The notes under the pieces: model-generated | Database searches by the model: none | Seen by the model: the letters and a program-made list of their open reading frames with translations, nothing else | What the model was told of the DNA's origin: nothing | Shown here: piece by piece, positions 1-64,000 of the stretch | Numbering within the stretch: position 1 is the stretch's first letter | Layout: the number at the start of each line of letters is the position of its first letter | Assembly (NCBI GenBank): GCA_946619755.1 | Contig: CAMOMI010000001.1 | Span: forward strand, 33,441 to 97,440 | Length of the DNA: 64,000 nucleotides | Direction of reading: 5' to 3' | Source of the DNA: an uncultured Clostridia bacterium | Lineage (GTDB): Bacteria > Bacillota_I > Bacilli_A > RF39 > UBA660 | Position numbers and translations under genes: made by a program

Positions 1-663
1 ATTTTTTTATTACCTAAATCGATAGTTATATCACCAGCATAAATATATGTACCTTCAGCCGTAACTTGATATTTAACATCTTTATTTTCAATATTAATAA
101 CGCCTTCAGTTGTATAAACTATTTCAAAATAATCAGCCGAAATGTTTTTTTCATTTCCTGGTATTTTAGCCTCAAGTTTACCTGCGACTATATATTTATT
201 ATCACTAATTCTTCCAATAAAATTATTTAATTCAATATTACTTCCATTAGTTTCAATAACATAGCCATTGCCACTTTTTTCAACAATTGATTTATTTGTT
301 ATATTATAAAATTTAACAGCATCATTCCCTTTAATAGAGTTAAGGTCAAGAATAGCTCCGTTTTTAAGAAATGATAAAGAGCCATCCATATAATGAAGAA
401 AACTATCTTTAGTAACCTTAGCTTCATTTTTATCAGTATCATCAAAAACTACCATCTGTGATAAATTTTCTTTATAACTAGTATTTTCATCAAAGAAGTA
501 TTTTTCACTTTTAGCACTCAATGGATTCAAAACATACCCATCTTTTACAAAAACAGCATCACTGTCATCAAAAAGATAAAAAGCGCCAACGCCAAGCACT
601 ATAAGTACGAGCACGCTAAGTGCAAGAATAAATAAAAACTTACTATCTAACAATTTTTTCATT
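1..663 (-). CDS. hypothetical membrane-anchored protein (5' part in window, C-terminus beyond window start)
   Basis: Open frame on minus strand running to window edge; ATG at 663..661; N-terminus MKKLLDSKFLFILALSVLVLIVLGV looks like signal/TM anchor; no recognisable catalytic motif. Confidence 0.45.
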
Positions 664-732
664 CGTTTCACCTCTATTTAAGCTACTATGCCATACTATA
701 AAAATTATATCATTTTACATAATATATGTCAA

Positions 733-764
733 CGAAAAAAAGATAGTTCAAACTATCTTTTTAT
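733..764 (-). terminator. rho-independent terminator hairpin (agatagtt-N3-aactatct) with flanking T/A runs, downstream of 784..1848 gene
   Basis: Perfect 9-bp stem aagatagtt/aactatctt with T-run on minus strand immediately after the stop of the upstream minus-strand gene; A-run on other side makes it bidirectional. Confidence 0.5.
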
Positions 765-783
765 TATTAAAAGAATTACCTTT

Positions 784-1848
784 TTATCTACTTTTGCCGT
801 CCTTTTCTTGTTCATCATAATATCTAGCAATCATTTCTCTAACTTCAGGAGCCATTCCTTCTTCATGCTTATGTTTTTCAGTTTTTTCTGAAAGTTCAGC
901 AAATCTAGCATTATTCTCCATTTGTTTGCTTTGATTTTCATCCAAACTAATCCCCAAATCTTTAACTTGTTTCATCGCTTCAACCTGTTTTTTCATAGTT
1001 TGCAATTCAGCTAATTTCCTATTATGTTTTTCTTCGCTCATTTTATGAGATTCTTCCCATTTTTGATTTTGCTGCATATTAAATTCTCTTCGTGCATCCA
1101 TTGCTTCCTTTTGATGTTTTTCTCTCTCAGGTGTTCTTTCTCTATATGCTCTTAATTTATCCATTTTTTCAGCTTTAGCATGAAGAACTGCTAATTCACT
1201 ACTTTGCTCTTTGCTCAAAGTAATACCAGCTGCCTCCAACCCTTCATATGCTTGAATTTTCTTTGCTTCTTCATCAGATAAAGCACCTAAAGACTCCATC
1301 TTATCTTGTTCTATTACAGCTGCGGTTTTGGTTTCTTCCTTTTTAGGCAAATTATAACGTTCTCTATCTTCATCAGTAAGTCCAAATTCTCTATATGTCA
1401 AAAACTCTGCAATACCAATATGAATAATCTTATTATATATTGCAGCCCATTCTTTATCCCCAGTAACACCAACAATCTTAGGTATTTGAAAATCAGGAAT
1501 TTTAATTCTACGACCATCTCCTCTTAGTTGATATATCTCTATAACAACCGTATCTGAATATGGCGTAATATAAAGTTCACCGCTAGGCCTATATTCATAT
1601 CTTTCTTTTAAGGTAAGAGAATGATCACAATAAGTAACACTTTTTGTAGGTTCTACATAGTCTGCCACATTCACTGATAAAACATCGTCATTACCGGTTG
1701 CACCACCCATAAAAATATCAATGTGATTAACGCCAACGTCAGTAAAAAGCACAGCTAAAGTATCATAATCAAATACAACTTTTTCGTCAGGATATGTATT
1801 ATTATGTCGTTCTACTTCCTTTTTAATTTTTTCCATTGCATCATTCAT
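784..1848 (-). CDS. hypothetical protein: N-terminal globular domain plus long Lys/Glu-rich coiled-coil C-terminus
   Basis: 354-aa ORF; C-terminal half is charged heptad-like repeat (KEQSSELAVLHAKAEKMDKLRAYRERTPEREKHQKEAMD...); no family recognised from sequence alone. Confidence 0.5.
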   Translation of the reverse strand: MNDAMEKIKKEVERHNNTYPDEKVVFDYDTLAVLFTDVGVNHIDIFMGGATGNDDVLSVNVADYVEPTKSVTYCDHSLTLKERYEYRPSGELYITPYSDTVVIEIYQLRGDGRRIKIPDFQIPKIVGVTGDKEWAAIYNKIIHIGIAEFLTYREFGLTDEDRERYNLPKKEETKTAAVIEQDKMESLGALSDEEAKKIQAYEGLEAAGITLSKEQSSELAVLHAKAEKMDKLRAYRERTPEREKHQKEAMDARREFNMQQNQKWEESHKMSEEKHNRKLAELQTMKKQVEAMKQVKDLGISLDENQSKQMENNARFAELSEKTEKHKHEEGMAPEVREMIARYYDEQEKDGKSR

Positions 1849-1963
1849 AAAAATTCACCCATCCCAAGTTTTCCTTTTTTCTTGGAAACACCTTTCTATA
1901 ACCAGATGATAGCATACCACCACTACTTTTACAAGTCATTAAATCATATTTTACATATTATTT

Positions 1964-1990
1964 ACAAAAAAGATAGTTATAAAACTATCT
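1964..1990 (-). terminator. rho-independent terminator for rhomboid gene (agatagtt-ataaa-aactatct + T5 on minus strand)
   Basis: 8-bp stem overlapping the stop codon at 1985-1987, followed on the minus strand by TTTTT; same stem sequence as hairpin at 739-760. Confidence 0.45.
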
Positions 1991-3121
1991 AAATATTCCT
2001 AAATAGATTAAGAATGCAAAATATATTATAAATAACAAAATATTACTAAAGCTATATTTCTTATTTTCAATTGTTCCTAACATATTAGCAGTAATTATTC
2101 CACCAATTAAACCACCTACATGACCCCACATATCTATTCCACTCAAAAAGAATCCCATTATTAAATTATACACAACAATTGGCAACACTTCACTCTTAAC
2201 AAGGGCTCCAATATATCCACGATAACTATGTCCAAAGTATAGTAAAGCACCAAACAACCCAAATATTGCTCCACTAGCTCCTACCGCAATTATATCGTGA
2301 TTTATTCCAATAGAAAGTAAGCAACCACTAATTCCACTAAGTAAATAAATAAGCAAATATTTCCATTTACCAAAGAAATCTTCTACCCTAGGTCCAACAA
2401 TAAACAAAGAATACATGTTAAGCACAATATGTATAATCCCAGCATGCAAAAACATTGCACTAATTAACCTAAATACTTCACCATTTCTAACAGCTGGACC
2501 ATAATTAGCACCAAATCTAATCAATGTATTTGTATCATAGCCAAAACCACTTACAACAAACATAATAATACATAAAGCCATCAAAACATAAGTAACAATT
2601 GGTTTTTTTGAAGAAAATATCTTTTCCATTTTTTTATTTTTCCTTTCATTAGTTTGATTAATATCATCAGTTATCTTAAATAAAAGTTCAATTCCATCTT
2701 CATCATGATGAGTTTTTTCAATAATATCAGGAAAAACTTCTAATAATGCCGGGTTTTCTTTAAAATCTTGTAAGTTTCTAACAAACAAAGATAAATTACC
2801 CTTAACATCATCATCAAGTGATTTAACATTTTCTCCAAGATCAACAAAAATACTTAAAACGTTCATTTTAAATGACAATGTTTTAAACCTTAGTTTTTTA
2901 GCTACTTGATTAGATCTAAATCTATTAAAACCAAGTTGTTCATCATTATGAATATATCTAGAAACAATTCTTACTATTTTATAATCACTATCCATATTTT
3001 CAAGCCATATCTCATCATTTATTCCATGCACAATTACTGGATTATAATTTTTTTCAGTTACAAAATAATGTACTAAATTCATCACAATAACTTCTTTATC
3101 ATCAATTTTAACTTCGTTCAT
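1985..3121 (-). CDS. rhomboid family intramembrane serine protease with N-terminal cytoplasmic domain
   Basis: C-terminal 6-TM core with GASGAIFGLFGALL (GxSG catalytic Ser) and downstream HVGGLIGG (catalytic His); N-terminal ~170 aa soluble domain as in GluP/YqgP-type rhomboids. Confidence 0.8.
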   Translation of the reverse strand: MNEVKIDDKEVIVMNLVHYFVTEKNYNPVIVHGINDEIWLENMDSDYKIVRIVSRYIHNDEQLGFNRFRSNQVAKKLRFKTLSFKMNVLSIFVDLGENVKSLDDDVKGNLSLFVRNLQDFKENPALLEVFPDIIEKTHHDEDGIELLFKITDDINQTNERKNKKMEKIFSSKKPIVTYVLMALCIIMFVVSGFGYDTNTLIRFGANYGPAVRNGEVFRLISAMFLHAGIIHIVLNMYSLFIVGPRVEDFFGKWKYLLIYLLSGISGCLLSIGINHDIIAVGASGAIFGLFGALLYFGHSYRGYIGALVKSEVLPIVVYNLIMGFFLSGIDMWGHVGGLIGGIITANMLGTIENKKYSFSNILLFIIYFAFLIYLGIFR

Positions 3122-3136
3122 TTTATCACCTCGTTA

Positions 3137-4042
3137 TTATCTATTTTTATATATTTCTAGTATTTCATAAAATCTTTTAGGAGGATCTACTTTAAAATCC
3201 AAAAATTCTTTAGTAACTGGATGGATAAATCCAATTTCAAAAGCATGTAACATTTGTCCAAATTCCTTATCAACCATTTTTCCACGTCCATACACCGGAT
3301 CATTAACAACTGGATGATTAATATAATTCATATGTACTCTTATCTGATGTGTTCTTCCCGTTTCAAGTACGCATTCTATTAAAGTAGCATCATGATATCT
3401 TTCTAACACCCTAATATGCGTAATAGCTTCTTTCGAATTATCACCCGTAACACACATTTTTTTACGGTCTTTTTCATCTCTTCCGATTGGCGCATCAATT
3501 GTTGCCGTATCTTCTAAAATTACCCCGCTAACTAAACAAATATATTTTCTTACTACGCTTTTTTCAGCAATTTGCTTTGCTAAATCATTATGAACCATAT
3601 CGTTTTTGGCAATCAGTAAAAGCCCTGAAGTGTCTGCATCTATCCTATGAACGATTCCTGGTCTAACACTACCATTTACCTGTGATAATTGATTACAATA
3701 AAACATTAATGCATTAACAAGCGTTCCAGAATAGTTCCCAGGTGCTGGATGAACTACCATTCCAGATGGTTTATTAACAACTAATAAATACTCATCCTCA
3801 TATACAATATCTAAAGGGATATTTTCAGGAATAATATCCGTACTTTCTTCCGTATAATTAATACTTATTATATCATCTAATTTAACAATATAACTACTTT
3901 TTATGGTATTTCCATTAACTAAAATAGAACCGCTATCAATTAATTTCTGAATCTTACTTCTACTATCAGATGTATTATTCATAAGATACTTATCTATTCT
4001 AATACCATCATTTTCTGATACTGTTATCTCCATTTTTACCAT
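3137..4042 (-). CDS. rluD: 23S rRNA pseudouridine synthase RluD (RluA family with N-terminal S4 domain)
   Basis: HRIDADTSGLLLIAKN catalytic Asp motif; S4-like N-terminus; conserved lspA-rluD synteny (overlaps lspA by 35 nt). Confidence 0.85.
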   Translation of the reverse strand: MVKMEITVSENDGIRIDKYLMNNTSDSRSKIQKLIDSGSILVNGNTIKSSYIVKLDDIISINYTEESTDIIPENIPLDIVYEDEYLLVVNKPSGMVVHPAPGNYSGTLVNALMFYCNQLSQVNGSVRPGIVHRIDADTSGLLLIAKNDMVHNDLAKQIAEKSVVRKYICLVSGVILEDTATIDAPIGRDEKDRKKMCVTGDNSKEAITHIRVLERYHDATLIECVLETGRTHQIRVHMNYINHPVVNDPVYGRGKMVDKEFGQMLHAFEIGFIHPVTKEFLDFKVDPPKRFYEILEIYKNR

Positions 4043-4472
4043 TCCTCCAAGTATAAATCATTAGTATAATTACTCCTATTACAATAAAAGAATCCGCTAA
4101 ATTAAATATTGGATAATTATAACTAAAGATTTTTATATCAATAAAATCTATTACATACCCATTAATTACCCGATCTAAAAAATTGCCAATTGCTCCTCCA
4201 AGTATAAAAGCATAAGATATCTTCTCAATATTTTTACTAGGTCTGTTATTATAAACATATAAAATAATCCCTACAATTATCAAAGCTGATATAACTAATA
4301 CAAAGAAAGTACTATCATCAAATATACTAAAAGCAGCTCCAGTATTCCTAACATACGTTAAATTTAAAAATTCTTTTATTAATCTAATACTTTCATTTAA
4401 TTCAATATATTTTGATACCACAATTTTACTAAGTAAATCTATTAAAACAATTATAAATGTCAGTATTATCAT
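4008..4472 (-). CDS. lspA: lipoprotein signal peptidase II
   Basis: 4-TM 154-aa protein with NTGAAFS, GGAIGNFLDR, FNLADS signature boxes of LspA. Confidence 0.85.
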   Translation of the reverse strand: MIILTFIIVLIDLLSKIVVSKYIELNESIRLIKEFLNLTYVRNTGAAFSIFDDSTFFVLVISALIIVGIILYVYNNRPSKNIEKISYAFILGGAIGNFLDRVINGYVIDFIDIKIFSYNYPIFNLADSFIVIGVIILMIYTWRNGKNGDNSIRK

Positions 4473-4494
4473 TTTTTGTACCCCTCTCTAACTA

Positions 4495-4974
4495 TTATTC
4501 ACATCCACTAGGTAAATTAGTAATATAACCAGTCGTATTCAAACAACCAAAATCAGCCTTATTAACCTTATAATAATACACATAATCACTATCGCGATAT
4601 ATCGTAACATTAACATTTGTATTGCAATTATAATTAGCTTCATCCTTATTTGCCGGATTATGCATATCTTCAACTCGAAGCGGTGTATAAGTAGAATTAA
4701 TCACATCATTAAAACTAATACTCGTTTTATAAACAGATACACTACCATGTTTTTTATTTATTGTACATGCAAATTGTGAATAATTGGATTTACTTCCATC
4801 ACTTGATATATAAATATCTAAAGCATCCTCAATCGTTTTAATAAAAACATCTTCTGTTTTCTTTCTAGCATTTTTAAATCCACCACTTACCGAAATAACC
4901 GTAATTCCTACCACTATTCCAAGTATTAAAATAGTCGCTAGTAACTCAGCCAATGTAAATCCTTTTTTATTCAT
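4495..4974 (-). CDS. prepilin-type N-terminal cleavage/methylation domain protein (type IV pilin / competence pseudopilin-like)
   Basis: Class III signal peptide MNKKG|FTLAELLATILILGIVVGI (G-1, F+1, E+5); 22-nt gap to lspA with no terminator, so likely co-transcribed with lspA-rluD. Confidence 0.7.
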   Translation of the reverse strand: MNKKGFTLAELLATILILGIVVGITVISVSGGFKNARKKTEDVFIKTIEDALDIYISSDGSKSNYSQFACTINKKHGSVSVYKTSISFNDVINSTYTPLRVEDMHNPANKDEANYNCNTNVNVTIYRDSDYVYYYKVNKADFGCLNTTGYITNLPSGCE

Positions 4975-5099
4975 AATTATCCCTCCATATGTAAAAACAT
5001 ACTAAAAAAATTATAACATTTATTAATTTCATTTTCAAGTAAATACAACCACTAGACAAATAATATATTTTAAGTTAAAATTATTTTGGTGAAGCAATT

Positions 5100-5960
5100 A
5101 TGAATATTAGTAATGAATGGCAAGATTATGAATGTCTTGCTACTGGTAATAAAGAAAAATTAGAACGTTTTGGTACAATTATTTTAAACAGACCAGATCC
5201 AACAATTGTCTGGGATAAAACTAGTAATCCTATCTGGAAAAATTGGGATGGCTATTATCATAGATCAAACTTAGGTGGTGGTGAATGGGAGTTTAAAAAG
5301 AAACTACCTGATTTTTGGACTATCAAGTATAAAGATTTAACCTTTAAAGTTAGCCCAACTAATTTCAAACATACTGGCATTTTTCCAGAACAAGCTACGA
5401 ACTGGGATTATATTATGAATAAAATTAAAGAATCTAACAATAAAGAGTTTAGAGTCTTAAACTTATTTGCCTATACTGGTTGCGCTACCATGGCCGCTTC
5501 TTCCGCAGGTGCTAAAGAAGTTGTTCATGTTGATGCCTCAAAAGGAATGATAGATTGGGCCAAAGAAAATATGAGATTATCAAACCTAGAAAATAATACT
5601 ATTAGATTCATTTGTGAAGATGTAATCAAATTCTTAGACCGTGAAATAAGAAGAGGCCGAACTTATCATGCAATTATTATGGATCCACCTAGTTATGGTC
5701 GAGGTCCAAATAAAGAAGTATGGCGTCTTGAAGATAATCTTCAAGAATTATTAAATAAAACTAAAGTTCTTTTAGATGAAGATTATTCATTCTTATTAAT
5801 TAATTCATACACTACAGGCTTATCTCCAACATCTTTAAATAATATTCTTTCATTAACATTCAAAGATAGTAAAATTGAAACTGGTGAAATTGGCTTACCC
5901 GTAACCGAAAACAACCTCATCTTACCTTGCGGTATATATGGAAAAGTTACCAAAGATTAA
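5100..5960 (+). CDS. class I SAM-dependent RNA methyltransferase (COG1092, RlmI/RlmK-like catalytic domain)
   Basis: VLNLFAYTGCATMAAS (SAM-binding, cf. RlmI NxFSYTG) and IIMDPPSYGRG (DPP[FY] motif); overlaps downstream RluA-family gene by 23 nt. Confidence 0.6.
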   Translation: MNISNEWQDYECLATGNKEKLERFGTIILNRPDPTIVWDKTSNPIWKNWDGYYHRSNLGGGEWEFKKKLPDFWTIKYKDLTFKVSPTNFKHTGIFPEQATNWDYIMNKIKESNNKEFRVLNLFAYTGCATMAASSAGAKEVVHVDASKGMIDWAKENMRLSNLENNTIRFICEDVIKFLDREIRRGRTYHAIIMDPPSYGRGPNKEVWRLEDNLQELLNKTKVLLDEDYSFLLINSYTTGLSPTSLNNILSLTFKDSKIETGEIGLPVTENNLILPCGIYGKVTKD

Positions 5961-6609
5961 TATTATCTATGAAGATAATCATCTAATTGTCATCAAAAAA
6001 CCAGCCAATATCGCATCTTGCCCAGATTCATCAAATGATCTAGATTTGTTTACTATCTTAAAAGATTATTTAAAAAAGAAATATCATAAACCAGGCAATG
6101 TTTACTTAGGTCTTGTTCATAGACTAGATAGACCTACTGAAGGCATTATGGTCTATGCAAAAACAAGTAAAGCAGCCGAAAGAATATCAAAACAAATAGC
6201 TAATAACGATTTTAAAAAAACATATTATGCTGTTGTAGAAGGTATCACCAAAAAAGAAGATACCTTAACCGACTATCTATACAAAAATGAAAAGACTAAT
6301 ACTTCATATATAAATAAAGAAAAAGGAAAGCTATCTATCCTAACATATACTACCATCAGTACAAAAGATAATTTATCATTAGTTAAAATAAATCTTAAAA
6401 CCGGCCGCCATCATCAAATAAGAGTTCAATTTTCATCTAGAAATTATCCATTGTATGGCGATCATAAATATAATAAAAAATATCTTAATGATAATAAAAC
6501 AGAACTTGCTCTAATTGCCAAAGAATTATCATTCTATCATCCAACAACTAAAGAATTATTACACTTTGAAATACCTTTACCAAAAAAGTATCCTTATACT
6601 TTATTCTAA
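5938..6609 (+). CDS. RluA family pseudouridine synthase
   Basis: GLVHRLDRPTEGIMVYAKT catalytic motif (HRLD), ~220 aa without S4 domain. Confidence 0.8.
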   Translation: MEKLPKINIIYEDNHLIVIKKPANIASCPDSSNDLDLFTILKDYLKKKYHKPGNVYLGLVHRLDRPTEGIMVYAKTSKAAERISKQIANNDFKKTYYAVVEGITKKEDTLTDYLYKNEKTNTSYINKEKGKLSILTYTTISTKDNLSLVKINLKTGRHHQIRVQFSSRNYPLYGDHKYNKKYLNDNKTELALIAKELSFYHPTTKELLHFEIPLPKKYPYTLF

Positions 6610-6621
6610 GGATACTTTTTA

Positions 6622-7848
6622 TTATCTATACCAAAGCGGATATTTACTTGTAAGACATATAACCTCGTTAGTTAATTCTTGCAGTATTTCATCATTATCT
6701 CTATTTTTAAATGCCTTATCAATTATTCTAGCTACCTGTCTAAACTCTTTCTCGCCAAAGCCACGTGTTGTCATTGCTGGTGAACCAATTCTAATTCCAC
6801 TGGCTACCATTGCCTTCTCAGTTTCATTAGGTATTGTATTTTTATTTACCGTAATATGAATCTTATCTAATAATTTTTCAGCATCTCTTCCTGTTATATT
6901 AGCACTTGCCTTTACATCTAATAAAATTAAATGATTATCAGTTCCACCACTAACAACTCTATAACCCATTTTAATAAATTCATCACACATAGCCTTAATA
7001 TTTTTTATAACCTGTTTTTGATATTCCTTGAATTCTGGTTGTAATGCCTCATAAAAGCATTCTGCTTTTGCCCCAATTACATGCATAAGTGGGCCACCTT
7101 GAATACCAGGAAATACAATTTTATCTATCTTTTTGGCAATTTCTTCACTATTAGTAAGAATTATTCCACCTCTAGGACCGCGAAGTGTCTTATGCGTTGT
7201 CGATGTTACAACGTCAGCATAAGGAATTGGTGATGGATGTAATCCTGCTGCTACAAGTCCAGCAATATGTGCCATATCGACAAATAAATAAGCTCCTACC
7301 AAATCGCAAATCTCTCTAAATTTCTTAAAATCAATTGTTCTTGAATAAGCAGATGCTCCTGCAATTATCATTTTTGGCTTTTCTCTTAAAGCAAGCTCTT
7401 TTAGCTTATCATAATTGATTGTCTCAGTTTCACTATCAACATCATAACTTATTATTTCATAGTCAACACCACTAAAATTAAGTTTATAACCATGCGTTAA
7501 ATGTCCCCCATGGTTAAGATTCATTCCCATTACTTTGTCACCATGATTAAGTAATGCTCGGTAAACTGCCATATTAGCGCTAGAACCACTATGTGGCTGT
7601 ACATTGGCATATTTACAGCCAAACAATTCTTTCAAATATTGAATAGCCCTAGTCTCAAACATATCAATATTTTCACATCCACCATAATATCTTTTTCCGG
7701 AATAACCTTCTGCATACTTATTTGTAAGAATACTTCCCTGTATTTTTAAAACATCATTTGATACATAATTCTCTGATGCAATTAACTCTATATTTTCTTC
7801 TTGTCTTTTTCTTTCTAATTTTAATGCTTTTCTTAAATATTTATCCAT
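6622..7848 (-). CDS. glyA: serine hydroxymethyltransferase
   Basis: [30 protein letters not shown]..., PLP-Lys region [12 protein letters not shown]; start reassigned to ATG at 7848 preceded by GGTGAGG RBS (ORF-track start 7911 is an upstream in-frame Met). Confidence 0.9.
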
Positions 7849-7907
7849 TATATACCTCACCATCTTCAAATATATTATAACAATTTTTTTATAGATAAAG
7901 CAAGAAT

Positions 7908-8183
7908 TCACTTAACATTTAATTTTATAATTGTACATCCTGAATTAAAATTATCCATTTTATATTCTAAAACATTTTTATTATGTTTTAATGCCTCATG
8001 AACTTCATTTTTGACTATACCACTACCAATCCCATGAATAATAACGATTGTATCATTACCTAAAATAACATTTTCCATAACAAAATCGTTGGTCATCATC
8101 CGTGCACTATCTCTATCATATCCGTGTAAATCAATTCTAGGATATCTTTCTAAAAAAATATCGTATACTTCATTTTTTTCCAT
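7908..8183 (-). CDS. Smr (small MutS-related) domain protein
   Basis: [11 protein letters not shown] ... [12 protein letters not shown] ... NSGCTII: Smr-domain signature boxes; 91 aa. Confidence 0.7.
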
Positions 8184-8193
8184 CTCATCACCC

Positions 8194-9414
8194 CTATAAC
8201 GGTAGTTCTATTATACAGTCAGTTCCTTTATTTTTAATACTCTCATATGTCATTTTGCCATTATGAGCCATAATTATTTCATTAGATAATGCTACTCCTA
8301 ACCCAGTACCATTTTTCTTAGTTGTAAAAAACATTTCCTTAATATTAGATAACTCTTCACTATTCATACCTATACCATTATCACTTATTTTAACAAATGC
8401 TTTATTAGCTTCTTGGAACAATTCTATATTTATTATACCATTTTGTTCTATTGATTCAACACTATTTTTTATTACATTAACAAATACTTGTTTAAGTCTA
8501 TCATAATCAGCCTGTAAATATACTTCTTCACAATCGCTTTTATATTTAAAGCAAATATTATTATCCCTCATAAGTATTTCAAAAGATTCATATATCTCAT
8601 CTAAAAGCATCACCAAATCTATTTCTTCTTTATTAACCTTAATCTTGCTATATTCCATAAAATCAGCAATAACATTTAAACTTCTATCAATTTCTGACTT
8701 AATAATATCAATGTATTTTCTACTCTTTAGCTTATCATCTAAATTAATCATATCTAGATATCCTTTACATACTGCAATTGGATTTTTTATTTCATGTGTA
8801 AGTTTAAATAAAGAGTCCTTAAGTTTACTATCATTACTAAACTTATTTATGGTCTTATATAAAGAACTAACATCACTAGCCAACTTAAATAAATATAAAC
8901 AAAAGAAAGTTATTCCATATATTATAAAAATATAAATAATTAACCCTAATAGTTTATGAATATCATCATAAGTATTCATAAAATACTCAAATGATATAAA
9001 GAAAGCTTGGACTATAGCACTAACTTTTAAAAATAAATAATTAAAATCTTTTCGTTGACAAAGTAATAAAAAAGTAATTAAATAGCCAACATACTTAATA
9101 CTCACGACATATACATTAATATCGTACATAATATAACTATAAATAAGTATAATTAATGAAACTATTACCCCTAATAACCATTCTCTTTTAAAATAACATA
9201 TAAGTATTGGAATATTACAAAGTAATAGCAATCTTCCACAAACAAAATTATACTTTAAACTTAAATATATTGATGTAATTATCGTTATTACAAAAAAAAC
9301 TTTTTCAATATTTCGATCATTTAAAGAATTATAACAACTAAATACCAAATACATTAGCACTGGAAATACTACTAAAATAATACTTAATAATACATCTTCC
9401 ATTATAATCACCAA
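8194..9414 (-). CDS. sensor histidine kinase, multi-TM intramembrane-sensing type; no response regulator in the window
   Basis: About 6 N-terminal TM helices then directly H-box FKLTHEIKNPIAVCKGYLDMI, N/G boxes ISDNGIGM and GTGLGVALS; no extracytoplasmic domain, HAMP or PAS. Confidence 0.8.
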   Translation of the reverse strand: MVIIMEDVLLSIILVVFPVLMYLVFSCYNSLNDRNIEKVFFVITIITSIYLSLKYNFVCGRLLLLCNIPILICYFKREWLLGVIVSLIILIYSYIMYDINVYVVSIKYVGYLITFLLLCQRKDFNYLFLKVSAIVQAFFISFEYFMNTYDDIHKLLGLIIYIFIIYGITFFCLYLFKLASDVSSLYKTINKFSNDSKLKDSLFKLTHEIKNPIAVCKGYLDMINLDDKLKSRKYIDIIKSEIDRSLNVIADFMEYSKIKVNKEEIDLVMLLDEIYESFEILMRDNNICFKYKSDCEEVYLQADYDRLKQVFVNVIKNSVESIEQNGIINIELFQEANKAFVKISDNGIGMNSEELSNIKEMFFTTKKNGTGLGVALSNEIIMAHNGKMTYESIKNKGTDCIIELPL

Positions 9415-9434
9415 ATAAATTATAGAATATCTTA

Positions 9435-9484
9435 TATGTCATATTTTGTCGAATTATGTCAAATTATTTAATTTTATGTCAAAA
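9435..9484. promoter_or_regulatory. five tandem 10-bp phased units T(A/T)TGTC(A/G)NNN upstream of the histidine-kinase gene
   Basis: tatgtcatat / tttgtcgaat / tatgtcaaat / tatttaattt / tatgtcaaaa in strict 10-bp register, 20-70 bp upstream of the HK start. Confidence 0.3.
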
Positions 9485-9499
9485 AAAATAAGCTTACGC

Positions 9500-9814
9500 C
9501 TATTTTAATTCTCTTATATATTTTTTTAGTTGCTTAGCATCAGGACCAAAGATAATCTTTAATTGATCATCTATTTCAACCACTCCTTGTGCCCCCAATT
9601 TAATAATTCCTTCTTTATTTGCTTTAGTAATATCTTTCAAAGTAACTTTAAATCTAGACATTTCCATCTCAGTTTCAAGAATATTATCTTTACCACCTAA
9701 TAGTTCTACAAGTTTATTAAACTCAAGAGCTAAATCTTTTCTGTTACTTTTAACAATCGCAAAAGCAATAATTAAGAAAAATACTATTATAAAAGCATAT
9801 TGATACCATTCCAT
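9500..9814 (-). CDS. membrane-anchored PTS EIIB(Glc)-like domain protein with the phospho-accepting Cys replaced by Glu (pseudo-EIIB)
   Basis: LVELLGGKDNILETEMEMSRFKVTLKDITKANKEGIIKLGAQGVV aligns along its length with PtsG IIB [45 protein letters not shown]; the Cys column is E. N-terminal single TM. Start set to ATG 9814 (GAGGTG RBS 6 nt upstream). Confidence 0.65.
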   Translation of the reverse strand: MEWYQYAFIIVFFLIIAFAIVKSNRKDLALEFNKLVELLGGKDNILETEMEMSRFKVTLKDITKANKEGIIKLGAQGVVEIDDQLKIIFGPDAKQLKKYIRELK

Positions 9815-9920
9815 GTTACACACCTCTATTTAAATTATACAATAAAATAAAAAATATAACAATAATATTGTCTAAAATAATCAAATTTGATATAATTAAA
9901 AAAGTAAAGGTGGTAGTAAA

Positions 9921-11240
9921 ATGAAGAAATTAAGTTTTCAAAAAATATTCTGCTTTTTAAGTTTTTTATTTATCTTATCATGTTGTGTCTTTTATGGTTC
10001 TAGATTTATAAAATTATACTTACAAAACAGAAAAATAGAAATTGAAGAAAAGAATTCTTTAATCAAGGTATTAAAGGAAAACAATATGGATAATGAATAT
10101 TTTAAATCAGTAAATGGTCAAAACTATTTTACTAGTAAAACTGATAATAATTATCTTCTTTATTCCGGTATTATATGGCGAATTATTAAAGTAAATGATG
10201 ATAATTCACTAACTGCTATTAGTGAAAATGCTATTTCATCACTAGCTTATGGCAAAGACAATAAGTTTAATGAATCACATATCTTTAATTGGTTAAATAA
10301 AAATGATAGTGATTATTCAGGTATTTTAGAAAAAAATTTAAACAATATTGATAAGTATTTACAAAAAACAACTTCTTGTACTGATTCATTAGATGAATTA
10401 TCTAATAATCCATGTAAAGAAAGCAATACAGATAATTACTTCACCCTATTATCAGTTATTGATTACTTAAATATTGGTTCTAAAGATAGTTATTTAGTTA
10501 ATGATGAATACTTTTATTTAAGCAACACTAACAATGAAAATAAAGTTTGGTATATTGATGATAGTGGTAAATCAAATCTAAGTACAGGTAATGATATTTT
10601 AGGTGTAAGACCAGTTATTACTATCAAAGCAAATATTGATTATGTAAGTGGTAATGGTACCATTAATAATCCTTATTTGATTGAAAAAGATAATGGCCTA
10701 TTTGGTAGCTATGTTAAATTAGGTAATGATATTTGGCGTATTTATGATATTAACGATAATGAAATTAAACTAATGCTAAATGATTATTTAAAAGTTAATG
10801 GCACTAATTTATCATACCGCTATTCAACTTCTACATCATATCATAATGATACTATACCAGGAAGTATCGCATACTACTTAAATAACAATTATTTAAATAG
10901 TTTAAGTTATAAAGATAAAATAAAAGAAACCAAATGGTCAAATGGTTATTATAATAGTACAACTGATTTTGATTATTCAAATTCTTTAAAAGAAACAGTT
11001 GACACCAAAGTAGCCCTAATGAGTGTTGGTAATATCTTTTTAAATAGTGAGCTAAATAATTATTTTACAATGACTGGTTCCGCAAATAGATCAAGCATGG
11101 TGTATACAACTCAAAAAAATGCTAAATTATACACAAAACAAATAGGCACTAGTCTAAATGTTGTTCCAACAATTGCTGTTGATAAAAATATATTAACAAA
11201 AGGAAATGGTACTAAAGATAGTCCATTTGAAATGGAGTAA
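9921..11240 (+). CDS. hypothetical secreted/membrane-anchored Asn-rich protein
   Basis: N-terminal hydrophobic anchor FCFLSFLFILSCCVF; 439 aa, no catalytic motif recognised; 4-nt gap to next gene. Confidence 0.5.
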   Translation: MKKLSFQKIFCFLSFLFILSCCVFYGSRFIKLYLQNRKIEIEEKNSLIKVLKENNMDNEYFKSVNGQNYFTSKTDNNYLLYSGIIWRIIKVNDDNSLTAISENAISSLAYGKDNKFNESHIFNWLNKNDSDYSGILEKNLNNIDKYLQKTTSCTDSLDELSNNPCKESNTDNYFTLLSVIDYLNIGSKDSYLVNDEYFYLSNTNNENKVWYIDDSGKSNLSTGNDILGVRPVITIKANIDYVSGNGTINNPYLIEKDNGLFGSYVKLGNDIWRIYDINDNEIKLMLNDYLKVNGTNLSYRYSTSTSYHNDTIPGSIAYYLNNNYLNSLSYKDKIKETKWSNGYYNSTTDFDYSNSLKETVDTKVALMSVGNIFLNSELNNYFTMTGSANRSSMVYTTQKNAKLYTKQIGTSLNVVPTIAVDKNILTKGNGTKDSPFEME

Positions 11241-11244
11241 TATT

Positions 11245-12282
11245 ATGAAGAAACACAGAAAGAAAAAGAAAAAAATAAATAAATTAACTATTCTCTTTAT
11301 TATTTTAGATATCCTTGCTATTGGCGGATTTATAATGATGTATGGCCCATGGGATACTGTTAGGAACTTTTATGTCACAACTGCTATGAAAACCAAAGAT
11401 CATAAATACTTTGCTAACATTTTCTACAATGATAAAACTATTGAAAAAATATTAAATAGTAACTACTTCGTTGAAATTAAAGAAGATGTAAAACTAGATG
11501 ATATTGTTATTGATACTGCGCCTAAATCAAGTTATGATAATAAATATGATGAAGAAATATTAACACGTACTCCGGGAAATAATGACTACAAAATTATTAA
11601 TATTAAAGTTGGTATATCAAAGGGATACCTAATTGCCATTTATGATCCAACTAAAGTATCCCTAATAAGAGCAAAAAATTTCAACATTGGCAGATATGGT
11701 GAACAAGTAACAGCCATGTGTAATCGATATAATGCATCTGTATGTATCAATGGCGGTGGTTTTGAAGATCCTGCTGGAACTGGATCTGACATTCCTCTTG
11801 GTTACGTAATTGATGATGGTGAAATTGTTTGGCCAGCAAGTGGTTGGGATACTAATACTGGTAATTTAATTGGTTTTAATGGTGAAGGAAAATTACTATT
11901 ATTGGCAGATTCTACCGGTACAGCAGCTCTTGAAGCTGGTATGATGGACGGCCTTGAATTTGGTCCATTCCTAATTGTTAATGGTAAACCAATTGAAATT
12001 GTTGGTGATCCTTGGGGTAAATCTCCAAGAGTAGCCATTGGCCAAAGAAAAGATGGAGTTGTACTATTTTTAGTAATTGATGGAGAAAACTATATAGATG
12101 GTGCTTCATTAAGTGATGTTGTTGATGTCTTTACAAAATATGGTGCATACAATGCTGCCAACTTAGATGGAGGACACTCTTCATCACTATCAATAAATGG
12201 TAGCTTATACAACAATCCACCAGCCATTGCTAAAAGACAAGGTGGAAGATATGTTGTAAGTGGATTTGGATTAATGAAATAA
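11245..12282 (+). CDS. phosphodiester glycosidase family protein (NAGPA/DUF2233 domain), membrane-anchored
   Basis: NGGGFEDPAGTG ... AIGQRKDGVVLFLVIDG ... ANLDGGHSSSL: signature boxes of the NAGPA 'uncovering enzyme'-like domain; poly-Lys N-terminus then TM; start ATG 11245 with GGAG RBS. Confidence 0.7.
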   Translation: MKKHRKKKKKINKLTILFIILDILAIGGFIMMYGPWDTVRNFYVTTAMKTKDHKYFANIFYNDKTIEKILNSNYFVEIKEDVKLDDIVIDTAPKSSYDNKYDEEILTRTPGNNDYKIINIKVGISKGYLIAIYDPTKVSLIRAKNFNIGRYGEQVTAMCNRYNASVCINGGGFEDPAGTGSDIPLGYVIDDGEIVWPASGWDTNTGNLIGFNGEGKLLLLADSTGTAALEAGMMDGLEFGPFLIVNGKPIEIVGDPWGKSPRVAIGQRKDGVVLFLVIDGENYIDGASLSDVVDVFTKYGAYNAANLDGGHSSSLSINGSLYNNPPAIAKRQGGRYVVSGFGLMK

Positions 12283-12316
12283 AAACTTCAGAAGTTATTC
12301 TTCTGAAGTTTTTTCT
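12282..12316. terminator. bidirectional rho-independent terminator between 11245..12282 (+) and recA (-)
   Basis: Perfect 11-bp stem aacttcagaag / cttctgaagtt with loop ttatt, flanked by A-run and T-run. Confidence 0.6.
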
Positions 12317-13332
12317 TTACTTTTTTTATCCTTATTCTTACTTATACCATAATGCTCACGAACTAAAGTTTCAATTTCATTTCTAAAATCTTGATTACTA
12401 GCAAATAACAATTTAACATTTTCTCTTCCTTGAGCTAATTTTTCTCCCTTATAAGAATACCATGCGCCACTTTTTTCAATTATATTAGCTTCGGCTGCCA
12501 AATCTACAAGTTCACCATTTTGACTAACACCTTCACCATACATAATATCAACAGTGGCACTCTTAAATGGCGGTGCTACTTTATTTTTTACAACTTTAAT
12601 ATTAGTCCTATTACCAATAACATCAGTACCATTCTTTATCTGTTCTCCTCTTCTTATATCTAATCTAACTGAAGAATAATACTTTAATGCCTTACCACCT
12701 GGTGTCGTTTCAGGATTACCAAACATAACACCAACTTTTTCTCTTAATTGATTAATAAATATAACAATTGTATTTGTTTTATTAATTGAACCAGATAATT
12801 TTCTTAAAGCTTGCGACATAAGTCTTGCTTGAAGTCCTACATGACTATCCCCCATCTCGCCATCAATTTCTGCTTGTGGTACTAAAGCCGCTACTGAATC
12901 AATTACAATTATACTTACAGCTTCACTCTTAACAAGCGCATCACATATCTCTAATGCCTGTTCTCCAGTATCTGGTTGACTAAGTAATAATTCATCAATA
13001 TTTACTCCTAAATTACTTGCATAAACCGGATCTAATGAATGTTCTGCATCGATAAACGCTGCTCTTCCGCCAGTCTTTTGCACTTCGGCGATGGCATGTA
13101 ATGCAAATGTCGTCTTACCAGAAGATTCTGGACCATATATTTCAATAATCCTTCCCTTAGGATATCCACCAACGCCTAAAGCTATATCTAAAGAAATAGA
13201 ACCACTAGGTACCACATCTATCTCCATATTTTTTTGTTCCCCTAATTTCATTATTGCCCCTTTACCAAATTGCTTCTCAATATCTGCTAATACTTGTTCT
13301 AAGGCTTTATCTTTTTCTACTGTCTTACTCAT
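12295..13332 (-). CDS. recA: recombinase RecA
   Basis: [33 protein letters not shown]..., Walker [10 protein letters not shown], full-length 345 aa. Confidence 0.95.
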
Positions 13333-13396
13333 TATTTCCTCCTCTAATATCAGTACATTCTTATTATATAATGGTTTTTTTTATTTGTCAATACTT

Positions 13397-13418
13397 TTTA
13401 CAAACAATTGTTTGTAAA
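13397..13418. promoter_or_regulatory. perfect 22-bp palindrome TTTACAAACAATTGTTTGTAAA about 65-85 bp upstream of recA; candidate LexA/SOS-type operator variant
   Basis: Perfect dyad with AAAC-N4-GTTT core resembling the Firmicute Cheo box GAAC-N4-GTTC with G->A in each half-site. Confidence 0.3.
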
Positions 13419-13473
13419 AACTGTGAGATCATATATTCAAATACTTAAAAATTGTTATTATCTAATTACAAAT

Positions 13474-13505
13474 AATAAAAAAACAAGAAGTTTTAACCTC
13501 TTGTT
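13474..13505 (-). terminator. rho-independent terminator for LtaS-family gene 13505..15445
   Basis: On the minus strand: aacaagagg-ttaaaa-cttcttgtt followed by TTTTTTT, immediately after the stop codon. Confidence 0.45.
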
Positions 13506-15445
13506 TAATTCAATTTTGGTATTAAATCATATGTAATAATATTATTAGATACTTCGATAATATCATCGGCATACTCACTTCTTTTACTAATATAATCATC
13601 TGAAATAACACCACTCGATAAAGTATATGCTTCATTATTTTTTGCACTATAATATATCTTATCTGTTATATATGAACTATCTCTAAATACTATAATACCA
13701 TCTTCTTTTTTAATACTCATGACATCTTGACCTAAAGCATATTTATTATATACATTTAACATATTACCAAGTGTTGGTAAAACATCAATCATTCCCATTG
13801 GTGTATTAATATTTTTGCTAGTCTTCATATCTTTAGTCCAAATAATAAATGGTACTCTTCTAGACAATTCATAATCATAATCATTAAACTCAGTATAATC
13901 ATCATCTAAAGAAGTAAGTACTTTATCAGTAACTGGATCATAATTATACATATAATCAAATTGACCCTTACTCATTCTAGCATCATGATCACCATAAATA
14001 ACAATTACAGTATCATCGAGCAACCCTTCTTTATCCATATCATTTATAAAATTGCCAATCGCCTTATCCATATAATTAACTGATTTAATATACCTACCCA
14101 TCATAGTATTTTCTAAATAATCTCTTTTAACTTCTACGCCGTCTATATTAACAGTTTTAGAAACATCAAAGTTACTATATTTATAGGCATCTTTCCAAGG
14201 AGTATGATTAGTAAGTGTAATAAGTGTGCCATAAAATGGTCCAGGAACTTCTTCGCTAATTTCTTTAATTTTTGGTACAACTTGTCTAAAGAATGACTCA
14301 TCTGATAATCCTAAACCATATTCTTCATCAACTACAAAAGAACTTTTTGAATAAAACTTATCATATCCCATATTCATATGCATTGTTTCTCTATTCCAAA
14401 AATCTCCTACATTGCCATGCATACTAAAGACATAATATCCTTTATTTTTAAGTAAATTCTGCATAGTTACAAACTTATCATTATAATAATTTACAAAAAC
14501 AGTTCCATTATTTGAAGGAAGTAAACTAGTTGCAAAAGTAAATTCAGTATCTGAACTTGTTCCAACACCAACCTGAGCATAAAAATTATCAAAATACATT
14601 CCAGAATTAATTAGTTTATTTAAATTAGGGGTAACTTCTTTGTCATTAAACTTAAGTCCTATTGTAAAACCTTGCAAACTTTCTGCATGAATAACAATAA
14701 CATTTTTTCCTTCAAATATACCAGTATATTCATTCTTCTTTAATATTTTTTTATTTTCGTTATAATATTCATTCGTATCTTTTAAAGCCTTATCATAACC
14801 AAAAATATTATTAAATGTTGGTCTTAAGCTTTGAACTAAATCATCTACTTGATAAACATAAGGTCCCCAACTATCAAAAACCATTACTCTATTCCATAAT
14901 TTATACAATCTACTAAAAGACGTATATGGTGGTAATGCGCATCCAATAACCATTAATATTAAAGATATCCAAAGAAATACAGAATATTTTTTCTTATTAT
15001 CTCTTTCTCCAATTTTATTTTTCTTTATAACCCAAAACATAGTTATTAATAACCATAAGTATGAAAAATCGCAAGGTCTAACCACCATTTCAACAATAGC
15101 ATCACCAACATCTTTCACAAAAACAGACGTTGCTAACAAAGATACTGATATAAAAGAATTATAATAGTTATAATAAAGTGAATTAGCTACACATATTACC
15201 ACCATAAAAAAAGTAGTTATTCCATAAAATAAATTTTTTCTTTTGACTAATAATGATAATCCAGCTAAAACAAGAATAAAAGCCATATCAAAAAAAATTG
15301 ATCTAACTTGAAAATGCCCTGTCGTAAATAATCTTACTAATATTGCATTAATAAAATTCCCTACAATATAAATACTCATAACTGGATATCTATCCTTAAA
15401 TTTCCTTATCTTATCAAAAAAATTATTAATATTAATATTCTTCAT
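13505..15445 (-). CDS. LtaS-family lipoteichoic acid synthase/primase (5-TM + extracellular sulfatase-fold domain)
   Basis: N-terminal polytopic segment, then sulfatase domain with catalytic Thr box AQVGVGTSSDTEF (cf. S. aureus LtaS GTSADAEF). Confidence 0.85.
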   Translation of the reverse strand: MKNININNFFDKIRKFKDRYPVMSIYIVGNFINAILVRLFTTGHFQVRSIFFDMAFILVLAGLSLLVKRKNLFYGITTFFMVVICVANSLYYNYYNSFISVSLLATSVFVKDVGDAIVEMVVRPCDFSYLWLLITMFWVIKKNKIGERDNKKKYSVFLWISLILMVIGCALPPYTSFSRLYKLWNRVMVFDSWGPYVYQVDDLVQSLRPTFNNIFGYDKALKDTNEYYNENKKILKKNEYTGIFEGKNVIVIHAESLQGFTIGLKFNDKEVTPNLNKLINSGMYFDNFYAQVGVGTSSDTEFTFATSLLPSNNGTVFVNYYNDKFVTMQNLLKNKGYYVFSMHGNVGDFWNRETMHMNMGYDKFYSKSSFVVDEEYGLGLSDESFFRQVVPKIKEISEEVPGPFYGTLITLTNHTPWKDAYKYSNFDVSKTVNIDGVEVKRDYLENTMMGRYIKSVNYMDKAIGNFINDMDKEGLLDDTVIVIYGDHDARMSKGQFDYMYNYDPVTDKVLTSLDDDYTEFNDYDYELSRRVPFIIWTKDMKTSKNINTPMGMIDVLPTLGNMLNVYNKYALGQDVMSIKKEDGIIVFRDSSYITDKIYYSAKNNEAYTLSSGVISDDYISKRSEYADDIIEVSNNIITYDLIPKLN

Positions 15446-15580
15446 AACACAACACCTTTTTTACACATACACATTATACCATATTTTTGTAAAATAAACT
15501 ATCCTTTATTTACTTGATAAACATTTAATGTTATAATTAACATACGATTATTATTTAAAATAATAAATAAGGTGGTAAAA

Positions 15581-17587
15581 ATGAAAGTATCAAAGAAAAA
15601 GAAGAAGAAAAAAATAACCAAAAAGCAAATTATTTGCTTCTTAAAATTTATTTTTGATAAAATAGTTACTTTTTTATATAAATATAAATATATTTTCATA
15701 ATGATATTACCATTTATTGCTATGGATATAATTACTAGATTATTTGGAAGTAGTATTAATTTTTATAAAACATATCGCCTTCCTCCTAATCTATTTACTA
15801 TATCATGGACAATATTATTTATTGGTTTATCACTAAGTTTTAGCAAAAAAATTGGTAAAAGATTATATTTGATATTTAATATTATTTTTTTAGCTATGTT
15901 TTTAACTAACAACGTATACTTTTCAATGACTAAAACGTTTTTTGATTTTAACTTAATTGAATCAGCTTCTGAAGGTGCTCCTTATATTCTTGACGCCTTA
16001 AAGAACTGTAATATTCTAGTATATATAGCCTTTACTTTTATTATTATTTTAATATATTACGGTTATAAACACATTCCCTATAAAACTAAGGGAAATAAAA
16101 AAATATTTATATATACTATTATACTTTTCTTAATTATTCATACAATTACACCATTTACCTTAGGTAAAGCTAATCAAGAATTAACTTGGTCTTCATGGCG
16201 TAATCCAAGAAATATTTATAATTCGTTTAATGATAGCAACAAAAGTTTTAAAGTTAGTGGATTATATGAATATACCATTAGAAATTTTTATATCACGTTT
16301 TTAAAAACCGAATCTGAAGAAAATAGTGAAGATATTGAATTTCTAAATCTAGCTTTCGAGAATATTGAAACCCATAAAAATAAATATACTGGTATCTTTA
16401 AAGATAAGAATTTGATATTTGTCCAACTTGAAGGTTTAGATACATGGCTTATGACTGAAGAAGATACACCAACATTTATGAAAATGAAAAATAATGCTTA
16501 TGTTTTTAATAATCACTTCTCATATTATAATGGTGGTGGATCAACATTTAATTCAGAATTTGCCGTTAACACTGGTTTTATCACTCCATTATCTTATACT
16601 CAAAACGCATATACTTTTAACAAAAATTATTTTCCATATTCAATGGCACATTTGTTTAAAAACTTAGGTTATATAGTTAATGCTTTTCATATGAATAGTG
16701 GTGAATATTATTCACGAACAGTTAATTATAAAAATTGGGGATACGACAATTATTATGGCTTAAAAGATATGTTTGATTATTCCGATAACACTCACACCTT
16801 AGATAGAGAATTAGTTTTAAATGAAACCTTTAATGAACTAATGTTCCCAGAAGAAGGAAAATTCGTAGATTACGTTATTGCCTACTCTAGCCATTTGCCT
16901 TTTACTAATACTAAAGGCGTATGTAAATTATTGTACGATTTAGATCACGCTCCCGTAGAAACCGATGAAAACAAAAATAATGATAGTGAAACTACAGAAA
17001 CTGATACCAAGAAAGCTGAAGAAATAGTTAGAGAACCAATGACAGAAGAAGAATGCGCTCGTCGCCAAGCTAAAGAAACCGACTATATGATGGAATTAAT
17101 CTTACAAAATCTTGAAGAAAAGAATTTATCAGATAATACCATTGTTATCGTATTTACTGACCATTATTTATATACCATTGAAGATAAATCAATATTAGAT
17201 AGATATAAGGAAACCAGCAACAACCTAATTAACAAAACGCCATTCTTTATTTACAGTAAGAATACTAAAAAGACTAACATTAATAAAGTAACTTCTCAAT
17301 TAAATATTTTGCCAACAGTTTTAAATCTATGGGGAATTGATTATAGTTCAAATAATTATATTGGCAAAGATGCTCTAGATCCTAAATATGAAGGAATCGT
17401 CTTCTTTAGTGACTACTCTTGGTATGATGGTAATGTTTATGTTGCCAATGGTGAAATAACTAATGGTAAATCAATCTCATATGATAAATTAGAAGAAAAG
17501 AACTTCTATGTAAGTAATATGACAAAAAAGAACGATTTGGCTCTAAAATATAATTATTTTAAGAAGAAAAATAATGAAGATCATTAA
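15581..17587 (+). CDS. second LtaS-family enzyme (paralog), with acidic insertion
   Basis: 5 TM + sulfatase domain, catalytic box NGGGSTFNSEF; Glu/Asp/Thr-rich insertion ETDENKNNDSETTETDTKKAEE; start set to ATG 15581 after AAGGTGG RBS; poly-Lys N-terminus. Confidence 0.8.
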   Translation: MKVSKKKKKKKITKKQIICFLKFIFDKIVTFLYKYKYIFIMILPFIAMDIITRLFGSSINFYKTYRLPPNLFTISWTILFIGLSLSFSKKIGKRLYLIFNIIFLAMFLTNNVYFSMTKTFFDFNLIESASEGAPYILDALKNCNILVYIAFTFIIILIYYGYKHIPYKTKGNKKIFIYTIILFLIIHTITPFTLGKANQELTWSSWRNPRNIYNSFNDSNKSFKVSGLYEYTIRNFYITFLKTESEENSEDIEFLNLAFENIETHKNKYTGIFKDKNLIFVQLEGLDTWLMTEEDTPTFMKMKNNAYVFNNHFSYYNGGGSTFNSEFAVNTGFITPLSYTQNAYTFNKNYFPYSMAHLFKNLGYIVNAFHMNSGEYYSRTVNYKNWGYDNYYGLKDMFDYSDNTHTLDRELVLNETFNELMFPEEGKFVDYVIAYSSHLPFTNTKGVCKLLYDLDHAPVETDENKNNDSETTETDTKKAEEIVREPMTEEECARRQAKETDYMMELILQNLEEKNLSDNTIVIVFTDHYLYTIEDKSILDRYKETSNNLINKTPFFIYSKNTKKTNINKVTSQLNILPTVLNLWGIDYSSNNYIGKDALDPKYEGIVFFSDYSWYDGNVYVANGEITNGKSISYDKLEEKNFYVSNMTKKNDLALKYNYFKKKNNEDH

Positions 17588-17594
17588 ATCTTCA

Positions 17595-17786
17595 TTATTT
17601 TAATTTTCTATATAAAATATATATTGCTAATGATAAAAAGATAAATGTATATAAAAGCGTAATTATGAAAATACATATTTTTAATAAGGATTTATTTTTT
17701 ATCTTCTTTTTTAAATAATTAACTGGTTTTAAATAAAACGTTGTCCCAAAACCTTCATTATAGAATTGATCTATATATTCCTTCAT
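17595..17786 (-). CDS. small membrane protein (63 aa) translationally coupled to the upstream GT2 synthase; candidate IcaD/PgaD-like accessory subunit
   Basis: ATG 1 nt after the GT2 stop; hydrophilic N-terminus then one TM (ICIFIITLLYTFIFLSLAIYILY); called by position and topology only. Confidence 0.4.
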   Translation of the reverse strand: MKEYIDQFYNEGFGTTFYLKPVNYLKKKIKNKSLLKICIFIITLLYTFIFLSLAIYILYRKLK

Positions 17787-17787
17787 C

Positions 17788-19302
17788 TTACCCTACCTTA
17801 TTAAGGTCATCAATTGTAACCTTACTTTCATGAGGAATTGGCTTCCATTCTACCTTTTTAAATAGAGCTATATAAATCGTATATCTACCAATAATATCAA
17901 AAGTTGGCCAAGTAAATACATAAAGTAACTTCTTCCAAATGCTCATCTTTTTTATTCTAGCTTGTTCAACTATAAATAAGTATACAGCCATCCACATGCT
18001 TACAAAATAATTACCTATTCTATATAAGATTCTAAGCCAAATAGCAATTAACATAGCATACAACATTCCACCAATTCCTGGATCTAAATTAACTTTTATA
18101 TTTAAATATCTTCTAAGTAATTTAGCTAACCAAGTTCCACCGCCAAAAAGTGCTACTTCACTAATACCATTTGAATACACCATACATCCATATATAAAAA
18201 CCATAATTATAAGCCATCTACATAAATTAATAAATGATATTGGAGTAAGTTGAACCAATGTATCAAAAGAAGCAAATCGATGTCTAATTGATTCTAAAAA
18301 GTTGGACCAAAAACCAATTTTCTTTTGTTTTCTATTCATTACTTCCTTATCTTTATTCCAATTAGTTTTAATATATTTCTTACCCATAAAAATATTTATA
18401 AATAAATATGGACCAGACTCAGCAAACGCTTGTAGATGTCCTTTAGACCAACGAAGTCGCTGTCTTAAAGCCACCTTTAAGCTAACTGGTTGCTCATCAA
18501 AAAACTCTGCCTCATCCTGGTAAGTTATTTCATATCCTTGTGCTACTGCATCTGCCGTTAGCGCCCTATCTTCTGTAAGTGATGTATAATGCCAACCATC
18601 TTTAACGATTTCATTAGCAAATAAAAAGCCAGTTCCTTGAATATTGGTAGCTAAATGCAATACACTTCTAGCCCTATGATTAGTTCTAATAGATCTAATC
18701 CAATGAAGTGCATATGTCGAAGCAATCCAATTCTCGTCAAAATTTTTCGTATTCCTATAAGAAGTAATAATTTTACATCCCTCATCAAAAGCATCATTCA
18801 TTTTACTTATATAATCACTTTTTAAAAGATTATCAGCATCAAATACAAAAAAGCCTTCAAACTTATCTCTTCCATAGTCTTCTTCAATTTTTTCAAATAA
18901 ATATTCTAATGCATACCCTTTTGTTCTATGTTCAGAATCATTTCGTTCATAACAGATAGCTCCTTTATTTCTAGCTATCTCTGCTGTATTATCAGTACAA
19001 TTATCCGCTACTACAAATATCGTTAAAAGATCTTTAGGATAATCCTGTTTATTAATACTATCAATTAAATTACCAATAACATATTTTTCATTTCTTGCTG
19101 CAATAACAATTCCATATTTATGCTTTTTTTTGGCCTGTTTAAACTTTCTCGTAAAAAACATACCAATTACAAAGTAAAAAGTTTTATGAATTACTACTGC
19201 ACTTAAAATAGTTCCCAGAATATTATAAAAATTTTTACTAACTGGATACAAACTACCAATTGCCCTTAATAATGTATCAAAAAAATTACTTATTGCTTCC
19301 AT
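17788..19302 (-). CDS. processive family-2 glycosyltransferase (PgaC/IcaA/cellulose-synthase-like)
   Basis: GT-A domain with DxD boxes (VVADNCTDNT, FDADN) and the processive-synthase QRLRW motif; N-terminal TM plus ~4 C-terminal TMs. Confidence 0.8.
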   Translation of the reverse strand: MEAISNFFDTLLRAIGSLYPVSKNFYNILGTILSAVVIHKTFYFVIGMFFTRKFKQAKKKHKYGIVIAARNEKYVIGNLIDSINKQDYPKDLLTIFVVADNCTDNTAEIARNKGAICYERNDSEHRTKGYALEYLFEKIEEDYGRDKFEGFFVFDADNLLKSDYISKMNDAFDEGCKIITSYRNTKNFDENWIASTYALHWIRSIRTNHRARSVLHLATNIQGTGFLFANEIVKDGWHYTSLTEDRALTADAVAQGYEITYQDEAEFFDEQPVSLKVALRQRLRWSKGHLQAFAESGPYLFINIFMGKKYIKTNWNKDKEVMNRKQKKIGFWSNFLESIRHRFASFDTLVQLTPISFINLCRWLIIMVFIYGCMVYSNGISEVALFGGGTWLAKLLRRYLNIKVNLDPGIGGMLYAMLIAIWLRILYRIGNYFVSMWMAVYLFIVEQARIKKMSIWKKLLYVFTWPTFDIIGRYTIYIALFKKVEWKPIPHESKVTIDDLNKVG

Positions 19303-19429
19303 CTATACCTCTCTAACATAAATAAATTATACCACACATATTGGTTTAAGTAAAAACACTACTTTAATTTTACTAAAAAACTAATTAATTGTCTACATAA
19401 TATGATATAATTAACAAAAGGAGTAAAGC

Positions 19430-20380
19430 ATGAAAAAGATTAGTATTATCATTCCTTGTTACAATGAAGAACAAGCCATTCCTTATTTCTACAAAGAAAT
19501 AACTAAAATTGCCAAAAATATGAAAACTGATTTTGAGTATATTTTTGTTAATGATGGTTCTAAAGATAAAACCTTAGATGTTATCAAAAAAATAGCCAAA
19601 AAAGATAAAAAGGTTAAATATATCCATTTTTCAAGAAACTTTGGAAAAGAATCAGCAATGTATGCAGGTTTAGAATTATCAACAGGTGACTATGTTGCCA
19701 TTATGGATGCCGATCTTCAAGATCCTCCAGCATTAATTCCAGAAATGTTAAGCATTTTAGAAGATCCAAATGAAGATTATGACTGTGTTGGTTCAAGAAG
19801 AGTTACGCGTAAAGGAGAACCTAAAATTAGAAGTTTCTTTGCAAGACAATTCTATAAAATAATAAATAAATTATCTAAAATTGAAATGGTTGATGGTGCT
19901 CGAGATTTTCGATTAATGACGCGACAAATGGTCAATTCAATTTTAGAATTAAAAGAATATAATCGTTATTCCAAAGGATTATTTTCCTTTGTTGGCTATA
20001 ACACAAAATGGCTAGAATATGAAAACATTAAACGAGTTGCTGGTGAAACTAAATGGTCATTTTGGAAACTATTCACATATGCCATCGAAGGCATAATTGC
20101 TTTTTCGACAACCCCATTAGCTATTGCTGCTTTTATTGGTATCTTATTCTGTTTTATTGCCTTTATACTGATTATTATTATTGTTGTAAGAACGCTTATT
20201 TATGGCGATCCAACATCAGGCTGGCCAAGTTTAGTATGTATTATCTTCTTTGTTAGTGGTATTCAATTATTTTCTCTTGGTATTATCGGTGAATACTTAT
20301 CAAAAACATATCTTGAAACAAAAAAAAGACCAATCTATATTATTAAGGAGACTAATATTAATGATCATAAAACTATATAA
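19430..20380 (+). CDS. polyprenol-phosphate glycosyltransferase (CsbB/GtrB/ArnC-like GT2)
   Basis: IIIPCYNEE ... DADLQDPP signature of GtrB/CsbB family, two C-terminal TM helices. Confidence 0.8.
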   Translation: MKKISIIIPCYNEEQAIPYFYKEITKIAKNMKTDFEYIFVNDGSKDKTLDVIKKIAKKDKKVKYIHFSRNFGKESAMYAGLELSTGDYVAIMDADLQDPPALIPEMLSILEDPNEDYDCVGSRRVTRKGEPKIRSFFARQFYKIINKLSKIEMVDGARDFRLMTRQMVNSILELKEYNRYSKGLFSFVGYNTKWLEYENIKRVAGETKWSFWKLFTYAIEGIIAFSTTPLAIAAFIGILFCFIAFILIIIIVVRTLIYGDPTSGWPSLVCIIFFVSGIQLFSLGIIGEYLSKTYLETKKRPIYIIKETNINDHKTI

Positions 20381-20789
20381 TCAAAACAAAGAAATCATTA
20401 ATTACTTAATTTTTGGAATTCTTACTGCTATCGTTAGTTTAACTACTTATTATGCCCTTGTTCTAACTATTTTAAATCCTAATAATCCTATTGAACTACA
20501 AATAGCCAATATAATTTCATGGATTGTTTGTGTAACATTTGCCTATTTTACTAATCGCAAATACGTATTTATTAGTCAAGATAAACACATTTTAAAAGAA
20601 GCCTGCCGATTCTATTTATCCAGACTAGCTGTTCTATTACTTGATATGTTACTTATGTATATTCTTGTCTCAAGATTGCATTATAATGACAAAATAATGA
20701 AAATTGCTATTCAAATAATTATTACTGCGGCTAACTATATTTTAAGTAAACTACTAATATTTAAACAAACAAAGAAGTCTAACAACTAG
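20361..20789 (+). CDS. GtrA-family polysaccharide-flippase-like small membrane protein
   Basis: ~143 aa, 4 TM, NRKYVF motif region; ATG 20361 preceded by GGAG and overlapping the csbB-like stop. Confidence 0.7.
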   Translation: MIIKLYNQNKEIINYLIFGILTAIVSLTTYYALVLTILNPNNPIELQIANIISWIVCVTFAYFTNRKYVFISQDKHILKEACRFYLSRLAVLLLDMLLMYILVSRLHYNDKIMKIAIQIIITAANYILSKLLIFKQTKKSNN

Positions 20790-20800
20790 ACTTCTTTTTA
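20772..20800. terminator. bidirectional terminator between gtrA-like (+) and amidase (-) genes
   Basis: agaagtcta / tagacttct 9-bp stem, loop acaac, followed by TTTT; A-run upstream. Confidence 0.5.
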
Positions 20801-22453
20801 TAAACAATTACTATTATCACTTTTATATGTTCCACCAATATAAGTAACATATTCCTTAATTTTAAGTTCTGATATTTTAATCCAATTATTACTTGAATAA
20901 TACCAATTAAAATCATTAGCATTTGTTAAATATATTGGTTCATATATAACATTTTTAACGTTAAATAGCTCATATGGTATTCTAAGTACTGAATAAAAAT
21001 TCTTATTACTATATACTTCTCCATTAGACTTATTAAATATCTGATCATTATAATAATCTTTTGAATACATTCTAATTTTATCATCATTAATATTATAGAA
21101 TTTTCTAAACTTACTATACAAGGCTAATTCTGGAGTTAATTCTTCTTTTGTAATAGTATTCTGAACCAATATTTCAAACCCATGTTCTCCCGTATTAAGT
21201 GAGCCATTATGATGATTACTATATGTTATTCTACTTACAGATCCATAATAACCGGTAGTAAGGCCTCTTCTATCCAACGGATCAAGACTACTACTACCTA
21301 ACATTTCTCCATATGTATCATCATATCTAACCATATATACTTTATATCCCATCGATTCATAACGACATTTTTCATACTTAGATACTTTTAAATTAAGATC
21401 TTTTTCCAAAACAATACCATTAGATGCCCCAATATCTGATCCCCCATGTCCTGGATCAATTACAAAATCATATTTATACTCAAATTCTTCAATCGTAATT
21501 GTTACAATATCATCATTGTAATTAAATGTTACTAATTTATTTCCAACCTTAGCTCTTACTATTCTTGAAAAAATATCTAACTTATTAATTAATTTTTCTT
21601 CCTTACTACCAACCACATATACATCATATTCTCCATCTTTAACTTTTGTTAAATCAAGATTACCTTTATAATAATTTATTCTATCACTACTCATATTATA
21701 TGTATACTCTAATCTGCTTTTTTTACTTTTAAGTTTTATCTTATAATTATTGGAATTATTATTAAAATATCCTTCAATATAAACTCCATCTTTGTTAAAA
21801 TTATTTTTAATAATTGTATTTGAATATAATGTTACGTTATAAGAATTATAGCTTACTCTTCCACCATATTCGTTATGAACATTAATAACTGGTTTTTTAA
21901 CTACTACTTTTCGCGTAGTTTCACTTTTATTTCCACTATTATCACTAACTTTATAAGTAAGTATATATTCTCCTTCTTTATTCGTATCAACATTTCCCGA
22001 TACTTTTACTTCTTTTTCTAAATTGGTATCATAATTATCTGTTACTACATAGCCTGACTCATTATATTTTCCACCAAGTAAAATAAATACTTCTTCTCCA
22101 CCATTTAACTTAATAACCGGTGCTACTTTATCAATAACAATAACATTACGATATACATATTCATCAGCAATTTGATATTTAACTTTATATTCTCCTAGTT
22201 TTGAAGTATCTACTTGACTAGTATCAATATTAACTCTATTACTAACATCAGTACCATTATATAAAACTTTTATACCATATTCTTGATAATCATTATCAAC
22301 ATCAATATATAAATTTTCAGGTCCAATAAGTTCAAAACTATAATTCCCATCATTATCATACTCAAAAGAGTAAGTTATTCCAAGAAAACTAACTATTAAA
22401 ATAACAATTAAAATTGATACATAATAAACCTTTCTCATAAATACCACTCTCAT
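20798..22453 (-). CDS. N-acetylmuramoyl-L-alanine amidase (Amidase_3) with N-terminal membrane anchor and Ig-like (DUF5011-type) domain
   Basis: C-terminal FVIDPGHGGSDIGA ... NHHNGSLNTGEHGFE (Amidase_3 zinc-site boxes); Ig-like repeat VIDKVAPVI...GNVDTNKEGEYILTYKVSDNSGN. Confidence 0.75.
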   Translation of the reverse strand: MRVVFMRKVYYVSILIVILIVSFLGITYSFEYDNDGNYSFELIGPENLYIDVDNDYQEYGIKVLYNGTDVSNRVNIDTSQVDTSKLGEYKVKYQIADEYVYRNVIVIDKVAPVIKLNGGEEVFILLGGKYNESGYVVTDNYDTNLEKEVKVSGNVDTNKEGEYILTYKVSDNSGNKSETTRKVVVKKPVINVHNEYGGRVSYNSYNVTLYSNTIIKNNFNKDGVYIEGYFNNNSNNYKIKLKSKKSRLEYTYNMSSDRINYYKGNLDLTKVKDGEYDVYVVGSKEEKLINKLDIFSRIVRAKVGNKLVTFNYNDDIVTITIEEFEYKYDFVIDPGHGGSDIGASNGIVLEKDLNLKVSKYEKCRYESMGYKVYMVRYDDTYGEMLGSSSLDPLDRRGLTTGYYGSVSRITYSNHHNGSLNTGEHGFEILVQNTITKEELTPELALYSKFRKFYNINDDKIRMYSKDYYNDQIFNKSNGEVYSNKNFYSVLRIPYELFNVKNVIYEPIYLTNANDFNWYYSSNNWIKISELKIKEYVTYIGGTYKSDNSNCL

Positions 22454-22562
22454 CCTATTATAAACTAATATAATTTTATCATATCAACTTGTTTATAGTA
22501 AATAAAAATAGTAGAAAAATTGCTAATTTGACAGATTTTTTCTTTTATTTACTATATAGTAA

Positions 22563-22592
22563 TAAAAAAAGAGTACTATTATAATACTCTAT
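22563..22592 (-). terminator. rho-independent terminator after pgsA
   Basis: On the minus strand: gagta-N-tactc hairpin followed by TTTTTTT just beyond the pgsA stop. Confidence 0.4.
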
Positions 22593-23182
22593 TTGTCAAT
22601 TATGTATTCTCTTGCCATCATATAATATTTCGCTCCAGATAATATTGCTAACACGCTTGCTAATATTAATAGATAATCTGATATTCTAATTGATATTAAT
22701 GAAAATGGTAAATCATAAAATAGTTTTAATGTTAAACCAACCATAAGTGAAGCAGTCTTATATTTAGCTACTGAAATAGCAGCTACTGCCTTTCCCTTAT
22801 TACCAATTAACATCTTGATTGAATCAACAATAATATCTCTTCCTATAATAATTACGGCAATAACTGGATGTACCATATTCTCAGCTGCTAATACAACAAT
22901 AAGTGTATTAGTTAATAGTTTATCACTAATAGCATCAATCATTTTGCCAAAATCAGTTACCATATTATATTTTCTAGCTACCTTACCATCAATAAAATCA
23001 GTAATTGATGCAATAATAAACAAAACACCAGCAATTACATATCTTAAATCAATTGTCATACTTCCATTAACAATATATGTTGGTATCTCGACACCGATTT
23101 GATGCCATGGAAATAACAATATAAACAATATAACAATTGATAAAAAAATTCTTGACATTGTTATTTTATTAGCTGCATTCAT
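22589..23182 (-). CDS. pgsA: CDP-diacylglycerol--glycerol-3-phosphate 3-phosphatidyltransferase
   Basis: CDP-alcohol phosphatidyltransferase motif DFIDGKVARKYNMVTDFGKMIDAISDK; ~197 aa polytopic; rodZ-pgsA synteny. Confidence 0.9.
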   Translation of the reverse strand: MNAANKITMSRIFLSIVILFILLFPWHQIGVEIPTYIVNGSMTIDLRYVIAGVLFIIASITDFIDGKVARKYNMVTDFGKMIDAISDKLLTNTLIVVLAAENMVHPVIAVIIIGRDIIVDSIKMLIGNKGKAVAAISVAKYKTASLMVGLTLKLFYDLPFSLISIRISDYLLILASVLAILSGAKYYMMAREYIIDK

Positions 23183-23184
23183 TT

Positions 23185-23652
23185 CTACCTCCTAATAATA
23201 TAAGTTGTATTATTATCTTGAAAATCATTTCCTTTAATCTCACTTACTATTAAATACCCAACTACTATAAGCACTGCAACAATTATCAATGAAATAATAA
23301 ACATTTTTATATTGTTACCATTATTACTAACTTTCGTATAAGGAGATACTACCTCTTTTTTACTTTTATTAGTTTCCTTAGCCTTTTCAATATCATTAAC
23401 AGGTATCTTAGACGTAAAATCAAATAAATATTCATTAAACTCATCAATTATTTTCTCACCATCAAGTCCCAAATATTTCGCATAATCTCGAATAAAATAT
23501 TTTAAAGTCATTACATCTTTAAAATTTTCACGCTTACCACTTTCTAAACTTTCAATTTGACTAGGTCTCATCTTTAAGTCTTCAGCCGCTTCTTCGATCG
23601 AGACACCATTCTCTTCCCTTTTTTCTTTTAATTTCAATCCTATATCTTTCAT
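23185..23652 (-). CDS. rodZ: RodZ-like cytoskeleton protein (XRE-type HTH + TM)
   Basis: N-terminal HTH (LKEKREENGVSIEEAAEDLKMRPSQIESLESG), central TM, located directly upstream of pgsA as in B. subtilis ymfM(rodZ)-pgsA. Confidence 0.65.
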   Translation of the reverse strand: MKDIGLKLKEKREENGVSIEEAAEDLKMRPSQIESLESGKRENFKDVMTLKYFIRDYAKYLGLDGEKIIDEFNEYLFDFTSKIPVNDIEKAKETNKSKKEVVSPYTKVSNNGNNIKMFIISLIIVAVLIVVGYLIVSEIKGNDFQDNNTTYIIRR

Positions 23653-23680
23653 ATTCCTCTTCCTTAAAAAAATAAAATAA

Positions 23681-24031
23681 AATTATCTTATAAGCCACAT
23701 TCTGTACCTAAAAAAGGCGACAAACATTTATCTATAGCATAGCTATCCATCTCACAGATTCTTATTCTCCTAAGATAGTTCCCCTACCAAAATTTGGGTT
23801 TCTCACTTGTGGGGTTTACCGCGTTTCACTCTATTCATTTCTAAATAGCATCGTCACTGTGGCACTTTATACCCATCTATCCATAGCATAGCCTTAGAAT
23901 AGACAGATGCCGTAAGGCCGAAGCCTCCCATAGGTTATTTTTTCCCTAAGCGCAAACACTACTATCATCACAGATAGTGTGAGTGTGGACTTTCCTCTAA
24001 GTATTACTACTCAGCGTTTGTCTAGATAATT
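23681..24031 (-). ncRNA. rnpB: RNase P RNA, bacterial type B (Bacillus-type)
   Basis: The minus strand carries the conserved type-B boxes in order: AGAGGAAAGUCCAC (P4 5' strand), AAAGUGCCACAGUGACGA (P10.1/P11 region), GUGAAACGCGGUAAACCCCAC and GAGAAACCCAAAUUUUGGUAGG (P15 region), matching B. subtilis rnpB. Ends chosen from P1 pairing AAAUUAUCU / AGAUAAUUU. GC-rich island with no ORF. Confidence 0.85.
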
Positions 24032-24355
24032 TTATTGTTCATGTCCAAGTATTACTTTTTCTAGTTGACTTATTCTTCTAAGTAAATCAACATTAGTAAT
24101 TTCTTTCTCTCCACCTTTAACTGTTTCAATACTTGATTTTAAACTACGTACTTCTTGTTTTAATGAATCATTTTCATCATTTAACGTTTTATTCTCTTGA
24201 CTAAGTCTTTTTATAATATTATTGTATTCATTATAATCACGAATAATAATATCTAAGAATTGATCAACTTCTTGCATCCTATAACCTCTAGCATCAATCT
24301 TAAAATCTTTATCAAGAATATCCTGCATGGTAAGTGCAATCTTATCATTATACAT
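24032..24355 (-). CDS. gpsB: cell-cycle protein GpsB (DivIVA-domain)
   Basis: MYNDKIALTMQDILDKDFKIDARGYRMQEVDQFLDIIIRDYNEY matches the GpsB/DivIVA N-terminal lipid-binding domain; C-terminal coiled coil; start ATG 24355 with GAGGTG RBS; conserved gpsB-rnpB neighbourhood. Confidence 0.8.
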   Translation of the reverse strand: MYNDKIALTMQDILDKDFKIDARGYRMQEVDQFLDIIIRDYNEYNNIIKRLSQENKTLNDENDSLKQEVRSLKSSIETVKGGEKEITNVDLLRRISQLEKVILGHEQ

Positions 24356-24477
24356 ACACATCACCTCTAGTTTAATTATAAAATATATGTCTAATTTTGT
24401 CAAATTAAATATAACCCAATTAGAAAAGGCAGATAATATTTTAACACATTACCTACCTTTAGTCAAATCTACAAATA

Positions 24478-25539
24478 TTATTTACTATTAGAATGATTCT
24501 CAATATATCCAGGAGCATTTATATCCTTTAAAATAATCTCATACATTTCTTTAATATTTTTTAACTCATATTCATTTAATGAGACATATACCCTATCTTC
24601 AAATGTCTTTAGATAATCATTAGATAAATTCTTAAATGTACTTATATCAATTAATCCTTCATCATATTGTTTCTTCAATTTTAGAGCATTTACTTTTAGC
24701 AAGAATTCATATATATCAAAAATACTTTCTCTTACAATTATACTTTTATGTTTAATTTCATATGCATTAATTAAATCTATTCTTGTAATAAATTTTATAA
24801 TTTCATCTTCTGGCATATATTTTTTTAATTCATTAATAAGACCTGACAAATCACCTTTCAAATATAACTCGGTCATTTTATCAGTTCCTATAATCGTTTC
24901 TAGTTTTCTTGCAATATCGGTTTCAAATTCATATGAACTGTATGTTTTGCTTTTAAAATATCTATACGTCAATACCTCTGTATATCCTTCATTAAGCCCA
25001 GTTCCAATCCCATTATAGGTTATCTTGGATAGTTTTGTACTTCTTTGCTTAAAACCGACATATGAAACCCCATCCACTTTACTATATAATCTACTAGCCA
25101 TATGGAATAATTCGTGATAAATTGCATCAAAATCAGATATAGTTATTGAATTATTTAATGGTGCATAACAACCACCTGCGCCAATTAACACAATTAATTT
25201 ATTATTTTTAATCGTTAATTCATTAAGATTATTATAAAAATTAGTTAAAGCTTCCTCAGGAAAATGTTCTATCAACACTTTAGAAAATTCAAGTGCTACT
25301 TCTTTAAACGTCTTATTATTTATTTTATTTAATTCAATATTATCATACTTTTTTTTATATTTAGGTGGAACACTTACTTTAATAATCTTTTTATGATTAT
25401 ATATCTTTTTTATTCTAAAATAGTGACCAAATCGATTCGCCAAATATGGTACTACAACAAAATAAATACCAAATAAATCAATTAATTTAATTATTTCATG
25501 TAATTCACTGCCCATATCACTTGTCCTCCAATTCAACAA
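24478..25539 (-). CDS. hypothetical zincin-like protein (HExxH ... NEG motif) with N-terminal hydrophobic segment
   Basis: YHELFHMASRL then 37 residues later GLNEGYTE, resembling gluzincin zinc ligation (HExxH + NEG-Glu); no closer family assignable. Confidence 0.45.
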   Translation of the reverse strand: MLNWRTSDMGSELHEIIKLIDLFGIYFVVVPYLANRFGHYFRIKKIYNHKKIIKVSVPPKYKKKYDNIELNKINNKTFKEVALEFSKVLIEHFPEEALTNFYNNLNELTIKNNKLIVLIGAGGCYAPLNNSITISDFDAIYHELFHMASRLYSKVDGVSYVGFKQRSTKLSKITYNGIGTGLNEGYTEVLTYRYFKSKTYSSYEFETDIARKLETIIGTDKMTELYLKGDLSGLINELKKYMPEDEIIKFITRIDLINAYEIKHKSIIVRESIFDIYEFLLKVNALKLKKQYDEGLIDISTFKNLSNDYLKTFEDRVYVSLNEYELKNIKEMYEIILKDINAPGYIENHSNSK

Positions 25540-25762
25540 GTATTTTTTTTACAATATCCCACTCTTCATCTGTAGTTAATTCTTCCCAGACTGTATCATC
25601 ATCTGGATCAAATATTGACGCATAAGTATTTAAATTATCAGCTTCATAAGTATCATCCGTATATACAATATAATTTTTATTATTATAAATAAACATACTA
25701 AGTATTCTATATTCTAACTCATTACCATCTTCATCAATTAATTTTAATTTTTCTTCTTCCAT
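25517..25762 (-). CDS. DUF1292 (YrzB/UPF0473) family small acidic protein
   Basis: MEEEKLKLIDEDGNELEYRIL...YIVYTDD...DEEWDIVKKILVELED pattern typical of YrzB family. Confidence 0.6.
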   Translation of the reverse strand: MEEEKLKLIDEDGNELEYRILSMFIYNNKNYIVYTDDTYEADNLNTYASIFDPDDDTVWEELTTDEEWDIVKKILVELEDK

Positions 25763-25811
25763 ATATTATAATATCTCCTAAAAATATTATAACAAAAAAA
25801 ACTGATAACAA

Positions 25812-26648
25812 TCAATTTTTTTTACTTTTATATCTAAACATATAAGATGGTCTATGTCCTCCACCAGTTTTCATTTTATCAGTTTTTTCTACCTTATCTG
25901 CAATTATTCTTCTAAATGCAGGATCTAATAATTTTTTACCTAAAATTACTTCATATACTTGTTGAAGTTCTCCTAAAGTAAAATATTCTGGCATCATATT
26001 AAATACTATATCTGTATAATTCAACTTATTTCTAAGACGTTCAATTCCAGCCACGATTGCTAATGGATGATCAAATGCCAAATCTTTATTTTCCTTAATC
26101 TTAAATGTATATCTATCTGTAGTTAATTCTCTAAGTACTTTTGTTATACTAAATTTTATTGTATTCTTTCCATTATCCAAAACAACCACAATTTCTTTGC
26201 CATCATCCTTATACAAAGTAATATCAAACCAACAAGCATTTTCATTTACCTTATCATCCAATCTGTTTTTATCAACTAATGCCATATAAGTAGTAGATAA
26301 AACTCTACATCTAGGATCTCTATCTATTGCATCATACGTATATAATTGTTCCAAATAAATATTAGATAAATTAGTTTCATTTTTTAAAATTCTTTTCGTA
26401 CAATCATCCAAAGTTTCTGTCTCAGGATTTATAAATCCTCCAGGCAAACACCACATATCCTTATATGGATAATTATGTCTTTTAATAAGTAAAACAGACA
26501 TTTTTTTCTCACTATTTTTTCGATAATTACCTGTACTTTCTTCTGAAACACTAAAAAGTAATATATCTGTACTAAGTGATAATTGCTTATATTTATTAAC
26601 ATTATAATTAGCTAAAAAATCAGCTTCACTAAGATACTCTTTTTTCAT
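25812..26648 (-). CDS. nrtR: NrtR-like Nudix-related transcriptional regulator (Nudix domain + C-terminal winged helix)
   Basis: N-terminal Nudix fold (LLIKRHNYPYKDMWCLPGGFINPETETLDDCTKRILKNETNL), C-terminal ~90 aa wHTH-like (TLGELQQVYEVILGKKLLDPAFRRII) and direct linkage to nadK-nadD-nadE-pncAB. Confidence 0.65.
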   Translation of the reverse strand: MKKEYLSEADFLANYNVNKYKQLSLSTDILLFSVSEESTGNYRKNSEKKMSVLLIKRHNYPYKDMWCLPGGFINPETETLDDCTKRILKNETNLSNIYLEQLYTYDAIDRDPRCRVLSTTYMALVDKNRLDDKVNENACWFDITLYKDDGKEIVVVLDNGKNTIKFSITKVLRELTTDRYTFKIKENKDLAFDHPLAIVAGIERLRNKLNYTDIVFNMMPEYFTLGELQQVYEVILGKKLLDPAFRRIIADKVEKTDKMKTGGGHRPSYMFRYKSKKN

Positions 26649-26677
26649 ACTACCACCAAGTAAATTATATCAAAAAA

Positions 26678-27475
26678 TTACTTTGAAAGCAATTTTTCGT
26701 TCACTTTCCTACTAAAGTTAGAATCTCTAAATCTTAAACATTTAATCTTTTTATCTCTTATATAAGTATCAATACTACCTACATTATTAAAAGTACTATG
26801 TTCACCATCAATTGTTAACATCATATCACTTGTATATCCAGAAGGTATTATCATAATATCTTTATTTCTAGGAATAATTATTGAAGTAACTAAATTAGTA
26901 TATGCTTTTGAATTAATTGGTGCAAGTGGTGTAATTTGAAGTGTTGGTAAATCACTATAAACAATACTTCCACCATAACTTAAATTATGTCCAGTTGATC
27001 CAATCGTTGATGATATTAATAATCCATCCCCTGTAAATACTTCTAATAAGTCATTATCAACAAATACATCTAATTTAGCTGTTTTCAAATTAGCATCCCT
27101 AATTATTATTTCATTCAAAGAATATATTCTATCTTCTTTATCATTATGATTTATCACTGTTTCTTGAATATATATCTCATCCAATTTATATTCACCATTC
27201 TGAATAGCTCTAATTAATCTATTAATTTCATGCTCATTTGCTTCTTGTAGAAAGCCTAAAGTCCCAGCATTAATGCCAACATAATAAGGACATTCATCAA
27301 AATTACTATTTCTAACCATTCTAATAAATGAACCATCACCACCAATAGCAATTCCCAAATCAAATGAATTATCTGATATTATAAAACCATTTCCAATAAA
27401 ACTATCTCTAACTAATTTAGCTAATCTAATTGATTGATCATTATTATTGATAAATAATTTAATATTTTTTATCAC
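26678..27475 (-). CDS. nadK: NAD kinase
   Basis: GGDGSFIR (GGDG motif), NAGTLGFL, DGLLISSTIGSTGH. Confidence 0.85.
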   Translation of the reverse strand: MIKNIKLFINNNDQSIRLAKLVRDSFIGNGFIISDNSFDLGIAIGGDGSFIRMVRNSNFDECPYYVGINAGTLGFLQEANEHEINRLIRAIQNGEYKLDEIYIQETVINHNDKEDRIYSLNEIIIRDANLKTAKLDVFVDNDLLEVFTGDGLLISSTIGSTGHNLSYGGSIVYSDLPTLQITPLAPINSKAYTNLVTSIIIPRNKDIMIIPSGYTSDMMLTIDGEHSTFNNVGSIDTYIRDKKIKCLRFRDSNFSRKVNEKLLSK

Positions 27476-27505
27476 AATATCACTCCTTAAATATATGTAT
27501 TAGTA

Positions 27506-28201
27506 TTAATCTTCCCAATTATCATATACCATTCCATCTTCTCTAAATATTTTATATCTGCCTTCACATTTCATACATTCTAAATCCAGCCTAATTGATA
27601 TATTACCATGATATTCATCTATATCTTTTTTTAATTTATTTAAAGTTTCAGTATTTATACTATGCTTCTGTATATAATCATCTATTTCTTTATTTACACC
27701 ATTACTATCTATTAATTTCTTAAATGTAACTTGTTTAACAGTCTTAGGAATAAGTTCTAGTATCTTAGTTAAACTATAATTATTATAACTATCAGTCATA
27801 ATCAAAACATATCTTTGAATCTTACCCATTGGTTTTATTTTATCCAATAACCTAATATCAGATATTGAATAAGCTACTACATCTATTCTATCATATATTT
27901 CATCAGTTTTATAATAATGAGTCTGCAATTCTATTTGAATATCTTTATCAGTTTTTCTAACTATATCAATAATATTACTAACACAATCTTTGGATTGCAT
28001 TGGCTCATTAGTCCCAGTAATTACTATATATTTTAAATCATCATTAGATTTAATTACCTTAATCAAATTGCTTTTCCACAAATCAAAATTAAGATTATAG
28101 TTATTAATAAAAATATTATTATGCCTATGTCCTTTTGCTATGCAAAATGGACAATTAAATATACATTCCATATGTGGTGTAACAACTTGCAAACTCTTCA
28201 T
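27506..28201 (-). CDS. small radical SAM protein (QueE/NrdG-like minimal fold), function unknown, embedded in NAD operon
   Basis: CIFNCPFC (CX3CX2C) 13 aa from N-terminus; glycine-rich SAM box IVITGTNEP (cf. TGGEP); 231 aa; extra C-terminal CMKCEGRY. Confidence 0.6.
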   Translation of the reverse strand: MKSLQVVTPHMECIFNCPFCIAKGHRHNNIFINNYNLNFDLWKSNLIKVIKSNDDLKYIVITGTNEPMQSKDCVSNIIDIVRKTDKDIQIELQTHYYKTDEIYDRIDVVAYSISDIRLLDKIKPMGKIQRYVLIMTDSYNNYSLTKILELIPKTVKQVTFKKLIDSNGVNKEIDDYIQKHSINTETLNKLKKDIDEYHGNISIRLDLECMKCEGRYKIFREDGMVYDNWED

Positions 28202-28212
28202 ATAATCACTTC

Positions 28213-28764
28213 CTACCTATATAAATTATTATCTTTAATATACTTTAATACTTTCCTATCCAAATACCTACTATCTAAATTATCTCTAATTTCACTAGAT
28301 GATATATCTATATATTTATAGCCATCTATAACAATAAAATTATTGCTATGATATTTTTGTATATATTTATTAATATCAATATCATCTCTATTCATAACAA
28401 TTATTTTATATCCAAGTAATTCTTGATATTCTTTCCACTTATCAAAATCAATAACATTATCAGCCCCAATTATTAAATATAATTCATCACTATAATCTTT
28501 CCTTAATGCTCTCATTAACTGATAAGTATATGCATATCCATTGTGTTCTTCATCCACTTTAATTTTATCGTTTTCAAAGAATTTTAACATATTAATGCGA
28601 TGTTTAATATCAATTAAATTATCTTTATTCCAATAAGCTAATGTTGGTACAATTAATACTCTGTCAACATAGTTGTTGATAAGTAAATAATTAACCACAT
28701 CCAAATGCCCAATATGCACTGGATTAAAGCTACCAATATATATTCCTAATCTCATCGTTATCAC
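28213..28764 (-). CDS. nadD: nicotinate-nucleotide adenylyltransferase
   Basis: GIYIGSFNPVHIGHLDV ((H/T)xGH nucleotidyltransferase motif), ~183 aa. Confidence 0.85.
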   Translation of the reverse strand: MITMRLGIYIGSFNPVHIGHLDVVNYLLINNYVDRVLIVPTLAYWNKDNLIDIKHRINMLKFFENDKIKVDEEHNGYAYTYQLMRALRKDYSDELYLIIGADNVIDFDKWKEYQELLGYKIIVMNRDDIDINKYIQKYHSNNFIVIDGYKYIDISSSEIRDNLDSRYLDRKVLKYIKDNNLYR

Positions 28765-28765
28765 C

Positions 28766-29200
28766 TTATCTATATCTATTCATCCAAATGTTATTAACTA
28801 ATCTTTTTGCTTTTTCATGATTATTAATTAATTCATCTTTTTCATTACGATAAATAATTATTGGATATATATCATCATCCATAATTATCATTGGCACATT
28901 ATTAACATCAACAATTACATAAGATCTATCAAATTCACTTTCATATGATACATATTTAAACACATCATTAACACAAGTATCACATATTGGCGGATCATAC
29001 TTTCTTAATTTTGCTCGTCCATAATCAATTTCATAATAATTTTCGCATTTTGTGCAATGACATTTATATGTTCTTTTAATATCGAATCCCGTAATACCTT
29101 CATATTCATATTTTTTATAATCATCTTTTTTTGATATTTCAATATCACTTCCACTCGTCTTACATTTAGGACAAGCTAGTGATTTTCTTATCTTATTCAT
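28766..29200 (-). CDS. Cys-rich zinc-ribbon protein of unknown function, embedded between nadE and nadD
   Basis: CPKC ... CHCTKC ... CDTC arrangement; overlaps nadE by 8 nt and ends 1 nt before nadD. Confidence 0.5.
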   Translation of the reverse strand: MNKIRKSLACPKCKTSGSDIEISKKDDYKKYEYEGITGFDIKRTYKCHCTKCENYYEIDYGRAKLRKYDPPICDTCVNDVFKYVSYESEFDRSYVIVDVNNVPMIIMDDDIYPIIIYRNEKDELINNHEKAKRLVNNIWMNRYR

Positions 29201-29960
29201 TAATTATCCTATAAGTAGCGACATTAAACTTATGTAAATTACTACGATGTAATTTTTTTATCTTATCTTTACTTTCTTTGCTTACATTAGGATTACCAGG
29301 ATTTTTAATAACTTCTGCAATTTCACTATATTTAACCCCTAATTTTTCTTCATCAGTCTTACCAGATAAGCCATCATCTGGAGTTTTATGGATTACGCTA
29401 TCAGGTACTCCAATGTATTCACCTACTTGAATTACTTCATCGACAGTCAAATCAGCAAATATTTGTATATCACTGACATTATCTCCACCTTTAGTAAAAT
29501 ATCCAACATATAATTCACATTTATTACTAGTACCAGGAACAATATATACTCCTTTTTTAATACTTGATAACATTGCTGCATAATAATATAAAGTACTCAT
29601 TCTAAGCCTTGGTTTAATATTGATATTAGCATCAACTAAATTATCATCATCAACTAAATTATTGCTTTTTATTTGTTTAACATATTCATCATAAAAATTA
29701 GTTAAATCAAAGTCTTTTAATTCAAATCCAAAGTGATCAGCCACCAACTTAGCATTTTCATAATCTTCTTCTTTAGAATGACATGGCATCCAAATACCAA
29801 CCACATTTTCTGGCCCTAATGCCTTAGCAAACAATCCAGCTACAACTCCTGAATCCTTTCCTCCAGATATTCCAATTACCGCTCCTTTTAAATTATATTT
29901 TTCATAATAATTTCTAATAAATTCTATAATTTCATTTGTTACTTTCTCTACATTAAACAT
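29193..29960 (-). CDS. nadE: NH3-dependent NAD+ synthetase
   Basis: PP-loop GISGGKDSGVVAGL; ~255 aa without glutaminase domain. Confidence 0.9.
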   Translation of the reverse strand: MFNVEKVTNEIIEFIRNYYEKYNLKGAVIGISGGKDSGVVAGLFAKALGPENVVGIWMPCHSKEEDYENAKLVADHFGFELKDFDLTNFYDEYVKQIKSNNLVDDDNLVDANINIKPRLRMSTLYYYAAMLSSIKKGVYIVPGTSNKCELYVGYFTKGGDNVSDIQIFADLTVDEVIQVGEYIGVPDSVIHKTPDDGLSGKTDEEKLGVKYSEIAEVIKNPGNPNVSKESKDKIKKLHRSNLHKFNVATYRIINE

Positions 29961-30540
29961 TATTTCTTCTCCTTACATATGTTTTTTCTTTTTCAATTAA
30001 ATATGCTGAATTAAGACCAGTTATATAGCCTCCAATAAGTAGCTCTTCTAATTCATCTTTATCAACTAACACATACTTAATATATTCACTTGCATCTAGT
30101 TTTTGTTCTCCTACTTTTTTACAATCAAGTGCTAAAAAGTAATGATTAAACGCCGATGAACATCCTTGATCTTGATAAAATGAACCAACATGAATTAAAT
30201 TATCACTTGCATAACCTGTCTCTTCCAATAGTTCTCTCTTTGCAGCATCTATCGGTTCTTCACCTTGTTCAATATACCCTGCCGGAAGGCCTATTCCAAC
30301 CGTTCCTTTAGTAAAAACTCTAGGTTCGATTGCAATAATAACCTTTCCATCATTAGTAACCGGATAGACAACTACTGCACTGCCATCTTTTTTGTTCTTA
30401 AGTATTTTTTCTCTTCGTATTACTTCACCATTATTTAACTCACATAAATATGCCTCAATTGATAAGAATTTATTATCAACTTGCCTTGTCATACATATTG
30501 TCTTATATTCTTCCAAGGCTTTAATTATCTCTTGTTTCAT
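29953..30540 (-). CDS. NUDIX hydrolase (ADP-ribose pyrophosphatase-like)
   Basis: Nudix box GLPAGYIEQGEEPIDAAKRELLEETGY. Confidence 0.8.
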   Translation of the reverse strand: MKQEIIKALEEYKTICMTRQVDNKFLSIEAYLCELNNGEVIRREKILKNKKDGSAVVVYPVTNDGKVIIAIEPRVFTKGTVGIGLPAGYIEQGEEPIDAAKRELLEETGYASDNLIHVGSFYQDQGCSSAFNHYFLALDCKKVGEQKLDASEYIKYVLVDKDELEELLIGGYITGLNSAYLIEKEKTYVRRRNNV

Positions 30541-30621
30541 AACATCACTTCCAACTATTTTTTCTAACTTTTACATTATTATTGCAATTAAATTGCCTAT
30601 TTGTTTTATCATATTTGTCAT

Positions 30622-32094
30622 CTATATTTTTCTTACTAATTTCTTAACATTCATAATCATCTCATTTTTAAATTTGACATATTCTTCTGTACCATCTACA
30701 TAATATCCATGAGGCTTTTCAATTCTTTTTATTTCTGGATATAAAGTAGCCATTTGTCTATCACAATATCTCTGTTTTTCCATTATTTGTGGATCACTAT
30801 ATACAAGTTTACCTCTTATAAATATTGGTTTTTGCAACCTAACCAATTCAAAATTACTAATTATTGTTCTTTTTAACATATCCGTAGGACTCACAATTAA
30901 TAATTTATCTTTATTAATTTTTTCATTTTGTCTTGTCATAATATCAGCTAAAGCAAATCCTGTATCTTTATCATATGCACGATATAAAATCTTAAAATCA
31001 GGATTAACTATTTTAATTGCATCATTACTTAATTTTATTTTTGGAACCCAATAACCATTTTCATTTAATCCTACTTCTTTATACACACAACCCATTCGAC
31101 CATCTGGTTTAGAAATATTATCACCTACCCCTAAGCTATCAAATTTAGCACCTTGCATTATTAATGATTTAATTGTCTTATCAGTAAGCCCATTACTTAA
31201 ACATATCTTTGCTTGTGGAAATTCTGCCGCATCCAACATTTTTCTAGCCTCTATAGATAAATAAGCTAAATCTCCAGAATCAATTCTAATTCCAATATGA
31301 TCAGTATTCATTCCACTATCTTGCATATATTTAAATGTCTTAATCGCATTAGGCACTCCACTTCTTAAAGTATCAATTGTATCAACAAGCAGTATGCAAT
31401 TATTTGGATATATCTTAGCATATGCTAAGAAAGCTTCTAATTCAGTTTCATAAGATTCAATAAAACTATGAGCCATTGTTCCAAGTGCTTTAATATTTAA
31501 CATATCAGCTGCAATCATATTACTAGTTCCAACACAACCAGCCATAATACCATAAATTGATGAATCAATTGCCGCTTCACTACCATCAGCTCTTCTTGCC
31601 CCAAATTCCATTACACCAACACCTTTTGGAACAGCTTCAATTATTCTTCTAGCACCAGTTGCATGTTCCATAGCCCCATTAATCATACTTAAAATAGCCG
31701 TTTCAACAATCTGTGCTTCAATAAGTGGCGCCTTAACTGTTATAAGTGGTTCGTTAGGAAATACTGGTGTTCCATCAGGTATCGCATATATATCACCACT
31801 AAACTTAAAATTCTTTAAATAATTAATAAATTCTTCTGAATAACCATTTCTTCTAAAATAAGCAAGTTCAACTTCTCCAAATCTAAGATTTTCAATATAA
31901 GAAATTATTTTATCAAGACCCGCCATAATTGCATATCCGCCTTCATTAGGAACCTTTCTAAAAAAGACATCAAAAACAGCTTCGTTACTATCTTTTCCAT
32001 TTAAATAATATCCTTGAGCCATTGTAAATTCATACTCATCTGATAACAATGTATAATTTCTAGCTAATCGTTGATAACCATTATATAATTCCAT
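30622..32094 (-). CDS. pncB: nicotinate phosphoribosyltransferase
   Basis: 490 aa; N-terminus YTLLSDEYEFTMAQGYY... typical of NAPRTase. Confidence 0.9.
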   Translation of the reverse strand: MELYNGYQRLARNYTLLSDEYEFTMAQGYYLNGKDSNEAVFDVFFRKVPNEGGYAIMAGLDKIISYIENLRFGEVELAYFRRNGYSEEFINYLKNFKFSGDIYAIPDGTPVFPNEPLITVKAPLIEAQIVETAILSMINGAMEHATGARRIIEAVPKGVGVMEFGARRADGSEAAIDSSIYGIMAGCVGTSNMIAADMLNIKALGTMAHSFIESYETELEAFLAYAKIYPNNCILLVDTIDTLRSGVPNAIKTFKYMQDSGMNTDHIGIRIDSGDLAYLSIEARKMLDAAEFPQAKICLSNGLTDKTIKSLIMQGAKFDSLGVGDNISKPDGRMGCVYKEVGLNENGYWVPKIKLSNDAIKIVNPDFKILYRAYDKDTGFALADIMTRQNEKINKDKLLIVSPTDMLKRTIISNFELVRLQKPIFIRGKLVYSDPQIMEKQRYCDRQMATLYPEIKRIEKPHGYYVDGTEEYVKFKNEMIMNVKKLVRKI

Positions 32095-32096
32095 AT

Positions 32097-32702
32097 TTAT
32101 CTCTTCTTTCCTAATATTTTAATTCCATTTGCTTGCATTCTAGCAAGTGCCTCTTCAGTAACAGCATCAGCATTATGCAAAGGTGCATTAAATGTATCAA
32201 TTGCATCACTATGTACAGCTACACAAACATCTTTGTTTATTTGATCAAAAAATGTTTTTAATCCAATTGCTCCATTTAAAACACATACTTCTGATAAACA
32301 ACCCATTAATCTTATTCTTTCCAAATTATAAAATCTTATTAAATCTTGTTGAAGTCCTAAAGCAAACATTAAATTAGTACTATTTTTTAAATAATGAAGT
32401 GCATAGCGTTCATACTTTTTAAGTTCATCAATTACTTCCGTTTCTTTTGTTCCTTCAATACAATGAACTCCATATGTTTTAAACTCTACAGCATCAATTG
32501 GATGACTATCTCTAATAAATATCATTCCTGTTTCGTTATTATTAATTGCTTCATCAAGTAATTCTATTTGTCTAGGTACTACTCTCATAATAGATGGCGC
32601 TGCTAAATTTCCTTCTTTCGCAAAACCATTAACCATATCAATTGTAATTAACAATTCCTTTACTCCAGTTAATTTTTCAATATCATTATTAAATGTTTTC
32701 AT
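32097..32702 (-). CDS. pncA: nicotinamidase (isochorismatase-fold cysteine hydrolase)
   Basis: Isochorismatase family fold, catalytic Cys in MGCLSEVCV, 2-nt gap to pncB. Confidence 0.75.
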   Translation of the reverse strand: MKTFNNDIEKLTGVKELLITIDMVNGFAKEGNLAAPSIMRVVPRQIELLDEAINNNETGMIFIRDSHPIDAVEFKTYGVHCIEGTKETEVIDELKKYERYALHYLKNSTNLMFALGLQQDLIRFYNLERIRLMGCLSEVCVLNGAIGLKTFFDQINKDVCVAVHSDAIDTFNAPLHNADAVTEEALARMQANGIKILGKKR

Positions 32703-32716
32703 ATTACCATTCCTTT

Positions 32717-32836
32717 CTTATTAACATTTTATTAATAACATTAAATATATTTAAAGAGAAGACTTTTTATCATTTTGTTAAAAACATCTTTTAAAATTAT
32801 AACAAGTATCTTCTCTTGTTAATAACATTTTATTAA
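32717..32836. promoter_or_regulatory. two copies of an 18-bp dyad TTAATAACATTTTATTAA (TTAATAA-N4-TTATTAA) upstream of pncA; candidate NrtR operators
   Basis: Copy 1 embedded in TTATTAACATTTTATTAATAACATT at 32717-32745; copy 2 at 32819-32836; both within the 200-bp pncA leader. Confidence 0.35.
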
Positions 32837-32885
32837 AAACAAATTAATTTGTCAACCCTTTTTTATTATTTTGTAAAAAAAAAAT

Positions 32886-32912
32886 AAAAAAACTACCAAT
32901 CGGTAGTTTTAA
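32886..32912 (-). terminator. rho-independent terminator of Trx-CcdA gene
   Basis: aaactacc-gatt-ggtagttt hairpin overlapping the stop codon, T-run after it on the minus strand. Confidence 0.5.
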
Positions 32913-34147
32913 AAATTAAACATTAACCATTCTGGTTTAAAAATTAATAGTATTCCAATTCCAAGTAATAATATTCCTCCAACTAATTTAGATAACTTAC
33001 CATATTTAGTTGAAAAGCCTGTTAATTCCATCGTTCTCATTGCCACAAAGAAAACAATTAAATCATCTAATAAGAAAAATATCATATATAAAGCAATATA
33101 AATAACTTTCTCAATAACCGTAGGATTATTAAGAGATAGTATTTCAATAAACATCACAGGTAATCCTGCCGAACACGCAAGTTCTACAACATTAACCGAT
33201 AATGCCAAAGTCATTACCCCAATCATTGCTAATATAAAGTTTTTCTCATGTGTAAACTTCTTAATTTTATTAAATATTTTACTTCGCTTTTTATCATCAA
33301 TAACATCACATCCATTATCCTTGCGATGTCGAATATAACTAGATAGATTAATAATTGCTCCAAAAACAGCAATAAGTCCAATAATCAATCTAACCCATTT
33401 TATAGCAAGCAACATTGTAGCAGCATTTAACCAAGCAACCATAAATAATAAATATACTAAAGCCGAAGTCAATAAGAACGTAAGACCTAATATCCACATT
33501 CTTTTTCTATCTTTCATACCAATTAACATACTAATAAGAAATAACAAAACCCACATTGCGCAAGGATTAAATCCATCAACTAAACCAATTAAAATTGCTA
33601 TAACTGGCAAAGTCATATTTTTTAAATTAACTTCATTTTTAAAGATGTTTATCTTGCGATTTGTCTTTTCTTCAATATAATCATCAACTGACTGATTATC
33701 ATTTTCAGTGGTATCAGTTTTTATTTGATAAGTTGGAAGTTCTATTCCTCCAATATATTCACCAACTCTATCGGTATAACCATTATCAGAATAATACTCT
33801 ATAGCTGCCATAAATCTCTCATGATAACTTTCATAACTAAATCCTTTAAAGTATTTATCTCCAATTACTGTAAATGGTGTCCCACTAACTGGTGTATCAT
33901 ATAATTCTGCCACAGCATTAAGCATCTTTAAATTATCATCATCACCAATTTCATACATATATATCCTAACATTATCGTGATTATTCTTAACTTGATTTAA
34001 AAACTTAATCTCGTCTTTACAATGTGGACAAGTATTTGAATGAAACAAGTAAATATTAACTAAATTCTTATCACTATCAGCTAATACCAAAGAAATATTT
34101 GCAATAAATATAATAAATACTAATAATAATTTACTAATCTTCTTCAT
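32909..34147 (-). CDS. fused extracytoplasmic thioredoxin/DsbA-like domain (CPHC) + CcdA/DsbD-type disulfide-transfer membrane domain
   Basis: Signal peptide, LFHSNTCPHCKDE (CPHC active site), then 6-TM domain with paired TM cysteines (LVDGFNPCAMWVLL ... ELACSAGLPV) typical of CcdA. Confidence 0.7.
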   Translation of the reverse strand: MKKISKLLLVFIIFIANISLVLADSDKNLVNIYLFHSNTCPHCKDEIKFLNQVKNNHDNVRIYMYEIGDDDNLKMLNAVAELYDTPVSGTPFTVIGDKYFKGFSYESYHERFMAAIEYYSDNGYTDRVGEYIGGIELPTYQIKTDTTENDNQSVDDYIEEKTNRKINIFKNEVNLKNMTLPVIAILIGLVDGFNPCAMWVLLFLISMLIGMKDRKRMWILGLTFLLTSALVYLLFMVAWLNAATMLLAIKWVRLIIGLIAVFGAIINLSSYIRHRKDNGCDVIDDKKRSKIFNKIKKFTHEKNFILAMIGVMTLALSVNVVELACSAGLPVMFIEILSLNNPTVIEKVIYIALYMIFFLLDDLIVFFVAMRTMELTGFSTKYGKLSKLVGGILLLGIGILLIFKPEWLMFNF

Positions 34148-34403
34148 ATTTATCTATCCTATCACATAAAGTTTTCTCAGTCTGTTCGCCAACTAATCTT
34201 TCAAGTTCATTGCCATCTTTATCTAAGAAAATTACTACTGGCAATACCTTTCCAGGATTATATTTACTTACTTCATCACTATCCATATCATAATCTAACT
34301 CTTCAATGAGAAGATTATCATATGACGCATTTATATTTTTCCACACTTTCTTCATAACCAAACAACCCGGACACCATATAGCTCCAATTTTAATAATTTT
34401 CAT
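34134..34403 (-). CDS. small thioredoxin-like protein with atypical WCPGC active site
   Basis: MKIIKIGAIWCPGCLVMKKVW ... 89 aa thioredoxin fold; overlaps downstream Trx-CcdA gene by 14 nt. Confidence 0.6.
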   Translation of the reverse strand: MKIIKIGAIWCPGCLVMKKVWKNINASYDNLLIEELDYDMDSDEVSKYNPGKVLPVVIFLDKDGNELERLVGEQTEKTLCDRIDKYEED

Positions 34404-34410
34404 AATTCAC

Positions 34411-35532
34411 CTACATATCTAACTTTTTATACCATTCATCAAATACTTGGAAGAACTTATTAATTTCTTCTTCTGTCGTCTTATATGACAAACTAATCCT
34501 TAAACTATGATTAGATAATTCTTCATCTTTAGTTAATGCATAGACACTATTTGATTTACTATTAGTACTTGAACAAGCACTCTTGGTAGATATATATATA
34601 TCATTACTATCAAGTGCATGTAAGAATGTTTCTGGTTTGATTTTTCTTAAACTAAAATTAATCGTATGTGGCATACTATTTTCAGTACTATTAATATGCA
34701 CTAAAGGATATTCTTTTAATTTATCACAGACTTTTTTATTTAATTTACTAATATATTCTAAATTTTTATCAACATTTGGTAAAATCAATTCCATTGCTTT
34801 CATAAGTGATACAATTAAAGGTAAAGCTGGTGTGCCACTTCTAAATGCTGTTGTACTTTTACCACCATGAATAAGTGGTTCAATTTGTACATTTTCTTTT
34901 TTTATTAATAATCCAATTCCCTTCATACCATATATCTTATGACCTGACATACTAGCAAGATCAACGCATGATAAATCAACAGGTATCTTTCCCAACGCTT
35001 GAGTACAGTCAACATGAAAGAAACACTTTGGATAATTTTTTAAAATATTAGCAATTTCTTTAATTGGTTGTTTAAGTCCAATTTCACTATCAACCATACA
35101 TATACTAACTAATACTGTATCATCACGAAGTAATCTTTTTAAATCATTCAAATCAACTAAGCCATTATCATCAATCTTAACAAAATCAACTTCAAATCCT
35201 AAATTTGTTAAATAGTTTAATGGTGCAATAACTGAAGAATGCTCTAAATAAGTCGTAATAATATGTTTACCTCTATTTTGATATTTTAAACATATTCCTT
35301 TGATAGCTGTATTATTTGATTCACTTGCTCCACTTGTGTATATCACTTCGCTAGGTTTAACATTTAACATCTTAGCAATATTTTCCGTTGCATAATCTTC
35401 AAGTTGCTTTGACTTTATTCCAAGACTATGAAGTGAATTACTATTTCCAGGATATTCACGACATACCTTACTAAAAGTTTCCAATACTCTGTCATCTACA
35501 GGAGTTGTCGCTGAATAATCTAAATAAACCAT
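34411..35532 (-). CDS. cysteine desulfurase (class V aminotransferase, NifS/IscS family)
   Basis: MVYLDYSATTPVD N-terminus, PLP-lysine box SMSGHKIYGMKGIGLL, C-terminal active-site Cys region STKSACSS. Confidence 0.85.
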   Translation of the reverse strand: MVYLDYSATTPVDDRVLETFSKVCREYPGNSNSLHSLGIKSKQLEDYATENIAKMLNVKPSEVIYTSGASESNNTAIKGICLKYQNRGKHIITTYLEHSSVIAPLNYLTNLGFEVDFVKIDDNGLVDLNDLKRLLRDDTVLVSICMVDSEIGLKQPIKEIANILKNYPKCFFHVDCTQALGKIPVDLSCVDLASMSGHKIYGMKGIGLLIKKENVQIEPLIHGGKSTTAFRSGTPALPLIVSLMKAMELILPNVDKNLEYISKLNKKVCDKLKEYPLVHINSTENSMPHTINFSLRKIKPETFLHALDSNDIYISTKSACSSTNSKSNSVYALTKDEELSNHSLRISLSYKTTEEEINKFFQVFDEWYKKLDM

Positions 35533-35580
35533 CTCACATCACCAATCTAATTTTATCACAAATATATATAAAATAAAAGA

Positions 35581-36045
35581 CTAATTGATGGCAATTAGTC
35601 TAATACTATCATCACTTCGATAAAGATTTAAAATATTATCAACCGCCTCCTTAACTTGATATACACTATCAGCATCTGTAAGCATTTTTTCATATTCATC
35701 TTGTTTACTATCTATAATATTGTTAGCCACATAATATTCTATCACTGACAATTTATCACTATATAAACTTTTAATCTTCTCAACATTGCTATAATCCTTA
35801 GTAATACCTACAACACTCTTATATTTATCTTGATCTTTATAGTAGACATAATTATTGTTACTATTCTCTTCGCGCATCGTTTCAATATCTGCATATGCCC
35901 CATTTTCCACCAAATAAAGTCTACTACTAGTTAAAGAATCATATAAATTATCACGATATGTTTTATATACAAATTTACCTCCAACATACCCAAACAAACT
36001 AGCCACTATTACTGGTACTAATATTCCCTTTAATATCTTTTTCAT
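35581..36045 (-). CDS. hypothetical membrane-anchored protein
   Basis: MKKILKGILVPVIVASLFGYVGG N-terminal anchor; no family recognised. Confidence 0.4.
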   Translation of the reverse strand: MKKILKGILVPVIVASLFGYVGGKFVYKTYRDNLYDSLTSSRLYLVENGAYADIETMREENSNNNYVYYKDQDKYKSVVGITKDYSNVEKIKSLYSDKLSVIEYYVANNIIDSKQDEYEKMLTDADSVYQVKEAVDNILNLYRSDDSIRLIAIN

Positions 36046-36116
36046 TTCATCACCAAATATAATATACCTTAAAGATATCAAAAAAAATGTCGAATTTAAA
36101 TCTAAAGAAAAAGAAA

Positions 36117-36587
36117 TTAGCGTCCTCTTCTACTTTCTTTCTTTTCCTCATAATCATCAAAATAATAAACTTGTTTTCTTATTTCTTTTTCATATAATTT
36201 ATATCGTAAACTATCAACAATTACCTGTATCTTGCTAAGTGTTAAACTTTGATATGTATTTCCTAAATATTTAACATATTTATTAATAATTTGCATTCTT
36301 AACTTTTCTGCTTCCATTAAAGACCTTTTTATATCATCATCACTACCATCATCATCAGTATCAATTAATTTAAGTTGATTAAGCAAATATTCAATTTTCT
36401 TTTCAATTTTTTTTCGAATAATTTTTTCACTAATATCATCATTAACAAAAATAATTTGACTAACCCCAATTGCTCCTTCTTCTTTAACTTTAGGATTAAC
36501 TTTATAGCCATCTAATTTTTCAAGTTCTAAATATCTAGTTTCTCTTTTCTTTTTTGTTTTAGATACGTAATAACTCTTATCATTCAT
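36117..36587 (-). CDS. hypothetical charged protein translationally coupled downstream of trmD
   Basis: 156 aa Lys/Glu/Asp-rich, overlaps trmD by 8 nt. Confidence 0.45.
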   Translation of the reverse strand: MNDKSYYVSKTKKKRETRYLELEKLDGYKVNPKVKEEGAIGVSQIIFVNDDISEKIIRKKIEKKIEYLLNQLKLIDTDDDGSDDDIKRSLMEAEKLRMQIINKYVKYLGNTYQSLTLSKIQVIVDSLRYKLYEKEIRKQVYYFDDYEEKKESRRGR

Positions 36588-37257
36588 GACTATTTCCCCC
36601 TGTCAAATCACTTCTAACTTCATTTGTTCTTCTTATTCTTTCATCTTGTCTATATTTTTCTATATTCTTATGATGTCCTGATAATAATACTTCTGGTACT
36701 CTCATACCTCTAAACTCTTCAGGTCTTGTATAATTTGGATAATCCAAAAGACCATCATTAAAACTTTCACTATCTAAACTATTACTAGATATCACTCCGG
36801 GAATTAATCTTGTAATCGCATCAGTAATTGCCATTGCTGGTATCTCTCCACCTGTTAAAACATAATCGCCAATAGAAATTTCCATATCAACAATTGTTCT
36901 AATTCGTTCGTCAAAGCCCTCATAATGCCCACAAAGTAAAATAATATGTTTTTGTCGAGATAAATCTAAAGCCATTTCTTGCTTAAAAACCTTACCAGCT
37001 GGACTCATCATAATAACAATAGATTCATCAGTTTTAATGGCCTCAATAGCATTAAAAATAGGCTCACACATCAAAACCATACCAGCTCCGCCACCATAAG
37101 GATAGTCATCTACCCGATTATGTTTGTCAGTAGAATAATCCCTAAAATTATGTACTTGAATATCAACATAACCATCTTCTCTTGCTCTTTTAATAATTGA
37201 TGTTTCTAAAAAGCCATCAAACATTTCTGGAAACAATGTAAGAATATCTATCCTCAT
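36580..37257 (-). CDS. trmD: tRNA (guanine37-N1)-methyltransferase
   Basis: MRIDILTLFPEMFDGFL... and SPOUT knot region; rimM-trmD synteny. Confidence 0.9.
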   Translation of the reverse strand: MRIDILTLFPEMFDGFLETSIIKRAREDGYVDIQVHNFRDYSTDKHNRVDDYPYGGGAGMVLMCEPIFNAIEAIKTDESIVIMMSPAGKVFKQEMALDLSRQKHIILLCGHYEGFDERIRTIVDMEISIGDYVLTGGEIPAMAITDAITRLIPGVISSNSLDSESFNDGLLDYPNYTRPEEFRGMRVPEVLLSGHHKNIEKYRQDERIRRTNEVRSDLTGGNSHE

Positions 37258-37265
37258 AATACCTC

Positions 37266-37754
37266 CTAATAAAGACCAGCTATTTCTTTAACTCTAATTT
37301 CTTTTTTTTCTAAATTTATACTTACTATTATATCAAAATTATATGGAATTAAAACATCTTTTTCACCATGTACAAAAAGAATTTCATTTCCATTATGATT
37401 TTCAATTTTCCTAACTTTACCTAAATATCTATCATTAACATAGACATCTAATCCAATTATATCTTCATCCAAATATTCATTTTCACCAAGTTTAATATCA
37501 TCCTTATTAACAAAAACATAATCACCCTTATATTTCAATACTTGATTAATATCATTATATCCTTCCATTGTAATCATATCAAAGATTTTATGATGACGAT
37601 AACCGGTAATTTTTTCACATACTTTATCACGGCCAAGATATATTTTCATATCAGGAATAAAAACTTTATTCTTATACTTAAAATCTGATAATATTCTAAC
37701 TTCGCCTTTTAAACCATGAGTATTAACTAACTTACCAATCAAAACATACTTCAT
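37266..37754 (-). CDS. rimM: 16S rRNA processing protein RimM
   Basis: GKLVNTHGLKGEVRI N-terminal motif, PRC barrel C-terminus. Confidence 0.85.
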   Translation of the reverse strand: MKYVLIGKLVNTHGLKGEVRILSDFKYKNKVFIPDMKIYLGRDKVCEKITGYRHHKIFDMITMEGYNDINQVLKYKGDYVFVNKDDIKLGENEYLDEDIIGLDVYVNDRYLGKVRKIENHNGNEILFVHGEKDVLIPYNFDIIVSINLEKKEIRVKEIAGLY

Positions 37755-38476
37755 TTATTAAACACCTCATACATAATAATCGAAGCCGATACACCTGCAT
37801 TTAAGCTTTCACATTCTGGTCTCATACCAATATAGATATATTTCTGACAGAATTCTCTAACTTCGTTACTTATTCCTCTTCCTTCATTTCCAATTATAAA
37901 TATAACTTTAGTTGGAATATTTTCACTTTTTATATCAACGCCATCTTTTACATCTGTTCCATATATTACATAATCATCAACATCTTTAAGAAAAGAAGTC
38001 AAATGCTCTGTCATAATATTTACGTTAAATATCATTCCTTTTGTACTTCTAATTACTTTAGGATTATATAAATCAACACATTCCAAGCCAAGTACAATCG
38101 TATCAAATCCAAAAGCTACTGCACTTCTAATAATAGTTCCTAAATTTCCAGGATCTTGAATATCATCTAAAACAATAACTCTATTTCCCATTTCATGAGA
38201 AGTCATCTTAGAACATACTCCATAATATGGACTAAAACTAGCCATATCACTAATCTTTTTCATAACTTCATCACTAACATAACAAACAGGTATACCATCA
38301 TATATATTATCATAACCATCTAAAATATATATTTCTCTAAGTAAGCCATTCTTATAGGCTTCGTCGCACAAATCTTTTCCCTCAATAAAAAACAAATCAT
38401 TTAAATCACGATATTTCTTATCTTTTAATTTAACTAATTCCTTTATTTTATCATTACTAACAGATGTAATTAACAT
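37751..38476 (-). CDS. TrmH/SpoU-family RNA 2'-O-methyltransferase
   Basis: VLDDIQDPGNLGTIIRSAVAFGFDTIVL and IGNEGRGIS SPOUT motifs. Confidence 0.8.
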   Translation of the reverse strand: MLITSVSNDKIKELVKLKDKKYRDLNDLFFIEGKDLCDEAYKNGLLREIYILDGYDNIYDGIPVCYVSDEVMKKISDMASFSPYYGVCSKMTSHEMGNRVIVLDDIQDPGNLGTIIRSAVAFGFDTIVLGLECVDLYNPKVIRSTKGMIFNVNIMTEHLTSFLKDVDDYVIYGTDVKDGVDIKSENIPTKVIFIIGNEGRGISNEVREFCQKYIYIGMRPECESLNAGVSASIIMYEVFNK

Positions 38477-38573
38477 ACTACCACCACTTAAATCAATTAT
38501 ATCATTTTGCTAAAAAAAAAGAAACATAAACTTATAATTAATCATCCACAGATTAATTCATTATTAATAGTTT

Positions 38574-38597
38574 TAAAAAAAGCGAGTTTCCTCGCTT
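38574..38597 (-). terminator. rho-independent terminator of DUF2207 gene
   Basis: gcgag-tttc-ctcgc hairpin followed by T7 on the minus strand, 13 nt after the stop. Confidence 0.5.
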
Positions 38598-38609
38598 CAT
38601 TTTGCATCA

Positions 38610-40295
38610 TTAACGACCGCCCATGCTTCCGCCGCCACCGAAGGATCCTCCTCCTCCGCCGCCGACAGAAAAGCCGCCACCGCCACCAGAGTAGTTTTCA
38701 GCTGCAGTTCTTGCTGCACTTGCTGCATGAACAGTTGATGTTGATATATTATTGATATAGACAAAAGTTCCATAATCAATATTATTTGCTTGCATTTCTT
38801 CAATAATTTCTGGGTATAAATTTTTAAATTGTTTAGCAACCTTATCAGCCATTCCAAAAAGATATGCAAACATCAAATATTCATCCCAAAGTTTTACTTC
38901 AATAGCCTCTTTATTCTTCATATCAGAAAACTCTTTTAAAAACAATTTAAGACCATATAATTCCTTACTATCATTATATATCATATCATCCATAACATTA
39001 ATTTTCTTACATTCTTCTTTTGTAGTACGACGATATATATGATGATTAGCCTTAAGTTCATCAATTTTAGTGTCGCCTATTCTCTTAAACAAACTCAAAA
39101 ACTTTTCATAATGCTTCTTAGCCCATTTTTCAAGTTCTTTTGACTCAAGTAAACCATCTTTACTAGCTTCATACATTATATCAAACAATTCTTTTTCAAG
39201 TGGCAAGTCAAACTGTGGATTTAAAGTTAAATTTATCACACTAGTTTCCTTATTAAATATTCCTGTTGTATCACTTGTAAAACTAATCTTTCCTTGTCTA
39301 ATCCATTTTAACAAAATAGCGCCAAAAATATTAGTCTCTTTGTAATCAAAATTATTTAAATTAATTAATGCATTGGCATAATAAATATCTTTTTTACAAG
39401 GTATATCTCTAAACATTGGAGTATTTTTCTTATCGATTGTCTTATTATCTTTATAACCATAACCATTCTTTATTGCAACAGAAATTGCTAACAAAATAAA
39501 ACCAACAGGTACAATAAATGTTAGTAATCCACCCAAGAAAGAAAGAATTTCTTGTAATTTAGTTTTTTTTGGTTGACCATAATTATAATCATATTCATAA
39601 GTATTATCTTGCGCTCTATTTAAAATGTCATCAAAATTGCTAAAATCACCATTATAATTATCAGTATTAAATGTTCCAACAGGGAACTTTGCAAGCAAAA
39701 CAACATAATCGTTATTTAAACTATACACATCACTATCAAGTTTTATTTTGCCACCTTCAACATATGCCAAATATTGTCCACCAAATCCCCATACATCTAA
39801 AGTATCAGGAAACTCATAAAAGCTACTTACTGTTACCGTAAAAGAATCAAGTGTCGCATTAGGTAATAACGTCTGATATAATACCTGTGCATCTTTCGTA
39901 TTAGTAATATAATTAGATAAAGTGTATTTTAATGTAAACGTATGTCTATCCATATCTCCTTTACCAAAACATAGTTCCATTCCTTCATCTACATAATTTA
40001 TTCCATAATAGCCACTTTTTTGACTTAGTGACTCATTAACATTCCAAGTTTTCTCCTTCATTAAAGAACCGTCCATTGATACTGTGTAGTTAGATATTTC
40101 TTGGTTACCTAAATTATATAATTGTTTATACCATTCACTACCACCTGATGCTTTCGCATCCCAGACTTCCGTAATATCTGCTGATCCATCTTTATTCAAA
40201 TAAATATCCATTTTAACATTATAGATATGATCTGCAAATACATATATTGGAGAAATAATAAATAATAAGATAAAAAATAATAATTTTCTTTTCAT
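38610..40295 (-). CDS. DUF2207-family membrane protein with Gly-rich C-terminal tail
   Basis: Signal peptide + extracellular domain, central TM (LLTFIVPVGFILLAISVAI), cytoplasmic domain ending GGGGGFSVGGGGGGSFGGGGSMGGR. Confidence 0.7.
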   Translation of the reverse strand: MKRKLLFFILLFIISPIYVFADHIYNVKMDIYLNKDGSADITEVWDAKASGGSEWYKQLYNLGNQEISNYTVSMDGSLMKEKTWNVNESLSQKSGYYGINYVDEGMELCFGKGDMDRHTFTLKYTLSNYITNTKDAQVLYQTLLPNATLDSFTVTVSSFYEFPDTLDVWGFGGQYLAYVEGGKIKLDSDVYSLNNDYVVLLAKFPVGTFNTDNYNGDFSNFDDILNRAQDNTYEYDYNYGQPKKTKLQEILSFLGGLLTFIVPVGFILLAISVAIKNGYGYKDNKTIDKKNTPMFRDIPCKKDIYYANALINLNNFDYKETNIFGAILLKWIRQGKISFTSDTTGIFNKETSVINLTLNPQFDLPLEKELFDIMYEASKDGLLESKELEKWAKKHYEKFLSLFKRIGDTKIDELKANHHIYRRTTKEECKKINVMDDMIYNDSKELYGLKLFLKEFSDMKNKEAIEVKLWDEYLMFAYLFGMADKVAKQFKNLYPEIIEEMQANNIDYGTFVYINNISTSTVHAASAARTAAENYSGGGGGFSVGGGGGGSFGGGGSMGGR

Positions 40296-40299
40296 AAAA

Positions 40300-40926
40300 T
40301 CATTCCTTTAACATTTTTCTTGCTTCTTTATATTTAGGATAATATTTACCTACCAGTGTCCAAAATCCTTCCTGATGATTATGATGTATAAAATGACTAA
40401 GTTCATGTACAATAACATAATCTAAGCATGTTATATCATATCGCGATAATTGATAATTTAAAGTAACATTATGATTCTTTATATTACATACTCCCCATCT
40501 ACTAGTCATCTTTCTAATTTTTAAGTTAGGATATGGTATTTTTTCTTCAAACTGATTATACCAATAATCAAGTCTATTACTATATATTTTTTTTATTTCA
40601 TTTAAAATATATTTATCTAATTTATCTTTATTTGGTGCATATATTTTATTTCCACTAATTTCTACTTGATTAAAACCATATATTACATCATAACATTTAC
40701 CAAAATAATAAAATTTCTCTTCCTTATCTTGTTTCTTCGTATCAGTATTAATCATCTTAATAATACTTTTTTTATTATCATTAATTAATTTTATAATACT
40801 GCTTTTACTAGCCAAATAATTAGTAGTTACAACAATCTTACCATTTTTAACTCTAATATAGGTATTACGATTATTTTTTTTTATTATTTCTACATCATAA
40901 ATATTATCATCTATTTCTATCTGCAT
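40300..40926 (-). CDS. YgjP/DUF45-family metal-dependent hydrolase (M48/WLM-like)
   Basis: VIVHELSHFIHHNHQEGFW (HExxH...H...FW box of the DUF45 family). Confidence 0.65.
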   Translation of the reverse strand: MQIEIDDNIYDVEIIKKNNRNTYIRVKNGKIVVTTNYLASKSSIIKLINDNKKSIIKMINTDTKKQDKEEKFYYFGKCYDVIYGFNQVEISGNKIYAPNKDKLDKYILNEIKKIYSNRLDYWYNQFEEKIPYPNLKIRKMTSRWGVCNIKNHNVTLNYQLSRYDITCLDYVIVHELSHFIHHNHQEGFWTLVGKYYPKYKEARKMLKE

Positions 40927-40959
40927 ACATTATCCCCCTAAAGAAAAAGAGTTTAAAGT

Positions 40960-41514
40960 CTAAAACTCTACTTTAGGTACTTCTTTTTCTTTTTCATCAA
41001 TCTTAAAGTATTCAAACTTATTAAAGCCAAACATATTAGCTATTATATTTGATGGAAACATTTGCACCAAATTATTAAAATTCATAGCTGAATCATTATA
41101 AAATTGTCTAGCATAAGTAATCTTATCTTCAGTATCTTTAAGATCATTTTGTAAAGATAAAAAGTTTTCATTGGCTTTAAGTTCAGGATAAGCTTCCGCT
41201 AAAGCAAATAACTTATTTAATGCTCCAGTAAGTTCATTATTTGCTTCAATTTTTTCATTTACGCTTCCTGCATTAACAGCTTTATTTCTAGCTTTGATAA
41301 CAGCAGTAAATGTGCCTTCTTCATGTTTTGCATATCCTTTAACTGTTTCAACTAGATTTGGTATCAAATCTGCTCTTCTTTTTAATTGAATATCTACTTG
41401 ACTAAATTGATTTTCTACTTTATTTCTAGCATTAACTAACTTATTATATATTGAAATAACATAGCAAACCAACACAAGTAATATACCAACGATAACAATA
41501 ATTACTGTACTCAT
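40960..41514 (-). CDS. lemA: LemA family protein
   Basis: N-terminal TM then LemA core (YNKLVNARNKVENQFSQVDIQLKRRADLIPNLV). Confidence 0.8.
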   Translation of the reverse strand: MSTVIIVIVGILLVLVCYVISIYNKLVNARNKVENQFSQVDIQLKRRADLIPNLVETVKGYAKHEEGTFTAVIKARNKAVNAGSVNEKIEANNELTGALNKLFALAEAYPELKANENFLSLQNDLKDTEDKITYARQFYNDSAMNFNNLVQMFPSNIIANMFGFNKFEYFKIDEKEKEVPKVEF

Positions 41515-41640
41515 AATTTATCCTCCTATCTAAATTATATCAAATTATATTTAAAAAGTCTATTATATTTTAAGAAATATATATAATTAATTATATGCAT
41601 ATTTTTTTTACTTTAGTAAACATTATAACTGGAGGATTAT

Positions 41641-41856
41641 ATGGAAAATATAGATATCAGAAAGTATATCATCAATAATTTTAAAGATGATAATGAAGAA
41701 AAAATTAGAGATTCAATCGAAACAACAATCAAATTTAAAGACGAAGACGCTTTAATTGGATTAGGAGTTTTATTTGAATTAGTTTGGGAAAAATCCAATG
41801 AAGTAGAAAAAAACAATTATATAAAAATAATTAGTGAATGTATCAAAAATAGTTAA
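41641..41856 (+). CDS. sspI: small acid-soluble spore protein SspI
   Basis: EDALIGLGVLFELVWEKSNEVEKNNYIKIISECIK aligns with B. subtilis SspI [36 protein letters not shown]; 71 aa; GGAGG RBS. Confidence 0.65.
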   Translation: MENIDIRKYIINNFKDDNEEKIRDSIETTIKFKDEDALIGLGVLFELVWEKSNEVEKNNYIKIISECIKNS

Positions 41857-41857
41857 A

Positions 41858-41886
41858 AACCTGTCAATATGACAGGTTATTTTTTT
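41858..41886. terminator. bidirectional terminator between sspI (+) and murE (-)
   Basis: aacctgtc-atat-gacaggtt hairpin followed by T7; A-run upstream. Confidence 0.55.
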
Positions 41887-43340
41887 AATTCATCTAATAT
41901 TTCTCTAATTACTACACGTTCATCAAACGGATATCTTTTTCCTTTTATTTCCTTGTAATCCTCATGTCCTTTACCAATAAGCATAATAATATCCCCTTTT
42001 TTACCATTTTCAATTGCATATTTAATAGCTGCTTTTCTATCAGAAATAATTGTGTATTCACAATTTGTCTTTTTAATACCAACCAAGATATCCTTAGCAA
42101 TATCTTCAAACTCTTCATAACGATTATTATCTTCAGTTATGATACAATAGTCTGAATATTTTCCAGCCATTTCCCCCATTTCGTATCTTCTATCTCTACT
42201 TCTATTACCACCACAACCAAAGATTGTTACTATTCTACCAGGATCATACTCTTTAATCGTACTAAGAATGCTCTCAGTACTAACACCATTATGAGCATAA
42301 TCAATCAGTAATGTAAAATCATCCGATACATGAACCGGTTCTACTCTTCCCTTAACATGAAAATTCGCCAAAGCTTTTTTAATATATTTATCATCTATAC
42401 CAATTAATTTACATGTAAGAATAGCAGCCATTGCATTATAAGAAGTAAATTTACCAGGACTACTTATTTTAAAAGTATCTTTTACTAATCCATCGGTAGT
42501 AAGTTCAATCCCAATAAAGCCTTTTTCTCTAAGTAATTTTAAATTTGTTGCTCTTAAATCTGCTCTTTCATCATATCCATAAGTATTGATATTGGCATCA
42601 CCACCACTTACCATATCATAAAAGTGCTGATCATCTAAATTAAATATTCCATGATTACATTGATTAAATAATTTAGCTTTACTCTTAATATAATCTTCCA
42701 TATCAGGATGTTCGTTTGCTCCAATATGATCTTGTGTTAAATTTGTAAACACTCCATAATCAAATATAATATCATTTACCCTATCATACTTTAAAGCCTG
42801 ACTTGATACCTCCATCACCATAAAATTCATTTTCTTTTTAACCATTTCATCCATATACTTAATGGTTTCATATGATTCTGGAGTTGTATTTTTAGCTGGA
42901 TACATCTTATCGTCAATATATACCCCAGTAGTACCTATTAAACCACATTTATATCCTGCTTCTTCAAGAATTCGTTTAATCATAAAACTAGTTGTTGTCT
43001 TTCCTTTTGTACCAGTAATCGCTATTGTTTTAAGTTTACTTTGAGGATACCTAAACAATCTCAATGATAACTTAGATAAAATCTTTCTCGTGTTATCAAC
43101 CTTAATAACTGTAACATTTCCCGATACGTCAATATTTTTTGATACAAGTACTACTTTTGCGCCATTTTTTATGGCATCATCAATAAAATCATGGCCATCT
43201 ACTTCTGCCCCAATAATAGCTACAAATAAATCACCATTTTTAGCTTTTCTAGAGTCATAAACAATATCATTTACTATTTCATCCATATCCCCTTTTAAAA
43301 GGGTATAATCTATTTCTTTAAATAATTCATTAAGTTTCAT
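41877..43340 (-). CDS. murE: UDP-N-acetylmuramoyl-L-alanyl-D-glutamate--diamino-acid ligase
   Basis: Mur ligase P-loop GTKGKTTTSFMI, MurE-type C-terminus; specificity box reads EDNNRYE (cf. DNPR for meso-DAP enzymes); start ATG 43340 with GGTGA RBS. Confidence 0.85.
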   Translation of the reverse strand: MKLNELFKEIDYTLLKGDMDEIVNDIVYDSRKAKNGDLFVAIIGAEVDGHDFIDDAIKNGAKVVLVSKNIDVSGNVTVIKVDNTRKILSKLSLRLFRYPQSKLKTIAITGTKGKTTTSFMIKRILEEAGYKCGLIGTTGVYIDDKMYPAKNTTPESYETIKYMDEMVKKKMNFMVMEVSSQALKYDRVNDIIFDYGVFTNLTQDHIGANEHPDMEDYIKSKAKLFNQCNHGIFNLDDQHFYDMVSGGDANINTYGYDERADLRATNLKLLREKGFIGIELTTDGLVKDTFKISSPGKFTSYNAMAAILTCKLIGIDDKYIKKALANFHVKGRVEPVHVSDDFTLLIDYAHNGVSTESILSTIKEYDPGRIVTIFGCGGNRSRDRRYEMGEMAGKYSDYCIITEDNNRYEEFEDIAKDILVGIKKTNCEYTIISDRKAAIKYAIENGKKGDIIMLIGKGHEDYKEIKGKRYPFDERVVIREILDELKK

Positions 43341-43360
43341 ACTTATCACCTATATTAATA

Positions 43361-44284
43361 TTATGCTTCTTCTGGTATTTCTACCTCTACTCCTTCAGCT
43401 GTTAATTCATCTTTGAATTTATCTTTAAAAACTATTAACTCTTTTCTAATAACGTCAGGATATACTGCTTTTGTATTCTTTATTGCTTCATATATATGTT
43501 TAAATTTAACTTCCAAACTATTATCAAATAAAGCAGCCGAATAAGCTTGTCTAAGTAAATTCAACGAAATATCCGGATACCTTGAAGATATTTCATATAC
43601 TCGCTTATATTCACTTGTCATATTGACAATAAATTTACAAATATTTTCTTTTATAAAATCTGTATAATTAAGTTTAACACCCGTCTGATATTCAATCTTA
43701 GGTATTGTTCTCATAAGAATTTGTACACACATTTCTTGTGTTGGTTCAGCTATATCAATTCGTTCAAATCTTCTCACAAATGCTTTATCTCTAAGTACAT
43801 ATCTCTCATATTCATCTACCGTTGTTGCCCCAATCAACTTAACCGTTCCTCTTCCTAATCCTTCTTTAAACATATTTGCTAAATCCATTGGGCCATTTGA
43901 TACACTTGCTCCCATAAGCATATGAATTTCATCGATAAATACTATTATTTTATCCCTATTTTTTATTTCATTCACAAGTTGCATTACTTTATTTTCTCCA
44001 TCCGTTACCCCTAGTAATGATGGCGTACTTATCTTATACACTTTATATCCCTTTAAAGCATTCGGCATATCATTGATTTGCATACGATAAGCAAGGCCTT
44101 CAACAATAGCCGTCTTACCAATACCTGGTTTACCAACCAAACAAGCAGACTTTTCTGGATTAAGTAAAACCATTACTAATTCTTTAATCTCATTATCTCT
44201 AGCAATTGCTGGATTAGTAATATATTTTTCTGCCGTTAAATCTTCGCCATATTTTTCTAAAAAACTCTCATTATTGTTCATCAT
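43361..44284 (-). CDS. stand-alone Clp/Hsp100 D1-type AAA+ ATPase module (no N-domain, no D2, no ClpP loop)
   Basis: ARDNEIKELVMVLLNPEKSACLVGKPGIGKTAIVEGLAYRM (Walker A), IVFIDEIHMLMGAS (Walker B), KLIGATTVDEYERYVLRDKAFVRRFERIDIAEP (sensor/Arg-finger region): collinear with ClpA/ClpC/ClpB D1; only 307 aa. Confidence 0.7.
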   Translation of the reverse strand: MMNNNESFLEKYGEDLTAEKYITNPAIARDNEIKELVMVLLNPEKSACLVGKPGIGKTAIVEGLAYRMQINDMPNALKGYKVYKISTPSLLGVTDGENKVMQLVNEIKNRDKIIVFIDEIHMLMGASVSNGPMDLANMFKEGLGRGTVKLIGATTVDEYERYVLRDKAFVRRFERIDIAEPTQEMCVQILMRTIPKIEYQTGVKLNYTDFIKENICKFIVNMTSEYKRVYEISSRYPDISLNLLRQAYSAALFDNSLEVKFKHIYEAIKNTKAVYPDVIRKELIVFKDKFKDELTAEGVEVEIPEEA

Positions 44285-44289
44285 ATCAC

Positions 44290-44451
44290 CTATTTTCTAG
44301 TTAATAAAATAATAGCTAAAACACTACTAACCGTAATTATTAAAGACAATAAATAAAGAAAATTAACATATCCATAAGATACTTCCTTTTTTTTAAAACG
44401 ATCAAATGGTAATTCTAAATTTTCAAGTTCTACTGGTAATTTATCTCTCAT
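44290..44451 (-). CDS. unannotated 53-aa tail-anchored membrane ORF translationally coupled between ylxM and the AAA+ gene
   Basis: ATG overlaps ylxM TGA stop (ATGA), GAGGAG SD 5 nt upstream; MRDKLPVELENLELPFDRFKKKEVSYGYVNFLYLLSLIITVSSVLAIILLTRK; stop 5 nt before AAA start. Confidence 0.4.
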   Translation of the reverse strand: MRDKLPVELENLELPFDRFKKKEVSYGYVNFLYLLSLIITVSSVLAIILLTRK

Positions 44452-44741
44452 AATAACTCCTCTAATTCCTTTTTTATTTCTTTATTATCTATTTTTTCAA
44501 TTATCTTCTTTAATTTCATATCTTTTTCATATAACTTAAGCTTATCTTCATACTCATATAATTTTGCTTGAACGCTTTTAATACTTTTATGTACTGCATT
44601 TCGGCTTTTATCTTCATTTTCACTTATTTCTGATAATGAATAATTATCAAAATAATATTCCTCAAAATATTGTCTCTGAACATCGGTCAACAATTCACTA
44701 TAATAGTCATACAAAATAACTAAATATTCTTGCTTTTCCAT
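44448..44741 (-). CDS. ylxM: YlxM/UPF0122 SRP-operon HTH protein
   Basis: YDYYSELLTDVQRQYFEEYYFDNYSLSEISENEDKSRNAVHKSIKSVQAKLYEYEDKL matches B. subtilis YlxM; start ATG 44741 overlapping upstream stop (TAATG). Confidence 0.7.
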   Translation of the reverse strand: MEKQEYLVILYDYYSELLTDVQRQYFEEYYFDNYSLSEISENEDKSRNAVHKSIKSVQAKLYEYEDKLKLYEKDMKLKKIIEKIDNKEIKKELEELL

Positions 44742-44986
44742 TAACTTAACCTCAAATATGTATAGCATAATGAAGCAACTATTAAAAGTACTCCAAATAT
44801 AAACAATGTATACATTAATCCTTTTTTCTTATCACCTAAATAATAGCAAATACTAAATAAGAATAATGATGTCATAAGCATACAAGATGAAATAAATGCT
44901 CTATTATAAAAGATTGATAATCCTAAAGTAATTAATGCCACAAGTAAAACAACTATACTAAAAATCTTAATTGTTTTCTTATCCAT
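44741..44986 (-). CDS. small 3-TM membrane protein between ftsY and ylxM
   Basis: 81 aa, three hydrophobic helices; 9-nt gap after ftsY; stop overlaps ylxM start. Confidence 0.45.
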   Translation of the reverse strand: MDKKTIKIFSIVVLLVALITLGLSIFYNRAFISSCMLMTSLFLFSICYYLGDKKKGLMYTLFIFGVLLIVASLCYTYLRLS

Positions 44987-44995
44987 AATTCCTCC

Positions 44996-45976
44996 TTATA
45001 AATCTTTAAATAATCCATAAATATATTTTTCTATATCAAAGGCTTCAATTTGATCTGCTCTTTCTCCTAATCCAACAAACTTAACCGGAATATTTACTTC
45101 TTCCTTAATTGCTAAAACAATTCCTCCTTTAGCTGTTCCATCTAATTTAGTTAAAACAATACCCGTAATATCCGTTATTTCTTTAAATGATTTAGCCTGA
45201 CTAATTCCATTTTGACCTGTTGTTGCATCAATTACTAAAAGTGTTTCATGTGGCGCATCAGGAATAATTTTTTTTATAACTCTATTTATTTTTGATAACT
45301 CTTCCATCAAATTTGTCTTATTCTGAAGTCTGCCTGCTGTATCTACCAATACCAGATCATACTTTTCTTTTGTTGCCATTTCCAAAGCATCATAGATAAC
45401 TGAAGATGGATCTTTAGACTCGCCACTGACAACCAACGTATCAGTTTTTTTGCCCCATTCTTCAAGTTGTTCTATTGCTCCAGCTCTAAAAGTATCACCA
45501 GCCACAAGCATTACTTTCTTACCCTTGTTCTTATAAATTGTTGCTAATTTCCCTATTGTAGTAGTCTTTCCAACACCATTGACACCAACAAACAACACAA
45601 CCGTAGGGCCATTACTTGCTATATGAATTTTACTATCTATTATATTATTACCAACATACATTATCAAAAGTTCATCGACAATAATTTCTTTTAATACACT
45701 GCTATCTGTTATCTTTTCATTCTTAACTCTATGTCTAAGTCTATCGACAAAATTCATAACAGTATTAATTCCAATATCAGCCATAATTAAAATATTTTCT
45801 AATTCTTCAAAATAATCTTCCGATATATTTTTATATTTCTTAGATAAATTACTTAATTGACTAACAAACTCTTCACGACTTTTCTTTAGTCCTTCATCAT
45901 AGTTTTTTACTTCTTCTTTTACTTCTTTTGTTGCCTTAGCACCAAAAACATTTTTAATCCTATCAAATAACCCCAT
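44996..45976 (-). CDS. ftsY: signal recognition particle receptor FtsY
   Basis: NG domain: GVNGVGKTTTIGKLA (G1), DTAGR (G3), TKLDG (G4). Confidence 0.9.
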   Translation of the reverse strand: MGLFDRIKNVFGAKATKEVKEEVKNYDEGLKKSREEFVSQLSNLSKKYKNISEDYFEELENILIMADIGINTVMNFVDRLRHRVKNEKITDSSVLKEIIVDELLIMYVGNNIIDSKIHIASNGPTVVLFVGVNGVGKTTTIGKLATIYKNKGKKVMLVAGDTFRAGAIEQLEEWGKKTDTLVVSGESKDPSSVIYDALEMATKEKYDLVLVDTAGRLQNKTNLMEELSKINRVIKKIIPDAPHETLLVIDATTGQNGISQAKSFKEITDITGIVLTKLDGTAKGGIVLAIKEEVNIPVKFVGLGERADQIEAFDIEKYIYGLFKDL

Positions 45977-45978
45977 AC

Positions 45979-47070
45979 CTAACCTCCATATTTATCTAAT
46001 ATATAATCACTTAATACTTCATAATTATTTTCAATATTACCAAGTACAATCTGTTCTTCAACATCTTTAATGATGTTCTTAATGTAATTACCAGGCTTCT
46101 TATTAAGTATATTAGCAACATCCATACCTTTTATCTTAATATCCTTTGATGAAGTTATTGGTAACTTCTTATATATATTACTTATCTTTTTATAACTAAT
46201 ACCTTTAATACTACCAACTACTTGTGATACATATAATCCATATTGATATACCGATAAACTAGTTATTTCTAAATTAAGCATATTTCTAATTTTATTTATA
46301 TTATCTTTTTCTATTTTCGAAAAAGGATAATCTAAATCAAATTCAATCTGGCTCCATAAACCAATAATATCATCACATAAAATAACTTTATCTAATTTTT
46401 TTATTCCTAAATATTTATCGAGACCTAAATCAATTATAAGCTTAATACCTTTAGCTTTATTCTTACTAGCAAATATCTTATCTAGTTCTTCTTTTTTTCT
46501 TGAATAAGATAAATATTTAAGTAATGAAGCATATTTTTTAATATAATACTTCGTTTTATCATCAATATCAAAATCAAGATAAGTTGCAAACCTAATTGCT
46601 CTAAGTATTCTAAGAGAATCTTCTTTCAATCTATACCTTGGATTACCTACTGTTCTAATGATTCTTTTATCTAAATCTTCTTTAGCGTTTAATAAATCAA
46701 GATAGTTTCCATTTTTATCAATACACATTGTATTAATTGTAAAATCTCTTCTAAGCAAATCTTTTTTTAATTCTCTAACATATTTAATCTTGATAGGTTT
46801 ACGATTTTTTTCATATTTGATATCTTTTCTATAAGTTGTTACATCAAACAAAACATTCTTAAATATTACTCTAACTGAACCATATTTAATATCATTTATA
46901 CCATCAGTATCAAATATTTCCATTATTTCTTTTGGCTTTGCATTTGTACATATATCGATATCATTCGTTTCTATCCCTAACATCTTGTCTCTCGGATATC
47001 CACCAACAATATATGCCTCATATCCATTTTTAGCAAACACATCAAGTACTAAGATAGCTTTATTATACAT
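45979..47070 (-). CDS. cca: CCA-adding tRNA nucleotidyltransferase
   Basis: Pol-beta head GGYPRDKMLG ... DIDI, followed by poly(A) polymerase-family body; start ATG 47070 after GGTGGGTGG. Confidence 0.8.
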   Translation of the reverse strand: MYNKAILVLDVFAKNGYEAYIVGGYPRDKMLGIETNDIDICTNAKPKEIMEIFDTDGINDIKYGSVRVIFKNVLFDVTTYRKDIKYEKNRKPIKIKYVRELKKDLLRRDFTINTMCIDKNGNYLDLLNAKEDLDKRIIRTVGNPRYRLKEDSLRILRAIRFATYLDFDIDDKTKYYIKKYASLLKYLSYSRKKEELDKIFASKNKAKGIKLIIDLGLDKYLGIKKLDKVILCDDIIGLWSQIEFDLDYPFSKIEKDNINKIRNMLNLEITSLSVYQYGLYVSQVVGSIKGISYKKISNIYKKLPITSSKDIKIKGMDVANILNKKPGNYIKNIIKDVEEQIVLGNIENNYEVLSDYILDKYGG

Positions 47071-47199
47071 CGAACCACCCACCATAATTATATCATATTA
47101 ATTACTTTTTTAATACTTTTATTCCATCTCTTTACATTATTATTTTTCTATGTATTTTTTCCATTTTTTAGTTAATACTACACTTGAAAGGATGATTAT

Positions 47200-47586
47200 A
47201 TGTTACCGAAAAGAAATTATTATTTAAATGACTATTTTGATATGTTTAATATGCCCATAAATAAAGAATATATGAAAACAGATATCTATGAAAAAGAAGG
47301 AAAATATTATTTAGAAATTGATCTCCCCGGAGTAAAAAAAGATAACATTAAAATTAATTATGAAAATGGTTATTTATCAATTAGTGCCGAAAAGAACAAC
47401 TTATCTTCAGGACCGAACACTTACGTCAGAAGAGAAAGATTTTATGGTGAAATTAAAAGAAGTTTTTATATTGGTATGAAAAAAGAAACAGACTTAAAAG
47501 CCAATTATATTAATGGTATTCTAACAATTACATTTCCTAAAGCCGACATTCCTAAAAAAGAAGCAAAAAATATAACTATTGCTTAA
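47200..47586 (+). CDS. Hsp20/alpha-crystallin small heat-shock protein
   Basis: alpha-crystallin domain (KEGKYYLEIDLPGVKKDNIKINYENGYLSISAEK ... GILTITFPK). Confidence 0.85.
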   Translation: MLPKRNYYLNDYFDMFNMPINKEYMKTDIYEKEGKYYLEIDLPGVKKDNIKINYENGYLSISAEKNNLSSGPNTYVRRERFYGEIKRSFYIGMKKETDLKANYINGILTITFPKADIPKKEAKNITIA

Positions 47587-47604
47587 ATAGTTATATTTTT
47601 TTAT

Positions 47605-48645
47605 TCAAAATAATCTTCCAATATCCATTATTGTTACATATATAAGTAATGCAATTATTAACATAAATCCAATTGAGTGAATAATGTTTTCTACCTTCTT
47701 AGATACCGGTCTTTTAAATATCTTTTCAATAATCAAAAATAATATTCTACCGCCATCAAAAGCTGGAAATGGTAATAAATTAATAATTCCAACATTTATA
47801 GATAAATATGCCACCAAATATAGTACTGCTTCAAGTCCTTCTTCCGCTTGTTTATCAATTATAGAATATATTCCTACTGGACCTGATAGCTGACTTACCC
47901 CAACTTTACCAGTAAACAAATACTTAAGTGTATCAAACATACTGCCAAATAAAGAAATTGTTCTAGTAAATGCATAACTTATTGACTTACCAAAGCCATA
48001 TTCCTTCTTATATTGTGGTGATATTCCAAACTTATAACTTATATTTCCTTCTTCATCAGTTACTTCCATTGGTTTAATCTTGTAAGTAATTACATCACCA
48101 TTTACTTTTTTAATTTCAAAAGTAACCATTTCGTCCTTAGTAGTCTGAAGTTTTACAAGGCCTTGATCCCAACTAATTACCTTTTCGCCATTAATTGATA
48201 ACAATAAATCACCACTAGTAATTCCTGCTTCATATGCTGGATAATCATTTATAACATTACCAATGATTGGTTTCATTGATACTGCTCCATATATTAAAGC
48301 ACTTATAAACAAAATAATAAAAGCAAACAAAAAGTTATTAAATGGACCTGCAAATAAAACTAAAAATCTTCTCCAAAAACTTTTATTACACATCTGTCTA
48401 TCTTTTGGAATCTTTTTATCTTCAACATCTTCTCCAGCTATCATAACATAACCGCCTAGAGGAATAGCCCTAACGCAAAACTCGGTTTCTCCACCTTTTC
48501 GCTTCTTACCAAATATTTTCTTCCCCATACCAATTGAAAACTCATATACATAAATATTTGACATCTTAGCAAAGATAAAATGACCAAATTCATGAATAGC
48601 AACAATTGAACCTAAAATTAATATAAACCATATAAGTGATAACAT
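47605..48645 (-). CDS. rseP: RIP site-2 metalloprotease RseP (M50) with PDZ domain
   Basis: HEFGHF zinc motif at N-terminus, PDZ (GDLLLSINGEKV), NLLPFPAFDGGRI C-terminal motif. Confidence 0.85.
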   Translation of the reverse strand: MLSLIWFILILGSIVAIHEFGHFIFAKMSNIYVYEFSIGMGKKIFGKKRKGGETEFCVRAIPLGGYVMIAGEDVEDKKIPKDRQMCNKSFWRRFLVLFAGPFNNFLFAFIILFISALIYGAVSMKPIIGNVINDYPAYEAGITSGDLLLSINGEKVISWDQGLVKLQTTKDEMVTFEIKKVNGDVITYKIKPMEVTDEEGNISYKFGISPQYKKEYGFGKSISYAFTRTISLFGSMFDTLKYLFTGKVGVSQLSGPVGIYSIIDKQAEEGLEAVLYLVAYLSINVGIINLLPFPAFDGGRILFLIIEKIFKRPVSKKVENIIHSIGFMLIIALLIYVTIMDIGRLF

Positions 48646-48657
48646 ATCATTTCCTCC

Positions 48658-49443
48658 CTACATCATACTTAATATTAGTGATAATCCCAAAGACACATAA
48701 ATAACACTATCAAATCTATCAAGTATTCCTCCATGTCCAGGAATTAAATTTGAATAATCTTTTTTATTAAAATAACGTTTAATACTACTAAACATAAGAT
48801 CTCCAATTTCTGATAAAACGGATAAAACTAAACATAAAATAACTACTTGAAACGTTGTAAGACCACCGATTACATTAAAATAATAAACTGCTCCTACCAT
48901 AACACCCATAATCACACCAATTAATGAACCTTCAATTGTCTTTTTGGGTGAAATAGAAGTTAATTTATGTCTACCAACTAAACTTCCTCCAATATAAGCA
49001 TATGTATCTGTAATAAAAGCCATTATAAATATAAAAATACACATTGGCGTATTGATACTTCTAAGATAAATAATATTTCCAAATGATAAACCTAAAAAAT
49101 AAACAATTCCTAACGTATATAAACAATCATTTATATTATATATCTTACTATCATTATAAAATACAATTGGCATACTTAATAATAATAATGGTAACAATAT
49201 AGTTATATTCATATTAATTTTATAAAATGTATTATTTAAAGTAATTAATATCAAACTAACAATAGCTAACATTTTTATTATCTTCATTTTTTTTAAATTA
49301 TCTTCATACTTAATATTAAAGAGTTCATTAAAACCCATTATTGAAACAATTAACATTACTAATCCAAATAATTTACTACTTATAACTAATGAACCAATAA
49401 GAATTAAAAGAATAATAATTGCACTAAAAACTCTCTCTTTCAT
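48658..49443 (-). CDS. cdsA: phosphatidate cytidylyltransferase
   Basis: C-terminal signature SSIKRYFNKKDYSNLIPGHGGILDRFDS. Confidence 0.85.
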   Translation of the reverse strand: MKERVFSAIIILLILIGSLVISSKLFGLVMLIVSIMGFNELFNIKYEDNLKKMKIIKMLAIVSLILITLNNTFYKINMNITILLPLLLLSMPIVFYNDSKIYNINDCLYTLGIVYFLGLSFGNIIYLRSINTPMCIFIFIMAFITDTYAYIGGSLVGRHKLTSISPKKTIEGSLIGVIMGVMVGAVYYFNVIGGLTTFQVVILCLVLSVLSEIGDLMFSSIKRYFNKKDYSNLIPGHGGILDRFDSVIYVSLGLSLILSMM

Positions 49444-49508
49444 TTACATCACTCTCTAATTTAAATTATACTAAAAAAAAAGCAATTAGACAACTAAATT
49501 ACTTTTCT

Positions 49509-50474
49509 TTACACATTTTTTATTTCATTACCACGTTCACACCTATTCCCCCAATGATCGATTAAATTATCATTTTTATAGACAGTAACAATCTCACAAT
49601 TATTAGCACATCTCCCACAACTAGCAATTTTTGTCTCTAATTTATAATTATCAATATCAAAATCAAATACCTTTTCAATTCCACTACTTCTTGCCATAAC
49701 AGCAATGCCAAACGCTCCCATCAAATGAGAGTTTTTATTGACAATTATTTTTTCTCCAGTAATGTCTTCAAAGGCCTTTACAACAGCTGCATTTTTACTA
49801 ACTCCACCATTAAAAACAATCGGCGCCTGTATTTTCTTACCTTTTGCAACATTATTAATATAATTCGTAGCAATTGCCCGACATACTCCTGCTAAAATAT
49901 CTTCTTTCTTATATCCCGCTTGAATCTTATGAATCAAATCTGATTCAGCAAATACTGTGCATCTCGCTGCAATATTAACTTTATTCTTACTACTTAAAGC
50001 AACACTCGCTACATCTTCAATTCTAACTCCTAATCTTTTAGCAAGTGAACTAATAAACGCACCAGTTCCCGCTGCACATAAGGTATTCATTGCATAATCG
50101 GTAACTATTCCATTACTAACTAGGGTTATCTTAGAATCTTGTCCACCAATTTCAAATATCGTCCTAACATCTGGATAAAATCTAAGTGTCCCAATCGCAT
50201 GTGCCGTAATTTCATTTTTAATTGTCTCGGCACCAAGTAGTGTTCCAATTAATTTTCTAGCCGATCCTGTCGTTCCTACCGATACTACCTGATAATTATC
50301 AGTATCTACTTCTTCACGCATATTACGAATCACTTCTTTTGCCGCTCTTATTGGATTTCCCTCTGTATATATGTAACAACTAGCTAAAATATTATCATAT
50401 TCGTCTATAATAACTCCTTTTGTAGAAATTGATCCAATATCTATCCCCATATATAATTTATCCATTTTTATCAC
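49509..50474 (-). CDS. BadF/BadG/BcrA/BcrD-family ATPase (HgdC-like [4Fe-4S] acyl-CoA dehydratase activase) with extra C-terminal Cys4 zinc-ribbon; no partner dehydratase nearby
   Basis: MGIDIGSISTKGVII (ASKHA phosphate-1), cluster-bridging Cys boxes NTLCAAGTGAF and ARCTVFAESDLI as in HgdC; C-terminal CGRCANNC...WGNRCERG. Confidence 0.7.
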   Translation of the reverse strand: MIKMDKLYMGIDIGSISTKGVIIDEYDNILASCYIYTEGNPIRAAKEVIRNMREEVDTDNYQVVSVGTTGSARKLIGTLLGAETIKNEITAHAIGTLRFYPDVRTIFEIGGQDSKITLVSNGIVTDYAMNTLCAAGTGAFISSLAKRLGVRIEDVASVALSSKNKVNIAARCTVFAESDLIHKIQAGYKKEDILAGVCRAIATNYINNVAKGKKIQAPIVFNGGVSKNAAVVKAFEDITGEKIIVNKNSHLMGAFGIAVMARSSGIEKVFDFDIDNYKLETKIASCGRCANNCEIVTVYKNDNLIDHWGNRCERGNEIKNV

Positions 50475-50597
50475 CCAATTAAATTATATGTTATCTCATT
50501 CAAAAATAATGTCGAATTAACGTTTATCATGTATGCTATTTATCTACATATTTTTATTTTCAATTGTGAGACAATTTACTTGACAAGAGGTGAACTT

Positions 50598-50849
50598 ATG
50601 GCAAAAGAAGCATTCACTAACAAAAATATCTATGATACAGTCAGAAGAAACATAAAGAAGTATCGCCAAGCTAAAGGCATGACACAGCAAGAATTAGCTG
50701 ATGCTTCAGAGTTTTCTCACGGCTATATTCGAGAAATCGAATCAATCCATATGGGTTCAACTTTTTCACTAGATGCTGTTGAAAAAATAGCTAATGGTCT
50801 AGGAATTCATTTTAAATTATTATTTGAAGAAAACGATAACAAGCAATAG
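50598..50849 (+). CDS. XRE-family helix-turn-helix transcriptional regulator
   Basis: RQAKGMTQQELADASEFSHGYIREIE HTH; start ATG 50598 with AGAGG RBS. Confidence 0.6.
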   Translation: MAKEAFTNKNIYDTVRRNIKKYRQAKGMTQQELADASEFSHGYIREIESIHMGSTFSLDAVEKIANGLGIHFKLLFEENDNKQ

Positions 50850-50859
50850 CTTGTTTTTT
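50838..50859 (+). terminator. rho-independent terminator after XRE gene
   Basis: aacaagc-aata-gcttgtt + TTTTT. Confidence 0.5.
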
Positions 50860-50985
50860 ATTGACAAAATAAAGAAATTATTATAAGAACCCGAAAATAT
50901 AAATGAATTAAAGTTAGCTGATGATACTATATCCTATTGACAATACACCGCTTGAAGAAAACGTCGCAATAGTTTTTTTATCGAA

Positions 50986-51381
50986 ATGATAAATGCTATA
51001 AAAAATAAAAATGACAAACTTGTTAATAAAATCCTAAAAAGGCTCAATAATATTGAAAATAAAGCAAAGTTAATATACGACTTCTATATTGGTTTTATAA
51101 GTAATCCCAATGAAGTTATTCAATTAATTGCCCAAAAAACTGATTTTGATACTGATGGCGAATTATCTTTTTTAAAGTTTCAGTTATACCTAAATAAAGT
51201 AAGTGAACTAACAAACAGTCTAACTCCTAACAATTTAGAAATAATTCCAGATAAGCAAAATGATTTTATTAATTTTGTTACATATTTTAACATCCTATGT
51301 ACTGAAAAAATGCACAAAGAACCACAAGTAAGCATAAACTTTGTAAGAAAGTTCAAAATAACCAACAAAAAACATAATTAG
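50986..51381 (+). CDS. hypothetical protein (weak RBS)
   Basis: 131-aa ORF, no motif recognised, no clear SD. Confidence 0.35.
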   Translation: MINAIKNKNDKLVNKILKRLNNIENKAKLIYDFYIGFISNPNEVIQLIAQKTDFDTDGELSFLKFQLYLNKVSELTNSLTPNNLEIIPDKQNDFINFVTYFNILCTEKMHKEPQVSINFVRKFKITNKKHN

Positions 51382-51387
51382 GAATTC

Positions 51388-52641
51388 CTAACTATGTTTT
51401 TCTTTTTTTAGCCAATTTTTACCATCAACAAATCTGTTAGTAAGCATTGCTGATGCACTATCACCAACAACGTTTAATACCGTAGCTGGAGAATCAATAA
51501 TCGTAGCAATAATCGTAAGAATCGGAAGTGCCGCTACCGGATAGCCAAGCATTGTTATAATTAACATCTCAGATATCGTACCACCACCTACTGGTACAGC
51601 TGTCACTAATAATGTTGCTACTAAAGCTATTCCCATTATTTTTAGAATAGATATATCACCCATACCATTAAATAAATATACTAAAAACATTATCTTAAAT
51701 ACGCTTCCCAATACTGATCCATCTTTATGAAAGCTAGTTCCAAGAGAAACTGTAGTTTCCGCAATATCATCAGATACGCCTATTTTCTTTGTACATTCAA
51801 TATTAACTGGCATTGATGCTGCTGATGAGCAAGTTGCTAAAGATGTGAGTGTTGATGGAATAATATTATTCCAAAATCTTTTTACTCCTAACTTACCAGC
51901 ACTAATATATGCAAATAAAGTATAGATAACAAAGTAGAAAAATATTGAAGTAACTAGATAGATAATAAATGTCTTTAAATATCCAACTGCTATCATTCCA
52001 CCAAATGTTCCAACCATTGCTGCAAAATAACAAGCTAAACCAATTGGCGCATAATACATAATTATCTTAATAAAATTCATCAAAACATCCGTTGAAGATT
52101 CGATAAAATTGAAAAATGGTTCTGCTTTTTCTTTAGACATACTCATTGCAATTCCAACAAGAATTGAAACAACAATTAAAGCAATCATATTATCACGTGA
52201 TAATAGTTTAGCAAAGTCATTAACTGAAACAGCTTCAACAGTTCTTTCTAAAACATTTAATTCTGCTTTATCAGCTGCATCTTCCCCATCCAAAATTAAA
52301 CTTTCCTTAATTTGTTCTCCATTTTTTGTATCCACTAATTTAAATGAATAAGTACTAACAACACCAACCAATACCGCTACCACTGAGGTAAATAGGAAAA
52401 CAATAAAAGTTGTTACCAATATTTTACCAATTCTTTTTGGTTGTTTCATCTTATAAATTGAACTAGTAATTGTTAAAAATATTAACGGTACAACTACGAT
52501 TAGTAACATATTTAAAAATAAATCACCAAAAGGACTTAATACGCTTGCTCCTTCTCCCCATATTAATCCAACTATTCCACCAAGAATAATCGCTCCAAGT
52601 AAAACTATCATTGACTTATAATTTTGTAATTTTTTCATCAT
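51388..52641 (-). CDS. dicarboxylate/amino acid:cation symporter (DAACS/SstT-like)
   Basis: ~8 TM with re-entrant loop signatures (LGTSFHKDGSVL, MLTNRFVDG-like C-terminus); 417 aa. Confidence 0.8.
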   Translation of the reverse strand: MMKKLQNYKSMIVLLGAIILGGIVGLIWGEGASVLSPFGDLFLNMLLIVVVPLIFLTITSSIYKMKQPKRIGKILVTTFIVFLFTSVVAVLVGVVSTYSFKLVDTKNGEQIKESLILDGEDAADKAELNVLERTVEAVSVNDFAKLLSRDNMIALIVVSILVGIAMSMSKEKAEPFFNFIESSTDVLMNFIKIIMYYAPIGLACYFAAMVGTFGGMIAVGYLKTFIIYLVTSIFFYFVIYTLFAYISAGKLGVKRFWNNIIPSTLTSLATCSSAASMPVNIECTKKIGVSDDIAETTVSLGTSFHKDGSVLGSVFKIMFLVYLFNGMGDISILKIMGIALVATLLVTAVPVGGGTISEMLIITMLGYPVAALPILTIIATIIDSPATVLNVVGDSASAMLTNRFVDGKNWLKKEKHS

Positions 52642-52786
52642 TTAACTCCTCTCATATAAAGTATATAAAAGTATTTTAATTTTTACCACTAATATATTTC
52701 CACAACAAATATAATTTTTCCACAAGAATACCACAAAAAATATTGAAAACAATCAGTAATAATGGTATTATTAATTTGGTGATATA

Positions 52787-54301
52787 ATGAAAAATTATAT
52801 AAAATTAAATAATAATGAAGCACATTTATCATTAGGAAATTTCTTCAATGTAATCAAAAAAATAACAATAAATAAATCCAGTGCCATTCAAACAGAAATT
52901 TTTTGCACTATATTCGATATTGACAATATTTCAGATTCAACTGTTGGCAACTATTGTACTGGTTACCGTGCCATTGGTAACGAATATAAGCAAATATATT
53001 TAACATTTAAAAAAAAATATGAATTAGATAAAAAAAGAATGATTCCTATCGTTAATAATCTTTTATCTATAATTGATGGTTATATTTATTCATATAAAGA
53101 CATCAATGAAATAAATAAAAACAATTCTTTAAAAGAACTATGTCATAAATTACATACTTATGCAAAAAATGATTTGTATGTTAGTTCTAAATTAAAAAAA
53201 GAATTACTAACATATCTTAATAAAAACAATTACTATTTATATTTAATAAGATGTTTATTCTTTATTGTCTTAGAAAAGAAACAGCCACTATATGAAACCG
53301 AATTAGTTAATGAAACTATCGAAGAAATATTATATAACACTAATATTTCTATTAATGATTTAAAACAATACCTAACCATTCGTTTTAAAGAAGGTATCAG
53401 CTATATTCCTTCACTAAAAAAATTAGCAGACAATAATAATCCATATGCCTTGCATGAACTGGGGAATCTTGAATATAATGGTGACATCACAGGTAAACCT
53501 CGTTATGAAGAAGCATATAACTATTTTACTAAAGCAGCTAGTTATGATCACCCAACGTCATATTGGATGTTAGCACACATGATTATCAATCAGAAAATAG
53601 GAGCTTTAAATAGCGAAGATATAAATCTTGCCTGGACATATTTAGAAAAAGCCAAATCATTAAATAGTATTTCAGCCATAAACACCATTGGTTTATGCTA
53701 TTTTGAAGGTTATACCAAAGATAAAAAGAAAGACTTAGATAAAGCTAAATATTATTTTGAATTGGCCGCTAAAAAAGATTATATCTATGCTTATAACAAC
53801 TTAGGCAGATTATATGAGAGTAAAAAAGAATATGAAAAAGCCCTATCATATTACTTAAAAAGTGCTAATGAAGAAGAAAGTTGGGCTTGTAACAAAGTAG
53901 GTTTATATTATTATAATGGTATTGGCACTGAAAAAAATCTCGAATTAGCTTACAAGTATTTTAATATTGGGGCATCTGCTCCAATTAAAAACCGTAACAA
54001 CTGGAATATCTATAATTTAGTAGTACTTTTCTATTTAAAAGGAAGTAGTATTCTAGGCATTAAAAAAGATCTCGATAAATCGATTGAATTACTATTATCA
54101 ATAAATAATTTAGAAGAATCAAAAGAAATTCTTTTATACGCCTATTATGAAAAATATTTGATCCATAAAGAAAAAAACATTTTAGATAAAGTTAATTATT
54201 ATTTAGAGCTTTTAAACAATACAATTGATAAAAAGAAAAAAGAAGAAATTGAATCTTCTCTAAAAACCATATACACTTCTAAAATAAATATCAAATTATA
54301 A
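52787..54301 (+). CDS. Sel1-like (TPR-family) repeat protein with unknown N-terminal domain
   Basis: Several ~36-aa repeats with Sel1 pattern (AAKKDYIYAYNNLGRLYESKKEYEKALSYYLKSANEEESWACNKVGLYYYNGIGTEKNLELAYKYF). Confidence 0.6.
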   Translation: MKNYIKLNNNEAHLSLGNFFNVIKKITINKSSAIQTEIFCTIFDIDNISDSTVGNYCTGYRAIGNEYKQIYLTFKKKYELDKKRMIPIVNNLLSIIDGYIYSYKDINEINKNNSLKELCHKLHTYAKNDLYVSSKLKKELLTYLNKNNYYLYLIRCLFFIVLEKKQPLYETELVNETIEEILYNTNISINDLKQYLTIRFKEGISYIPSLKKLADNNNPYALHELGNLEYNGDITGKPRYEEAYNYFTKAASYDHPTSYWMLAHMIINQKIGALNSEDINLAWTYLEKAKSLNSISAINTIGLCYFEGYTKDKKKDLDKAKYYFELAAKKDYIYAYNNLGRLYESKKEYEKALSYYLKSANEEESWACNKVGLYYYNGIGTEKNLELAYKYFNIGASAPIKNRNNWNIYNLVVLFYLKGSSILGIKKDLDKSIELLLSINNLEESKEILLYAYYEKYLIHKEKNILDKVNYYLELLNNTIDKKKKEEIESSLKTIYTSKINIKL

Positions 54302-54302
54302 T

Positions 54303-54623
54303 TTACTTGCAAGTCCCCGTGCCGGTAAAAGTATAACCTGCATTTGAAAAGGTTATCGTATCGGCATTTTTTAATTTATCAAGTTTACTTTTTTCATTAA
54401 AATACCCCCCACTTTTCAATGTACTTATTGTAACAATCGTTTCATTATTTAAAGAAAAATATATCTTGGCTGCGTTCTTAGCAAGTTCTTTCTGCTCCTC
54501 GCATTCCTTAGTAGACCTTCTATTTAATGACGAACTAATAGAACCTACCACTACTAAAGAAATCATTGATAATATTACCACTACCGCTAGAAGTTCAATT
54601 AAAGTAAACCCTTTATTATTCAT
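54303..54623 (-). CDS. second prepilin-type N-terminal cleavage/methylation domain protein
   Basis: MNNKG|FTLIELLAVVVILSMISLVVVG (G-1, F+1, E+5); 106 aa; convergent with Sel1 gene. Confidence 0.65.
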   Translation of the reverse strand: MNNKGFTLIELLAVVVILSMISLVVVGSISSSLNRRSTKECEEQKELAKNAAKIYFSLNNETIVTISTLKSGGYFNEKSKLDKLKNADTITFSNAGYTFTGTGTCK

Positions 54624-54710
54624 CTTTTATACACCTCTATTTATCATAATCTTATCATATTTTAATGTATAAGTAAATAATTACTAACATATATTTTATT
54701 GGTGGTTAGC

Positions 54711-55526
54711 GTGAAAATAATTAAAATAATTGGCCTGCTTTGTATCTTTTGTCTTACCTTTTTCTACACTGAAAAAGTAATAAATGTTACTTTAAATCAA
54801 GATGAAATAATGATTAAAATTAAAGAATATAGCACTAATCATAACGTAAATCCTACAAATGCCACAATCGATAATGACGCCATTATTCCTGGCAATAAAG
54901 GAAAATATATCGATATCGATAACAGTTACAAAAACATGAAGAAAATTGGTTATTTCAATGAATCAGAAATTGTTTATAAAGATATTTATCCTGAAATATC
55001 AATTTATAATAACTATAATAAGTATATTATTAAAGGAAACACTAAAGAAAATGCTATTTCTTTAATCTATATCTTAAATAATAGCAATACGATTGATAAC
55101 ATTCTAACCATTAATGATAAATATAACGTAAAACTAAATATTTTTATTGATAGTAATTATTTAAATAATAATATAAGCATTGTTGACAAACTAAAAAATA
55201 ATGAAATATATAATTACGGTAATAATGGCACCTATACCAAAGATAATTTAATTATTAATAATAATATTATAAATAATAAATCTAACAATAAATCAATTTA
55301 TTGCATTCACTTAAAAAAAGAAAAAGATAGTCTAGAAAATTGCGCAAACGTTAAGATGTTATCCATTTATATTGATAAAGTTAGCAATTATTATAATATT
55401 AAAGAAAATTTAACTAAAGGAAATATTTATATAATCGATAATACTAAAGAATTACCATTAATTATTGATTACATAAAAAGCAAAGGTTATAATATCAAGC
55501 CATTATCACAATTAATCTATGAATAA
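54711..55526 (+). CDS. hypothetical secreted Asn-rich protein
   Basis: GTG start after GGTGG RBS; signal peptide IIKIIGLLCIFCLTFFYT; C-terminal ~40 aa loosely resembles the end of NodB-type deacetylases but TFDDG/HSxxH catalytic motifs not seen. Confidence 0.4.
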   Translation: MKIIKIIGLLCIFCLTFFYTEKVINVTLNQDEIMIKIKEYSTNHNVNPTNATIDNDAIIPGNKGKYIDIDNSYKNMKKIGYFNESEIVYKDIYPEISIYNNYNKYIIKGNTKENAISLIYILNNSNTIDNILTINDKYNVKLNIFIDSNYLNNNISIVDKLKNNEIYNYGNNGTYTKDNLIINNNIINNKSNNKSIYCIHLKKEKDSLENCANVKMLSIYIDKVSNYYNIKENLTKGNIYIIDNTKELPLIIDYIKSKGYNIKPLSQLIYE

Positions 55527-55557
55527 GGGAATTATTCTCTTTTTTTCTTGACTATTC

Positions 55558-55587
55558 TTGATTTTACTAGTTATTTTTTGCTATAAT
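55558..55587 (+). promoter_or_regulatory. candidate sigma-A promoter of mutS (TTGATT -N18- TGcTATAAT extended -10)
   Basis: -35 TTGATT at 55558-55563, TG at 55579-80, TATAAT 55582-55587. Confidence 0.3.
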
Positions 55588-55610
55588 AACAACTGAAAGT
55601 TGTGATATAT

Positions 55611-58145
55611 ATGAAATTAAGTGAAGTAGACAAAAATAAATTAGCTCCAATGATGGCTCACTATGTAGAATTAAAAGAAAAAAATATGGATACAATTATT
55701 CTATATCGTTTAGGTGATTTTTACGAAATGTTTTTTGAAGATGCTGAATTAGTATCCCACGAATTAGAATTAACTTTAACTGGAAGAAATGCCGGTTTAG
55801 ATGAACGAGTTCCTATGTGTGGCGTACCTTATCATGCAGTAGATATTTATATTGATAAACTAATCAAAAAAGGTTACAAAGTAGCTATTTGTGAACAACT
55901 AGAAGATCCAAAATTGACTAAAGGAATGGTTAAAAGAGATATTACCGAAGTCATCTCATCAGGTACTGTTATCACCTCCAATTCTTTAAACGAAAAAGAA
56001 AACAATTATTTTGGTAGTTTATACTGCTTAGATTACTGCTATATATTAACCTACTCAGATATAACCACTGGTGAAATATATGGTGAAATAATTGAAAATG
56101 ATCAAACTCTACTTATTAACAAGATAATATTTCTAGGTATTAAAGAATTAATTGTAAATAATAAAGTTCCAAAAGAAATTATCTCATCTTTAAAAGATAC
56201 TTATAAAATTCCTCTAACACCAACTGATGACATTCTAGAAAATGATGAACATGACTATATCTATAAAGACATTACTGATAATCGATACATTATTGGTATA
56301 AAACATTTAATTTGTTATCTCATCAATAATCTAAAAAGAAATGTATCTCATTTCCAAAAATTAGTTATTAGAAAAAATGATGAATTCTTAAAGATGGATA
56401 TTCATACCAAAAGAAATCTCGAATTAACGGAAAGTATCCGTAATAAAGAAAGAATTTATTCACTATTATGGCTCTTAGATGAAACCAAAACTGCTATGGG
56501 ATCAAGAAAATTAAAATCATGGATAGAAAATCCGCTTGTTGATAAAGAAGAAATTGAAAAAAGATATGATATAGTTGAAACATTGCTAGAAGAATTTATT
56601 TTAAGTGAAGATTTAAGAAAATATCTATATGACGTGTATGACTTAGAAAGATTATGTGGACGTATTTCTTTAGGTTCAGCAAATGCTAGAGACCTAATTC
56701 AATTAAAAGAATCATTAAAGATATTACCAGCCATAAATGATATTTTAAAAAAAATTAAATATCAAGAACTTCCTGATGTAAGCGATTTATATCTTTTACT
56801 AGAATCATCTCTTTATGAAACGCCACCGCCTACATTAAAAGAAGGCTATTTAATAAAAACCGGTTATAATAAAGAATTAGACGAATTAAAAGACTTGCGT
56901 AGTGGTGGAAAAGATTTTATTAGTAATTATGAAGCTGAAGAAAGAGAAAAAACTGGAATTAAAAATTTAAAAGTTGGTTTCAATAAAGTATTCGGCTACT
57001 ACATCGAAATATCTAAAGGTAATCTACCATTAGTTAAAGAAGAATATGGTTACATCAGAAAACAAACACTAACTAACTGTGAAAGATTTATAAATCCTAT
57101 TTTAAAAGAAAAAGAAGACCTAGTTTTGTCAGCTGAAGAAAAAATAATTAACTTAGAATATGACTTATTTATAGATATCCGTAATACTTGTAGTAAATAC
57201 GTCCATACCCTACAAGCTATATCAAAAATAATCAGTGAAATTGATGTCTTATTATCTTTTGCTCTTGTAAGTGAAAAATATAATTATACCAAACCAACTA
57301 TAACTAAAGATCACAATCTAGAAATAATTGAAGGCAGACATCCTGTTGTTGAAAAAGTAACCAAAGATAGCTATATCCCTAATGATATTATTATGGACAA
57401 TAATACAGCAATTCTTTTGATTACCGGTCCTAATATGGCAGGAAAAAGCACTTATATGCGTGAACTTGGTATTATTGCAATCATGGCACAAATTGGTTGT
57501 TATGTTCCAGCTAAAAAGGCAATTTTACCTATTTTTGATAAAATATTTACCCGTATTGGAGCAAGTGATGATTTAGTTAGCGGCGAATCAACTTTCATGG
57601 TTGAAATGACCGAAGCTGCCAACGCCATCAAAAATGCAACTCCAAATAGTTTAATCTTATTTGACGAATTAGGAAGAGGAACAGCTACTTTTGATGGTAT
57701 GAGTCTTGCCCAAGCAATTTTAGAATATATCAATAATAAAATTGGTTGTAAAACACTATTTTCAACCCATTATCATGAATTAACTGATTTAGAAAATACT
57801 CTCGATAAATTAATCAACAAACACGTATCTGCTGAAGAAAAAGACGGTAACATTATCTTCTTACATAAAGTTAAAAATGGTTCTATCGATAAAAGTTATG
57901 GCATTAACGTCGCAAAACTTGCCAATCTTCCAAAAGAAGTCACCGACAGAGCTAGCGAGATTCTAAGTGTCTATGAAAACAAAGAAAGAAAAAGAGATAT
58001 TGTTATCCAAACAACACTTCCATTAGATTTTAAAGAAGAAAAAAATGAAATAGTAGAACGTATTAAAGAACTTAATATTTTAGAACTTACTCCAATTGAT
58101 GCAATTAATATCCTATATGAATTAAAAAATAAAACAAAGAATTAA
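55611..58145 (+). CDS. mutS: DNA mismatch repair protein MutS
   Basis: KLAPMMAHYVELKEKNMDTIILYRLGDFYEMFFEDA (mismatch-binding domain), Walker A GPNMAGKST, HTH C-terminus; alternative GTG start at 55602. Confidence 0.9.
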   Translation: MKLSEVDKNKLAPMMAHYVELKEKNMDTIILYRLGDFYEMFFEDAELVSHELELTLTGRNAGLDERVPMCGVPYHAVDIYIDKLIKKGYKVAICEQLEDPKLTKGMVKRDITEVISSGTVITSNSLNEKENNYFGSLYCLDYCYILTYSDITTGEIYGEIIENDQTLLINKIIFLGIKELIVNNKVPKEIISSLKDTYKIPLTPTDDILENDEHDYIYKDITDNRYIIGIKHLICYLINNLKRNVSHFQKLVIRKNDEFLKMDIHTKRNLELTESIRNKERIYSLLWLLDETKTAMGSRKLKSWIENPLVDKEEIEKRYDIVETLLEEFILSEDLRKYLYDVYDLERLCGRISLGSANARDLIQLKESLKILPAINDILKKIKYQELPDVSDLYLLLESSLYETPPPTLKEGYLIKTGYNKELDELKDLRSGGKDFISNYEAEEREKTGIKNLKVGFNKVFGYYIEISKGNLPLVKEEYGYIRKQTLTNCERFINPILKEKEDLVLSAEEKIINLEYDLFIDIRNTCSKYVHTLQAISKIISEIDVLLSFALVSEKYNYTKPTITKDHNLEIIEGRHPVVEKVTKDSYIPNDIIMDNNTAILLITGPNMAGKSTYMRELGIIAIMAQIGCYVPAKKAILPIFDKIFTRIGASDDLVSGESTFMVEMTEAANAIKNATPNSLILFDELGRGTATFDGMSLAQAILEYINNKIGCKTLFSTHYHELTDLENTLDKLINKHVSAEEKDGNIIFLHKVKNGSIDKSYGINVAKLANLPKEVTDRASEILSVYENKERKRDIVIQTTLPLDFKEEKNEIVERIKELNILELTPIDAINILYELKNKTKN

Positions 58146-58378
58146 AATAATAATTCCTTGTTTTTTTGTATAAATTCATTTCGAATTTGCTCAAATTCAT
58201 CCAAATCTAGCATTTCTATATATTGTTCACCATCTTCATTAACTAACTTTCTAATACAAATATCTTCATTGTTATCTCGATTTGCTAAAAGCATATATCT
58301 AACATCATCTTTAACAATACTACTTATTTCATTATAAAATATACCATTTTCTAACTTATATGCATTAACTTCTACCAT
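58142..58378 (-). CDS. DUF1292-like small acidic protein (second paralog)
   Basis: RYMLLANRDNNEDICIRKLVNEDGEQYIEMLDLDEFEQI pattern; start ATG 58378 with AAAGGGGAAG SD (ORF-track start 58411 is TTG). Confidence 0.5.
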   Translation of the reverse strand: MVEVNAYKLENGIFYNEISSIVKDDVRYMLLANRDNNEDICIRKLVNEDGEQYIEMLDLDEFEQIRNEFIQKNKELLF

Positions 58379-59864
58379 TATTTCTTCCCCTTTTTTGAAT
58401 ATCATTAGCAAATTCTTTTTTTAATGTCTCCATATATTTACTATACTCTCTCATCATTTTTTCAATATCTTTTTTGTAATTACTAGCCAATAAATCATAT
58501 GCCTTAACATCACCATCTTCAGTTAAGAGAGCCTTGTAAGTTTCAACGGCATCAGTATATTTAGAAACATCAAGAGAAGCTCTACTCATCATATCATACA
58601 CATATTGTGGATAAGAATCATAACCACTTAGGGCCAAATACTCAAATTCCATTTCATTCACTTGAAAATATCCTTTAGTCATAAGCAATATAGAATCCAT
58701 CATAGCAATATCTCTCTTAGTTATACTACTATATGCCTCATATAAACAAATCTGTTCATAATGATCATTCCAACTTTTATTTTTAGATAAATATGAACCA
58801 AATATCTCTTCAATATGACCAATCGTTTCTGGAAAATCAATATCACCATAGCCATTAATCTTCGGATAATCATAATTATCAAAGTTTCTTATTATTTTAT
58901 CCGTACTTACACTATATTGAAATATTACACTATCGGCTTTTTTAAAAAAGTTTATACCAACATTACTATTACTAAAAACAAGCATTGCTAACACAAAAGC
59001 AATTGTTCTTCTTGCAATTTTATTCTTTACAATATTACCTGCTGTTACCTTAATTTTCTTTTTTCCTGCATTAACCTTATCAATAACTTCGTCGCTAGAA
59101 TATTTTCTTTCGCTAACAGATTTAACATATATTGAATCATTTTTAATCCAATCATCAATTTCCATATCATATCTTCCACTAATTATTTCTTCAATATCAC
59201 AATTATTAAAAAGCAAATAATCAGAAAGTTTAAATGCTGATTTTTGAATAATATCTTTCATATTAACTAAATTATTATATCGTCCACTTACAAGCATCAT
59301 TTTAATAACATATCTTAAAACTGTCGTAAATTCTTCTTTATAAGACATTTTATCAGCATTATGAATACAATAATTCATAATATAATTATTAATAAATACC
59401 TCAAATTTATTATTATGAATTCTAAAATAATATTTATTTGACGAAATTATATCATCAAGTAATTCATAAGATATAACACCATTTTGTATTTTTATAAGCT
59501 CATTTGCCAATTTTTCTGCAAATTCATTAACGTCTCCCGTAAAATTTATCATATAAGTCATACGTTTTAATAAATACCATTTAATATAGTCAAATACTAA
59601 GTCTTTATCTCTAGGACTTTTATTAATACTTTCTTTAACAATATTAAAGACTTGATCAGCATATTCTTTATTAATATCCCTTTTGACAGGCTTAACTTTT
59701 GAAGATACATTTTTTTTAGAAACAGTGTTGAAAACACTAAGTGCTGCATTTACATCATCACCAATACTTTTACCTTGTTGTGATAATTGCCTTTTTCGTT
59801 CATCAGTTGGAAAAACATCTTTAAATTTATCCTCAAACATTTTATCATCCATCCCTATCACCAC
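58365..59864 (-). CDS. hypothetical bitopic membrane protein (cytoplasmic ~290 aa, one TM, extracellular ~190 aa)
   Basis: Single TM IARRTIAFVLAMLVFSN; no recognised domain; 14-nt overlap with downstream DUF1292-like gene. Confidence 0.5.
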   Translation of the reverse strand: MVIGMDDKMFEDKFKDVFPTDERKRQLSQQGKSIGDDVNAALSVFNTVSKKNVSSKVKPVKRDINKEYADQVFNIVKESINKSPRDKDLVFDYIKWYLLKRMTYMINFTGDVNEFAEKLANELIKIQNGVISYELLDDIISSNKYYFRIHNNKFEVFINNYIMNYCIHNADKMSYKEEFTTVLRYVIKMMLVSGRYNNLVNMKDIIQKSAFKLSDYLLFNNCDIEEIISGRYDMEIDDWIKNDSIYVKSVSERKYSSDEVIDKVNAGKKKIKVTAGNIVKNKIARRTIAFVLAMLVFSNSNVGINFFKKADSVIFQYSVSTDKIIRNFDNYDYPKINGYGDIDFPETIGHIEEIFGSYLSKNKSWNDHYEQICLYEAYSSITKRDIAMMDSILLMTKGYFQVNEMEFEYLALSGYDSYPQYVYDMMSRASLDVSKYTDAVETYKALLTEDGDVKAYDLLASNYKKDIEKMMREYSKYMETLKKEFANDIQKRGRNNGRS

Positions 59865-59959
59865 CTATTTTCTAATATAATTTTACAATAATAATATTTT
59901 TTTTGCAACAATTTTATAACATAGAATATTTTTATGATATAATTAAAATGGTGGTAAAA

Positions 59960-61351
59960 ATGTATGATGTTATAATCGTGGGAGCCGGACCAGCCGGACT
60001 ATTTGCAGCTTATGAATTAATTACAAAGAATAGTAAACTTAAAATTGCTATACTAGATCGAGGAAATGCTGTCAAAACAAGAGTATGTCCAATGAATAAA
60101 TTAGGTATTCCTTGCCAAAACTGTAACCCTTGTAATATTTTATCAGGTTATGGTGGAGCTGGTACATTCTCTGATGGTAAATTAAATTATATTCACAAAT
60201 TAGGAAAATCTGACTTAACTAAATATATGCCTGAATCTGAAGCAATGAAACTAATCGATCAAACTGAAGAAATATTTAATAGTTTTAAAATGGATGCCGA
60301 AGTATATCCATCAAATATGAATGAAGCAGAAGCAATTAAGAAAAAAGTAGCCATTGCTGGAGCTAAATTATTAATTATTAAACAAAAACACCTAGGTTCA
60401 GATCACTTACCTGAATATATCGATGGTATTTGTGATTACTTAAAAGATAAAGGTGTTGAATTAATTGATCGATGCGATGTTTTAGATATTAGTACTATAT
60501 CTACAGATGATCATGAAATAATATGTAAATTAAAAGGAAAAGATAAAACATTTAAAAGTAAAAAAGTAATCGTTGCTCCAGGTAGAACCGGCGCTAAATG
60601 GATTCAAGAATTAGCTGATAAATATCAAATTCCTTATTATTCACAATCAATCGAAATTGGTGTTCGCGTTGAGGTAAGAAAAGACATTATGGAAGATATT
60701 ACCAATATTATTTATGATCCAACAATTTTTATTAAAACCAAAACGTACAGTGATGAAATAAGAACTTTCTGCACAAATCCAGGTGGTTTCGTAGCTAAAG
60801 AAAATTATTATGGTTATATTTGTGTCAATGGACATGCCTTAAAAGATGTAAAATCAAATAACACTAACTTTGCATTTATTTCAAAAGTTAATTTAACAGA
60901 ACCTGTTACTAATACAAGACTATATGGCGAATCTATTGCTCGTATCGCTAACGTTCTTGGCGATGGTAAACCAATTATTCAAAGTTTAAAAGATTTACGT
61001 AATGGTCGTCGTAGTGAATGGCATCGTATCAATAAAGGCTTTATTGAACCAACATTAAAAGATTGTGTAGCTGGTGACTTAGCCTTAGTAATGCCTCATC
61101 GTATTATCACAAATATCCTTGAAGGATTAGAAACCCTAGATAAAATAATTCCAGGAGTCAACAATGACGATACACTTTTATATGGTCCAGAAATAAAATT
61201 CTTCTCAAACGAAATCGAAACTAATAACGATTTTAAATTAGAAAATGATAATATTTATTTTGTCGGTGATGGTGCTGGCAAAGCTGGAAATATAGTAACA
61301 GCTGCTGCTACTGGATTAGTTGCTGCAAGAGACATCTTAAAGAAGTGTTAA
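59960..61351 (+). CDS. FAD-dependent oxidoreductase (COG2509-type uncharacterised FAD-dependent dehydrogenase)
   Basis: MYDVIIVGAGPAGLFAAYEL (GxGxxG Rossmann), later GDGAGKAGNIVTAAATG; start ATG 59960 after GGTGG. Confidence 0.7.
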   Translation: MYDVIIVGAGPAGLFAAYELITKNSKLKIAILDRGNAVKTRVCPMNKLGIPCQNCNPCNILSGYGGAGTFSDGKLNYIHKLGKSDLTKYMPESEAMKLIDQTEEIFNSFKMDAEVYPSNMNEAEAIKKKVAIAGAKLLIIKQKHLGSDHLPEYIDGICDYLKDKGVELIDRCDVLDISTISTDDHEIICKLKGKDKTFKSKKVIVAPGRTGAKWIQELADKYQIPYYSQSIEIGVRVEVRKDIMEDITNIIYDPTIFIKTKTYSDEIRTFCTNPGGFVAKENYYGYICVNGHALKDVKSNNTNFAFISKVNLTEPVTNTRLYGESIARIANVLGDGKPIIQSLKDLRNGRRSEWHRINKGFIEPTLKDCVAGDLALVMPHRIITNILEGLETLDKIIPGVNNDDTLLYGPEIKFFSNEIETNNDFKLENDNIYFVGDGAGKAGNIVTAAATGLVAARDILKKC

Positions 61352-61367
61352 CCACTTCTTTTTTTTC
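61341..61367 (+). terminator. rho-independent terminator after FAD oxidoreductase gene
   Basis: agaagtg-ttaac-cacttct + T8, stop codon in loop. Confidence 0.55.
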
Positions 61368-61421
61368 TTGATAAAATTACTATTTTTTGATATTATTTTA
61401 TTAGAGTAAAGAGGTCGTACT

Positions 61422-62378
61422 ATGATTAAATATATTTTACTAGTGGTATTAGGATTTTATTTATTAATTAAAGGAGCAGATATTTTTGTTGATGGGATTT
61501 CATCAACTGCCACTAATTTAAAAATACCAAAAATTATTATTTCTTTAACCATTGTTGCTTTTGGTACTAGTACCCCAGAATTATTTATTTCATTTAGAAG
61601 TATCTTAAGTGAAAATAATGATATTGTTCTAGCTAATGTTGTAGGTTCTACCATTGTTAATTCTATGTTAGTAATCGGCATTGCTGCCTTAATAAAACCA
61701 ATTAGAATTAAAAGTGAAACCATAAAAAAACAACTACCACTTCACTTAATTATGGTAGCAATCTTTTCTGTTTTATTTTTAGATGAAATTTTTACTCACA
61801 ACATTAATACAATTTCAAGAAGTGATGCTATCGTATTATTATTAATTTTTTTAGGATTTATTTATTACATCTATAAATTTCAAAAAAAACGCAACCAAAC
61901 AGCCGAAATTACTAAAGACAAAGCCAAATGGCCTTTATCAAAATCAATTATCTATTCATTAATTGGCTTAATCTTAATTTATTTTGGTAGTGAGTTTGCT
62001 GTCGATAACTGTGTAAATATTGCTAAAGCATTAAATATTAATCAAAAAATAATTACAATGATAGTCCTAGTTATTGGTACCTCTACACCAGAAATAGTAA
62101 TGGCTATTACCTCAGTTAAAAAGAATGAATTCGATATTATTATGGGTAACATTATTGGTACAAATATCTTTAATATTGGTTTTGTCTTAGCCTTACCAAT
62201 CGCTTTATTAGGTAGTGTTAGTACCTCTAGTTTCAATTTTGCTGATATGTTTGTTATGACTACAGCAGCCGCTATTATTTATCTTTTCGCTAAAGATGAC
62301 AGAAAAATTGATAAAAGCGAAGGCGCCATTATGCTCTTAGTATTTATTATTTATTATGTTTACATTTTAGCCATATAA
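61422..62378 (+). CDS. CaCA-family sodium/calcium antiporter (YrbG-like)
   Basis: Two alpha-repeat signatures GTSTPELFISF and GTSTPEIVMAITS; 10 TM. Confidence 0.85.
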   Translation: MIKYILLVVLGFYLLIKGADIFVDGISSTATNLKIPKIIISLTIVAFGTSTPELFISFRSILSENNDIVLANVVGSTIVNSMLVIGIAALIKPIRIKSETIKKQLPLHLIMVAIFSVLFLDEIFTHNINTISRSDAIVLLLIFLGFIYYIYKFQKKRNQTAEITKDKAKWPLSKSIIYSLIGLILIYFGSEFAVDNCVNIAKALNINQKIITMIVLVIGTSTPEIVMAITSVKKNEFDIIMGNIIGTNIFNIGFVLALPIALLGSVSTSSFNFADMFVMTTAAAIIYLFAKDDRKIDKSEGAIMLLVFIIYYVYILAI

Positions 62379-62407
62379 AAACTAGTTCAATCATTGAACT
62401 AGTTTTT

Positions 62408-64000
62408 TTATTCACTTCTAAGTGCTTCAACTGGATCACGCTTAGCTGCCGCTCTTGCAGGAATCAATCCACCTATTAAAGTTAAAATAATACTAAGTAT
62501 AACTAATACTAACGCACTATGTATATCGAGCATCGCCCTAAGTGGAATATTTCCTGTATAATGATGCAATATACCATTAATAATTGGAATTAAAGTATAT
62601 GATATACCTATACCAAACAATCCAGATAATAAACCAATAATAAAGGTCTCAGCATTAAATATTGAAGAAATATTATGTTTAGATGCTCCAATACTTCTAA
62701 GAATACCTATCTCTTTTGTTCTTTCATATACTGAAATATATGTAATAATCCCAATCATGATTGACGAAACAACAAGAGAAATTGATACAAACGCAATTAA
62801 TACATAACTAACTGCATTAACAATTGTTTTAACTGAATTCATAAGTATTCCTGTCGTATCAGAATAATTAATTGTCTTATCTTCCATATCATCTTTTTTC
62901 ATTTTCTTATTATATTTTTCAATAAAATCTAAGAAATGCTCTTTTCCATCAAAACTATTAAAATAAAAAGAAATAAATGTCGGCTCTTCTTTATCTTGAT
63001 AACCTAGTGATATTAAATTAGATTTAGCAGTTGTCTCTGTCCTATTCATCATCGCACCGACTACTCTCATTAACTCATCTTCTGTAAAATTAAGTGAAAA
63101 AGCCGATGTAATTGCATCTTTATCAACATTAAATGATGAAGCAATACTATTTGTTATATTTGCTGTTAATTCCCCTACTTTTGTAAGTACTGTTTTTTTA
63201 ATTAATGCCTCAGTCATTGCCTTAGCTATTTTATCCTCAGCCATCATAATAGCTGCGCTCTTCATATACTCATCATTAACTGACGCAGCAACATCTTCAT
63301 TTATTATTGCCAAAGGATCATTAATATCTTCTGTAAGAGATTGATCTACTCCATAATAAGCCGCTATATATGTATTTAAATAACCATTTAATAGTCCACT
63401 ATAAATTTGTTTATAAGTATCTTTAGGAAGAACATAATCTTTTTCTAATTGCTTTAATAATTCCCCTGCATCATAACTATTTAAATAATTATCAACTACA
63501 TCACTTACTTGACTTAAACTTATAGTTCCCTCAACGCTCGTCAATAAGCCACTCGTTAAAGTAACAAATCCATCATGAAATGCTTTCTTAGCAGGATTTG
63601 TATCAGTTGTAATTGAATTAGCAATTTCATTCATATAATTCTGAGTTTCGTTCTGTAACTTATCCTGATCAATCTTAATATCAAAAGCATTTTCTAACTT
63701 ATTTGTATCAATATTAATAACTTCATCAAATCCAAAACCAATATTATTATTTTTGCTATCAAATCTACTACCTGAAAAAACATCTATATCTATATTTGAT
63801 AACTGTCTTTTCACTAAATCACTTTCTTTACTATAATCAATTATATAATCAATTAATTTTGAAGTATAATTAACACCAGGTGATAATGCAGTCGAAGTTG
63901 TACCTGGTTTAGCACTAACAATTCCTACAATCTTAAGCTTAAGTGCCTTCTCATATAATGCCTTCATATAATTATCATCATCACTCATATCTTCATAAAC
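62408..64000 (-). CDS. FtsX/MacB-like ABC transporter permease (N-terminus beyond window)
   Basis: C-terminal 4-TM FtsX fold (IGILRSIGASKHNISSIF ... LIPARAAAKRDPVEALRSE); frame stays open to position 64000. Confidence 0.7.
   Translation of the reverse strand, partial: VYEDMSDDDNYMKALYEKALKLKIVGIVSAKPGTTSTALSPGVNYTSKLIDYIIDYSKESDLVKRQLSNIDIDVFSGSRFDSKNNNIGFGFDEVINIDTNKLENAFDIKIDQDKLQNETQNYMNEIANSITTDTNPAKKAFHDGFVTLTSGLLTSVEGTISLSQVSDVVDNYLNSYDAGELLKQLEKDYVLPKDTYKQIYSGLLNGYLNTYIAAYYGVDQSLTEDINDPLAIINEDVAASVNDEYMKSAAIMMAEDKIAKAMTEALIKKTVLTKVGELTANITNSIASSFNVDKDAITSAFSLNFTEDELMRVVGAMMNRTETTAKSNLISLGYQDKEEPTFISFYFNSFDGKEHFLDFIEKYNKKMKKDDMEDKTINYSDTTGILMNSVKTIVNAVSYVLIAFVSISLVVSSIMIGIITYISVYERTKEIGILRSIGASKHNISSIFNAETFIIGLLSGLFGIGISYTLIPIINGILHHYTGNIPLRAMLDIHSALVLVILSIILTLIGGLIPARAAAKRDPVEALRSE

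Follow-up and report, generated by a model that had tools for sequence, protein, structure and literature searches.

The gene at positions 9500..9814 encodes EIIBl, a short protein in which a domain with the fold of the glucose-type PTS component EIIB(Glc) follows a single predicted membrane anchor and lacks the phospho-accepting cysteine. It is followed on the same strand by an orphan sensor histidine kinase, and the kinase promoter overlaps a tandem of putative Spo0A boxes. We propose that EIIBl is a candidate non-catalytic docking or regulatory subunit of a Spo0A-linked kinase pathway, a reading to which we assign a probability of roughly 45%. The window referred to below is the whole 64-kb stretch of DNA that was analysed. 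The gene and the two parts of its product are as follows:

9500..9814, minus strand: EIIBl gene, encoding a membrane-anchored Cys-less EIIB(Glc)-like protein of 104 aa (open reading frame, PF00367, PtsG IIB alignment, AF2 model with Foldseek, dN/dS)
9752..9808, minus strand: N-terminal membrane anchor, residues 3-21, predicted N-out/C-in (hydropathy maximum, charge distribution)
9509..9718, minus strand: predicted cytoplasmic EIIB(Glc)-fold domain, residues 33-102 (NCBIfam, PDB alignment, AF2, Foldseek)

A membrane-anchored domain with the EIIB(Glc) fold

The translation of the open reading frame (9814..9500, minus strand; MEWYQY...RELK, 104 aa) contains only one strongly hydrophobic stretch, formed by residues 3-21 (Kyte-Doolittle 2.33). 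As read from the sequence, no positive charge stands ahead of this helix, and K22, R25 and K26 stand behind it. Since positive charges are found only after the helix, the protein is predicted to be anchored in an N-out/C-in orientation, which would place residues 28-104 in the cytoplasm. A cleaved signal peptide, and with it a secreted protein, was rejected on these same grounds, i.e. the lack of a positively charged n-region and the presence of positive charges after the helix.

The match to the Pfam family PF00367 (PTS_EIIB) is marginal (27.8 bits, with a gathering score of 27), and the score against TIGR00826 (EIIB_glc), 34.2, lies below the cut-off of 45.75. EIIBl also matches NCBIfam IIBC models in their C-terminal IIB portion, down to 4e-13. 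A phmmer search of the PDB retrieved the IIB domain of E. coli PtsG (3BP8, 3BP3, 1O2F and 1IBA, at 3e-8), to which residues 35-100 of EIIBl can be aligned without a gap over 66 residues.

In the EIIB(Glc) fold, helices cover one face of an antiparallel sheet of four strands. A single-sequence AF2 prediction of EIIBl was unusable (pLDDT 46), and a model built from an alignment of 37 sequences (pLDDT 76) was used instead. In this model the strands and helices follow each other in the order expected for EIIB(Glc), and the best Foldseek matches in the PDB are the EIIB(Glc) structures 3BP3, 3BP8 and 1O2F, with TM-scores of 0.76-0.81 (target-normalised), an rmsd of 2.4 A over 72 columns and 35% identity. 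The original prediction, made from the sequence, of one transmembrane helix plus a IIB domain that aligns nearly residue for residue with PtsG IIB, all within 104 residues, is borne out by hydropathy, by the ungapped alignment and by superposition of the model, with PF00367 only marginally above its threshold. Profiles and model together indicate that the EIIB(Glc) fold of EIIBl is genuine and that one membrane anchor carries the domain. By fold and profile EIIBl is an EIIB, yet functionally it falls outside the EIIB family, in view of the missing Cys and the lack of an association with EIIC/EIIA described below.

Loss of the active-site cysteine

9653..9664, minus strand: degenerate active-site box E51-M52-S53-R54 (PtsG IIB alignment, ortholog and family columns)

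Canonical EIIB domains accept phosphate on the Cys residue of a conserved box, N-x-D-x-C-x-T-R-L-R. In the alignment with PtsG IIB the segment ETEMEMSRFK of EIIBl falls on this box, with Glu51 (codon 9664-9662) in the column of Cys421, Glu49 in that of Asp419, Ser53-Arg54 in those of Thr423-Arg424, and Lys56 in that of Arg426. The equivalent of Arg424 (R54) is near invariant across the EIIBl family; the equivalent of Arg426 is not conserved, being Lys here and Ile, Val or Asn in relatives. There is not a single Cys or His in the whole protein. The replacement of the catalytic Cys by Glu was correctly recognised in the original prediction, as was its consequence: with the Cys missing, the domain cannot carry phosphate in the manner of the PTS.

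In the 120 database proteins nearest to EIIBl, which are 85-96% identical to it, the Cys421 column is occupied by Glu in 119 cases and by Asp in one, and a sequencing error at the Cys codon, which had been considered in case orthologs should show Cys, was rejected on this basis. No Cys was found at this column in these 120 orthologs, in about 100 clusters at 50% identity, or in 80 species. Across the 80 species the column holds Glu (34), Asn (34), Asp (5), Thr (4), Ser (2) or His (1), and Lys, Met, Gln, Leu and Ile also appear in more distant clusters. Acidic residues are restricted to the window's own clade. Conservation of the Glu residue is therefore seen among close orthologs, but not across the family. 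A role of the variable residue in a phosphorelay was rejected in view of a column that may be Asn, Glu, Asp, Thr, Ser, His or Lys, and phosphotransfer through EIIBl is excluded.

It had further been suggested that the Glu residue mimics phospho-Cys. If so, Glu51 would lock the domain in a 'phosphorylated' signalling state, and this would be the very point of the protein. An acidic residue is indeed fixed in the window's clade, and 37 of the 39 species of the Glu/Asp type have the kinase in the adjacent position. However, Asn is just as common in the family, Thr, Ser, His, Lys, Met and Gln occur as well, and the adjacent kinase is also present in 15 species of the Asn type. Since the domain is otherwise equally conserved with Asn or other residues in this column, a negative charge is not required by the family. 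This makes a phosphomimic very unlikely as the general explanation, and judging from the column, only the window's own clade could still fit the idea. The family is defined by loss of the nucleophile and not by gain of a negative charge; Glu51 would then be a clade-specific filling of a dead site, rather than an essential phosphomimic.

Family distribution and selection

The family was delineated by a search of 1.84 billion representatives and a second profile search, complemented by a genome scan in which each species was represented once. It consists of proteins of 100-113 residues with the same anchor-plus-domain plan. Clustering at 90% identity yields thousands of groups, almost all of them with a length of about 103-110 residues. 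Every member stems from a low-GC gut MAG of an uncultured organism, with the label Bacilli, Erysipelotrichaceae/-ales, Tenericutes/Mollicutes or Clostridium sp. CAG:914. In databases the proteins go under the name 'PTS IIB component' or 'hypothetical protein'. Hardly any variation is seen across the family at Ser53-Arg54, in the GGxxNI turn or in the LGAxG(I/V)VE strand. The only Cys-containing relatives encountered in the same searches were IIBC permeases and soluble proteins made up of 2-4 tandem IIB domains. A literature search on Cys-less or membrane-anchored EIIB proteins linked to kinases or sporulation yielded nothing relevant, and no earlier description of a protein of the EIIBl type was found in the searchable literature.

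Comparison with 39 orthologs gave dN/dS values of 0.02-0.2, with saturated dS, and the EIIB-like domain evolves 2-5 times more slowly than the anchor. Between the window and its nearest relative (L001), EIIBl is 96% identical, compared to 97% for RecA, 89% for GlyA, 63% for the kinase and 56% for the sensor half of the kinase. EIIBl is under strong purifying selection and is conserved at the level of RecA. That it might instead be the decaying remnant of a PTS permease, or an artefact of assembly or sequencing, could be read from a Pfam score barely above threshold and from the many relatives that have no precomputed Pfam hit. This explanation has a negligible probability when set against the thousands of clusters, the conserved promoter and ribosome binding site (see below) and the occurrence of the exact window sequence on independent contigs, and a pseudogene or relic was rejected on the dN/dS values.

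The adjacent histidine kinase and gene order

8194..9402, minus strand: orphan sensor histidine kinase, 402 aa, HisKA + HATPase_c (Pfam, hydropathy)
7908..8183, minus strand: Smr-domain gene (PF01713), 10 nt after the kinase gene (Pfam, synteny)

The kinase gene begins 97 nt downstream of EIIBl on the same strand, probably at the ATG at 9402, which is preceded by the ribosome binding site GGTGA. The first 175 residues of its product form about 6-7 hydrophobic helices connected by short loops, and these lead directly into the phospho-acceptor helix. The Smr-domain gene is probably co-transcribed with the kinase, and its position downstream of the EIIBl/kinase pair is conserved in many relatives. 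A tblastn search with a Spo0A query detected no receiver domain in the window, in agreement with the original prediction of a kinase directly downstream of EIIBl and without a response regulator in the window.

The anticipated co-occurrence of EIIBl with the kinase was found in part. A total of 80 species loci were inspected, four of which were too short, leaving 76 informative loci; calls of a missing kinase rest on at least 3.4 kb of downstream sequence. A member of the kinase family lies directly downstream of EIIBl in 55 of the 76, and EIIBl stands without a kinase in the other 21. With distant kinases as the starting point, EIIBl was found upstream in two out of three cases; in the third (L215) the kinase lacks EIIBl, and the boxes described below are present. 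The adjacency of EIIBl and kinase is thus common and has been retained in evolution, without being obligatory.

The outer flanks of the pair differ between loci. In the window, one border of the pair is formed by a gene for an unknown secreted protein together with NAGPA, the other by Smr-glyA. In two relatives (L085 and L214) the pair lies between a divergent ftsW/spoVE gene and rpsT-gpr; in L091 the flanks are a divergent ftsW followed by iPGM, and in L213 cotO-cotZ lies upstream. The retention of the pair where its outer flanks differ was counted in favour of a functional link between EIIBl and the kinase.

Other PTS components were searched for by tblastn. Neither HPr nor EIIA(Glc) (Crr) nor the EIIC part of PtsG was found in the window, EIIC, HPr and EIIA(Glc) were also not found in about 0.95 Mb of related loci (L001-L092), and no PTS Pfam family occurred among the called neighbours of EIIBl loci. 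These results bear on the possibility that EIIBl is a PTS-coupled decoy or sensor, which would still bind EIIA(Glc) or HPr, would itself take up no phosphate, and would thereby report the availability of sugar at the membrane to the kinase or to another target. The conserved part of the protein is the former active-site face (GGxxNI, Glu49, Ser53, Arg54), this same face is used in the EIIA(Glc)-IIB(Glc) complex (1O2F), and sugar availability represses sporulation in many Firmicutes, all of which was counted for a decoy. The lack of detectable partners in the window and in the related loci and the lack of conservation at the Arg426 position (Lys, Ile, Val or Asn) argue against it, and we regard such a coupling to the PTS as distinctly improbable.

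Promoters and putative Spo0A boxes

9834..9862, minus strand: EIIBl's own sigma-A-type promoter, TTGTTA, 17-nt spacer, TATAAT, followed by the ribosome binding site GAGGTG (promoter scan)
9437..9483, minus strand: four phased Spo0A-type boxes, TTTGACA, TTTGACA, TTCGACA and TATGACA (sequence, relatives)
9419..9424, minus strand: putative kinase -10 element TATAAT, 12 nt after the last box (read from sequence)
9482-9453, minus strand: alternative overlapping promoter TTGACA-18-CATAAT (promoter scan)

The layout of the EIIBl promoter, TTGTTA...TA(G/T)TATAAT followed by a ribosome binding site, is conserved ahead of EIIBl in most of the 80 related loci, and this strong-looking promoter has no Spo0A-type boxes. 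The spacer between EIIBl and kinase (85 nt) reads TTTGACA-N13-TTTGACA-TAA-TTCGACA-AAA-TATGACA-N12-TATAAT on the coding strand, the four boxes being located at 9483-9477, 9463-9457, 9453-9447 and 9443-9437, with a spacing of 20, 10 and 10 bp. The phased repeat array that had been noted between the two genes, and left without interpretation, is therefore real; its tandem pattern has 3 matches in the window, compared to 0.18 expected. The boxes overlap a good promoter, TTGACA-18-CATAAT. In 49 related loci the same place is occupied by 2-4 TTCGACA boxes; in relatives the boxes are perfect and stand 3 nt apart, and the distance from the end of the final box to a TATAAT element is 11-12 nt. Most relatives also have the terminator hairpin of the upstream gene ahead of the boxes, between EIIBl and kinase. 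By the predicted promoter of each, EIIBl and kinase are separate transcription units.

The Spo0A-binding 0A box is TGTCGAA, of which TTCGACA is the reverse complement, and the 0A boxes of abrB are likewise ordered head-to-tail in tandem, with 3 bp between them. The repeat array thus matches a tandem of putative Spo0A boxes. The related loci (867 kb) contain 63 tandem matches with at most one mismatch, distributed over 49 loci; every one of them lies within 260 nt after the EIIBl stop codon, and no tandem boxes were found elsewhere in these sequences. A metagenome scan located the exact 17-mer tandem 60-80 nt upstream of spo0A, in the same orientation, on three contigs of 26-28% GC (L105, L112 and L183). 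The same scan also found it at dnaA/oriC, parA/soj and comK. A reading of the repeats as reiterated -35 hexamers was rejected, the consensus being TTCGACA rather than TTGACA and the same tandem preceding spo0A. The restriction of the box tandem to the kinase promoter in the related loci, combined with its presence before spo0A, suggests that the kinase is very probably a Spo0A-regulated gene.

The promoter arrangement also bears on whether the two genes are functionally connected at all. EIIBl could be a housekeeping membrane protein of the envelope, the division machinery or the spore membrane, acting independently of the kinase, with their adjacency merely an inherited synteny. This would fit with the 21 species out of 76 that have EIIBl without a kinase beside it, with its own constitutive-looking promoter and the terminator in relatives, with conservation at the RecA level while the kinase drifts, and with the recurrence of other neighbours, such as the divergent ftsW/rodA/spoVE upstream and cotZ. 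On the other hand, the pair has been kept despite changed surroundings (window versus L085, L091, L213 and L214), which goes beyond what would be expected from drift at 35-50% protein identity. We consider an independent housekeeping function somewhat unlikely.

Sporulation context

In two relatives (L027 and L035) the spo0A gene itself lies 1.5-2.3 kb upstream of the EIIBl/kinase pair, and a TTCGACA box precedes spo0A. Other spore genes found near the gene or the pair in relatives encode CotZ, SASP, SpoIIP and the spore protease Gpr; gpr, SASP, spoIIP and cotZ genes are present among L085, L213 and L214. The CotO match near the pair in L213 is weak. The window itself contains no hallmark spore gene, tblastn detected no Spo0A in it, and Pfam searches with its open reading frames of unknown function gave no spore-specific family. 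Some relatives of the kinase carry the JGI automatic annotation 'sporulation sensor kinase B'.

According to a comparative study of these orders, Erysipelotrichales lack the Bacillus 'sporulation sensor kinase' (PMC10868615), and spo0A persists together with reduced spore gene sets in the uncultured orders RF39, RFN20 and ML615J-28 (PMC10868615). The step that activates Spo0A has been reported to be missing or lineage-specific in these gut lineages (PMC10868615, PMC13492147).

Proposed role of EIIBl

We propose that the kinase belongs to the Spo0A circuit, where it probably phosphorylates or dephosphorylates Spo0A directly while being subject to feedback from Spo0A in turn. EIIBl, located at the membrane, would modulate the kinase or its pathway through protein contacts made by the old active-site face (E49, S53, R54). 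Several observations count against such a link. The two genes form separate transcription units, with a terminator between them in most relatives; EIIBl stands alone in 21 of the 76 informative loci, and the kinase stands alone in L215. In addition, the 96% identity of EIIBl versus 63% for the kinase is unlike tight co-evolution of EIIBl with the kinase sensor. The lack of a hallmark spore gene in the window also counts against the proposal.

A more ambitious version of the docking or regulatory role is that EIIBl and kinase together constitute the module that has been missing for the initiation of sporulation in gut Bacilli related to the Erysipelotrichia, in which a dead PTS domain, recruited as a membrane adaptor, would gate the phosphorylation of Spo0A. 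This module would serve lineages that have spo0A but lack KinA-E, Spo0F and Spo0B. EIIBl might relay PTS or nutrient status, or it might tether a pathway component in the way that EIIB(Glc) tethers Mlc. We consider this extended version unlikely.

If the docking or regulatory role is correct, EIIBl represents a clear natural case of a PTS glucose-type IIB domain that has been turned into a pseudo-enzyme, and this in a large family. Annotation pipelines that count EIIBl as a PTS component would overstate the sugar-uptake capacity of these gut lineages. For gut bacteria of the Erysipelotrichia-like and RF39/RFN20 types, the box-marked kinase would offer a concrete candidate for the step that activates Spo0A. 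Sporulation governs how gut commensals are transmitted and how they persist. As a candidate for the initiation of sporulation in an uncultured gut lineage, the locus lends itself to testing: kinase, putative accessory protein and promoter form a defined three-part set that is amenable to study in vitro.

Comparison with known systems

EIIBl resembles the EIIB(Glc) domain of E. coli PtsG (1IBA, 3BP3, 1O2F) in its fold, the GGxxNI turn, the Arg424 equivalent and a predicted cytoplasmic place at the membrane. It differs from this domain by the absence of Cys421, by an Arg426 equivalent that is not conserved, and by the fact that it is not fused to an EIIC domain, none of which is encoded nearby, and has a single-helix tether instead. 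One of the two closest precedents for the proposed function is the way in which EIIB(Glc) sequesters the repressor Mlc at the membrane (3BP8), with a membrane-tethered IIB domain serving as a docking platform for a regulator and not as a carrier. A IIB domain on an unrelated membrane anchor suffices for Mlc sequestration, and EIIBl is the natural counterpart of that architecture. In E. coli, however, binding is switched by the phosphorylation of Cys421, a residue that EIIBl does not have. No ROK/Mlc-type gene was seen near EIIBl.

A second parallel is offered by KinB of Bacillus subtilis with KapB and KbaA. Both kinases are polytopic proteins of about 400-430 residues without a large extracytoplasmic domain, and both have a small protein encoded beside them that acts, or here putatively acts, as an accessory; KinB feeds the Spo0A pathway. 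The architecture of the kinase resembles that of KinB, by which we mean a likeness of architecture rather than orthology. KapB, in contrast to EIIBl, is a lipoprotein of unrelated fold, and its gene is co-transcribed downstream of kinB. Moreover, KinB feeds the Spo0F/Spo0B relay, which is missing in Turicibacter, a related representative of the Erysipelotrichia.

Action of a PTS-family protein on sensor kinases outside sugar transport, as proposed here, is known for EIIA(Ntr) of E. coli, which regulates KdpD and PhoR through direct binding. EIIA(Ntr), however, is a soluble protein with another fold, and its action depends on its own phosphorylation state, whereas EIIBl cannot be phosphorylated.

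The array upstream of the kinase is similar to the tandem 0A-box promoters of abrB, spoIIG and spo0A (Ps), in that boxes of 7 bp with a 3-bp spacer are arranged head-to-tail and overlap the -35 region. The penultimate box is located 22 nt from the kinase -10 element, which we take to be the geometry of spoIIG as well. Finally, the kinase shares with the clostridial orphan sporulation kinases the lack of an adjacent regulator; those known kinases mostly have PAS domains, whereas the sensor of the kinase in the window is exclusively membrane-embedded.

Gene neighbourhood of the pseudo-EIIB/kinase pair

In two related loci, the genes for the membrane-anchored, Cys-less EIIB(Glc)-like protein (pseudo-EIIB) and the orphan sensor histidine kinase are located 1.5-2.3 kb downstream of spo0A, separated from it by a gene for a large polytopic membrane protein (474-484 aa), and spo0A itself is preceded by a TTCGACA box in both:

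L027:3695-4462, spo0A, same strand as the pair
L035:2984-3748, spo0A, same strand as the pair

Two other kinds of genes recur as divergent upstream neighbours of the pseudo-EIIB gene, also in species without the kinase, i.e. those of the FtsW/RodA/SpoVE family (L085, L089-L092, L213, L214) and those of the CotZ spore-coat family (L038, L054, L063, L067, L087, L213). The divergent gene in the window encodes a protein for which no Pfam family was found:

9921-11240, (+), 439-aa secreted or anchored protein

A 411-aa protein is encoded upstream of the kinase in place of the pseudo-EIIB in one locus (L215:2610-3845), and has a C-terminal motif '...NDPY(L/I)L...' similar to that of the 439-aa protein.

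Tandem boxes outside the kinase promoter

Apart from the boxes of the kinase promoter, the window contains a single tandem match, TTTGACAAAATTAGACA, which is weaker and immediately precedes a DivIVA/GpsB-like ORF:

24388-24404, (-), weaker tandem box TTTGACAAAATTAGACA
24032-24361, (-), DivIVA/GpsB-like ORF

ORFs of 504 or 575 residues without a Pfam match recur on contigs with a GC content of 37-43%, and the exact tandem box TTCGACAAAATTCGACA precedes them by 113 or 124 nt, as in L102:270-1781(-) and L098:1914-3638(-), and in at least 15 more metagenome loci (L119, L128, L131, L134, L137, L145, L153, L156, L174, L182, L190, L191, L201, L202 and L212). These ORFs constitute an uncharacterised gene family, apparently linked to Spo0A-type boxes.

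Sequence divergence and homologs

Comparison of window positions 8194-9814 with the nearest relative, L001, shows strikingly unequal evolutionary rates inside a single locus. The pseudo-EIIB is 96% identical (RecA 97%) and the kinase 63%, with 56% for its membrane sensor half and 70% for its catalytic half.

In one family member of 131 residues (P0271), the GGKDN...box region has been duplicated internally, so that the same polypeptide has one Asn-type and one Glu-type copy (named for the residue in the Cys421 column). The more distant homologs include five soluble proteins (P0148, P0153, P0159, P0185 and P0203) that have no EIIC and are built solely from Cys-containing EIIB(Glc) domains, 2-4 of them in tandem, which is an unusual architecture.

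Several low-GC contigs with the Firmicutes-type locus described here (L009, L027, L031, L061, L072, L074 and L079) are deposited as 'uncultured Muribaculaceae' MAGs, probably because the source records were mis-binned or mislabelled.

Follow-up and report, generated by a model that had tools for sequence, protein, structure and literature searches.

A conserved two-gene module of a GT2 synthase and a predicted LtaS-family transferase in gut Firmicutes

Introduction

GacH, together with GacI, GacJ, GacK and GacL, decorates the GlcNAc side chains of the streptococcal group A carbohydrate with glycerol-phosphate, and like OpgH-OpgB it is a precedent for the joint action of a sugar exporter and a transferase of the alkaline phosphatase superfamily. 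Its cluster, which combines an LtaS-like transferase with a GtrB-like synthase and a GT-C, has a counterpart in the LtaS2-GtrB-YfhO-GtrA operons that sister lineages carry (see below). In the BcsA-BcsG system of phosphoethanolamine cellulose (Escherichia coli and Salmonella) the transferase puts a phospholipid head group on the emerging glycan, as OpgB would by analogy. There, a membrane-embedded processive GT2 enzyme exports the sugar and the transferase, of the same superfamily, is anchored in the membrane (PMC8892547; PDB 9fmz). Other GT2 synthases, such as class I hyaluronan synthases, NodC and chitin synthases and the Mycoplasma glucan and galactan synthases, are single proteins without accessory secretion proteins (PMC11658790). 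The LtaS and LtaP enzymes (S. aureus LtaS, B. subtilis LtaS/YflE, L. monocytogenes LtaS, LtaP) have an N-terminal multi-helix membrane domain followed by an extracellular sulfatase-fold domain, and the three-component systems of the CsbB/GtlA-YfhO/GtlB-GtcA type are known to glycosylate LTA (PMC5836110, PMC7389260). Here we have analyzed a 64-kb stretch of DNA (the window) in which genes related to several of these systems lie side by side.

The locus and its genes

The genes considered are the following:

13505..15445, minus strand: LtaS1, 646 aa (Sulfatase PF00884, 5.9e-40; NCBIfam LtaS NF053595, 287 bits)
15446..15580: AT-rich intergenic region between the divergent LtaS1 and LtaS2, 135 bp
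15572/15581..17587, plus strand: LtaS2, 671/668 aa (Sulfatase PF00884, 2.1e-27)
17788..19302, minus strand: GT2_504, 504 aa (Glyco_tranf_2_3, 3.9e-22; Glyco_trans_2_3), with QRLRW at residues 281-285
19430..20380, plus strand: GtrB-like, 316 aa (GtrB structure 5EKP, 8.4e-78, full length)
20361..20789, plus strand: GtrA-family, 142 aa (PF04138, 1.8e-22)
20798..22453, minus strand: Amidase_3 with Ig-like domains (PF01520, 1e-15; PF16403, 4.3e-32)
22589..23182, minus strand: pgsA (TIGR00560, 139 bits, above the cut-off of 109)

The five envelope genes and the Amidase_3 of the original prediction are real and their domain assignments stand: the open reading frames were matched by independent gene calls on an identical metagenome contig, and chance lies far below what the HMM E-values and frame lengths show. 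The two LtaS genes do diverge from one AT-rich region, with promoter-like hexamers on both strands of the spacer. A promoter scan picked out two sites, which are no more than consensus matches, one on the plus strand at 15509-15537 (TTTACT-17-TATAAT, TG-extended) and one on the minus strand at 15579-15550; direct reading of the sequence places a ribosome-binding site, AAGGTGG, 5 nt upstream of the LtaS2 ATG at 15581.

LtaS1 has the N-terminal membrane domain (LtaS_N PF27449, precomputed for an identical protein) and the extracellular sulfatase-fold domain of LtaS/LtaP. Its best solved match is B. subtilis LtaS (PDB 2w8d, 5.5e-52, residues 227-642), and in the alignment it keeps the counterparts of S. 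aureus E255, H347, W354, R356, H416, D475 and H476. We consider it the more canonical type (T1), probably a polyglycerol-phosphate LTA synthase. Both paralogs nevertheless fall below the NF053595 equivalog cut-off of 970 bits (287 for LtaS1, 88 for LtaS2). The original prediction had seen a catalytic Thr box in both enzymes. In the alignment this is correct for LtaS2 (T325) but not for LtaS1, where the position of Thr300, the catalytic residue in S. aureus LtaS, is taken by Ser297 (GVGT-S-SDTEF); Ser occupies this position in all eight LtaS1-type sequences. Each paralog still has a hydroxyl at the nucleophile position, along with the full set of metal ligands (E, D, H), which supports the prediction.

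Within the LtaS2 clade (T2) the residues E287, T325, H373, R382, H441, D530 and H531 (LtaS2 numbering) are invariant. Equally invariant, in 43 of 43 sequences, are two departures from the classical enzymes, W354 to Y380 and D302 to N327 (S. aureus to LtaS2), which affect the pocket for glycerol-phosphate and the immediate surroundings of the nucleophile. The solved proteins closest to the T2 profile are LtaS and LtaP of Listeria, Bacillus and Staphylococcus (7e-33 to 2e-29), while BcsG, EptA and GacH gave no match (E <= 0.01 for the GacH structures). LtaS2 starts with five hydrophobic segments, and the acidic Thr/Glu/Asp insertion noticed originally is genuine (approximately residues 458-490), although its length differs between orthologs and it is missing from the clostridial ones. 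LtaS2 is predicted to be a diverged LtaS-family enzyme acting as an extracytoplasmic glycerol-phosphate transferase.

A swappable cassette downstream of LtaS2

The GtrB-like and GtrA-family proteins are true members of their families, in agreement with the C55-P sugar transferase and flippase pair first proposed. The former, a GT2 domain followed by two C-terminal TM helices, also matches ArnC structures over its full length (~1e-38 to 1e-41) and is predicted to be a polyprenyl-phosphate hexosyltransferase. Its best NCBIfam match is PgfS, a protein-glycosylation enzyme of S. mutans (343 bits, below the cut-off of 500), and we therefore assign no acceptor to it. The 142-aa gtrA call overlaps the gtrB stop by 20 nt; the start is most likely ATG 20361 and not TTG 20250. 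With its four hydrophobic segments, the product would be a small four-helix membrane protein, GtcA-like and translationally coupled to gtrB, a candidate flippase or accessory protein.

Sister lineages carry in the same chromosomal slot an LtaS2-GtrB-YfhO-GtrA operon, with GtrB and GtrA orthologs 82% and 68% identical to those found here (the 82%-identical GtrB is that of locus L103). The YfhO of these lineages is full length (PF09586, 4e-62) and flanked by the GtrB and GtrA orthologs directly downstream of LtaS2, and at locus L140 a GtrA-homologous domain is fused to its C-terminus. The GtrB-like and GtrA-like genes are thus of the type found in the three-component LTA glycosylation systems (PMC5836110, PMC7389260), but at our locus the system is incomplete. 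Neither a large polytopic ORF nor a tblastn match to the sister-locus YfhO was found in the 64-kb window, so that the lack of a YfhO-type GT-C, noted originally, is correct.

The order recA-LtaS1-LtaS2 is constant in the lineage and what follows LtaS2 is swappable: GT2 plus GtrB and GtrA, GtrB-YfhO-GtrA, or nothing. The five genes do not form a single conserved system, and the idea of one unusual combined locus has to be abandoned. The neighboring Amidase_3 gene, coding for a predicted secreted N-acetylmuramoyl-L-alanine amidase with Ig-like domains, is indeed next door but outside the system. It still adjoins pgsA where the glycosylation cassette is missing (locus L099), and both genes are neighbors by inherited synteny. 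The housekeeping gene pgsA, for phosphatidylglycerol-phosphate synthase, marks one end of the island. The lipid to which it leads is the glycerol-phosphate donor of LtaS-type enzymes.

The GT2 synthase

The AF2 model of GT2_504 (pLDDT 94.8, pTM 0.92) opens with a single TM helix and ends with three, between which lie the cytoplasmic GT-A domain and interface helices. The best Foldseek matches, aligned over the whole length, were HAS1 (8smp, E 5e-14, TM 0.55), CvHAS, BcsA, the BcsA-BcsG complex (BcsA-BcsG3, 9fmz and 9b8v) and Chs1; TM-scores of 0.42-0.55 indicate a common architecture rather than close kinship. The model points to a membrane-embedded synthase with a hyaluronan/cellulose/chitin-synthase-like fold. 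The motifs D100/D104, D155-x-D157, E244-D245-R246 and Q281-R-L-R-W285 are kept in A2 and A3, and correspond to the D, DxD, ED(R) and QxxRW of the single-protein synthases, which also have the interface helices and a small TM bundle (PMC11658790). Like them, it is not accompanied by accessory secretion proteins. GT2_504 differs from them in its low identity to the solved ones (12-16%), in a W-K-P-I-P-H tail conserved at the C-terminus of its family and in its linkage to LtaS-family genes. Compared with BcsA, it has about four TM helices and no PilZ domain, and it is found in a Gram-positive host without BcsB, BcsE or BcsF partners. The likeness to PgaC/IcaA suggested originally does not extend to membership of that family: TIGR03937 gives 45.8 bits where its cut-off is 422, and partners of the PgaB/IcaB or PgaD/IcaD kind are absent.

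Conservation of the GT2-LtaS2 pair

What the original prediction had missed, and is the main signal of this locus, is a widely conserved GT2/LtaS2 pair. A genome survey gave 78 species-level loci with a GT2_504 homolog (56-83% identity) in Bacilli and Clostridia, 66 of them scorable and 12 unscorable. An LtaS-family gene was found within 1.6 kb of the GT2 in 45 of the 66, and no further gene family recurred around the homologs in these genome loci. In the reverse test, centred on LtaS2 in metagenome loci, the GT2 was directly downstream in 53 of 71 scorable cases. Nine of the other 18 had GtrB-YfhO-GtrA immediately downstream, so that in 62 of the 71 loci LtaS2 has a sugar-exporting system beside it. 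The association is not obligatory, or the partner lies elsewhere in the genome, since 21 GT2 loci with adequate flanks lacked a nearby LtaS-family gene and the 18 LtaS2 loci a nearby GT2. Nor is the type of partner fixed, given that in four genome loci the GT2 neighbor was an LtaS1-type enzyme.

The adjacency survives a switch of orientation between lineages. In the Bacilli-type loci both genes are convergent with gaps of 5-300 bp, and in Clostridia they are co-directional or overlapping. In an abundant Lachnospiraceae lineage the pair, with a 38-nt overlap, is located between groEL and guaB, and no further envelope genes lie nearby. A natural fusion of 1253 aa (P0242, from a single metagenome contig) combines an LtaS-family domain with a GT2 of 54% identity. 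We found no description of the pair in the literature, and classical ltaS genes have no conserved GT2 partner.

Proposed function

Starting from the genes present, their folds, the catalytic residues that are kept and the conserved linkage, we infer a donor lipid, an acceptor, a direction of hand-over and a product for the pair, a proposal to which we give somewhat less than an even chance: GT2_504 would export a glycan or glycolipid and LtaS2 would add glycerol-phosphate to it outside, giving a glycerol-phosphate-bearing surface glycopolymer. The cytoplasmic GT-A domain would add sugars taken from a nucleotide sugar, and the resulting glycan or lipid-linked oligosaccharide would move outwards through the membrane domain of the same protein. 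LtaS2, metal-dependent and with its Thr nucleophile, would then transfer glycerol-phosphate from phosphatidylglycerol to a sugar hydroxyl, and this bond would be the junction between sugar and glycerol-phosphate in an anionic, LTA-like glycopolymer. One unit or a chain would both be compatible with the adjacency, and the order, GT2 before LtaS2, is part of the proposal and not set by gene adjacency. LtaS1 would most likely make or extend a polyglycerol-phosphate chain. For decoration outside the cytoplasm, a YfhO-type GT-C, here encoded elsewhere or missing, would use a polyprenyl-phosphate sugar that GtrB and GtrA make and probably also flip or present. The substituted LTA-like polymer of the original prediction remains reasonable, as both LtaS paralogs keep a nucleophile and the metal ligands and the GtrB and GtrA orthologs of sister lineages belong to a YfhO operon.

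An unlikely, though by no means negligible, alternative is a self-contained LTA pathway. Here GT2_504 would make and flip only a short glycolipid anchor (mono- to oligo-hexosyl diacylglycerol), replacing both YpfP/UgtP and LtaA, with LtaS2 as a true LTA primase or synthase assembling polyglycerol-phosphate on this anchor, LtaS1 as a second synthase and YfhO systems glycosylating the chain. LtaS releases diacylglycerol, the substrate that a glycolipid synthase would use up. A two-gene operon amid housekeeping genes, GT2 conservation near that of core genes (56-68% between Bacilli and Clostridia) and the LtaS1-type enzymes that follow the GT2 in four loci all agree with such a pathway, as do LtaS2-only loci amid housekeeping genes, which fit an enzyme working without the GT2. 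The sister operons fit YfhO-family GT-C glycosylation of an LtaS product (PMC5836110, PMC7389260). Against this, known GT2 glycolipid synthases have no TM channel domain, the criterion that separates them from polysaccharide synthases (PMC11658790), whereas the fold of GT2_504 is nearest to polymer-translocating enzymes. Besides, classical synthases keep the glycerol-phosphate pocket residues that LtaS2 has invariantly changed.

That the two genes have independent functions seems improbable. GT2_504 would secrete an exopolysaccharide in free form, similar to chitin, hyaluronan or PNAG, LtaS2 would be an ordinary LTA synthase and the adjacency would reflect co-regulation of envelope genes, a view near the LTA plus PNAG-like exopolysaccharide suggested originally. 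The fold and the EDRxL and QRLRW motifs resemble those of NodC, chitin synthase and HAS, members of the wider GT2 superfamily occupy unrelated contexts (e.g., beside an ABC-2 transporter), and the partnerless loci (21 GT2, 18 LtaS2) would be expected. But the adjacency outlasts both the orientation change and the Bacilli/Clostridia divide, a fusion protein exists, the PgaC_IcaA model scores far below its cut-off and no other EPS genes (deacetylase, PilZ, BcsB-like) were found at the GT2 loci.

Very improbable is that LtaS2 moves another head group (e.g., phosphoethanolamine or a glycosylated phosphoglycerol), or hydrolyzes or releases a lipid-linked GT2 product. The two T2 substitutions would agree with this, as would the transfer of phosphoethanolamine by BcsG, which among known structures sets the example of a transferase partnered with a synthase. 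But by sequence LtaS2 is far nearer to LtaS/LtaP (E ~1e-30), no phosphoethanolamine transferase was detected and the counterparts of H347, R356 and H416 are retained.

The proposed export of a glycan and its modification outside would make the pair a variant of the known synthase-plus-phosphotransferase systems, differing from BcsA-BcsG in the LtaS affiliation of its transferase and from GacH in standing here without a rhamnan cluster. What gut Firmicutes have conserved is the two-gene module of GT2_504 and LtaS2, present in two classes, Bacilli and Clostridia.

Gene content between recA and pgsA

The window has a low GC content (24-31%), carries murE, recA, mutS and a class B RNase P RNA, and has as its source an uncultured member of the Bacilli that lives in the gut and has a cell wall. 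At species level the nearest relatives are MAGs that carry the labels uncultured Bacilli, Tenericutes, Erysipelotrichaceae or 'Clostridium sp. CAG:1000 / CAG:609', and an 87-kb metagenome scaffold contains an identical stretch whose independent gene calls coincide with ours. Several loci with near-identical gene order (L001, L024, L036 and others) are labelled 'uncultured Muribaculaceae' or 'Mycoplasma'; since such MAG taxonomy labels are unreliable, they were left out of the inference. Six genes are located between recA and pgsA:

Genes of the region, with strand where called
12295-13332, recA
13505-15445, minus strand, LtaS1, the more canonical LtaS-family gene
15581-17587, plus strand, LtaS2, the diverged LtaS-family gene
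17788-19302, minus strand, GT2_504, a membrane GT2 protein of 504 aa
19430-20380, plus strand, GtrB-like gene
20361-20789, plus strand, GtrA-family gene, overlapping gtrB by 20 nt
20798-22453, minus strand, Amidase_3 with Ig-like domains
22589-23182, pgsA

The five genes originally described at 13505-20789, and the Amidase_3 gene next to them, were borne out by the ORFs and their domain matches. The reading of the five as a single locus was not, and what we find is rather a lineage-specific juxtaposition built around the pair GT2_504-LtaS2.

In many Firmicutes the gene of an HTH protein, pgsA and recA adjoin, as in the B. subtilis order ymfM-pgsA-cinA-recA; pgsA makes the glycerol-phosphate donor lipid. 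In the window, recA and pgsA are separated by some 9 kb of envelope genes, pgsA is accompanied by the HTH gene (both within 22589-23652), and no cinA was seen. In L099, a related locus without the cassette, pgsA keeps its place; we regard it as a housekeeping gene and not as a part of the system. A prophage origin of the GtrB and GtrA genes was also rejected, the flanks being recA, pgsA and rnpB, with phage genes absent. The RNase P RNA (23686-24029, minus strand, class B, 282 bits) has the HTH gene on one side and a DivIVA-like gene on the other. On the other side, beyond recA, there is a gene of the NAGPA family of phosphodiester glycosidases (PF09992 at 6.6e-35) that is kept next to recA in related loci and whose product could act on sugar-phosphate polymers; its start is overlapped by a gene whose product, a secreted protein of 439 aa, had no Pfam match (both at 9921-12282). 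Elsewhere in the window, two ORFs of 499 and 354 aa (58365-59864 and 784-1848, both on the minus strand) also had no Pfam match.

GT2_504 resembles membrane-embedded polysaccharide synthases

When the PDB was searched by sequence and by profile, GT2_504 gave only weak local matches, to the N-terminus of TarS and to HAS1/CslF6 at the QxxRW region, too weak for identification, and we have therefore used fold comparison. An AlphaFold model built on an alignment of 103 diverse sequences reached a pLDDT of 94.8 and a pTM of 0.92 (an earlier run on a shallow alignment of 14 sequences gave a pLDDT of 49 and was discarded). With this model, Foldseek found whole-length matches (E 5e-14 to 1e-9, probability 1.00, TM-scores 0.42-0.55) to Xenopus HAS (HAS1), Chlorella-virus HAS (CvHAS), bacterial BcsA and yeast chitin synthase (Chs1), and among the matches was the E. 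coli BcsA-BcsG3 complex of synthase and pEtN transferase. The predicted layout consists of one N-terminal TM helix, a GT-A domain, long interface helices and three C-terminal TM helices, similar to that of the small single-protein synthases of streptococci and mycoplasmas. In the literature on such synthases, polysaccharide synthases are told from GT2 glycolipid synthases by their TM domain (PMC11658790). Across the 103 sequences, with identities down to 31%, conservation of at least 90% was found for the motifs D100/D104, D155-A-D157, T243-E-D-R246 and Q281-R-L-R-W285; E-D-R-x-L-T aligns with D-D-R-H-L-T of HAS1, and a C-terminal W-K-P-I-P-H tail is conserved. By its motifs and by the modelled interface helices and TM bundle, GT2_504 is thus a predicted membrane-embedded GT2 synthase of the BcsA/HAS/chitin synthase/NodC type.

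The PgaC/IcaA-like synthase of the original prediction did not survive. GT2_504 scored 45.8 bits on TIGR03937 (cut-off 422.3), and neither the window nor 160 related loci yielded PgaD/IcaD or PgaB/IcaB deacetylase partners, which together rule out a PNAG synthase. The nearest curated model was EpsU, with 109 bits against a cut-off of 700. The beta-glucan synthases RiGT2 of Romboutsia and clostridial CcsA are BcsA-like proteins of a different family (637 aa). Also unrelated are UgtA/UgtB/HexSDF, the glycolipid enzymes of C. difficile, which were found via homology to GT4/GT28-type enzymes.

The broader GT2 superfamily (about 420-480 aa) matched no curated NCBIfam equivalog either (best EpsU, about 100 bits, cut-off 700) and occurs in mixed gene contexts, an ABC-2 transporter among them; the link to LtaS described below is therefore specific to the subfamily of about 500 aa. 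Two proteins of the superfamily, P0276 and P0277, are fusions, one of 1007 aa with a CofD-like domain and one of 631 aa with a DUF218 domain.

Two LtaS-family proteins with different active sites

Both LtaS1 and LtaS2 match PF00884, LtaS_N (PF27449) is precomputed on LtaS1 and on most LtaS2 orthologs, and both have 4-5 N-terminal hydrophobic segments, in line with the five-helix membrane domain followed by an extracellular sulfatase fold that is typical of LtaS. On the NCBIfam LtaS model NF053595, whose cut-off is 970 bits, LtaS1 scored 287 and LtaS2 88. By sequence, both are LtaS-family members and not demonstrable equivalogs.

The ectodomain of LtaS1 aligns whole with LtaS of B. subtilis (5.5e-52) and S. 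aureus (about 5e-42), and counterparts of E255, H347, W354, R356, H416, D475 and H476 (S. aureus numbering) are retained. Of the catalytic Thr box originally noted in both paralogs, the Thr itself is present in LtaS2 (T325); in LtaS1, Ser297 is found at the position of the S. aureus catalytic Thr300, though the E, D and H ligands are kept. All eight LtaS1-type sequences collected have Ser there, which on alignment appears to be a conservative change.

LtaS2 retains T325, E287, H373, R382, H441, D530 and H531. T325, E287, D530 and H531, that is, the nucleophile and the equivalents of the Mn ligands E255/D475/H476, are invariant in 43/43 sequences of the LtaS2 clade. The glycerol-phosphate pocket is altered: H347, R356 and H416, which LtaS1 keeps together with W354, are also kept in LtaS2, with W354 replaced by Tyr and D302, two residues past the nucleophile, by Asn, and both replacements are again invariant in the 43 members. 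The acidic insertion noted before in LtaS2 is real, and is a lineage-specific loop of variable length. In a search of structures, a profile of the LtaS2 clade matched those of LtaS/LtaP (7e-33 to 2e-29) and gave no match to a phosphoethanolamine transferase, to BcsG or to GacH.

LtaS-family proteins of yet another type, the third, have about 700 aa (L043 7786-9882, L068 9186-11297, L073 8609-10687) and 22-27% identity to both LtaS1 and LtaS2; in some loci their gene is found within a few kb of the GT2-LtaS2 pair. In L129 (6250-8751) a stand-alone LtaS2 ortholog has beside it a 521-aa MBOAT O-acyltransferase and a 307-aa protein with no Pfam match, which may be a pair for polymer acylation.

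The GT2 synthase is linked to LtaS2 in Bacilli and Clostridia

We have compared loci centred on GT2 homologs from species-representative genomes, checking the pair in the best 80 of 580 relatives. These homologs, from Bacilli and Clostridia (e.g., Lachnospiraceae, Acutalibacteraceae), had 56-83% identity, and 56-68% between the two classes. Unsupervised clustering of the neighbouring ORFs found a single recurrent partner, an LtaS-family gene. Among the 78 loci with a called GT2, the partner was located within 1.6 kb in 45, absent in 21 (scored so only with at least 2.2 kb on both sides) and not scorable in 12, i.e., it was found in 45/66 scorable loci. The partner was of LtaS2 type in 40 of the 45, of LtaS1 type in four and of the third type in one. 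When the comparison was centred on LtaS2, using 80 metagenome loci (71 scorable), the GT2 gene was directly downstream in 53/71.

The arrangement varies: Bacilli-type loci are convergent with tiny gaps, and in Clostridia the genes are co-directional or overlapping. In an abundant Lachnospiraceae lineage the GT2 and LtaS-type genes overlap by 38 nt and stand alone between groEL and guaB. A natural fusion of 1253 aa, P0242 (L082 1697-5458), known from one 6.7-kb metagenome contig, joins a synthase of the GT2_504 family (54% identity) to a domain of the LtaS family that represents a fourth subtype. L042 (10010-13057) has tandem GT2 copies, with 66% and 62% identity to that of the window, followed by one LtaS2 ortholog.

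The superfamily of every component was already known, and so was the principle of a synthase with an alkaline-phosphatase-type transferase, from pEtN cellulose (PMC8892547). The likeness to the BcsA-BcsG type lies in the conserved linkage of a GT2 synthase with a membrane transferase of the alkaline-phosphatase superfamily, including one fusion; the difference is that the LtaS2 profile matches LtaS/LtaP and not BcsG. Our literature searches found no description of the GT2-LtaS pair. What is new is the breadth of the pair across gut Firmicutes, the high conservation of the GT2 and the exchange of the cassette for a YfhO system.

A variable glycosylation cassette after LtaS2

In the lineage of the window the part NAGPA-recA-LtaS1-LtaS2 is constant and what comes after LtaS2 is variable. 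GT2, GtrB and GtrA genes are found there in the window, L001, L090, L091, L094-L098 and L152. In L101-L104, L106, L107 and L114, GT2_504 is absent and GtrB-YfhO-GtrA follow LtaS2 in a tight co-directional operon; for instance, L103 (3989-9845), from a sister lineage, has the operon LtaS2-GtrB-YfhO-GtrA in the same chromosomal slot. In L099 the slot is empty and LtaS2 abuts the amidase and pgsA. The YfhO variant shares with the window 82% identity in GtrB, 68% in GtrA and 94% in recA, and it encodes a full-length YfhO of 838 aa (PF09586 at 4e-62). L069 has GtrB, GtrA, YfhO and GT2 together. In L140 (4218-7118) a 966-aa fusion of a full-length YfhO GT-C with a C-terminal GtrA-family domain is located directly after the LtaS2 ortholog. 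Half of the LtaS2-centred loci without GT2 (9/18) have the YfhO system instead, so that with the 53 GT2 loci LtaS2 adjoins a sugar-exporting system in 62/71 scorable loci. The slot after LtaS2 is a variable glycosylation cassette.

The GtrB-like protein of the window aligns with the GtrB structure 5EKP over residues 3-307 (8.4e-78) and has two C-terminal hydrophobic segments, and the overlapping downstream gene matches PF04138 at 1.8e-22. These features identify the two as a GtrB/CsbB-type polyprenyl-phosphate glycosyltransferase with a GtrA/GtcA partner. As originally predicted, the 64-kb window holds no YfhO-type GT-C, neither a YfhO homolog nor a large polytopic ORF; the three-component system of GtrB-like protein, flippase and GT-C is incomplete there, the GT-C not being encoded with the pair.

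Possible function of the pair

The folds, catalytic residues and linkage are established, and from them we infer the following roles. GT2_504 would make and export a glycan or a lipid-linked oligosaccharide, and this exported product would receive glycerol-phosphate on a sugar hydroxyl from LtaS2, with phosphatidylglycerol as donor. LtaS1 would be the more classical polyglycerol-phosphate synthase, and a GT-C with its gene elsewhere would obtain a polyprenyl-phosphate sugar from GtrB/GtrA.

One version of this scheme is a self-contained route to LTA, where the GT2 would take the place of both glycolipid synthase and flippase, and its product would be what LtaS2 primes or polymerises on. The LtaS2-GtrB-YfhO-GtrA operons and the loci with LtaS2 only argue for it, because YfhO-family enzymes glycosylate LTA (PMC5836110, PMC7389260). 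The same chemistry would have a different downstream outcome if LtaS2 modified the glycan, in the manner of BcsA-BcsG, OpgH-OpgB or GacH; the polymer-synthase fold of GT2_504 and the altered glycerol-phosphate pocket of LtaS2 point to such decoration. A Cps3S-like polymer primed on phosphatidylglycerol, with LtaS2 as transfer or release enzyme, may also be considered.

Returning to the self-contained route, GT2_504 and its LtaS-type partner might form an unrecognised two-gene pathway for an LTA-like polymer or a phosphoglycerol lipoglycan. Many of the dominant Firmicutes of the gut would have it, among them Lachnospiraceae, Acutalibacteraceae and uncultured Bacilli with small genomes. A HAS-like enzyme would build and export the sugar part, replacing the textbook cytoplasmic glycolipid synthase and flippase, and the LtaS-type enzyme would phosphoglycerolate the emerging sugar part directly, possibly within a physical complex like that of BcsA-BcsG. 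Taken jointly these claims are tentative, and that all of them hold is rather doubtful.

Polymers of the LTA type are important in physiology and are major immunostimulants of the cell surface, and almost nothing is known about their synthesis in the abundant Clostridia commensals of the gut and in uncultured small-genome Bacilli. The conserved pair of a synthase and an LtaS-like enzyme is a concrete, testable candidate pathway, and would extend to Gram positive envelopes a principle known from phosphoethanolamine cellulose, that a polymer is modified while it emerges. Besides, the swappable cassette past LtaS2 (GT2, the YfhO system or nothing) suggests a route for the variation of surface glycans among closely related gut strains.

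Follow-up and report, generated by a model that had tools for sequence, protein, structure and literature searches.

A radical-SAM-fold protein of an undescribed family is conserved in NAD-recycling operons of uncultured rumen and gut bacteria

Few parts of bacterial metabolism are mapped as well as the biosynthesis and salvage of NAD, and we know of no NAD reaction that needs radical chemistry. Our literature search likewise found no radical-SAM step in NAD metabolism, in agreement with the initial annotation of this locus. The closest described systems are the salvage operons controlled by NrtR, in which pncA, pncB, nadD, nadE and nrtR stand behind 21-bp palindromes (Rodionov et al., 2008, PMC2330246). 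A radical-SAM gene is present in none of the published NrtR regulons (PMC2330246). The same paper gave the names nrtX and nrtY to unknown genes of actinobacterial and proteobacterial regulons (PMC2330246). The window analyzed here (the whole stretch of DNA, 64 kb) carries a textbook NrtR regulon of this kind together with two further genes, X and Y, whose assignment to nrtX and nrtY was rejected, as these are a different gene pair of other phyla.

Organization and regulation of the NAD operon

The genes pncA-pncB-nudix-nadE-X-nadD-Y-nadK-nrtR form one tightly packed minus-strand operon, and all nine open reading frames were located as listed in Table 1. The seven NAD genes were confirmed by Pfam and NCBIfam profile searches; for the Nudix hydrolase gene, the nearest NCBIfam models were NudE and YffH/AdpP, neither of which reached its cutoff. 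The initial annotation had described the run from pncA to nrtR as contiguous, with gaps of at most 30 nt or overlaps from nudix on, and both coordinates and junctions agree with this. As read from the sequence, 81 nt separate pncB from nudix, and 8-nt overlaps join nudix to nadE and nadE to X (ATGAATAA in the latter case). Between the TAG stop codon of nadD and the ATG of Y lies an 11-nt spacer with GGAAGTGA, and the gaps between Y and nadK and between nadK and nrtR are 30 and 29 nt, respectively. At the remaining junction, the TAA stop codon of X is followed by GGTGATAACG and the ATG of nadD, leaving 10 nt with this start, which the gene caller chose, and 1 nt with an upstream GTG; the true start of nadD is likely the ATG at 28755. 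Of the translational coupling initially proposed, the nadE/X overlap stands, and the 1-nt spacing between X and nadD applies only to the GTG start. Such coupling is by itself weak evidence of shared function, and comparative genomics bears the argument below.

Table 1. Features of the NAD operon in the window
Feature	Coordinates	Strand	Profile match or remark
nrtR, Nudix-related ADP-ribose-responsive repressor	25812..26648	-	Pfam NrtR_WHD 2.2e-17 and NUDIX
nadK, NAD kinase	26678..27475	-	Pfam NAD_kinase and NAD_kinase_C
Y, 231 aa, radical-SAM fold	27506..28201	-	
nadD, NaMN adenylyltransferase	28213..28764	-	TIGR00482, 122 bits vs cutoff 112
X, 144 aa, Cys4 zinc-ribbon-like motif, long beta-meander, C-terminal helices	28766..29200	-	
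nadE, NH3-dependent NAD synthetase	29193..29960	-	TIGR00552, 171 bits vs cutoff 64
Nudix hydrolase, ADP-ribose-pyrophosphatase-like	29953..30540	-	Pfam NUDIX
pncB, nicotinate phosphoribosyltransferase	30622..32094	-	NCBIfam NF006695, 554 bits vs cutoff 469
pncA, nicotinamidase	32097..32702	-	Pfam Isochorismatase 2.4e-16
Three 21-bp palindromes TTATTAACA-N3-TGTTAATAA, putative NrtR operators	32718-32738, 32764-32784, 32819-32839	-	
Operon promoter, TTGACA-17-TAAAAT	32827..32855	-	11/12 positions match; best promoter-like site of the region

The three palindromes lie at most 122 bp upstream of pncA and are the only matches to this pattern in the window when up to three mismatches are allowed, against 0.81 expected by chance. 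One of them is overlapped by the single strong promoter of the operon, and the upstream gene has its terminator at 32889-32910. No internal terminator was predicted within the operon on the minus strand, and no riboswitch or other structured RNA was found in it at E ≤ 1. In related loci, the same motif is present upstream of pncA or immediately upstream of Y; where Y is the first gene, an operator-like palindrome stands right before it. The 21-bp architecture agrees with published NrtR sites (PMC2330246), whereas the published GT-N7-AC core fits the palindrome of the window poorly and does not map cleanly onto it. The palindromes are likely NrtR operators. Y is joined to its neighbors by gaps of at most 30 nt, nrtR is present in cis and palindromic sites occur upstream of pncA only, an arrangement that would place Y in the NrtR regulon. 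The NrtR operons of relatives also carry prs, pnuC/nadR, cinA/pncC and an ADP-ribosylglycohydrolase.

The Y family and its linkage to NAD genes

The two motifs initially reported for Y, CIFNCPFC and TGTNEP, were confirmed at C13-x3-C17-x2-C20 and T62-G-T-N-E-P67, and Y is the only open reading frame of more than 120 aa in the window with a CxxxCxxC motif. With 184 homologues when clustered at 90%, Y is a real gene. At 50% identity, its family comprises ~350 clusters; Pfam, NCBIfam and PHROG contain no model dedicated to it. The cysteines C13, C17 and C20 are invariant in 46 of 46 family sequences, and the family signature reads NLQ...P...CxxxCxxC, ITGxxEP, ELQT, AYS, QxTxK, DxxC and RYxxFRxDGxxYxxW; its invariant part includes a fourth cysteine, C209, as well as Arg/Lys and Tyr/Trp residues. 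The putative substrate-binding residues are invariant in both the cellular and the phage clades. The structural model of Y is a partial (beta/alpha)6 TIM barrel, the fold of the radical-SAM superfamily, with the cluster-motif cysteines in the loop after beta1 (strand 3-7), the GGE-like T-G-x-x-E-P at the end of beta2 and the AYS motif on beta4. Against Pfam PF04055 (Radical_SAM), Y scored 27.0 bits (E 6e-06), just under the gathering cutoff of 29.5, and many of its close homologues have a precomputed match to this model. Searches of Pfam, NCBIfam, PHROGs, PADLOC and PDB sequences, in which two profiles were used, gave no match to a known enzyme class that reached its cutoff, and we found no paper on the family. 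Y is a radical-SAM-fold protein and the founding member of an undescribed family.

In 21 of 23 species-representative genomes, Y lies within clusters of pncA, pncB, nadE, nadD, nadK and nrtR. Among non-redundant loci with at least 47% identity to Y, core NAD genes were found within 5 kb in 45 cases; three loci were unlinked, as judged on flanks of at least 3 kb, and eight had flanks too short to judge. Linkage is kept in a clade with 36–38% identity, where the regulator context is different. The nad linkage in relatives, on which the initial annotation had made its proposal depend, is strongly conserved across species down to ~36% identity. The position of Y varies by lineage (nadE-Y-nadD, nadD-Y-nadK, prs-Y-nadD, Y-pncA-pncB-nadE-nrtR), and because the gene order differs, the association of Y with NAD genes has outlived rearrangement. 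No conserved protein partner adjoins Y across the loci. A sub-clade with 57–63% identity to Y is stand-alone, in ordinary chromosomal surroundings. In one sub-clade, a small ORF lies just upstream of Y and is duplicated in one locus; in sister loci it appears truncated, and the window lacks it. Other small ORFs near Y elsewhere (a ~134-aa family, one of 144 aa and one of 51–61 aa) had no Pfam match and are unrelated to X and to each other. Overall, Y is a conserved part of the NAD-recycling operon in uncultured rumen and gut bacteria.

The second additional gene, X, is also a real gene, as it has 21 homologues; its occurrence is restricted to a narrow lineage of ~21 clusters. The CPKC, CHCTKC and CDTC motifs named in the initial annotation are present; among the homologues, C10, C47, C49, C52 and C76 alone are invariant, C13 is found in five of six sequences, and C73 of the CDTC cluster is not conserved. 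No family or fold relatives of X were found. X always occurs in NAD operons, often without Y, and the majority of Y-containing operons lack X. Of the four divergent contexts of X examined (L026, L142, L143, L144), three are operons that lack Y, and a different radical-SAM gene is present in the fourth. Given its narrow distribution, its frequent occurrence without Y and its lack of fold relatives, X does not form a pair with Y, and its role as partner or substrate of Y was rejected on phyletic distribution. The co-function of X and Y that had been read from their coupling is not borne out, and X is instead a separate, lineage-specific beta-protein with a zinc-ribbon-like motif, whose gene was inserted between nadE and nadD. 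An extra radical-SAM gene of ~300 aa (in L016 and L144) is related to Y over the generic SAM-binding half only (hhalign probability 93%, 82 columns).

More distant members of the Y family are found in phage genomes. In a jumbo phage, a homologue with 32% identity to Y lies ~3.3 kb from a NadE-CinA-Nudix-NAPRTase-PncA cluster, with NADAR and Thg1 in between; NADAR is found near Y-like genes in two phage loci. NAD genes were absent within 5–8 kb in 22 of 24 phage-clade members with long flanks. Clustering of 721 neighboring ORFs revealed no universal phage neighbor, the commonest being a polynucleotide-kinase-like P-loop protein (7 of 25 loci); a Pfam scan detected AAA_33 polynucleotide-kinase-like proteins among 5 of 112 neighbors. 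Further neighbors include KTI12-like kinases, Thg1, T4-type RNA ligase, metallophosphatases, NADAR, DNA methylases and dCMP deaminase. A tblastn search of 50,697 GenBank phage records matched just two unannotated records of one 735-kb metagenomic phage, with the same length and the same match coordinates, and the jumbo-phage homologue matched none of these 50,697 records. A BFVD viral fold search returned generic, unannotated radical-SAM matches only.

Proposed function of Y and rival explanations

The linkage of Y points to an unrecognized radical step tied to NAD metabolism. In our best explanation, to which we give about an even chance, Y is a working radical-SAM enzyme with a nucleotide substrate from the NAD/NaAD/ADP-ribose pool, co-transcribed under NrtR; its activity, substrate class and reaction type are what we infer here. 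The substrate is probably a nucleotide related to NAD or ADP-ribose; hints in this direction are the invariance of the putative binding residues in the cellular and phage clades, the median pI of the family, the missing conserved protein partner and the nearness of Y to the nucleotide-modifying viperins. Against this explanation speak an operon that encodes the whole canonical NAD pathway even when Y is not counted, the absence of NAD genes near most phage-clade members, the stand-alone sub-clade, the small ORF upstream of Y in one sub-clade and the Radical_SAM score just under the gathering cutoff.

According to this explanation, Y would be co-transcribed with NAD salvage and recycling genes in anaerobic rumen and gut Bacilli, under the ADP-ribose-sensing NrtR, and would carry one [4Fe-4S] cluster on C13, C17 and C20 within its six-stranded partial TIM barrel. 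Reductive cleavage of SAM would generate a 5'-deoxyadenosyl radical, which would take a hydrogen from a small anionic nucleotide-type substrate of the NAD/NaAD/ADP-ribose pool. The substrate may be held by the invariant R130, K161, R215 and R220 and stack on Y216, Y226 and W229. The invariant C209 on a C-terminal beta-hairpin, possibly with a Tyr, may serve as a hydrogen-atom relay; this arrangement is used by radical-SAM epimerases, repair enzymes and dehydratases such as viperin. The reaction would likely be one of repair, isomerization or salvage, by which a non-canonical nucleotide of the pyridine or ADP-ribosyl type re-enters the NAD pool. In the sub-clade with the small upstream ORF, the substrate could instead be a peptide. 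More tentatively, and with somewhat less than even confidence, we propose that NAD metabolism has in Y its first radical-SAM enzyme, which would carry out a hitherto undescribed radical reaction, independent of oxygen, on a nucleotide of the pyridine or ADP-ribosyl type. Candidates are the re-anomerization or repair of damaged NAD(H) and the freeing of usable niacin from a non-canonical gut precursor. The step would stand under ADP-ribose/NrtR control in anaerobic gut bacteria, and phages would have taken it over to maintain or manipulate the NAD pool of the host during infection.

The retention of Y in NrtR-controlled NAD operons of dozens of species-level lineages suggests a gap in the NAD map of anaerobic gut and rumen bacteria, which could be filled by a repair reaction, a new precursor for salvage or a modified cofactor. 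As the gene recurs in phages, once near a full NAD-salvage set, it could also be relevant to the present view of how NAD is depleted and reconstituted in conflicts between phages and bacteria. Its clear sequence signature makes the family easy to annotate and to test.

Alternatively, Y may modify or repair tRNA, RNA or DNA, with NAD-consuming nucleic acid transactions co-regulated with NAD supply. The AAA_33 and KTI12-like kinases, Thg1, RNA ligase and DNA methylases near the phage genes would fit such a role, as would the Lacrimispora homologue, which adjoins an R2K ATP-grasp gene and phosphoesterases. However, the phage neighbors are mixed and none is universal, cellular loci of Y lack RNA-repair genes and nearly always contain NAD genes, and Y has no recognizable nucleic-acid-binding domain. 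Members of the family are acidic to neutral proteins, with a median pI of ~6.1, which also disfavors a nucleic-acid substrate, and we consider this explanation unlikely. A slightly lower probability is assigned to Y as an activase or maturase that installs a glycyl radical or another modification on a small peptide, on X or on an enzyme encoded in the operon. Neither a glycyl-radical enzyme nor a conserved peptide was found near Y in more than 140 loci, and no glycyl-radical enzyme is among its annotated neighbors in any locus examined. SPASM, twitch and RRE domains are absent from Y, the small ORF occurs only in the one sub-clade described above, X and Y each occur without the other, and the small neighbors are mutually unrelated. 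Assignment of Y as an NrdG/PflA activase was rejected, with 16 bits for the NrdG2 model against a cutoff of 131.

The abundance of the family in phages, together with the other foreign-looking inserts that NAD operons have gained (a Bro-N protein, HemN-like and ~300-aa radical-SAM genes, a 958-aa kinase-like ORF), would also suit a phage-derived passenger, domesticated or selfish, that was inserted into a highly expressed locus and vertically inherited with no tie to NAD. We regard this as improbable, since linkage is kept at 36–75% identity and through several rearrangements, including those that place Y first behind the operator, 57 residues are invariant among 22 NAD-clade sequences, and the association with NAD genes arose independently in the jumbo phage. 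By far the least probable, and largely refuted, is a divergent QueE, NrdG, PflA or prokaryotic viperin with its partner elsewhere in the genome. The generic fold of Y resembles these enzymes, and two phage-clade members, distant relatives of Y, gave faint matches to viperin models (27 bits, and 29 bits vs a cutoff of 180). In profile searches, the approach that the initial annotation had named for placing Y, however, the QueE, NrdG, PflA, viperin and TatD-linked families all remained far below cutoff.

Comparison with known radical-SAM enzymes

The top NCBIfam match of Y is TIGR04038, a TatD-associated radical-SAM family of unknown function, over the N-terminal SAM-binding half; membership was rejected, with 22.3 bits against 129.7, an alignment of residues 12–96 only and no TatD neighbor. 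PflA, NrdG and QueE (COG0602) share with Y a similar size, an N-terminal CxxxCxxC motif and a single cluster, and some database records give members of the Y family COG0602-type names ("organic radical activating enzymes"). Y was rejected as QueE (CDG synthase), as it does not combine a match to the curated model with queC/queD/folE linkage. Queuine lyase, a small radical-SAM enzyme that acts in a salvage pathway, has no specific sequence similarity to Y and ranked only 29th in the structural comparison. The nearest structural and faint sequence neighbors of Y are the nucleotide-modifying viperins, with E ~0.1 for the Y profile against PDB viperin sequences. Y itself matches no viperin model and was rejected as a viperin (NF038283; PADLOC pVip). 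It shares 14% identity with viperin, is ~60 residues shorter than the viperin core and differs in its C-terminal signature with the invariant cysteine; it has no PADLOC match, and its context is NAD salvage, whereas that of viperin is antiviral defense.

Architecture and putative operators of the NAD operon

In the AT-rich window (GC ~27%), ORF reading gave nine ORFs in succession, and profile searches assigned seven of them to PncA, PncB, a Nudix ADP-ribose-pyrophosphatase-like hydrolase, NH3-dependent NadE, NadD, NadK and NrtR. The ORF coordinates and these searches confirm the operon pncA-pncB-nudix-nadE-X-nadD-Y-nadK-nrtR as listed in the initial annotation. Read from the sequence, nadE overlaps X by 8 nt (ATGAATAA), the stop codon of X is followed by a GGTGA Shine-Dalgarno sequence and the nadD ATG at 10 nt, and that of nadD by GGAAGTGA and the ATG of Y at 11 nt. 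The gap of 1 nt previously given between X and nadD holds only with an upstream GTG start, and is 10 nt with the ATG chosen by gene callers on identical sheep-rumen contigs. The sole strong promoter of the region (TTGACA-17-TAAAAT) lies upstream of pncA; no terminator was predicted within the operon, and an Rfam search of it found no element.

Three copies of a 21-bp palindrome, TTATTAACA-N3-TGTTAATAA, are present in the 64-kb window at three mismatches or fewer (0.81 expected). All copies lie at most 122 bp upstream of pncA, nowhere else, and one overlaps the promoter. Nine related loci also carry the palindrome, which holds nested 11-bp palindromes (TGTTA-T-TAACA), upstream of pncA, and it is found directly upstream of Y where Y is the first operon gene. 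Published NrtR operators are likewise 21-bp palindromes (PMC2330246), and the three copies probably serve this lineage as NrtR operator; the assignment stays putative because the published GT-N7-AC core does not fit them cleanly.

Y and its family

Y carries the motifs C13x3C17x2C20 and T62GTNEP67, and is the only ORF of more than 120 aa in the window with CxxxCxxC. It falls just short of the Pfam Radical_SAM threshold (27.0 against 29.5 bits), and its best curated matches, the TatD-linked radical SAM (22 bits, cutoff 130) and NrdG2 (16 bits, cutoff 131) models, are far under cutoff. Searching PDB sequences with the family profiles gave no significant relative, the top matches being MqnE (E 0.017) and several viperins (E ~0.1). 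Since all these matches are sub-cutoff or non-significant, Y is, as judged from sequence, a radical-SAM-fold protein outside every characterised family, and the known-enzyme identity that had been named as an objection to a role in NAD salvage was not found.

A search of 5.8 billion proteins yielded 184 clusters at 55-100% identity to Y, nearly all of them without a protein name and encoded by rumen or gut MAGs labelled 'Bacilli bacterium'. When 1.84 billion 50%-identity representatives were searched exhaustively with a profile, 350 clusters were found at E <= 1e-3, many matching over the full length, and 139 at E <= 1e-10. No NCBIfam model scored above cutoff for ten distant members, no PHROG match was obtained for five distant relatives and the Lacrimispora homologue, and PADLOC signals among distant relatives were limited to faint viperin matches in one. 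In a 46-sequence alignment spanning the family, Q5, P9, C13, C17, C20, G63, P67, T94, S112, T159, K161, D206, C209, R215, Y216 and Y226 are invariant, while L4, P18, T62, E91, Q93, R130, Q157, R220, G223 and W229 are kept in at least 90%. Beyond the SAM-binding elements, these comprise family-specific basic and aromatic residues and a fourth cysteine, mainly located on the final strands of the barrel and on the C-terminal hairpin.

Genomic contexts of Y and X

Scanning one genome per GTDB species gave 23 Y loci, in 21 of which Y lies within a cluster of pncA, pncB, nudix, nadE (or glutamine-dependent NadE), nadD, nadK and nrtR, frequently with prs, cinA/pncC, an ADP-ribosylglycohydrolase or pnuC/nadR. 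A metagenome scan added 80 loci, and duplicates were collapsed by Y sequence before tallying. At 47% identity or more, 45 loci had a core NAD gene within 5 kb, three had none despite flanks of at least 3 kb on both sides, and eight had none in flanks too short; the respective counts were 1, 2 and 4 at 36-46%, and 2, 22 and 19 below 36%. A clade at 36-38% is likewise found in NAD clusters (pncA-pncB-nadE-Y-prs in L031, ARH-nadE-Y-nrtR in L063). The linkage to nad genes, whose loss in relatives would have spoken against the initial annotation, is therefore conserved. Gene order differs by lineage (nadE-Y-nadD is commonest, besides nadD-Y-nadK, prs-Y-nadD and Y-pncA-pncB-nadE-nrtR), and the association has thus outlasted repeated rearrangement. 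Y, whose family has a sister branch in phages, is thus an integral part of NAD salvage operons and widely conserved in them, which bears out the main inference of the initial annotation.

Two exceptions were observed. A sub-clade at 57-63% identity (L078, L082/L080/L008, L096, L068, L083; motif ITGNNEPMQSK) stands alone in ordinary chromosomal contexts, either monocistronic or neighboured by genes for membrane proteins and lipoproteins, and the surrounding 3-8 kb hold no NAD gene, so that the enzyme is retained outside the operon too. The homologue of Lacrimispora amygdalina (47% identity), the only one from a named, cultured species, lies in a mobile-looking island with an R2K ATP-grasp gene, a metallophosphatase, a HAD phosphatase and otherwise unknown genes; a candidate C-terminal end of a Sir2-type gene, judged by eye, is found at its edge.

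Members at <= ~40% identity reside in phage- or prophage-like DNA, where small ORFs follow one another on one strand over long stretches that also encode an integrase, DNA methylases, HNH, Fic, a dCMP deaminase and NT5C. The gene is present on 20 IMG/VR contigs of 30-333 kb, and tblastn against 50,697 GenBank phage records found no cultured phage carrying it. Scanning 112 neighbours against Pfam as a batch identified AAA_33 (polynucleotide-kinase-like) in five, HNH in three, KTI12, NADAR and Metallophos in two each, Thg1, T4 RNA ligase, and a single NadE and NAPRTase pair. The pair comes from the jumbo phage contig L055, where 8.7 kb encode, in this order, Y-like, Thg1, NADAR, NadE, CinA/PncC, DUF5662, Nudix, NAPRTase and PncA-like isochorismatase proteins. 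The association with NAD genes thus reappears independently at 32% identity, but is not general in phages.

X was found in an NrtR-linked NAD operon in every context examined, usually as nadE-X-nadD. Its C10, C47, C49, C52 and C76 are invariant and C13 nearly so; the 'CDTC' cluster is not conserved, as C73 varies. The proposed pairing of X with Y is not supported: none of the 23 species-representative Y loci contains X, three X operons (L026, L142, L143) lack Y, and L144 has X in pncA-nudix-X-pnuC-nadR alongside a different radical-SAM gene. Of the later metagenome loci, only those closely related to the window's lineage carry X. X is a lineage-specific NAD-operon addition and not the partner of Y.

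Several other genes lie in or beside these operons (table). A conserved acidic ORF of 51-61 aa (..SSQRNLCWRIAMGEEK..YK..GLEDFL.A.DFD.E) directly precedes Y in the Y-first sub-clade, with shortened remnants in L087, L094 and L098; no Pfam family matches it, and the window lacks it. In two separate lineages, HemN-like radical-SAM genes that share 64% identity immediately follow nadD or Y within the NAD operon, their closest model being the 'STM4012 family' (160-175 bits, cutoff 380). A third radical-SAM type (Fer4_12, weakly MoaA/HxsC-like) is shared by two lineages (41% identity), each time in an NrtR-linked NAD operon and in L144 without Y, and is related to Y over the generic SAM-binding half only (hhalign probability 93%, 82 columns). 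It seems that these bacteria have repeatedly taken radical-SAM genes into their NAD operons. A recurrent ~134-aa family, directly upstream of Y in L004, has no Pfam or NCBIfam match and is unrelated to X, and a ~213-aa protein without family match occupies the pncB-nudix gap in several operons (40-45% identity between lineages). Foreign-looking inserts interrupt two otherwise conserved NAD operons.

Coordinates of the features in the window and in related loci
Feature	Locus	Position
Nine-ORF operon	window	25812-32702 (-)
Y, 231 aa	window	27506-28201 (-)
X, 144 aa	window	28766-29200 (-)
21-bp palindromes, three copies	window	32718-32839
Acidic ORF, 51-61 aa	L071; L090; L119; L079; L076	7823-7975; 7797-7979; 880-1062; 78-260; 1-77
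Acidic ORF, tandem pair	L077	701-880 and 892-1071
HemN-like gene, 425-427 aa	L016; L017; L064/L065	7758-9041; 7770-9050; 8820-10097
Third radical-SAM type, ~300 aa	L016; L144	9045-9947; 8580-9485
~134-aa family	L012; L013; L011; L004; L091	1552-1956; 644-1048; 4518-4952; 5595-5996; 2335-2718
~213-aa protein	L024 (same gene in L069); L019; L006	5996-6637; 4072-4638; 4072-4680
Insert between pncB and nudix, Bro-N-domain protein	L142	3831-4664
Insert between HemN-like gene and nadK: 958-aa ORF (weak kinase-like match), Ser/Pro-rich 152-aa ORF, 264-aa ORF	L064	10155-14294
Lacrimispora amygdalina island	L021	1-12693
NAD gene set of 333-kb jumbo phage	L055	7983-16673

Proposed role of Y

From sequence and context, we favour a nucleotide of the NAD, NaAD or ADP-ribose pool as the likely substrate of Y, because its nearest, marginal relatives are the nucleotide-modifying viperins, the family is acidic (pI ~6.1), and Y adjoins NadD, NadE, Prs and NadK. 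Y would cleave SAM, and the resulting 5'-deoxyadenosyl radical would take hydrogen from a small anionic substrate, whose phosphate or carboxylate groups R130, K161, R215 and R220 could bind and whose base Y216, Y226 and W229 could stack. C209 of the DxxC motif may serve as hydrogen-atom donor, as a cysteine does in radical-SAM epimerases and spore-photoproduct lyase. Since the canonical NAD pathway is complete without Y, repair, isomerisation or liberation of a precursor is the most economical role, to which we give roughly even chances.

It is unlikely that Y instead repairs or modifies nucleic acid; ligase- and kinase-like genes accompany some phage members, and the bacterial ones mostly adjoin NAD genes. 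A protein or peptide maturase is quite unlikely: the acidic ORF may encode a partner or substrate peptide of the Y-first sub-clade, while phage Y-like genes have no universal neighbour, which argues that Y acts alone, and no protein partner is conserved. That Y is a passenger gene, as its phage settings might suggest, is very unlikely given the conserved linkage, and a divergent known enzyme is scarcely plausible with every curated match so far under cutoff.

A full-text search, with subscription journals partly covered, found no publication on a radical-SAM enzyme in an NAD salvage, NrtR or phage NAD context. No radical-SAM gene appears in the NrtR regulon paper, whose nrtX and nrtY are unrelated genes of other phyla (PMC2330246), and the word 'radical' is absent from the 2022 survey of viral NAD-ADPr systems. 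For a radical-SAM enzyme, both the family and the pathway context of Y are new, and its jumbo phage setting also differs from the systems of that survey: these are of the NadV/NadM type, whereas the L055 set represents the deamidated route (PncA/PncB/NadE).

Follow-up and report, generated by a model that had tools for sequence, protein, structure and literature searches.

What occupies the place of ffh in a locus where the genes for the SRP receptor and YlxM stand side by side, and does it serve the SRP pathway? The locus lies in a 64-kb stretch of DNA from an uncultured bacterium (the window, to which all coordinates refer). The first-pass annotation had read it as an SRP operon from ftsY to murE, in which ffh is replaced by a stand-alone Hsp100 D1-type unfoldase accompanied by two micro-proteins. 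In comparison with the canonical Firmicute arrangement (ftsY / ylxM-ffh-rpsP-rimM-trmD-rplS), ftsY adjoins ylxM here too and rimM-trmD follow, in the same orientation, after another ~6 kb, whereas the region is devoid of ffh and rpsP. The interval between ylxM and rimM is filled by genes for a 53-aa protein, a 307-aa AAA+ protein, MurE, an SspI-like protein, LemA, a YgjP-like protein, a DUF2207 protein and a SpoU-type methylase.

All ORFs were recovered on the minus strand at the coordinates given in Table 1, and each gene is provided with a Shine-Dalgarno sequence. The tight packing described for ftsY to murE was confirmed, as neighbouring genes overlap or are separated by at most 20 nt: the gap between ftsY and the 81-aa ORF is 9 nt, the stop codon of the latter and the ylxM start share 1 nt when ylxM is taken to begin at the ATG at 44741, which has Shine-Dalgarno support, ylxM and the 53-aa ORF share an ATGA, and the AAA+ gene follows after 5 nt, with murE 11 nt (to a GTG) or 20 nt (to an ATG) further on. 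The unit does not begin with ftsY, however, but with cca, which is only 2 nt away and makes it a unit of seven genes (cca-ftsY-81aa-ylxM-53aa-AAA-murE). The cca start with Shine-Dalgarno support is M6 of a 368-aa ORF beginning at 47085; gene calls in the related locus L001 are 363 aa for cca and likewise 97 aa for ylxM. Spacing and terminator position make co-transcription from cca to murE plausible, in line with the single transcript proposed earlier: the sole convincing terminator detected for the unit by a terminator scan is located 3' of murE, where a hairpin, approached from the other side by the convergent sspI-like gene, could act as a bidirectional terminator. A promoter consensus scan was uninformative, since the number of sites in this AT-rich DNA (27% GC) was no higher than in shuffled sequence (47 versus 48 expected). 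Together, cca to murE form a mixed housekeeping unit whose gene order is specific to one lineage; murE directly follows the AAA+ gene in loci L001-L012, L014 and L021, and does not in L013 and L015-L020.

Table 1. Features of the cca-to-murE unit in window coordinates; residue numbers are those of the 307-aa protein.
Feature	Coordinates	Strand	Remarks
Extended -10-like element	47087..47095	-	TGATATAAT; 5' of cca; may be the promoter of the unit (pattern match only)
cca (CCA tRNA nucleotidyltransferase)	45979..47070	-	First gene; NF009814 (E 8e-84), PF01743
ftsY (SRP receptor)	44996..45976	-	TIGR00064, 357 bits (cut-off 261)
81-aa micro-protein	44741..44986	-	Three predicted TM helices; strong Shine-Dalgarno sequence
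ylxM	44448..44741	-	97 aa from Shine-Dalgarno-supported ATG (start inferred); ORF reaches 44768
53-aa micro-protein	44290..44451	-	Predicted tail-anchored; N-terminal 'LPV.(I/L)EN.ELP', single C-terminal TM helix
307-aa AAA+ ATPase	43361..44284	-	Stand-alone Clp/Hsp100 D1 type; large and lid subdomains
Walker A, G51-T58 (GKPGIGKT)	44111..44134	-	G51, G56 and K57 invariant in 60-sequence family alignment
Pore-1 loop position, L91-N98 (LGVTDGEN)	43991..44014	-	4-residue deletion, no aromatic residue
Walker B, F116-H121 (FIDEIH)	43922..43939	-	D118, E119 and H121 invariant
Arginine fingers, R171-R172	43769..43774	-	R172 invariant, R171 conserved in at least 90%
murE	41877..43349	-	Last gene; NF001126, 499 bits (cut-off 373)
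Palindromic hairpin	41858..41878		T-runs on both strands; candidate terminator; minus-strand reading AACCTGTCATATTGACAGGTTTTTAAC

The slot after ylxM is indeed without ffh. The gene was found neither there nor anywhere in the window or the 10 kb past its left edge, nor, for 19 further MAG species, in the 10-kb flanks of the AAA+ gene, and an Ffh probe run against the window and 33 loci matched only FtsY. SRP RNA was likewise not detected in the window, where an Rfam scan at gathering thresholds returned only RNase P class B. FtsY itself, which is 67-87% identical across the 19 MAG species, retains all of its GTPase motifs (GVNGVGKTT, DTFRAGA, DTAGR, TKLD, DATTGQN and GLGE), and YlxM clearly belongs to its family (UPF0122; PF04297, E 6e-24, 84.8 bits against a cut-off of 22.7; NF045758, 82.8 bits against 80), whose known partners are Ffh and SRP RNA (PMC8546722). 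Since the FtsY motifs are intact and a partner of Ffh is conserved, ffh very probably resides elsewhere in the genome, relocated rather than replaced. Of the proposed replacement, therefore, only the position stands: the 307-aa protein has an AAA+ fold, not that of an SRP54-type GTPase, and shows no homology to Ffh. The locus should not be presented as an SRP system that functions without ffh.

What stands in the slot is, as shown by profile and structure comparisons, a gene for a complete Clp/Hsp100 D1 module and nothing else, catalytically competent as judged by its motifs. The protein matches PF00004 over residues 48-173 (53.1 bits, cut-off 21.2) and aligns to positions 163-375 of 734 of the ClpA profile (E 4e-50) and 152-362 of 853 of the ClpB profile; the ClpV profile also aligns over D1. 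The equivalog cut-offs of NCBIfam are not reached (ClpA 171 of 993 bits, ClpB 163 of 1232, TssH 152 of 885), and phmmer against PDB sequences retrieves ClpB, Hsp104 and ClpC at E about 1e-40. An AlphaFold2 model (pLDDT 88, pTM 0.86) was matched by Foldseek to ClpC over about 295 of the 307 residues (7abr_A, E 2e-19, TM 0.78), and alignments to D1 of ClpC, ClpB and ClpA span 293-301 columns including the lid (TM 0.72-0.78, 28-32% identity). With D1 of ClpC, ClpB/Hsp104 and ClpA the protein thus has in common the fold over its whole length, the N-terminal boundary motif (LEKYGEDLT, aligned with ClpB residue ~160), Walker A and B, the sensor-1 threonine, the double arginine finger and a helical lid, although the latter does not reach the Pfam model AAA_lid_9.

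Compared with ClpA, ClpB and ClpC, the protein is without N-domain, M-domain and D2, as the first-pass annotation had stated. No match to Clp_N and no M-domain insertion in the lid were found, and neither AAA_2 nor ClpB_D2-small is matched, both of which are recognized in a true two-ring homolog (P0154); the protein stops at the D1 lid. It is also devoid of a ClpP-docking loop because D2, which carries the loop, is absent, and the sequence as read contains no [ILV]G[FL] tripeptide. Textbook Hsp100/Clp proteins are either two-ring machines (D1 and D2) or single-ring machines of D2 type, and the 307-aa protein adds a new architecture to this known family. A natural, conserved stand-alone D1-type ring was not found described in the libraries searched, and the literature searched likewise yielded no paper on a Clp that naturally consists of D1 only or on an ftsY-ylxM locus with an AAA gene; a census of Clp proteins put shorter sequences aside as probable fragments (PMC10149685).

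The short form is a recurrent family and not a truncation. Among the matches listed, at least 120 clusters of 300-311 aa share 83-100% identity, and the gene is present at the same locus in 19 MAG species at 64-87% identity. It is better conserved than MurE or CCA of the same loci (in L014, 72% identity for the ATPase, 60% for MurE and 59% for CCA). More distantly, D1-only relatives from uncultured Bacilli share 36-45% identity by HMMER over most of the 307-aa query; these are longer (about 430-590 aa, such as P0158 and P0168; the 313-aa P0170 is also among them), contain the same D1 and lid, and are named in their sources only 'AAA family ATPase' or, automatically, 'ClpA'. In most of them D1 is preceded by a further domain of about 200 aa, for which profile searches of PDB sequences and Pfam detected no relatives; the genes of these relatives lie in other neighbourhoods. 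The 307-aa protein and its relatives form an uncharacterised family of AAA+ proteins, each with D1 as its single module, in uncultured low-GC Bacilli.

The catalytic elements named by the first-pass annotation (GKPGIGKTA at residues 51-59, FIDEIH at 116-121 and RRF at 171-173) are all present, although the RRF is not a sensor region but the arginine-finger motif, aligned with 'ERRF' of ClpB D1; the sensor-1 residues T154 and T155 are invariant across 60 family members. A feature that had been overlooked is the state of the pore-1 loop, where ClpB D1 reads 'AGAKYRGEFE' and the 307-aa protein 'GVT----DGEN', a deletion having removed K-Y-R-G. Clp rings rely on the pore-1 tyrosine motif to grip and thread polypeptides. 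The deletion is common to the whole clade and to the tier at 56-61% identity, whereas most members of the 33-41% tier (the 36-45% of HMMER) keep an aromatic or hydrophobic residue at this position. Given that the gripping motif is deleted while Walker A and B, sensor-1 and the arginine fingers are invariant, the protein is probably not a threading unfoldase, and its earlier designation as an unfoldase is doubtful. Invariance of the arginine fingers, which act in trans, implies a ring-type oligomer, and both oligomeric state and ATPase activity are predicted here from the residues alone.

An ortholog of the 81-aa ORF is present in 12 of 17 loci, with substitutions ranked by codon position in coding order (2 < 1 < 3); the protein falls into no curated family, and its match to MerC is weak and below the cut-off. 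For the 53-aa ORF, orthologs of 52-64 aa occur in 15 of the 17 loci, in species spanning 64-100% identity, and in these the gene is the immediate 5' neighbour of the AAA+ gene, at most about 10 nt away. Its codon-position differences (0.48, 0.35 and 0.54) follow a coding-like pattern. In an alignment of the 15 orthologs, the N-terminal motif leads through a charged linker into a ~20-residue hydrophobic helix, and the end is basic; the protein, which has no match in Pfam or NCBIfam, is predicted by this topology to be tail-anchored. Relatives that do not have the 53-aa gene carry long disordered extensions on the ATPase instead. A TM-like segment occurs in only 5 of 150 family representatives and the one apparent TM fusion (P0149, LiaF-TM plus AAA) looks chimeric, its AAA module being truncated at both ends on a 4.4-kb contig; membrane association is therefore not a family-wide feature. 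P0160, which is joined to an ABC-ATPase fragment, was also treated as chimeric.

These observations can be combined into an explanation that we favour tentatively, while granting it somewhat less than an even chance. The 307-aa protein would assemble into an ATP-hydrolysing ring that serves as a non-threading remodelling or switch ATPase rather than as an unfoldase. In the clade, the 53-aa protein would bring this ATPase to the cytoplasmic face of the membrane, its conserved N-terminal peptide being either a docking element or a client, while ffh would be encoded elsewhere and the ATPase would be no substitute for it. Several points weigh against this explanation: a ring without the pore-1 tyrosine could still engage substrate via other residues, loci L003 and L018 retain the ATPase without the 53-aa gene, the overlap of the 53-aa start codon with ylxM may tie the micro-protein to ylxM or ftsY instead, and membrane association is not shared by the family as a whole. 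A bolder extension, for which the chance is slim, is that D1-only Clps represent an unrecognised third Hsp100-derived class, of single-ring and D1 type, and that, in the clade, the ring without its pore loop and the 53-aa protein form a membrane ATPase acting with FtsY and YlxM in envelope or membrane-protein biogenesis; if true, this would be a bacterial counterpart of torsin-cofactor or Msp1 logic.

Torsins are single-ring AAA+ proteins that descend from the Clp/Hsp100 lineage. They lack a canonical aromatic pore loop and work with a single-pass membrane partner (LAP1 or LULL1), and by analogy the ATPase and the 53-aa protein might cooperate in a similar manner. Torsins, however, are eukaryotic proteins of the ER lumen, derived from D2-type modules and supplied with an arginine finger by their cofactor, whereas the 307-aa module is of D1 type and retains its arginine fingers. 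Msp1/ATAD1, a membrane-associated single-ring AAA+ protein linked to tail-anchored proteins, corresponds to the function pictured in the first-pass annotation; Msp1 is anchored by a TM segment of its own at the N-terminus, carries aromatic pore loops and threads its clients, while the 307-aa protein has neither TM anchor nor aromatic pore loop.

Regardless of which function applies, the family is abundant in gut metagenomes and strongly conserved, with intact catalytic residues and, in the clade, a lost substrate-gripping loop, and it would therefore show what a lone D1 ring can do. For AAA+ research it offers a minimal natural D1 system, and the conserved pairing of ATPase and 53-aa tail-anchored protein provides a concrete, testable hypothesis.

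The membrane tether is the part of the favoured explanation that is contested by its closest competitor, according to which the protein is a soluble housekeeping ATPase unconnected with the membrane. In the cytosol it might, for example, regulate full-length Clp ATPases or form hetero-oligomers with them, or remodel a non-membrane complex, and the micro-proteins would either be carried along independently in the operon or work with FtsY or YlxM. This is possible but rather unlikely. It draws on the relatives at 40-60% identity, which have no adjacent small TM gene or TM segment and reside in unrelated neighbourhoods of cytosolic function, and on the two loci in which the ATPase occurs without the 53-aa gene. 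Moreover, as the start codon of the 53-aa ORF overlaps ylxM, to which it is translationally coupled, the micro-protein could belong functionally with ylxM or ftsY. Set against this, the 53-aa gene immediately precedes that of the ATPase in 15 of the 17 species, and the 'naked' 300-aa form co-occurs with the 53-aa protein, relatives without it being extended; a full-length clp gene that could supply the partner is also missing from the window.

A role of the ATPase and both micro-proteins in SRP-dependent membrane-protein targeting or extraction together with FtsY and YlxM, as first proposed, is improbable. In its favour, all 17 loci that are long enough share the order ftsY-(81aa)-ylxM-(53aa)-AAA with its tight coupling, and one distant member follows rplS and the signal peptidase I gene lepB, where the classical ffh-rpsP-rimM-trmD-rplS region ends. 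Yet these genomes also share the gene order of the whole locus, including cca, hsp20, an M50 protease gene and murE, so that the synteny is a sign of relatedness and need not indicate a functional link. Adjacency of the AAA+ gene to ftsY-ylxM is confined to one clade of uncultured gut Bacilli, and four of five sampled lineages outside it (40-60% identity) have no SRP or secretion neighbour. The loop required for threading extraction is also absent. With cca and murE in the same operon, the order of the whole locus conserved across the clade and the relatives at 40-60% identity next to unrelated genes (infC, ldh/nusB, catalase/cotJ, rplS-lepB), the claim that the ATPase is wired into an SRP operon is weak; as the adjacency is found in a single lineage, the gene is better described as a member of an uncharacterised ATPase family than as a replacement of ffh.

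Still less probable is a conventional hexameric unfoldase or disaggregase that threads through a non-canonical pore. The full D1 fold with its intact ATPase and arginine-finger residues would allow it, and distant D1-only relatives still possess a K-Y/F-R/V-G pore loop, for which reason the ancestral activity was probably threading; however, throughout the clade and the 56-61% tier the motif is removed by the 4-residue deletion. In addition, pore-2 is a variable region of low model confidence (pLDDT <50 at residues 127-132), and the protein has no D2 ring, the main motor in ClpA and ClpB (PMC8666677). That the gene is a fragment of a full-length clp gene, produced by frameshift, assembly error or decay, as its coverage of one module where related proteins normally have two might suggest, is refuted by the comparative data and has a negligible chance, given the ~300-aa length in more than 100 clusters and independent assemblies from 19 MAG species, both ends on clean domain boundaries with the lid complete, strong conservation, and murE 11-20 nt downstream with no D2-like sequence in the window.

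A few further candidates were discarded. A defence-system reading was rejected because PADLOC returned only weak, generic AAA matches (IetA and TRIP13, E 1e-7 or weaker). The N-terminal domain of the distant tier could not be upheld as a degenerate Clp N-domain, given that it has no profile match in PDB or Pfam. Homologs of 800-1000 aa were considered as read-through or fusion products; they contain no Pfam MurE or FtsY domain, and their extra sequence is of low complexity and N/Q-rich or acidic.

The 307-aa protein encoded at the ftsY-ylxM locus is a complete D1 module of the Clp/Hsp100 type, without N-domain, M-domain, D2 or ClpP loop. Pfam assigns it the generic AAA domain alone, and residues 4-210 align with positions 163-375 of 734 in the NCBIfam ClpA model (E 4e-50) and similarly with ClpB and ClpV/TssH, all scores lying far under the equivalog cut-offs. 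Searches of PDB sequences return D1 of ClpB, Hsp104 and ClpC (E ~1e-40). A confident AlphaFold2 model generated from a 60-sequence alignment (pLDDT 88.3, pTM 0.86) superposes in Foldseek on D1 of ClpC, ClpB and ClpA over 293-301 of its 307 residues, the ClpC match being to 7abr_A (E 2e-19, TM 0.78). Since the protein starts at the canonical D1 boundary ('LEKYGEDLT...NPAI.RD.EI') and finishes after a helical lid that carries no M-domain insertion, the D1-only ClpA/ClpB homology proposed by the first-pass annotation is correct. The protein is not a fragment of a longer clp gene, which is ruled out by its recurrent length, its distribution and conservation, and the lack of D2-like sequence in the 64-kb window. 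A word-indexed search yielded, among the matches listed, at least 120 clusters of proteins 300-311 aa long and 83-100% identical, many of them on long contigs and one named merely 'AAA family ATPase [Bacilli bacterium]'. In addition, a scan of GTDB species genomes identified 19 MAG species with proteins 64-87% identical, namely uncultured gut Bacilli (human, goat, roe deer, rabbit) and 'Clostridium sp. CAG:914', at whose loci the ATPase is better conserved than either MurE or the CCA enzyme. The choice between recurrent family and truncation raised earlier is thereby settled for the former.

The protein is thus a conserved and unannotated architectural variant of the Clp/Hsp100 family, a D1-only ring minus the pore-1 loop, and is of moderate interest to AAA+ specialists; the loop deletion was overlooked by the first reading. 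The ClpB pore-1 sequence 'AGAKYRGEFE' aligns with 'GVT----DGEN', and the 60-member family alignment shows the deletion throughout the clade and in the nearest tier, which is 53-59% identical in this alignment. In most members of the distant tier (33-41% identity in this alignment, 36-45% by HMMER) the position still holds K-Y/F-R/V-G or a hydrophobic counterpart. Walker A K57, Walker B D118/E119, sensor-1 T154/T155 and the arginine fingers R171/R172 are invariant or nearly so among the 60 members, and retention of the fingers implies that the protein forms an ATP-hydrolysing oligomer. Sequence varies in the pore-2 region, where confidence of the model is low. A single D1 ring with neither the pore-1 motif nor a D2 ring is unlikely to unfold proteins processively, and the earlier designation as an unfoldase is not supported.

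An exhaustive representative search gave 17,995 matches, the majority genuine two-ring Clp proteins; single-module proteins predominate among the best 150 and form two groups. The first (56-61% identity) is extended at the N- or C-terminus by long disordered stretches, N/Q-rich or acidic, with no second Pfam domain detected. The second (36-45% identity) consists of proteins of ~430-590 aa, most of which (P0158, P0168, P0159, P0166 and others in A3, an alignment of distant relatives) share a conserved N-terminal domain of ~200 aa with the consensus 'MDY..F....P.ETK..I..AI.IY...K...DK.C.SLFLA.L', for which searches of Pfam and of PDB sequences found no relatives; the group also includes short forms, P0170 (313 aa) among them. 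Source records give the family generic or automatically assigned names ('AAA family ATPase' or 'ClpA'), and a literature search found no published description of a natural D1-only Clp; a Clp census left out shorter sequences as probable fragments (PMC10149685). Two representatives look chimeric: in P0149 a LiaF-type TM region is joined to an AAA module cut short at either end, and in P0160 an AAA module is joined to an ABC-ATPase fragment. Gene rearrangement, pseudogene formation or assembly artefacts probably account for them.

The run of minus-strand ORFs across 41.9-47.1 kb of the window stands as first described, with minor corrections; with cca ahead of ftsY it has seven genes, and curated models confirm FtsY, YlxM, MurE and the CCA-adding enzyme. 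From cca to murE the junctions measure 2 nt, 9 nt, a 1-nt overlap, an ATGA overlap, 5 nt and 11-20 nt, where the 1-nt overlap presupposes a ylxM start at 44741, backed by a Shine-Dalgarno sequence and giving a product of 97 aa as called in locus L001. All seven genes have a Shine-Dalgarno sequence. An extended -10-like element (TGATATAAT) lies just 5' of cca and the sole convincing hairpin with a T-run directly 3' of murE, so that cca-murE is the likely transcription unit; its boundaries we only infer, because a promoter scan of this AT-rich DNA found sites no more numerous than in shuffled sequence. Such a unit is a mixed housekeeping one and no dedicated SRP operon.

Features of the window and of sampled loci (L), with the neighbours of AAA genes outside the clade
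Feature	Location	Strand	Evidence or context
cca	45979-47085	-	CCA-adding enzyme confirmed by curated models
ftsY	44996-45976	-	TIGR00064, 357 bits (cut-off 261)
81-aa three-TM ORF	44741-44986	-	no curated family
ylxM	44448-44768	-	NF045758, 82.8 bits (cut-off 80)
53-aa ORF	44290-44451	-	no curated family
AAA gene, 307 aa	43361-44284	-	generic AAA domain (Pfam); ClpA/ClpB/ClpV D1 alignments
murE	41877-43349	-	NF001126, 499 bits
Hairpin + T-run	41858-41878		
71-aa ORF	41641-41856	+	small acid-soluble spore protein I (PF14098, L001 gene table)
DUF2207 protein	38610-40295	-	
SpoU-type methylase, rimM, trmD	36580-38476	-	
RNase P RNA, bacterial class B	23686-24029	-	282 bits, full length
Extended 81-aa orthologs	L015:7452-7994; L016:9090-9491; L017:8940-9491; L018:9199-9687		correspond to window 44741-44986
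Second Mur-ligase paralog	L013:10928-12343		32% identical to MurE
1901-aa protein	L032:11187-16892		no Pfam match on record
P0121-P0146	e.g. L023:8001-10490, L031:8001-10523		pore-loop-less D1; low-complexity extensions, 150-700 residues, either end
P0149	L034:100-996		
P0158	L025:270-2779		AAA directly preceded by rplS and a signal peptidase I gene
P0122			DUF285 protein, AAA, infC-rpmI
P0168			genes without assigned function; surface-protein gene
P0170			mutS-ldh, AAA, nusB-xseA
P0130			Mbeg1-like gene, AAA, catalase-cotJB

The proposal that the ATPase replaces ffh is not supported. Probes with the window's FtsY NG domain and E. coli Ffh (the latter used as a probe only) detected no second SRP-type GTPase in the 64-kb window, in 10 kb past its left edge, or within 10 kb on each side of the AAA gene in the other genomes; the test is sensitive, since both picked up FtsY readily at ~34% identity. 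No SRP RNA was found in the window. About 6 kb downstream, the place ahead of rimM-trmD is taken by a SpoU-type rRNA/tRNA methylase gene instead of ffh-rpsP-KH, which indicates that the ancestral ylxM-ffh-rpsP-rimM-trmD array is broken and the classical ribosomal/SRP cluster fragmented in this lineage. After trmD stand two unannotated ORFs of ~155 aa, rplS not being directly next. FtsY, better conserved (67-87% identity) than any other protein encoded there, retains every GTPase and heterodimer-interface motif, and YlxM, which according to PMC8546722 (citing Williams et al., 2014) binds Ffh and SRP RNA and not FtsY, is conserved as well. Given these two proteins, relocation of ffh within the genome would be the simplest reading.

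A functional link to SRP was likewise read from gene order. The arrangement ftsY-(81aa)-ylxM-(53aa)-AAA occurs in all 17 clade loci long enough to show it, and the remainder of the locus (M50 protease, hsp20, cca, murE) is similarly conserved, so the synteny follows relatedness. Outside the clade the neighbours differ: among five sampled contexts only P0158, at the distal end of the classical ffh-rpsP-rimM-trmD-rplS region, has a secretion-related neighbour. Because the other four have no secretion flavour, operon membership is a weak guide to function, and the SRP-wired reading is not supported. In one MAG (L013), the orthologous murE is separated from the AAA gene by an insertion comprising a second Mur-ligase paralog and ~4 kb of further genes.

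For both micro-proteins, searches of Pfam and NCBIfam gave no curated family. Orthologs of the 53-aa ORF (52-64 aa) are present in 15 of the 17 loci, each time immediately 5' of the ATPase gene, and share an N-terminal 'LPV.(I/L)EN.ELP' motif, a charged linker, a G-Y/F motif and a single TM helix at the C-terminus. Compared in pairs, they differ by 0.48, 0.35 and 0.54 at codon positions 1, 2 and 3, the order expected of coding sequence. The 'naked' 300-aa ATPase co-occurs with this gene, while its nearest relatives lack it and carry long disordered extensions instead, making the micro-protein a plausible, putative partner of the D1-only ring that might serve as its membrane tether or client. 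This role we only infer, because the micro-protein is missing from two loci and the ATPase family as a whole has no membrane signature. The 81-aa three-TM module occurs in 12 of the 17 loci, and four more divergent lineages have 50-100 extra residues at its N-terminus that are rich in lysine and probably disordered; its slot is empty in four loci and in L004 holds an unrelated 121-aa lipoprotein-like ORF between ftsY and ylxM.

Elsewhere in the window, the class B RNase P RNA fits a low-GC Firmicute/Bacilli origin. The sspI-like ORF convergent with murE, together with SpoIIM, SpoIVB-type peptidase and CotJB genes in related loci, suggests that these uncultured Bacilli may form spores. The DUF2207 membrane protein has a glycine-rich C-terminal tail (GGGGGFSVGGGGGGSFGGGGSMGGR), and its gene is preceded on the same strand by lemA and a gene for a YgjP-like metallopeptidase. 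Just left of the window, on the same scaffold, the gene for the 1901-aa protein is followed by two further unannotated genes and, beyond them, by genes for ATP synthase.
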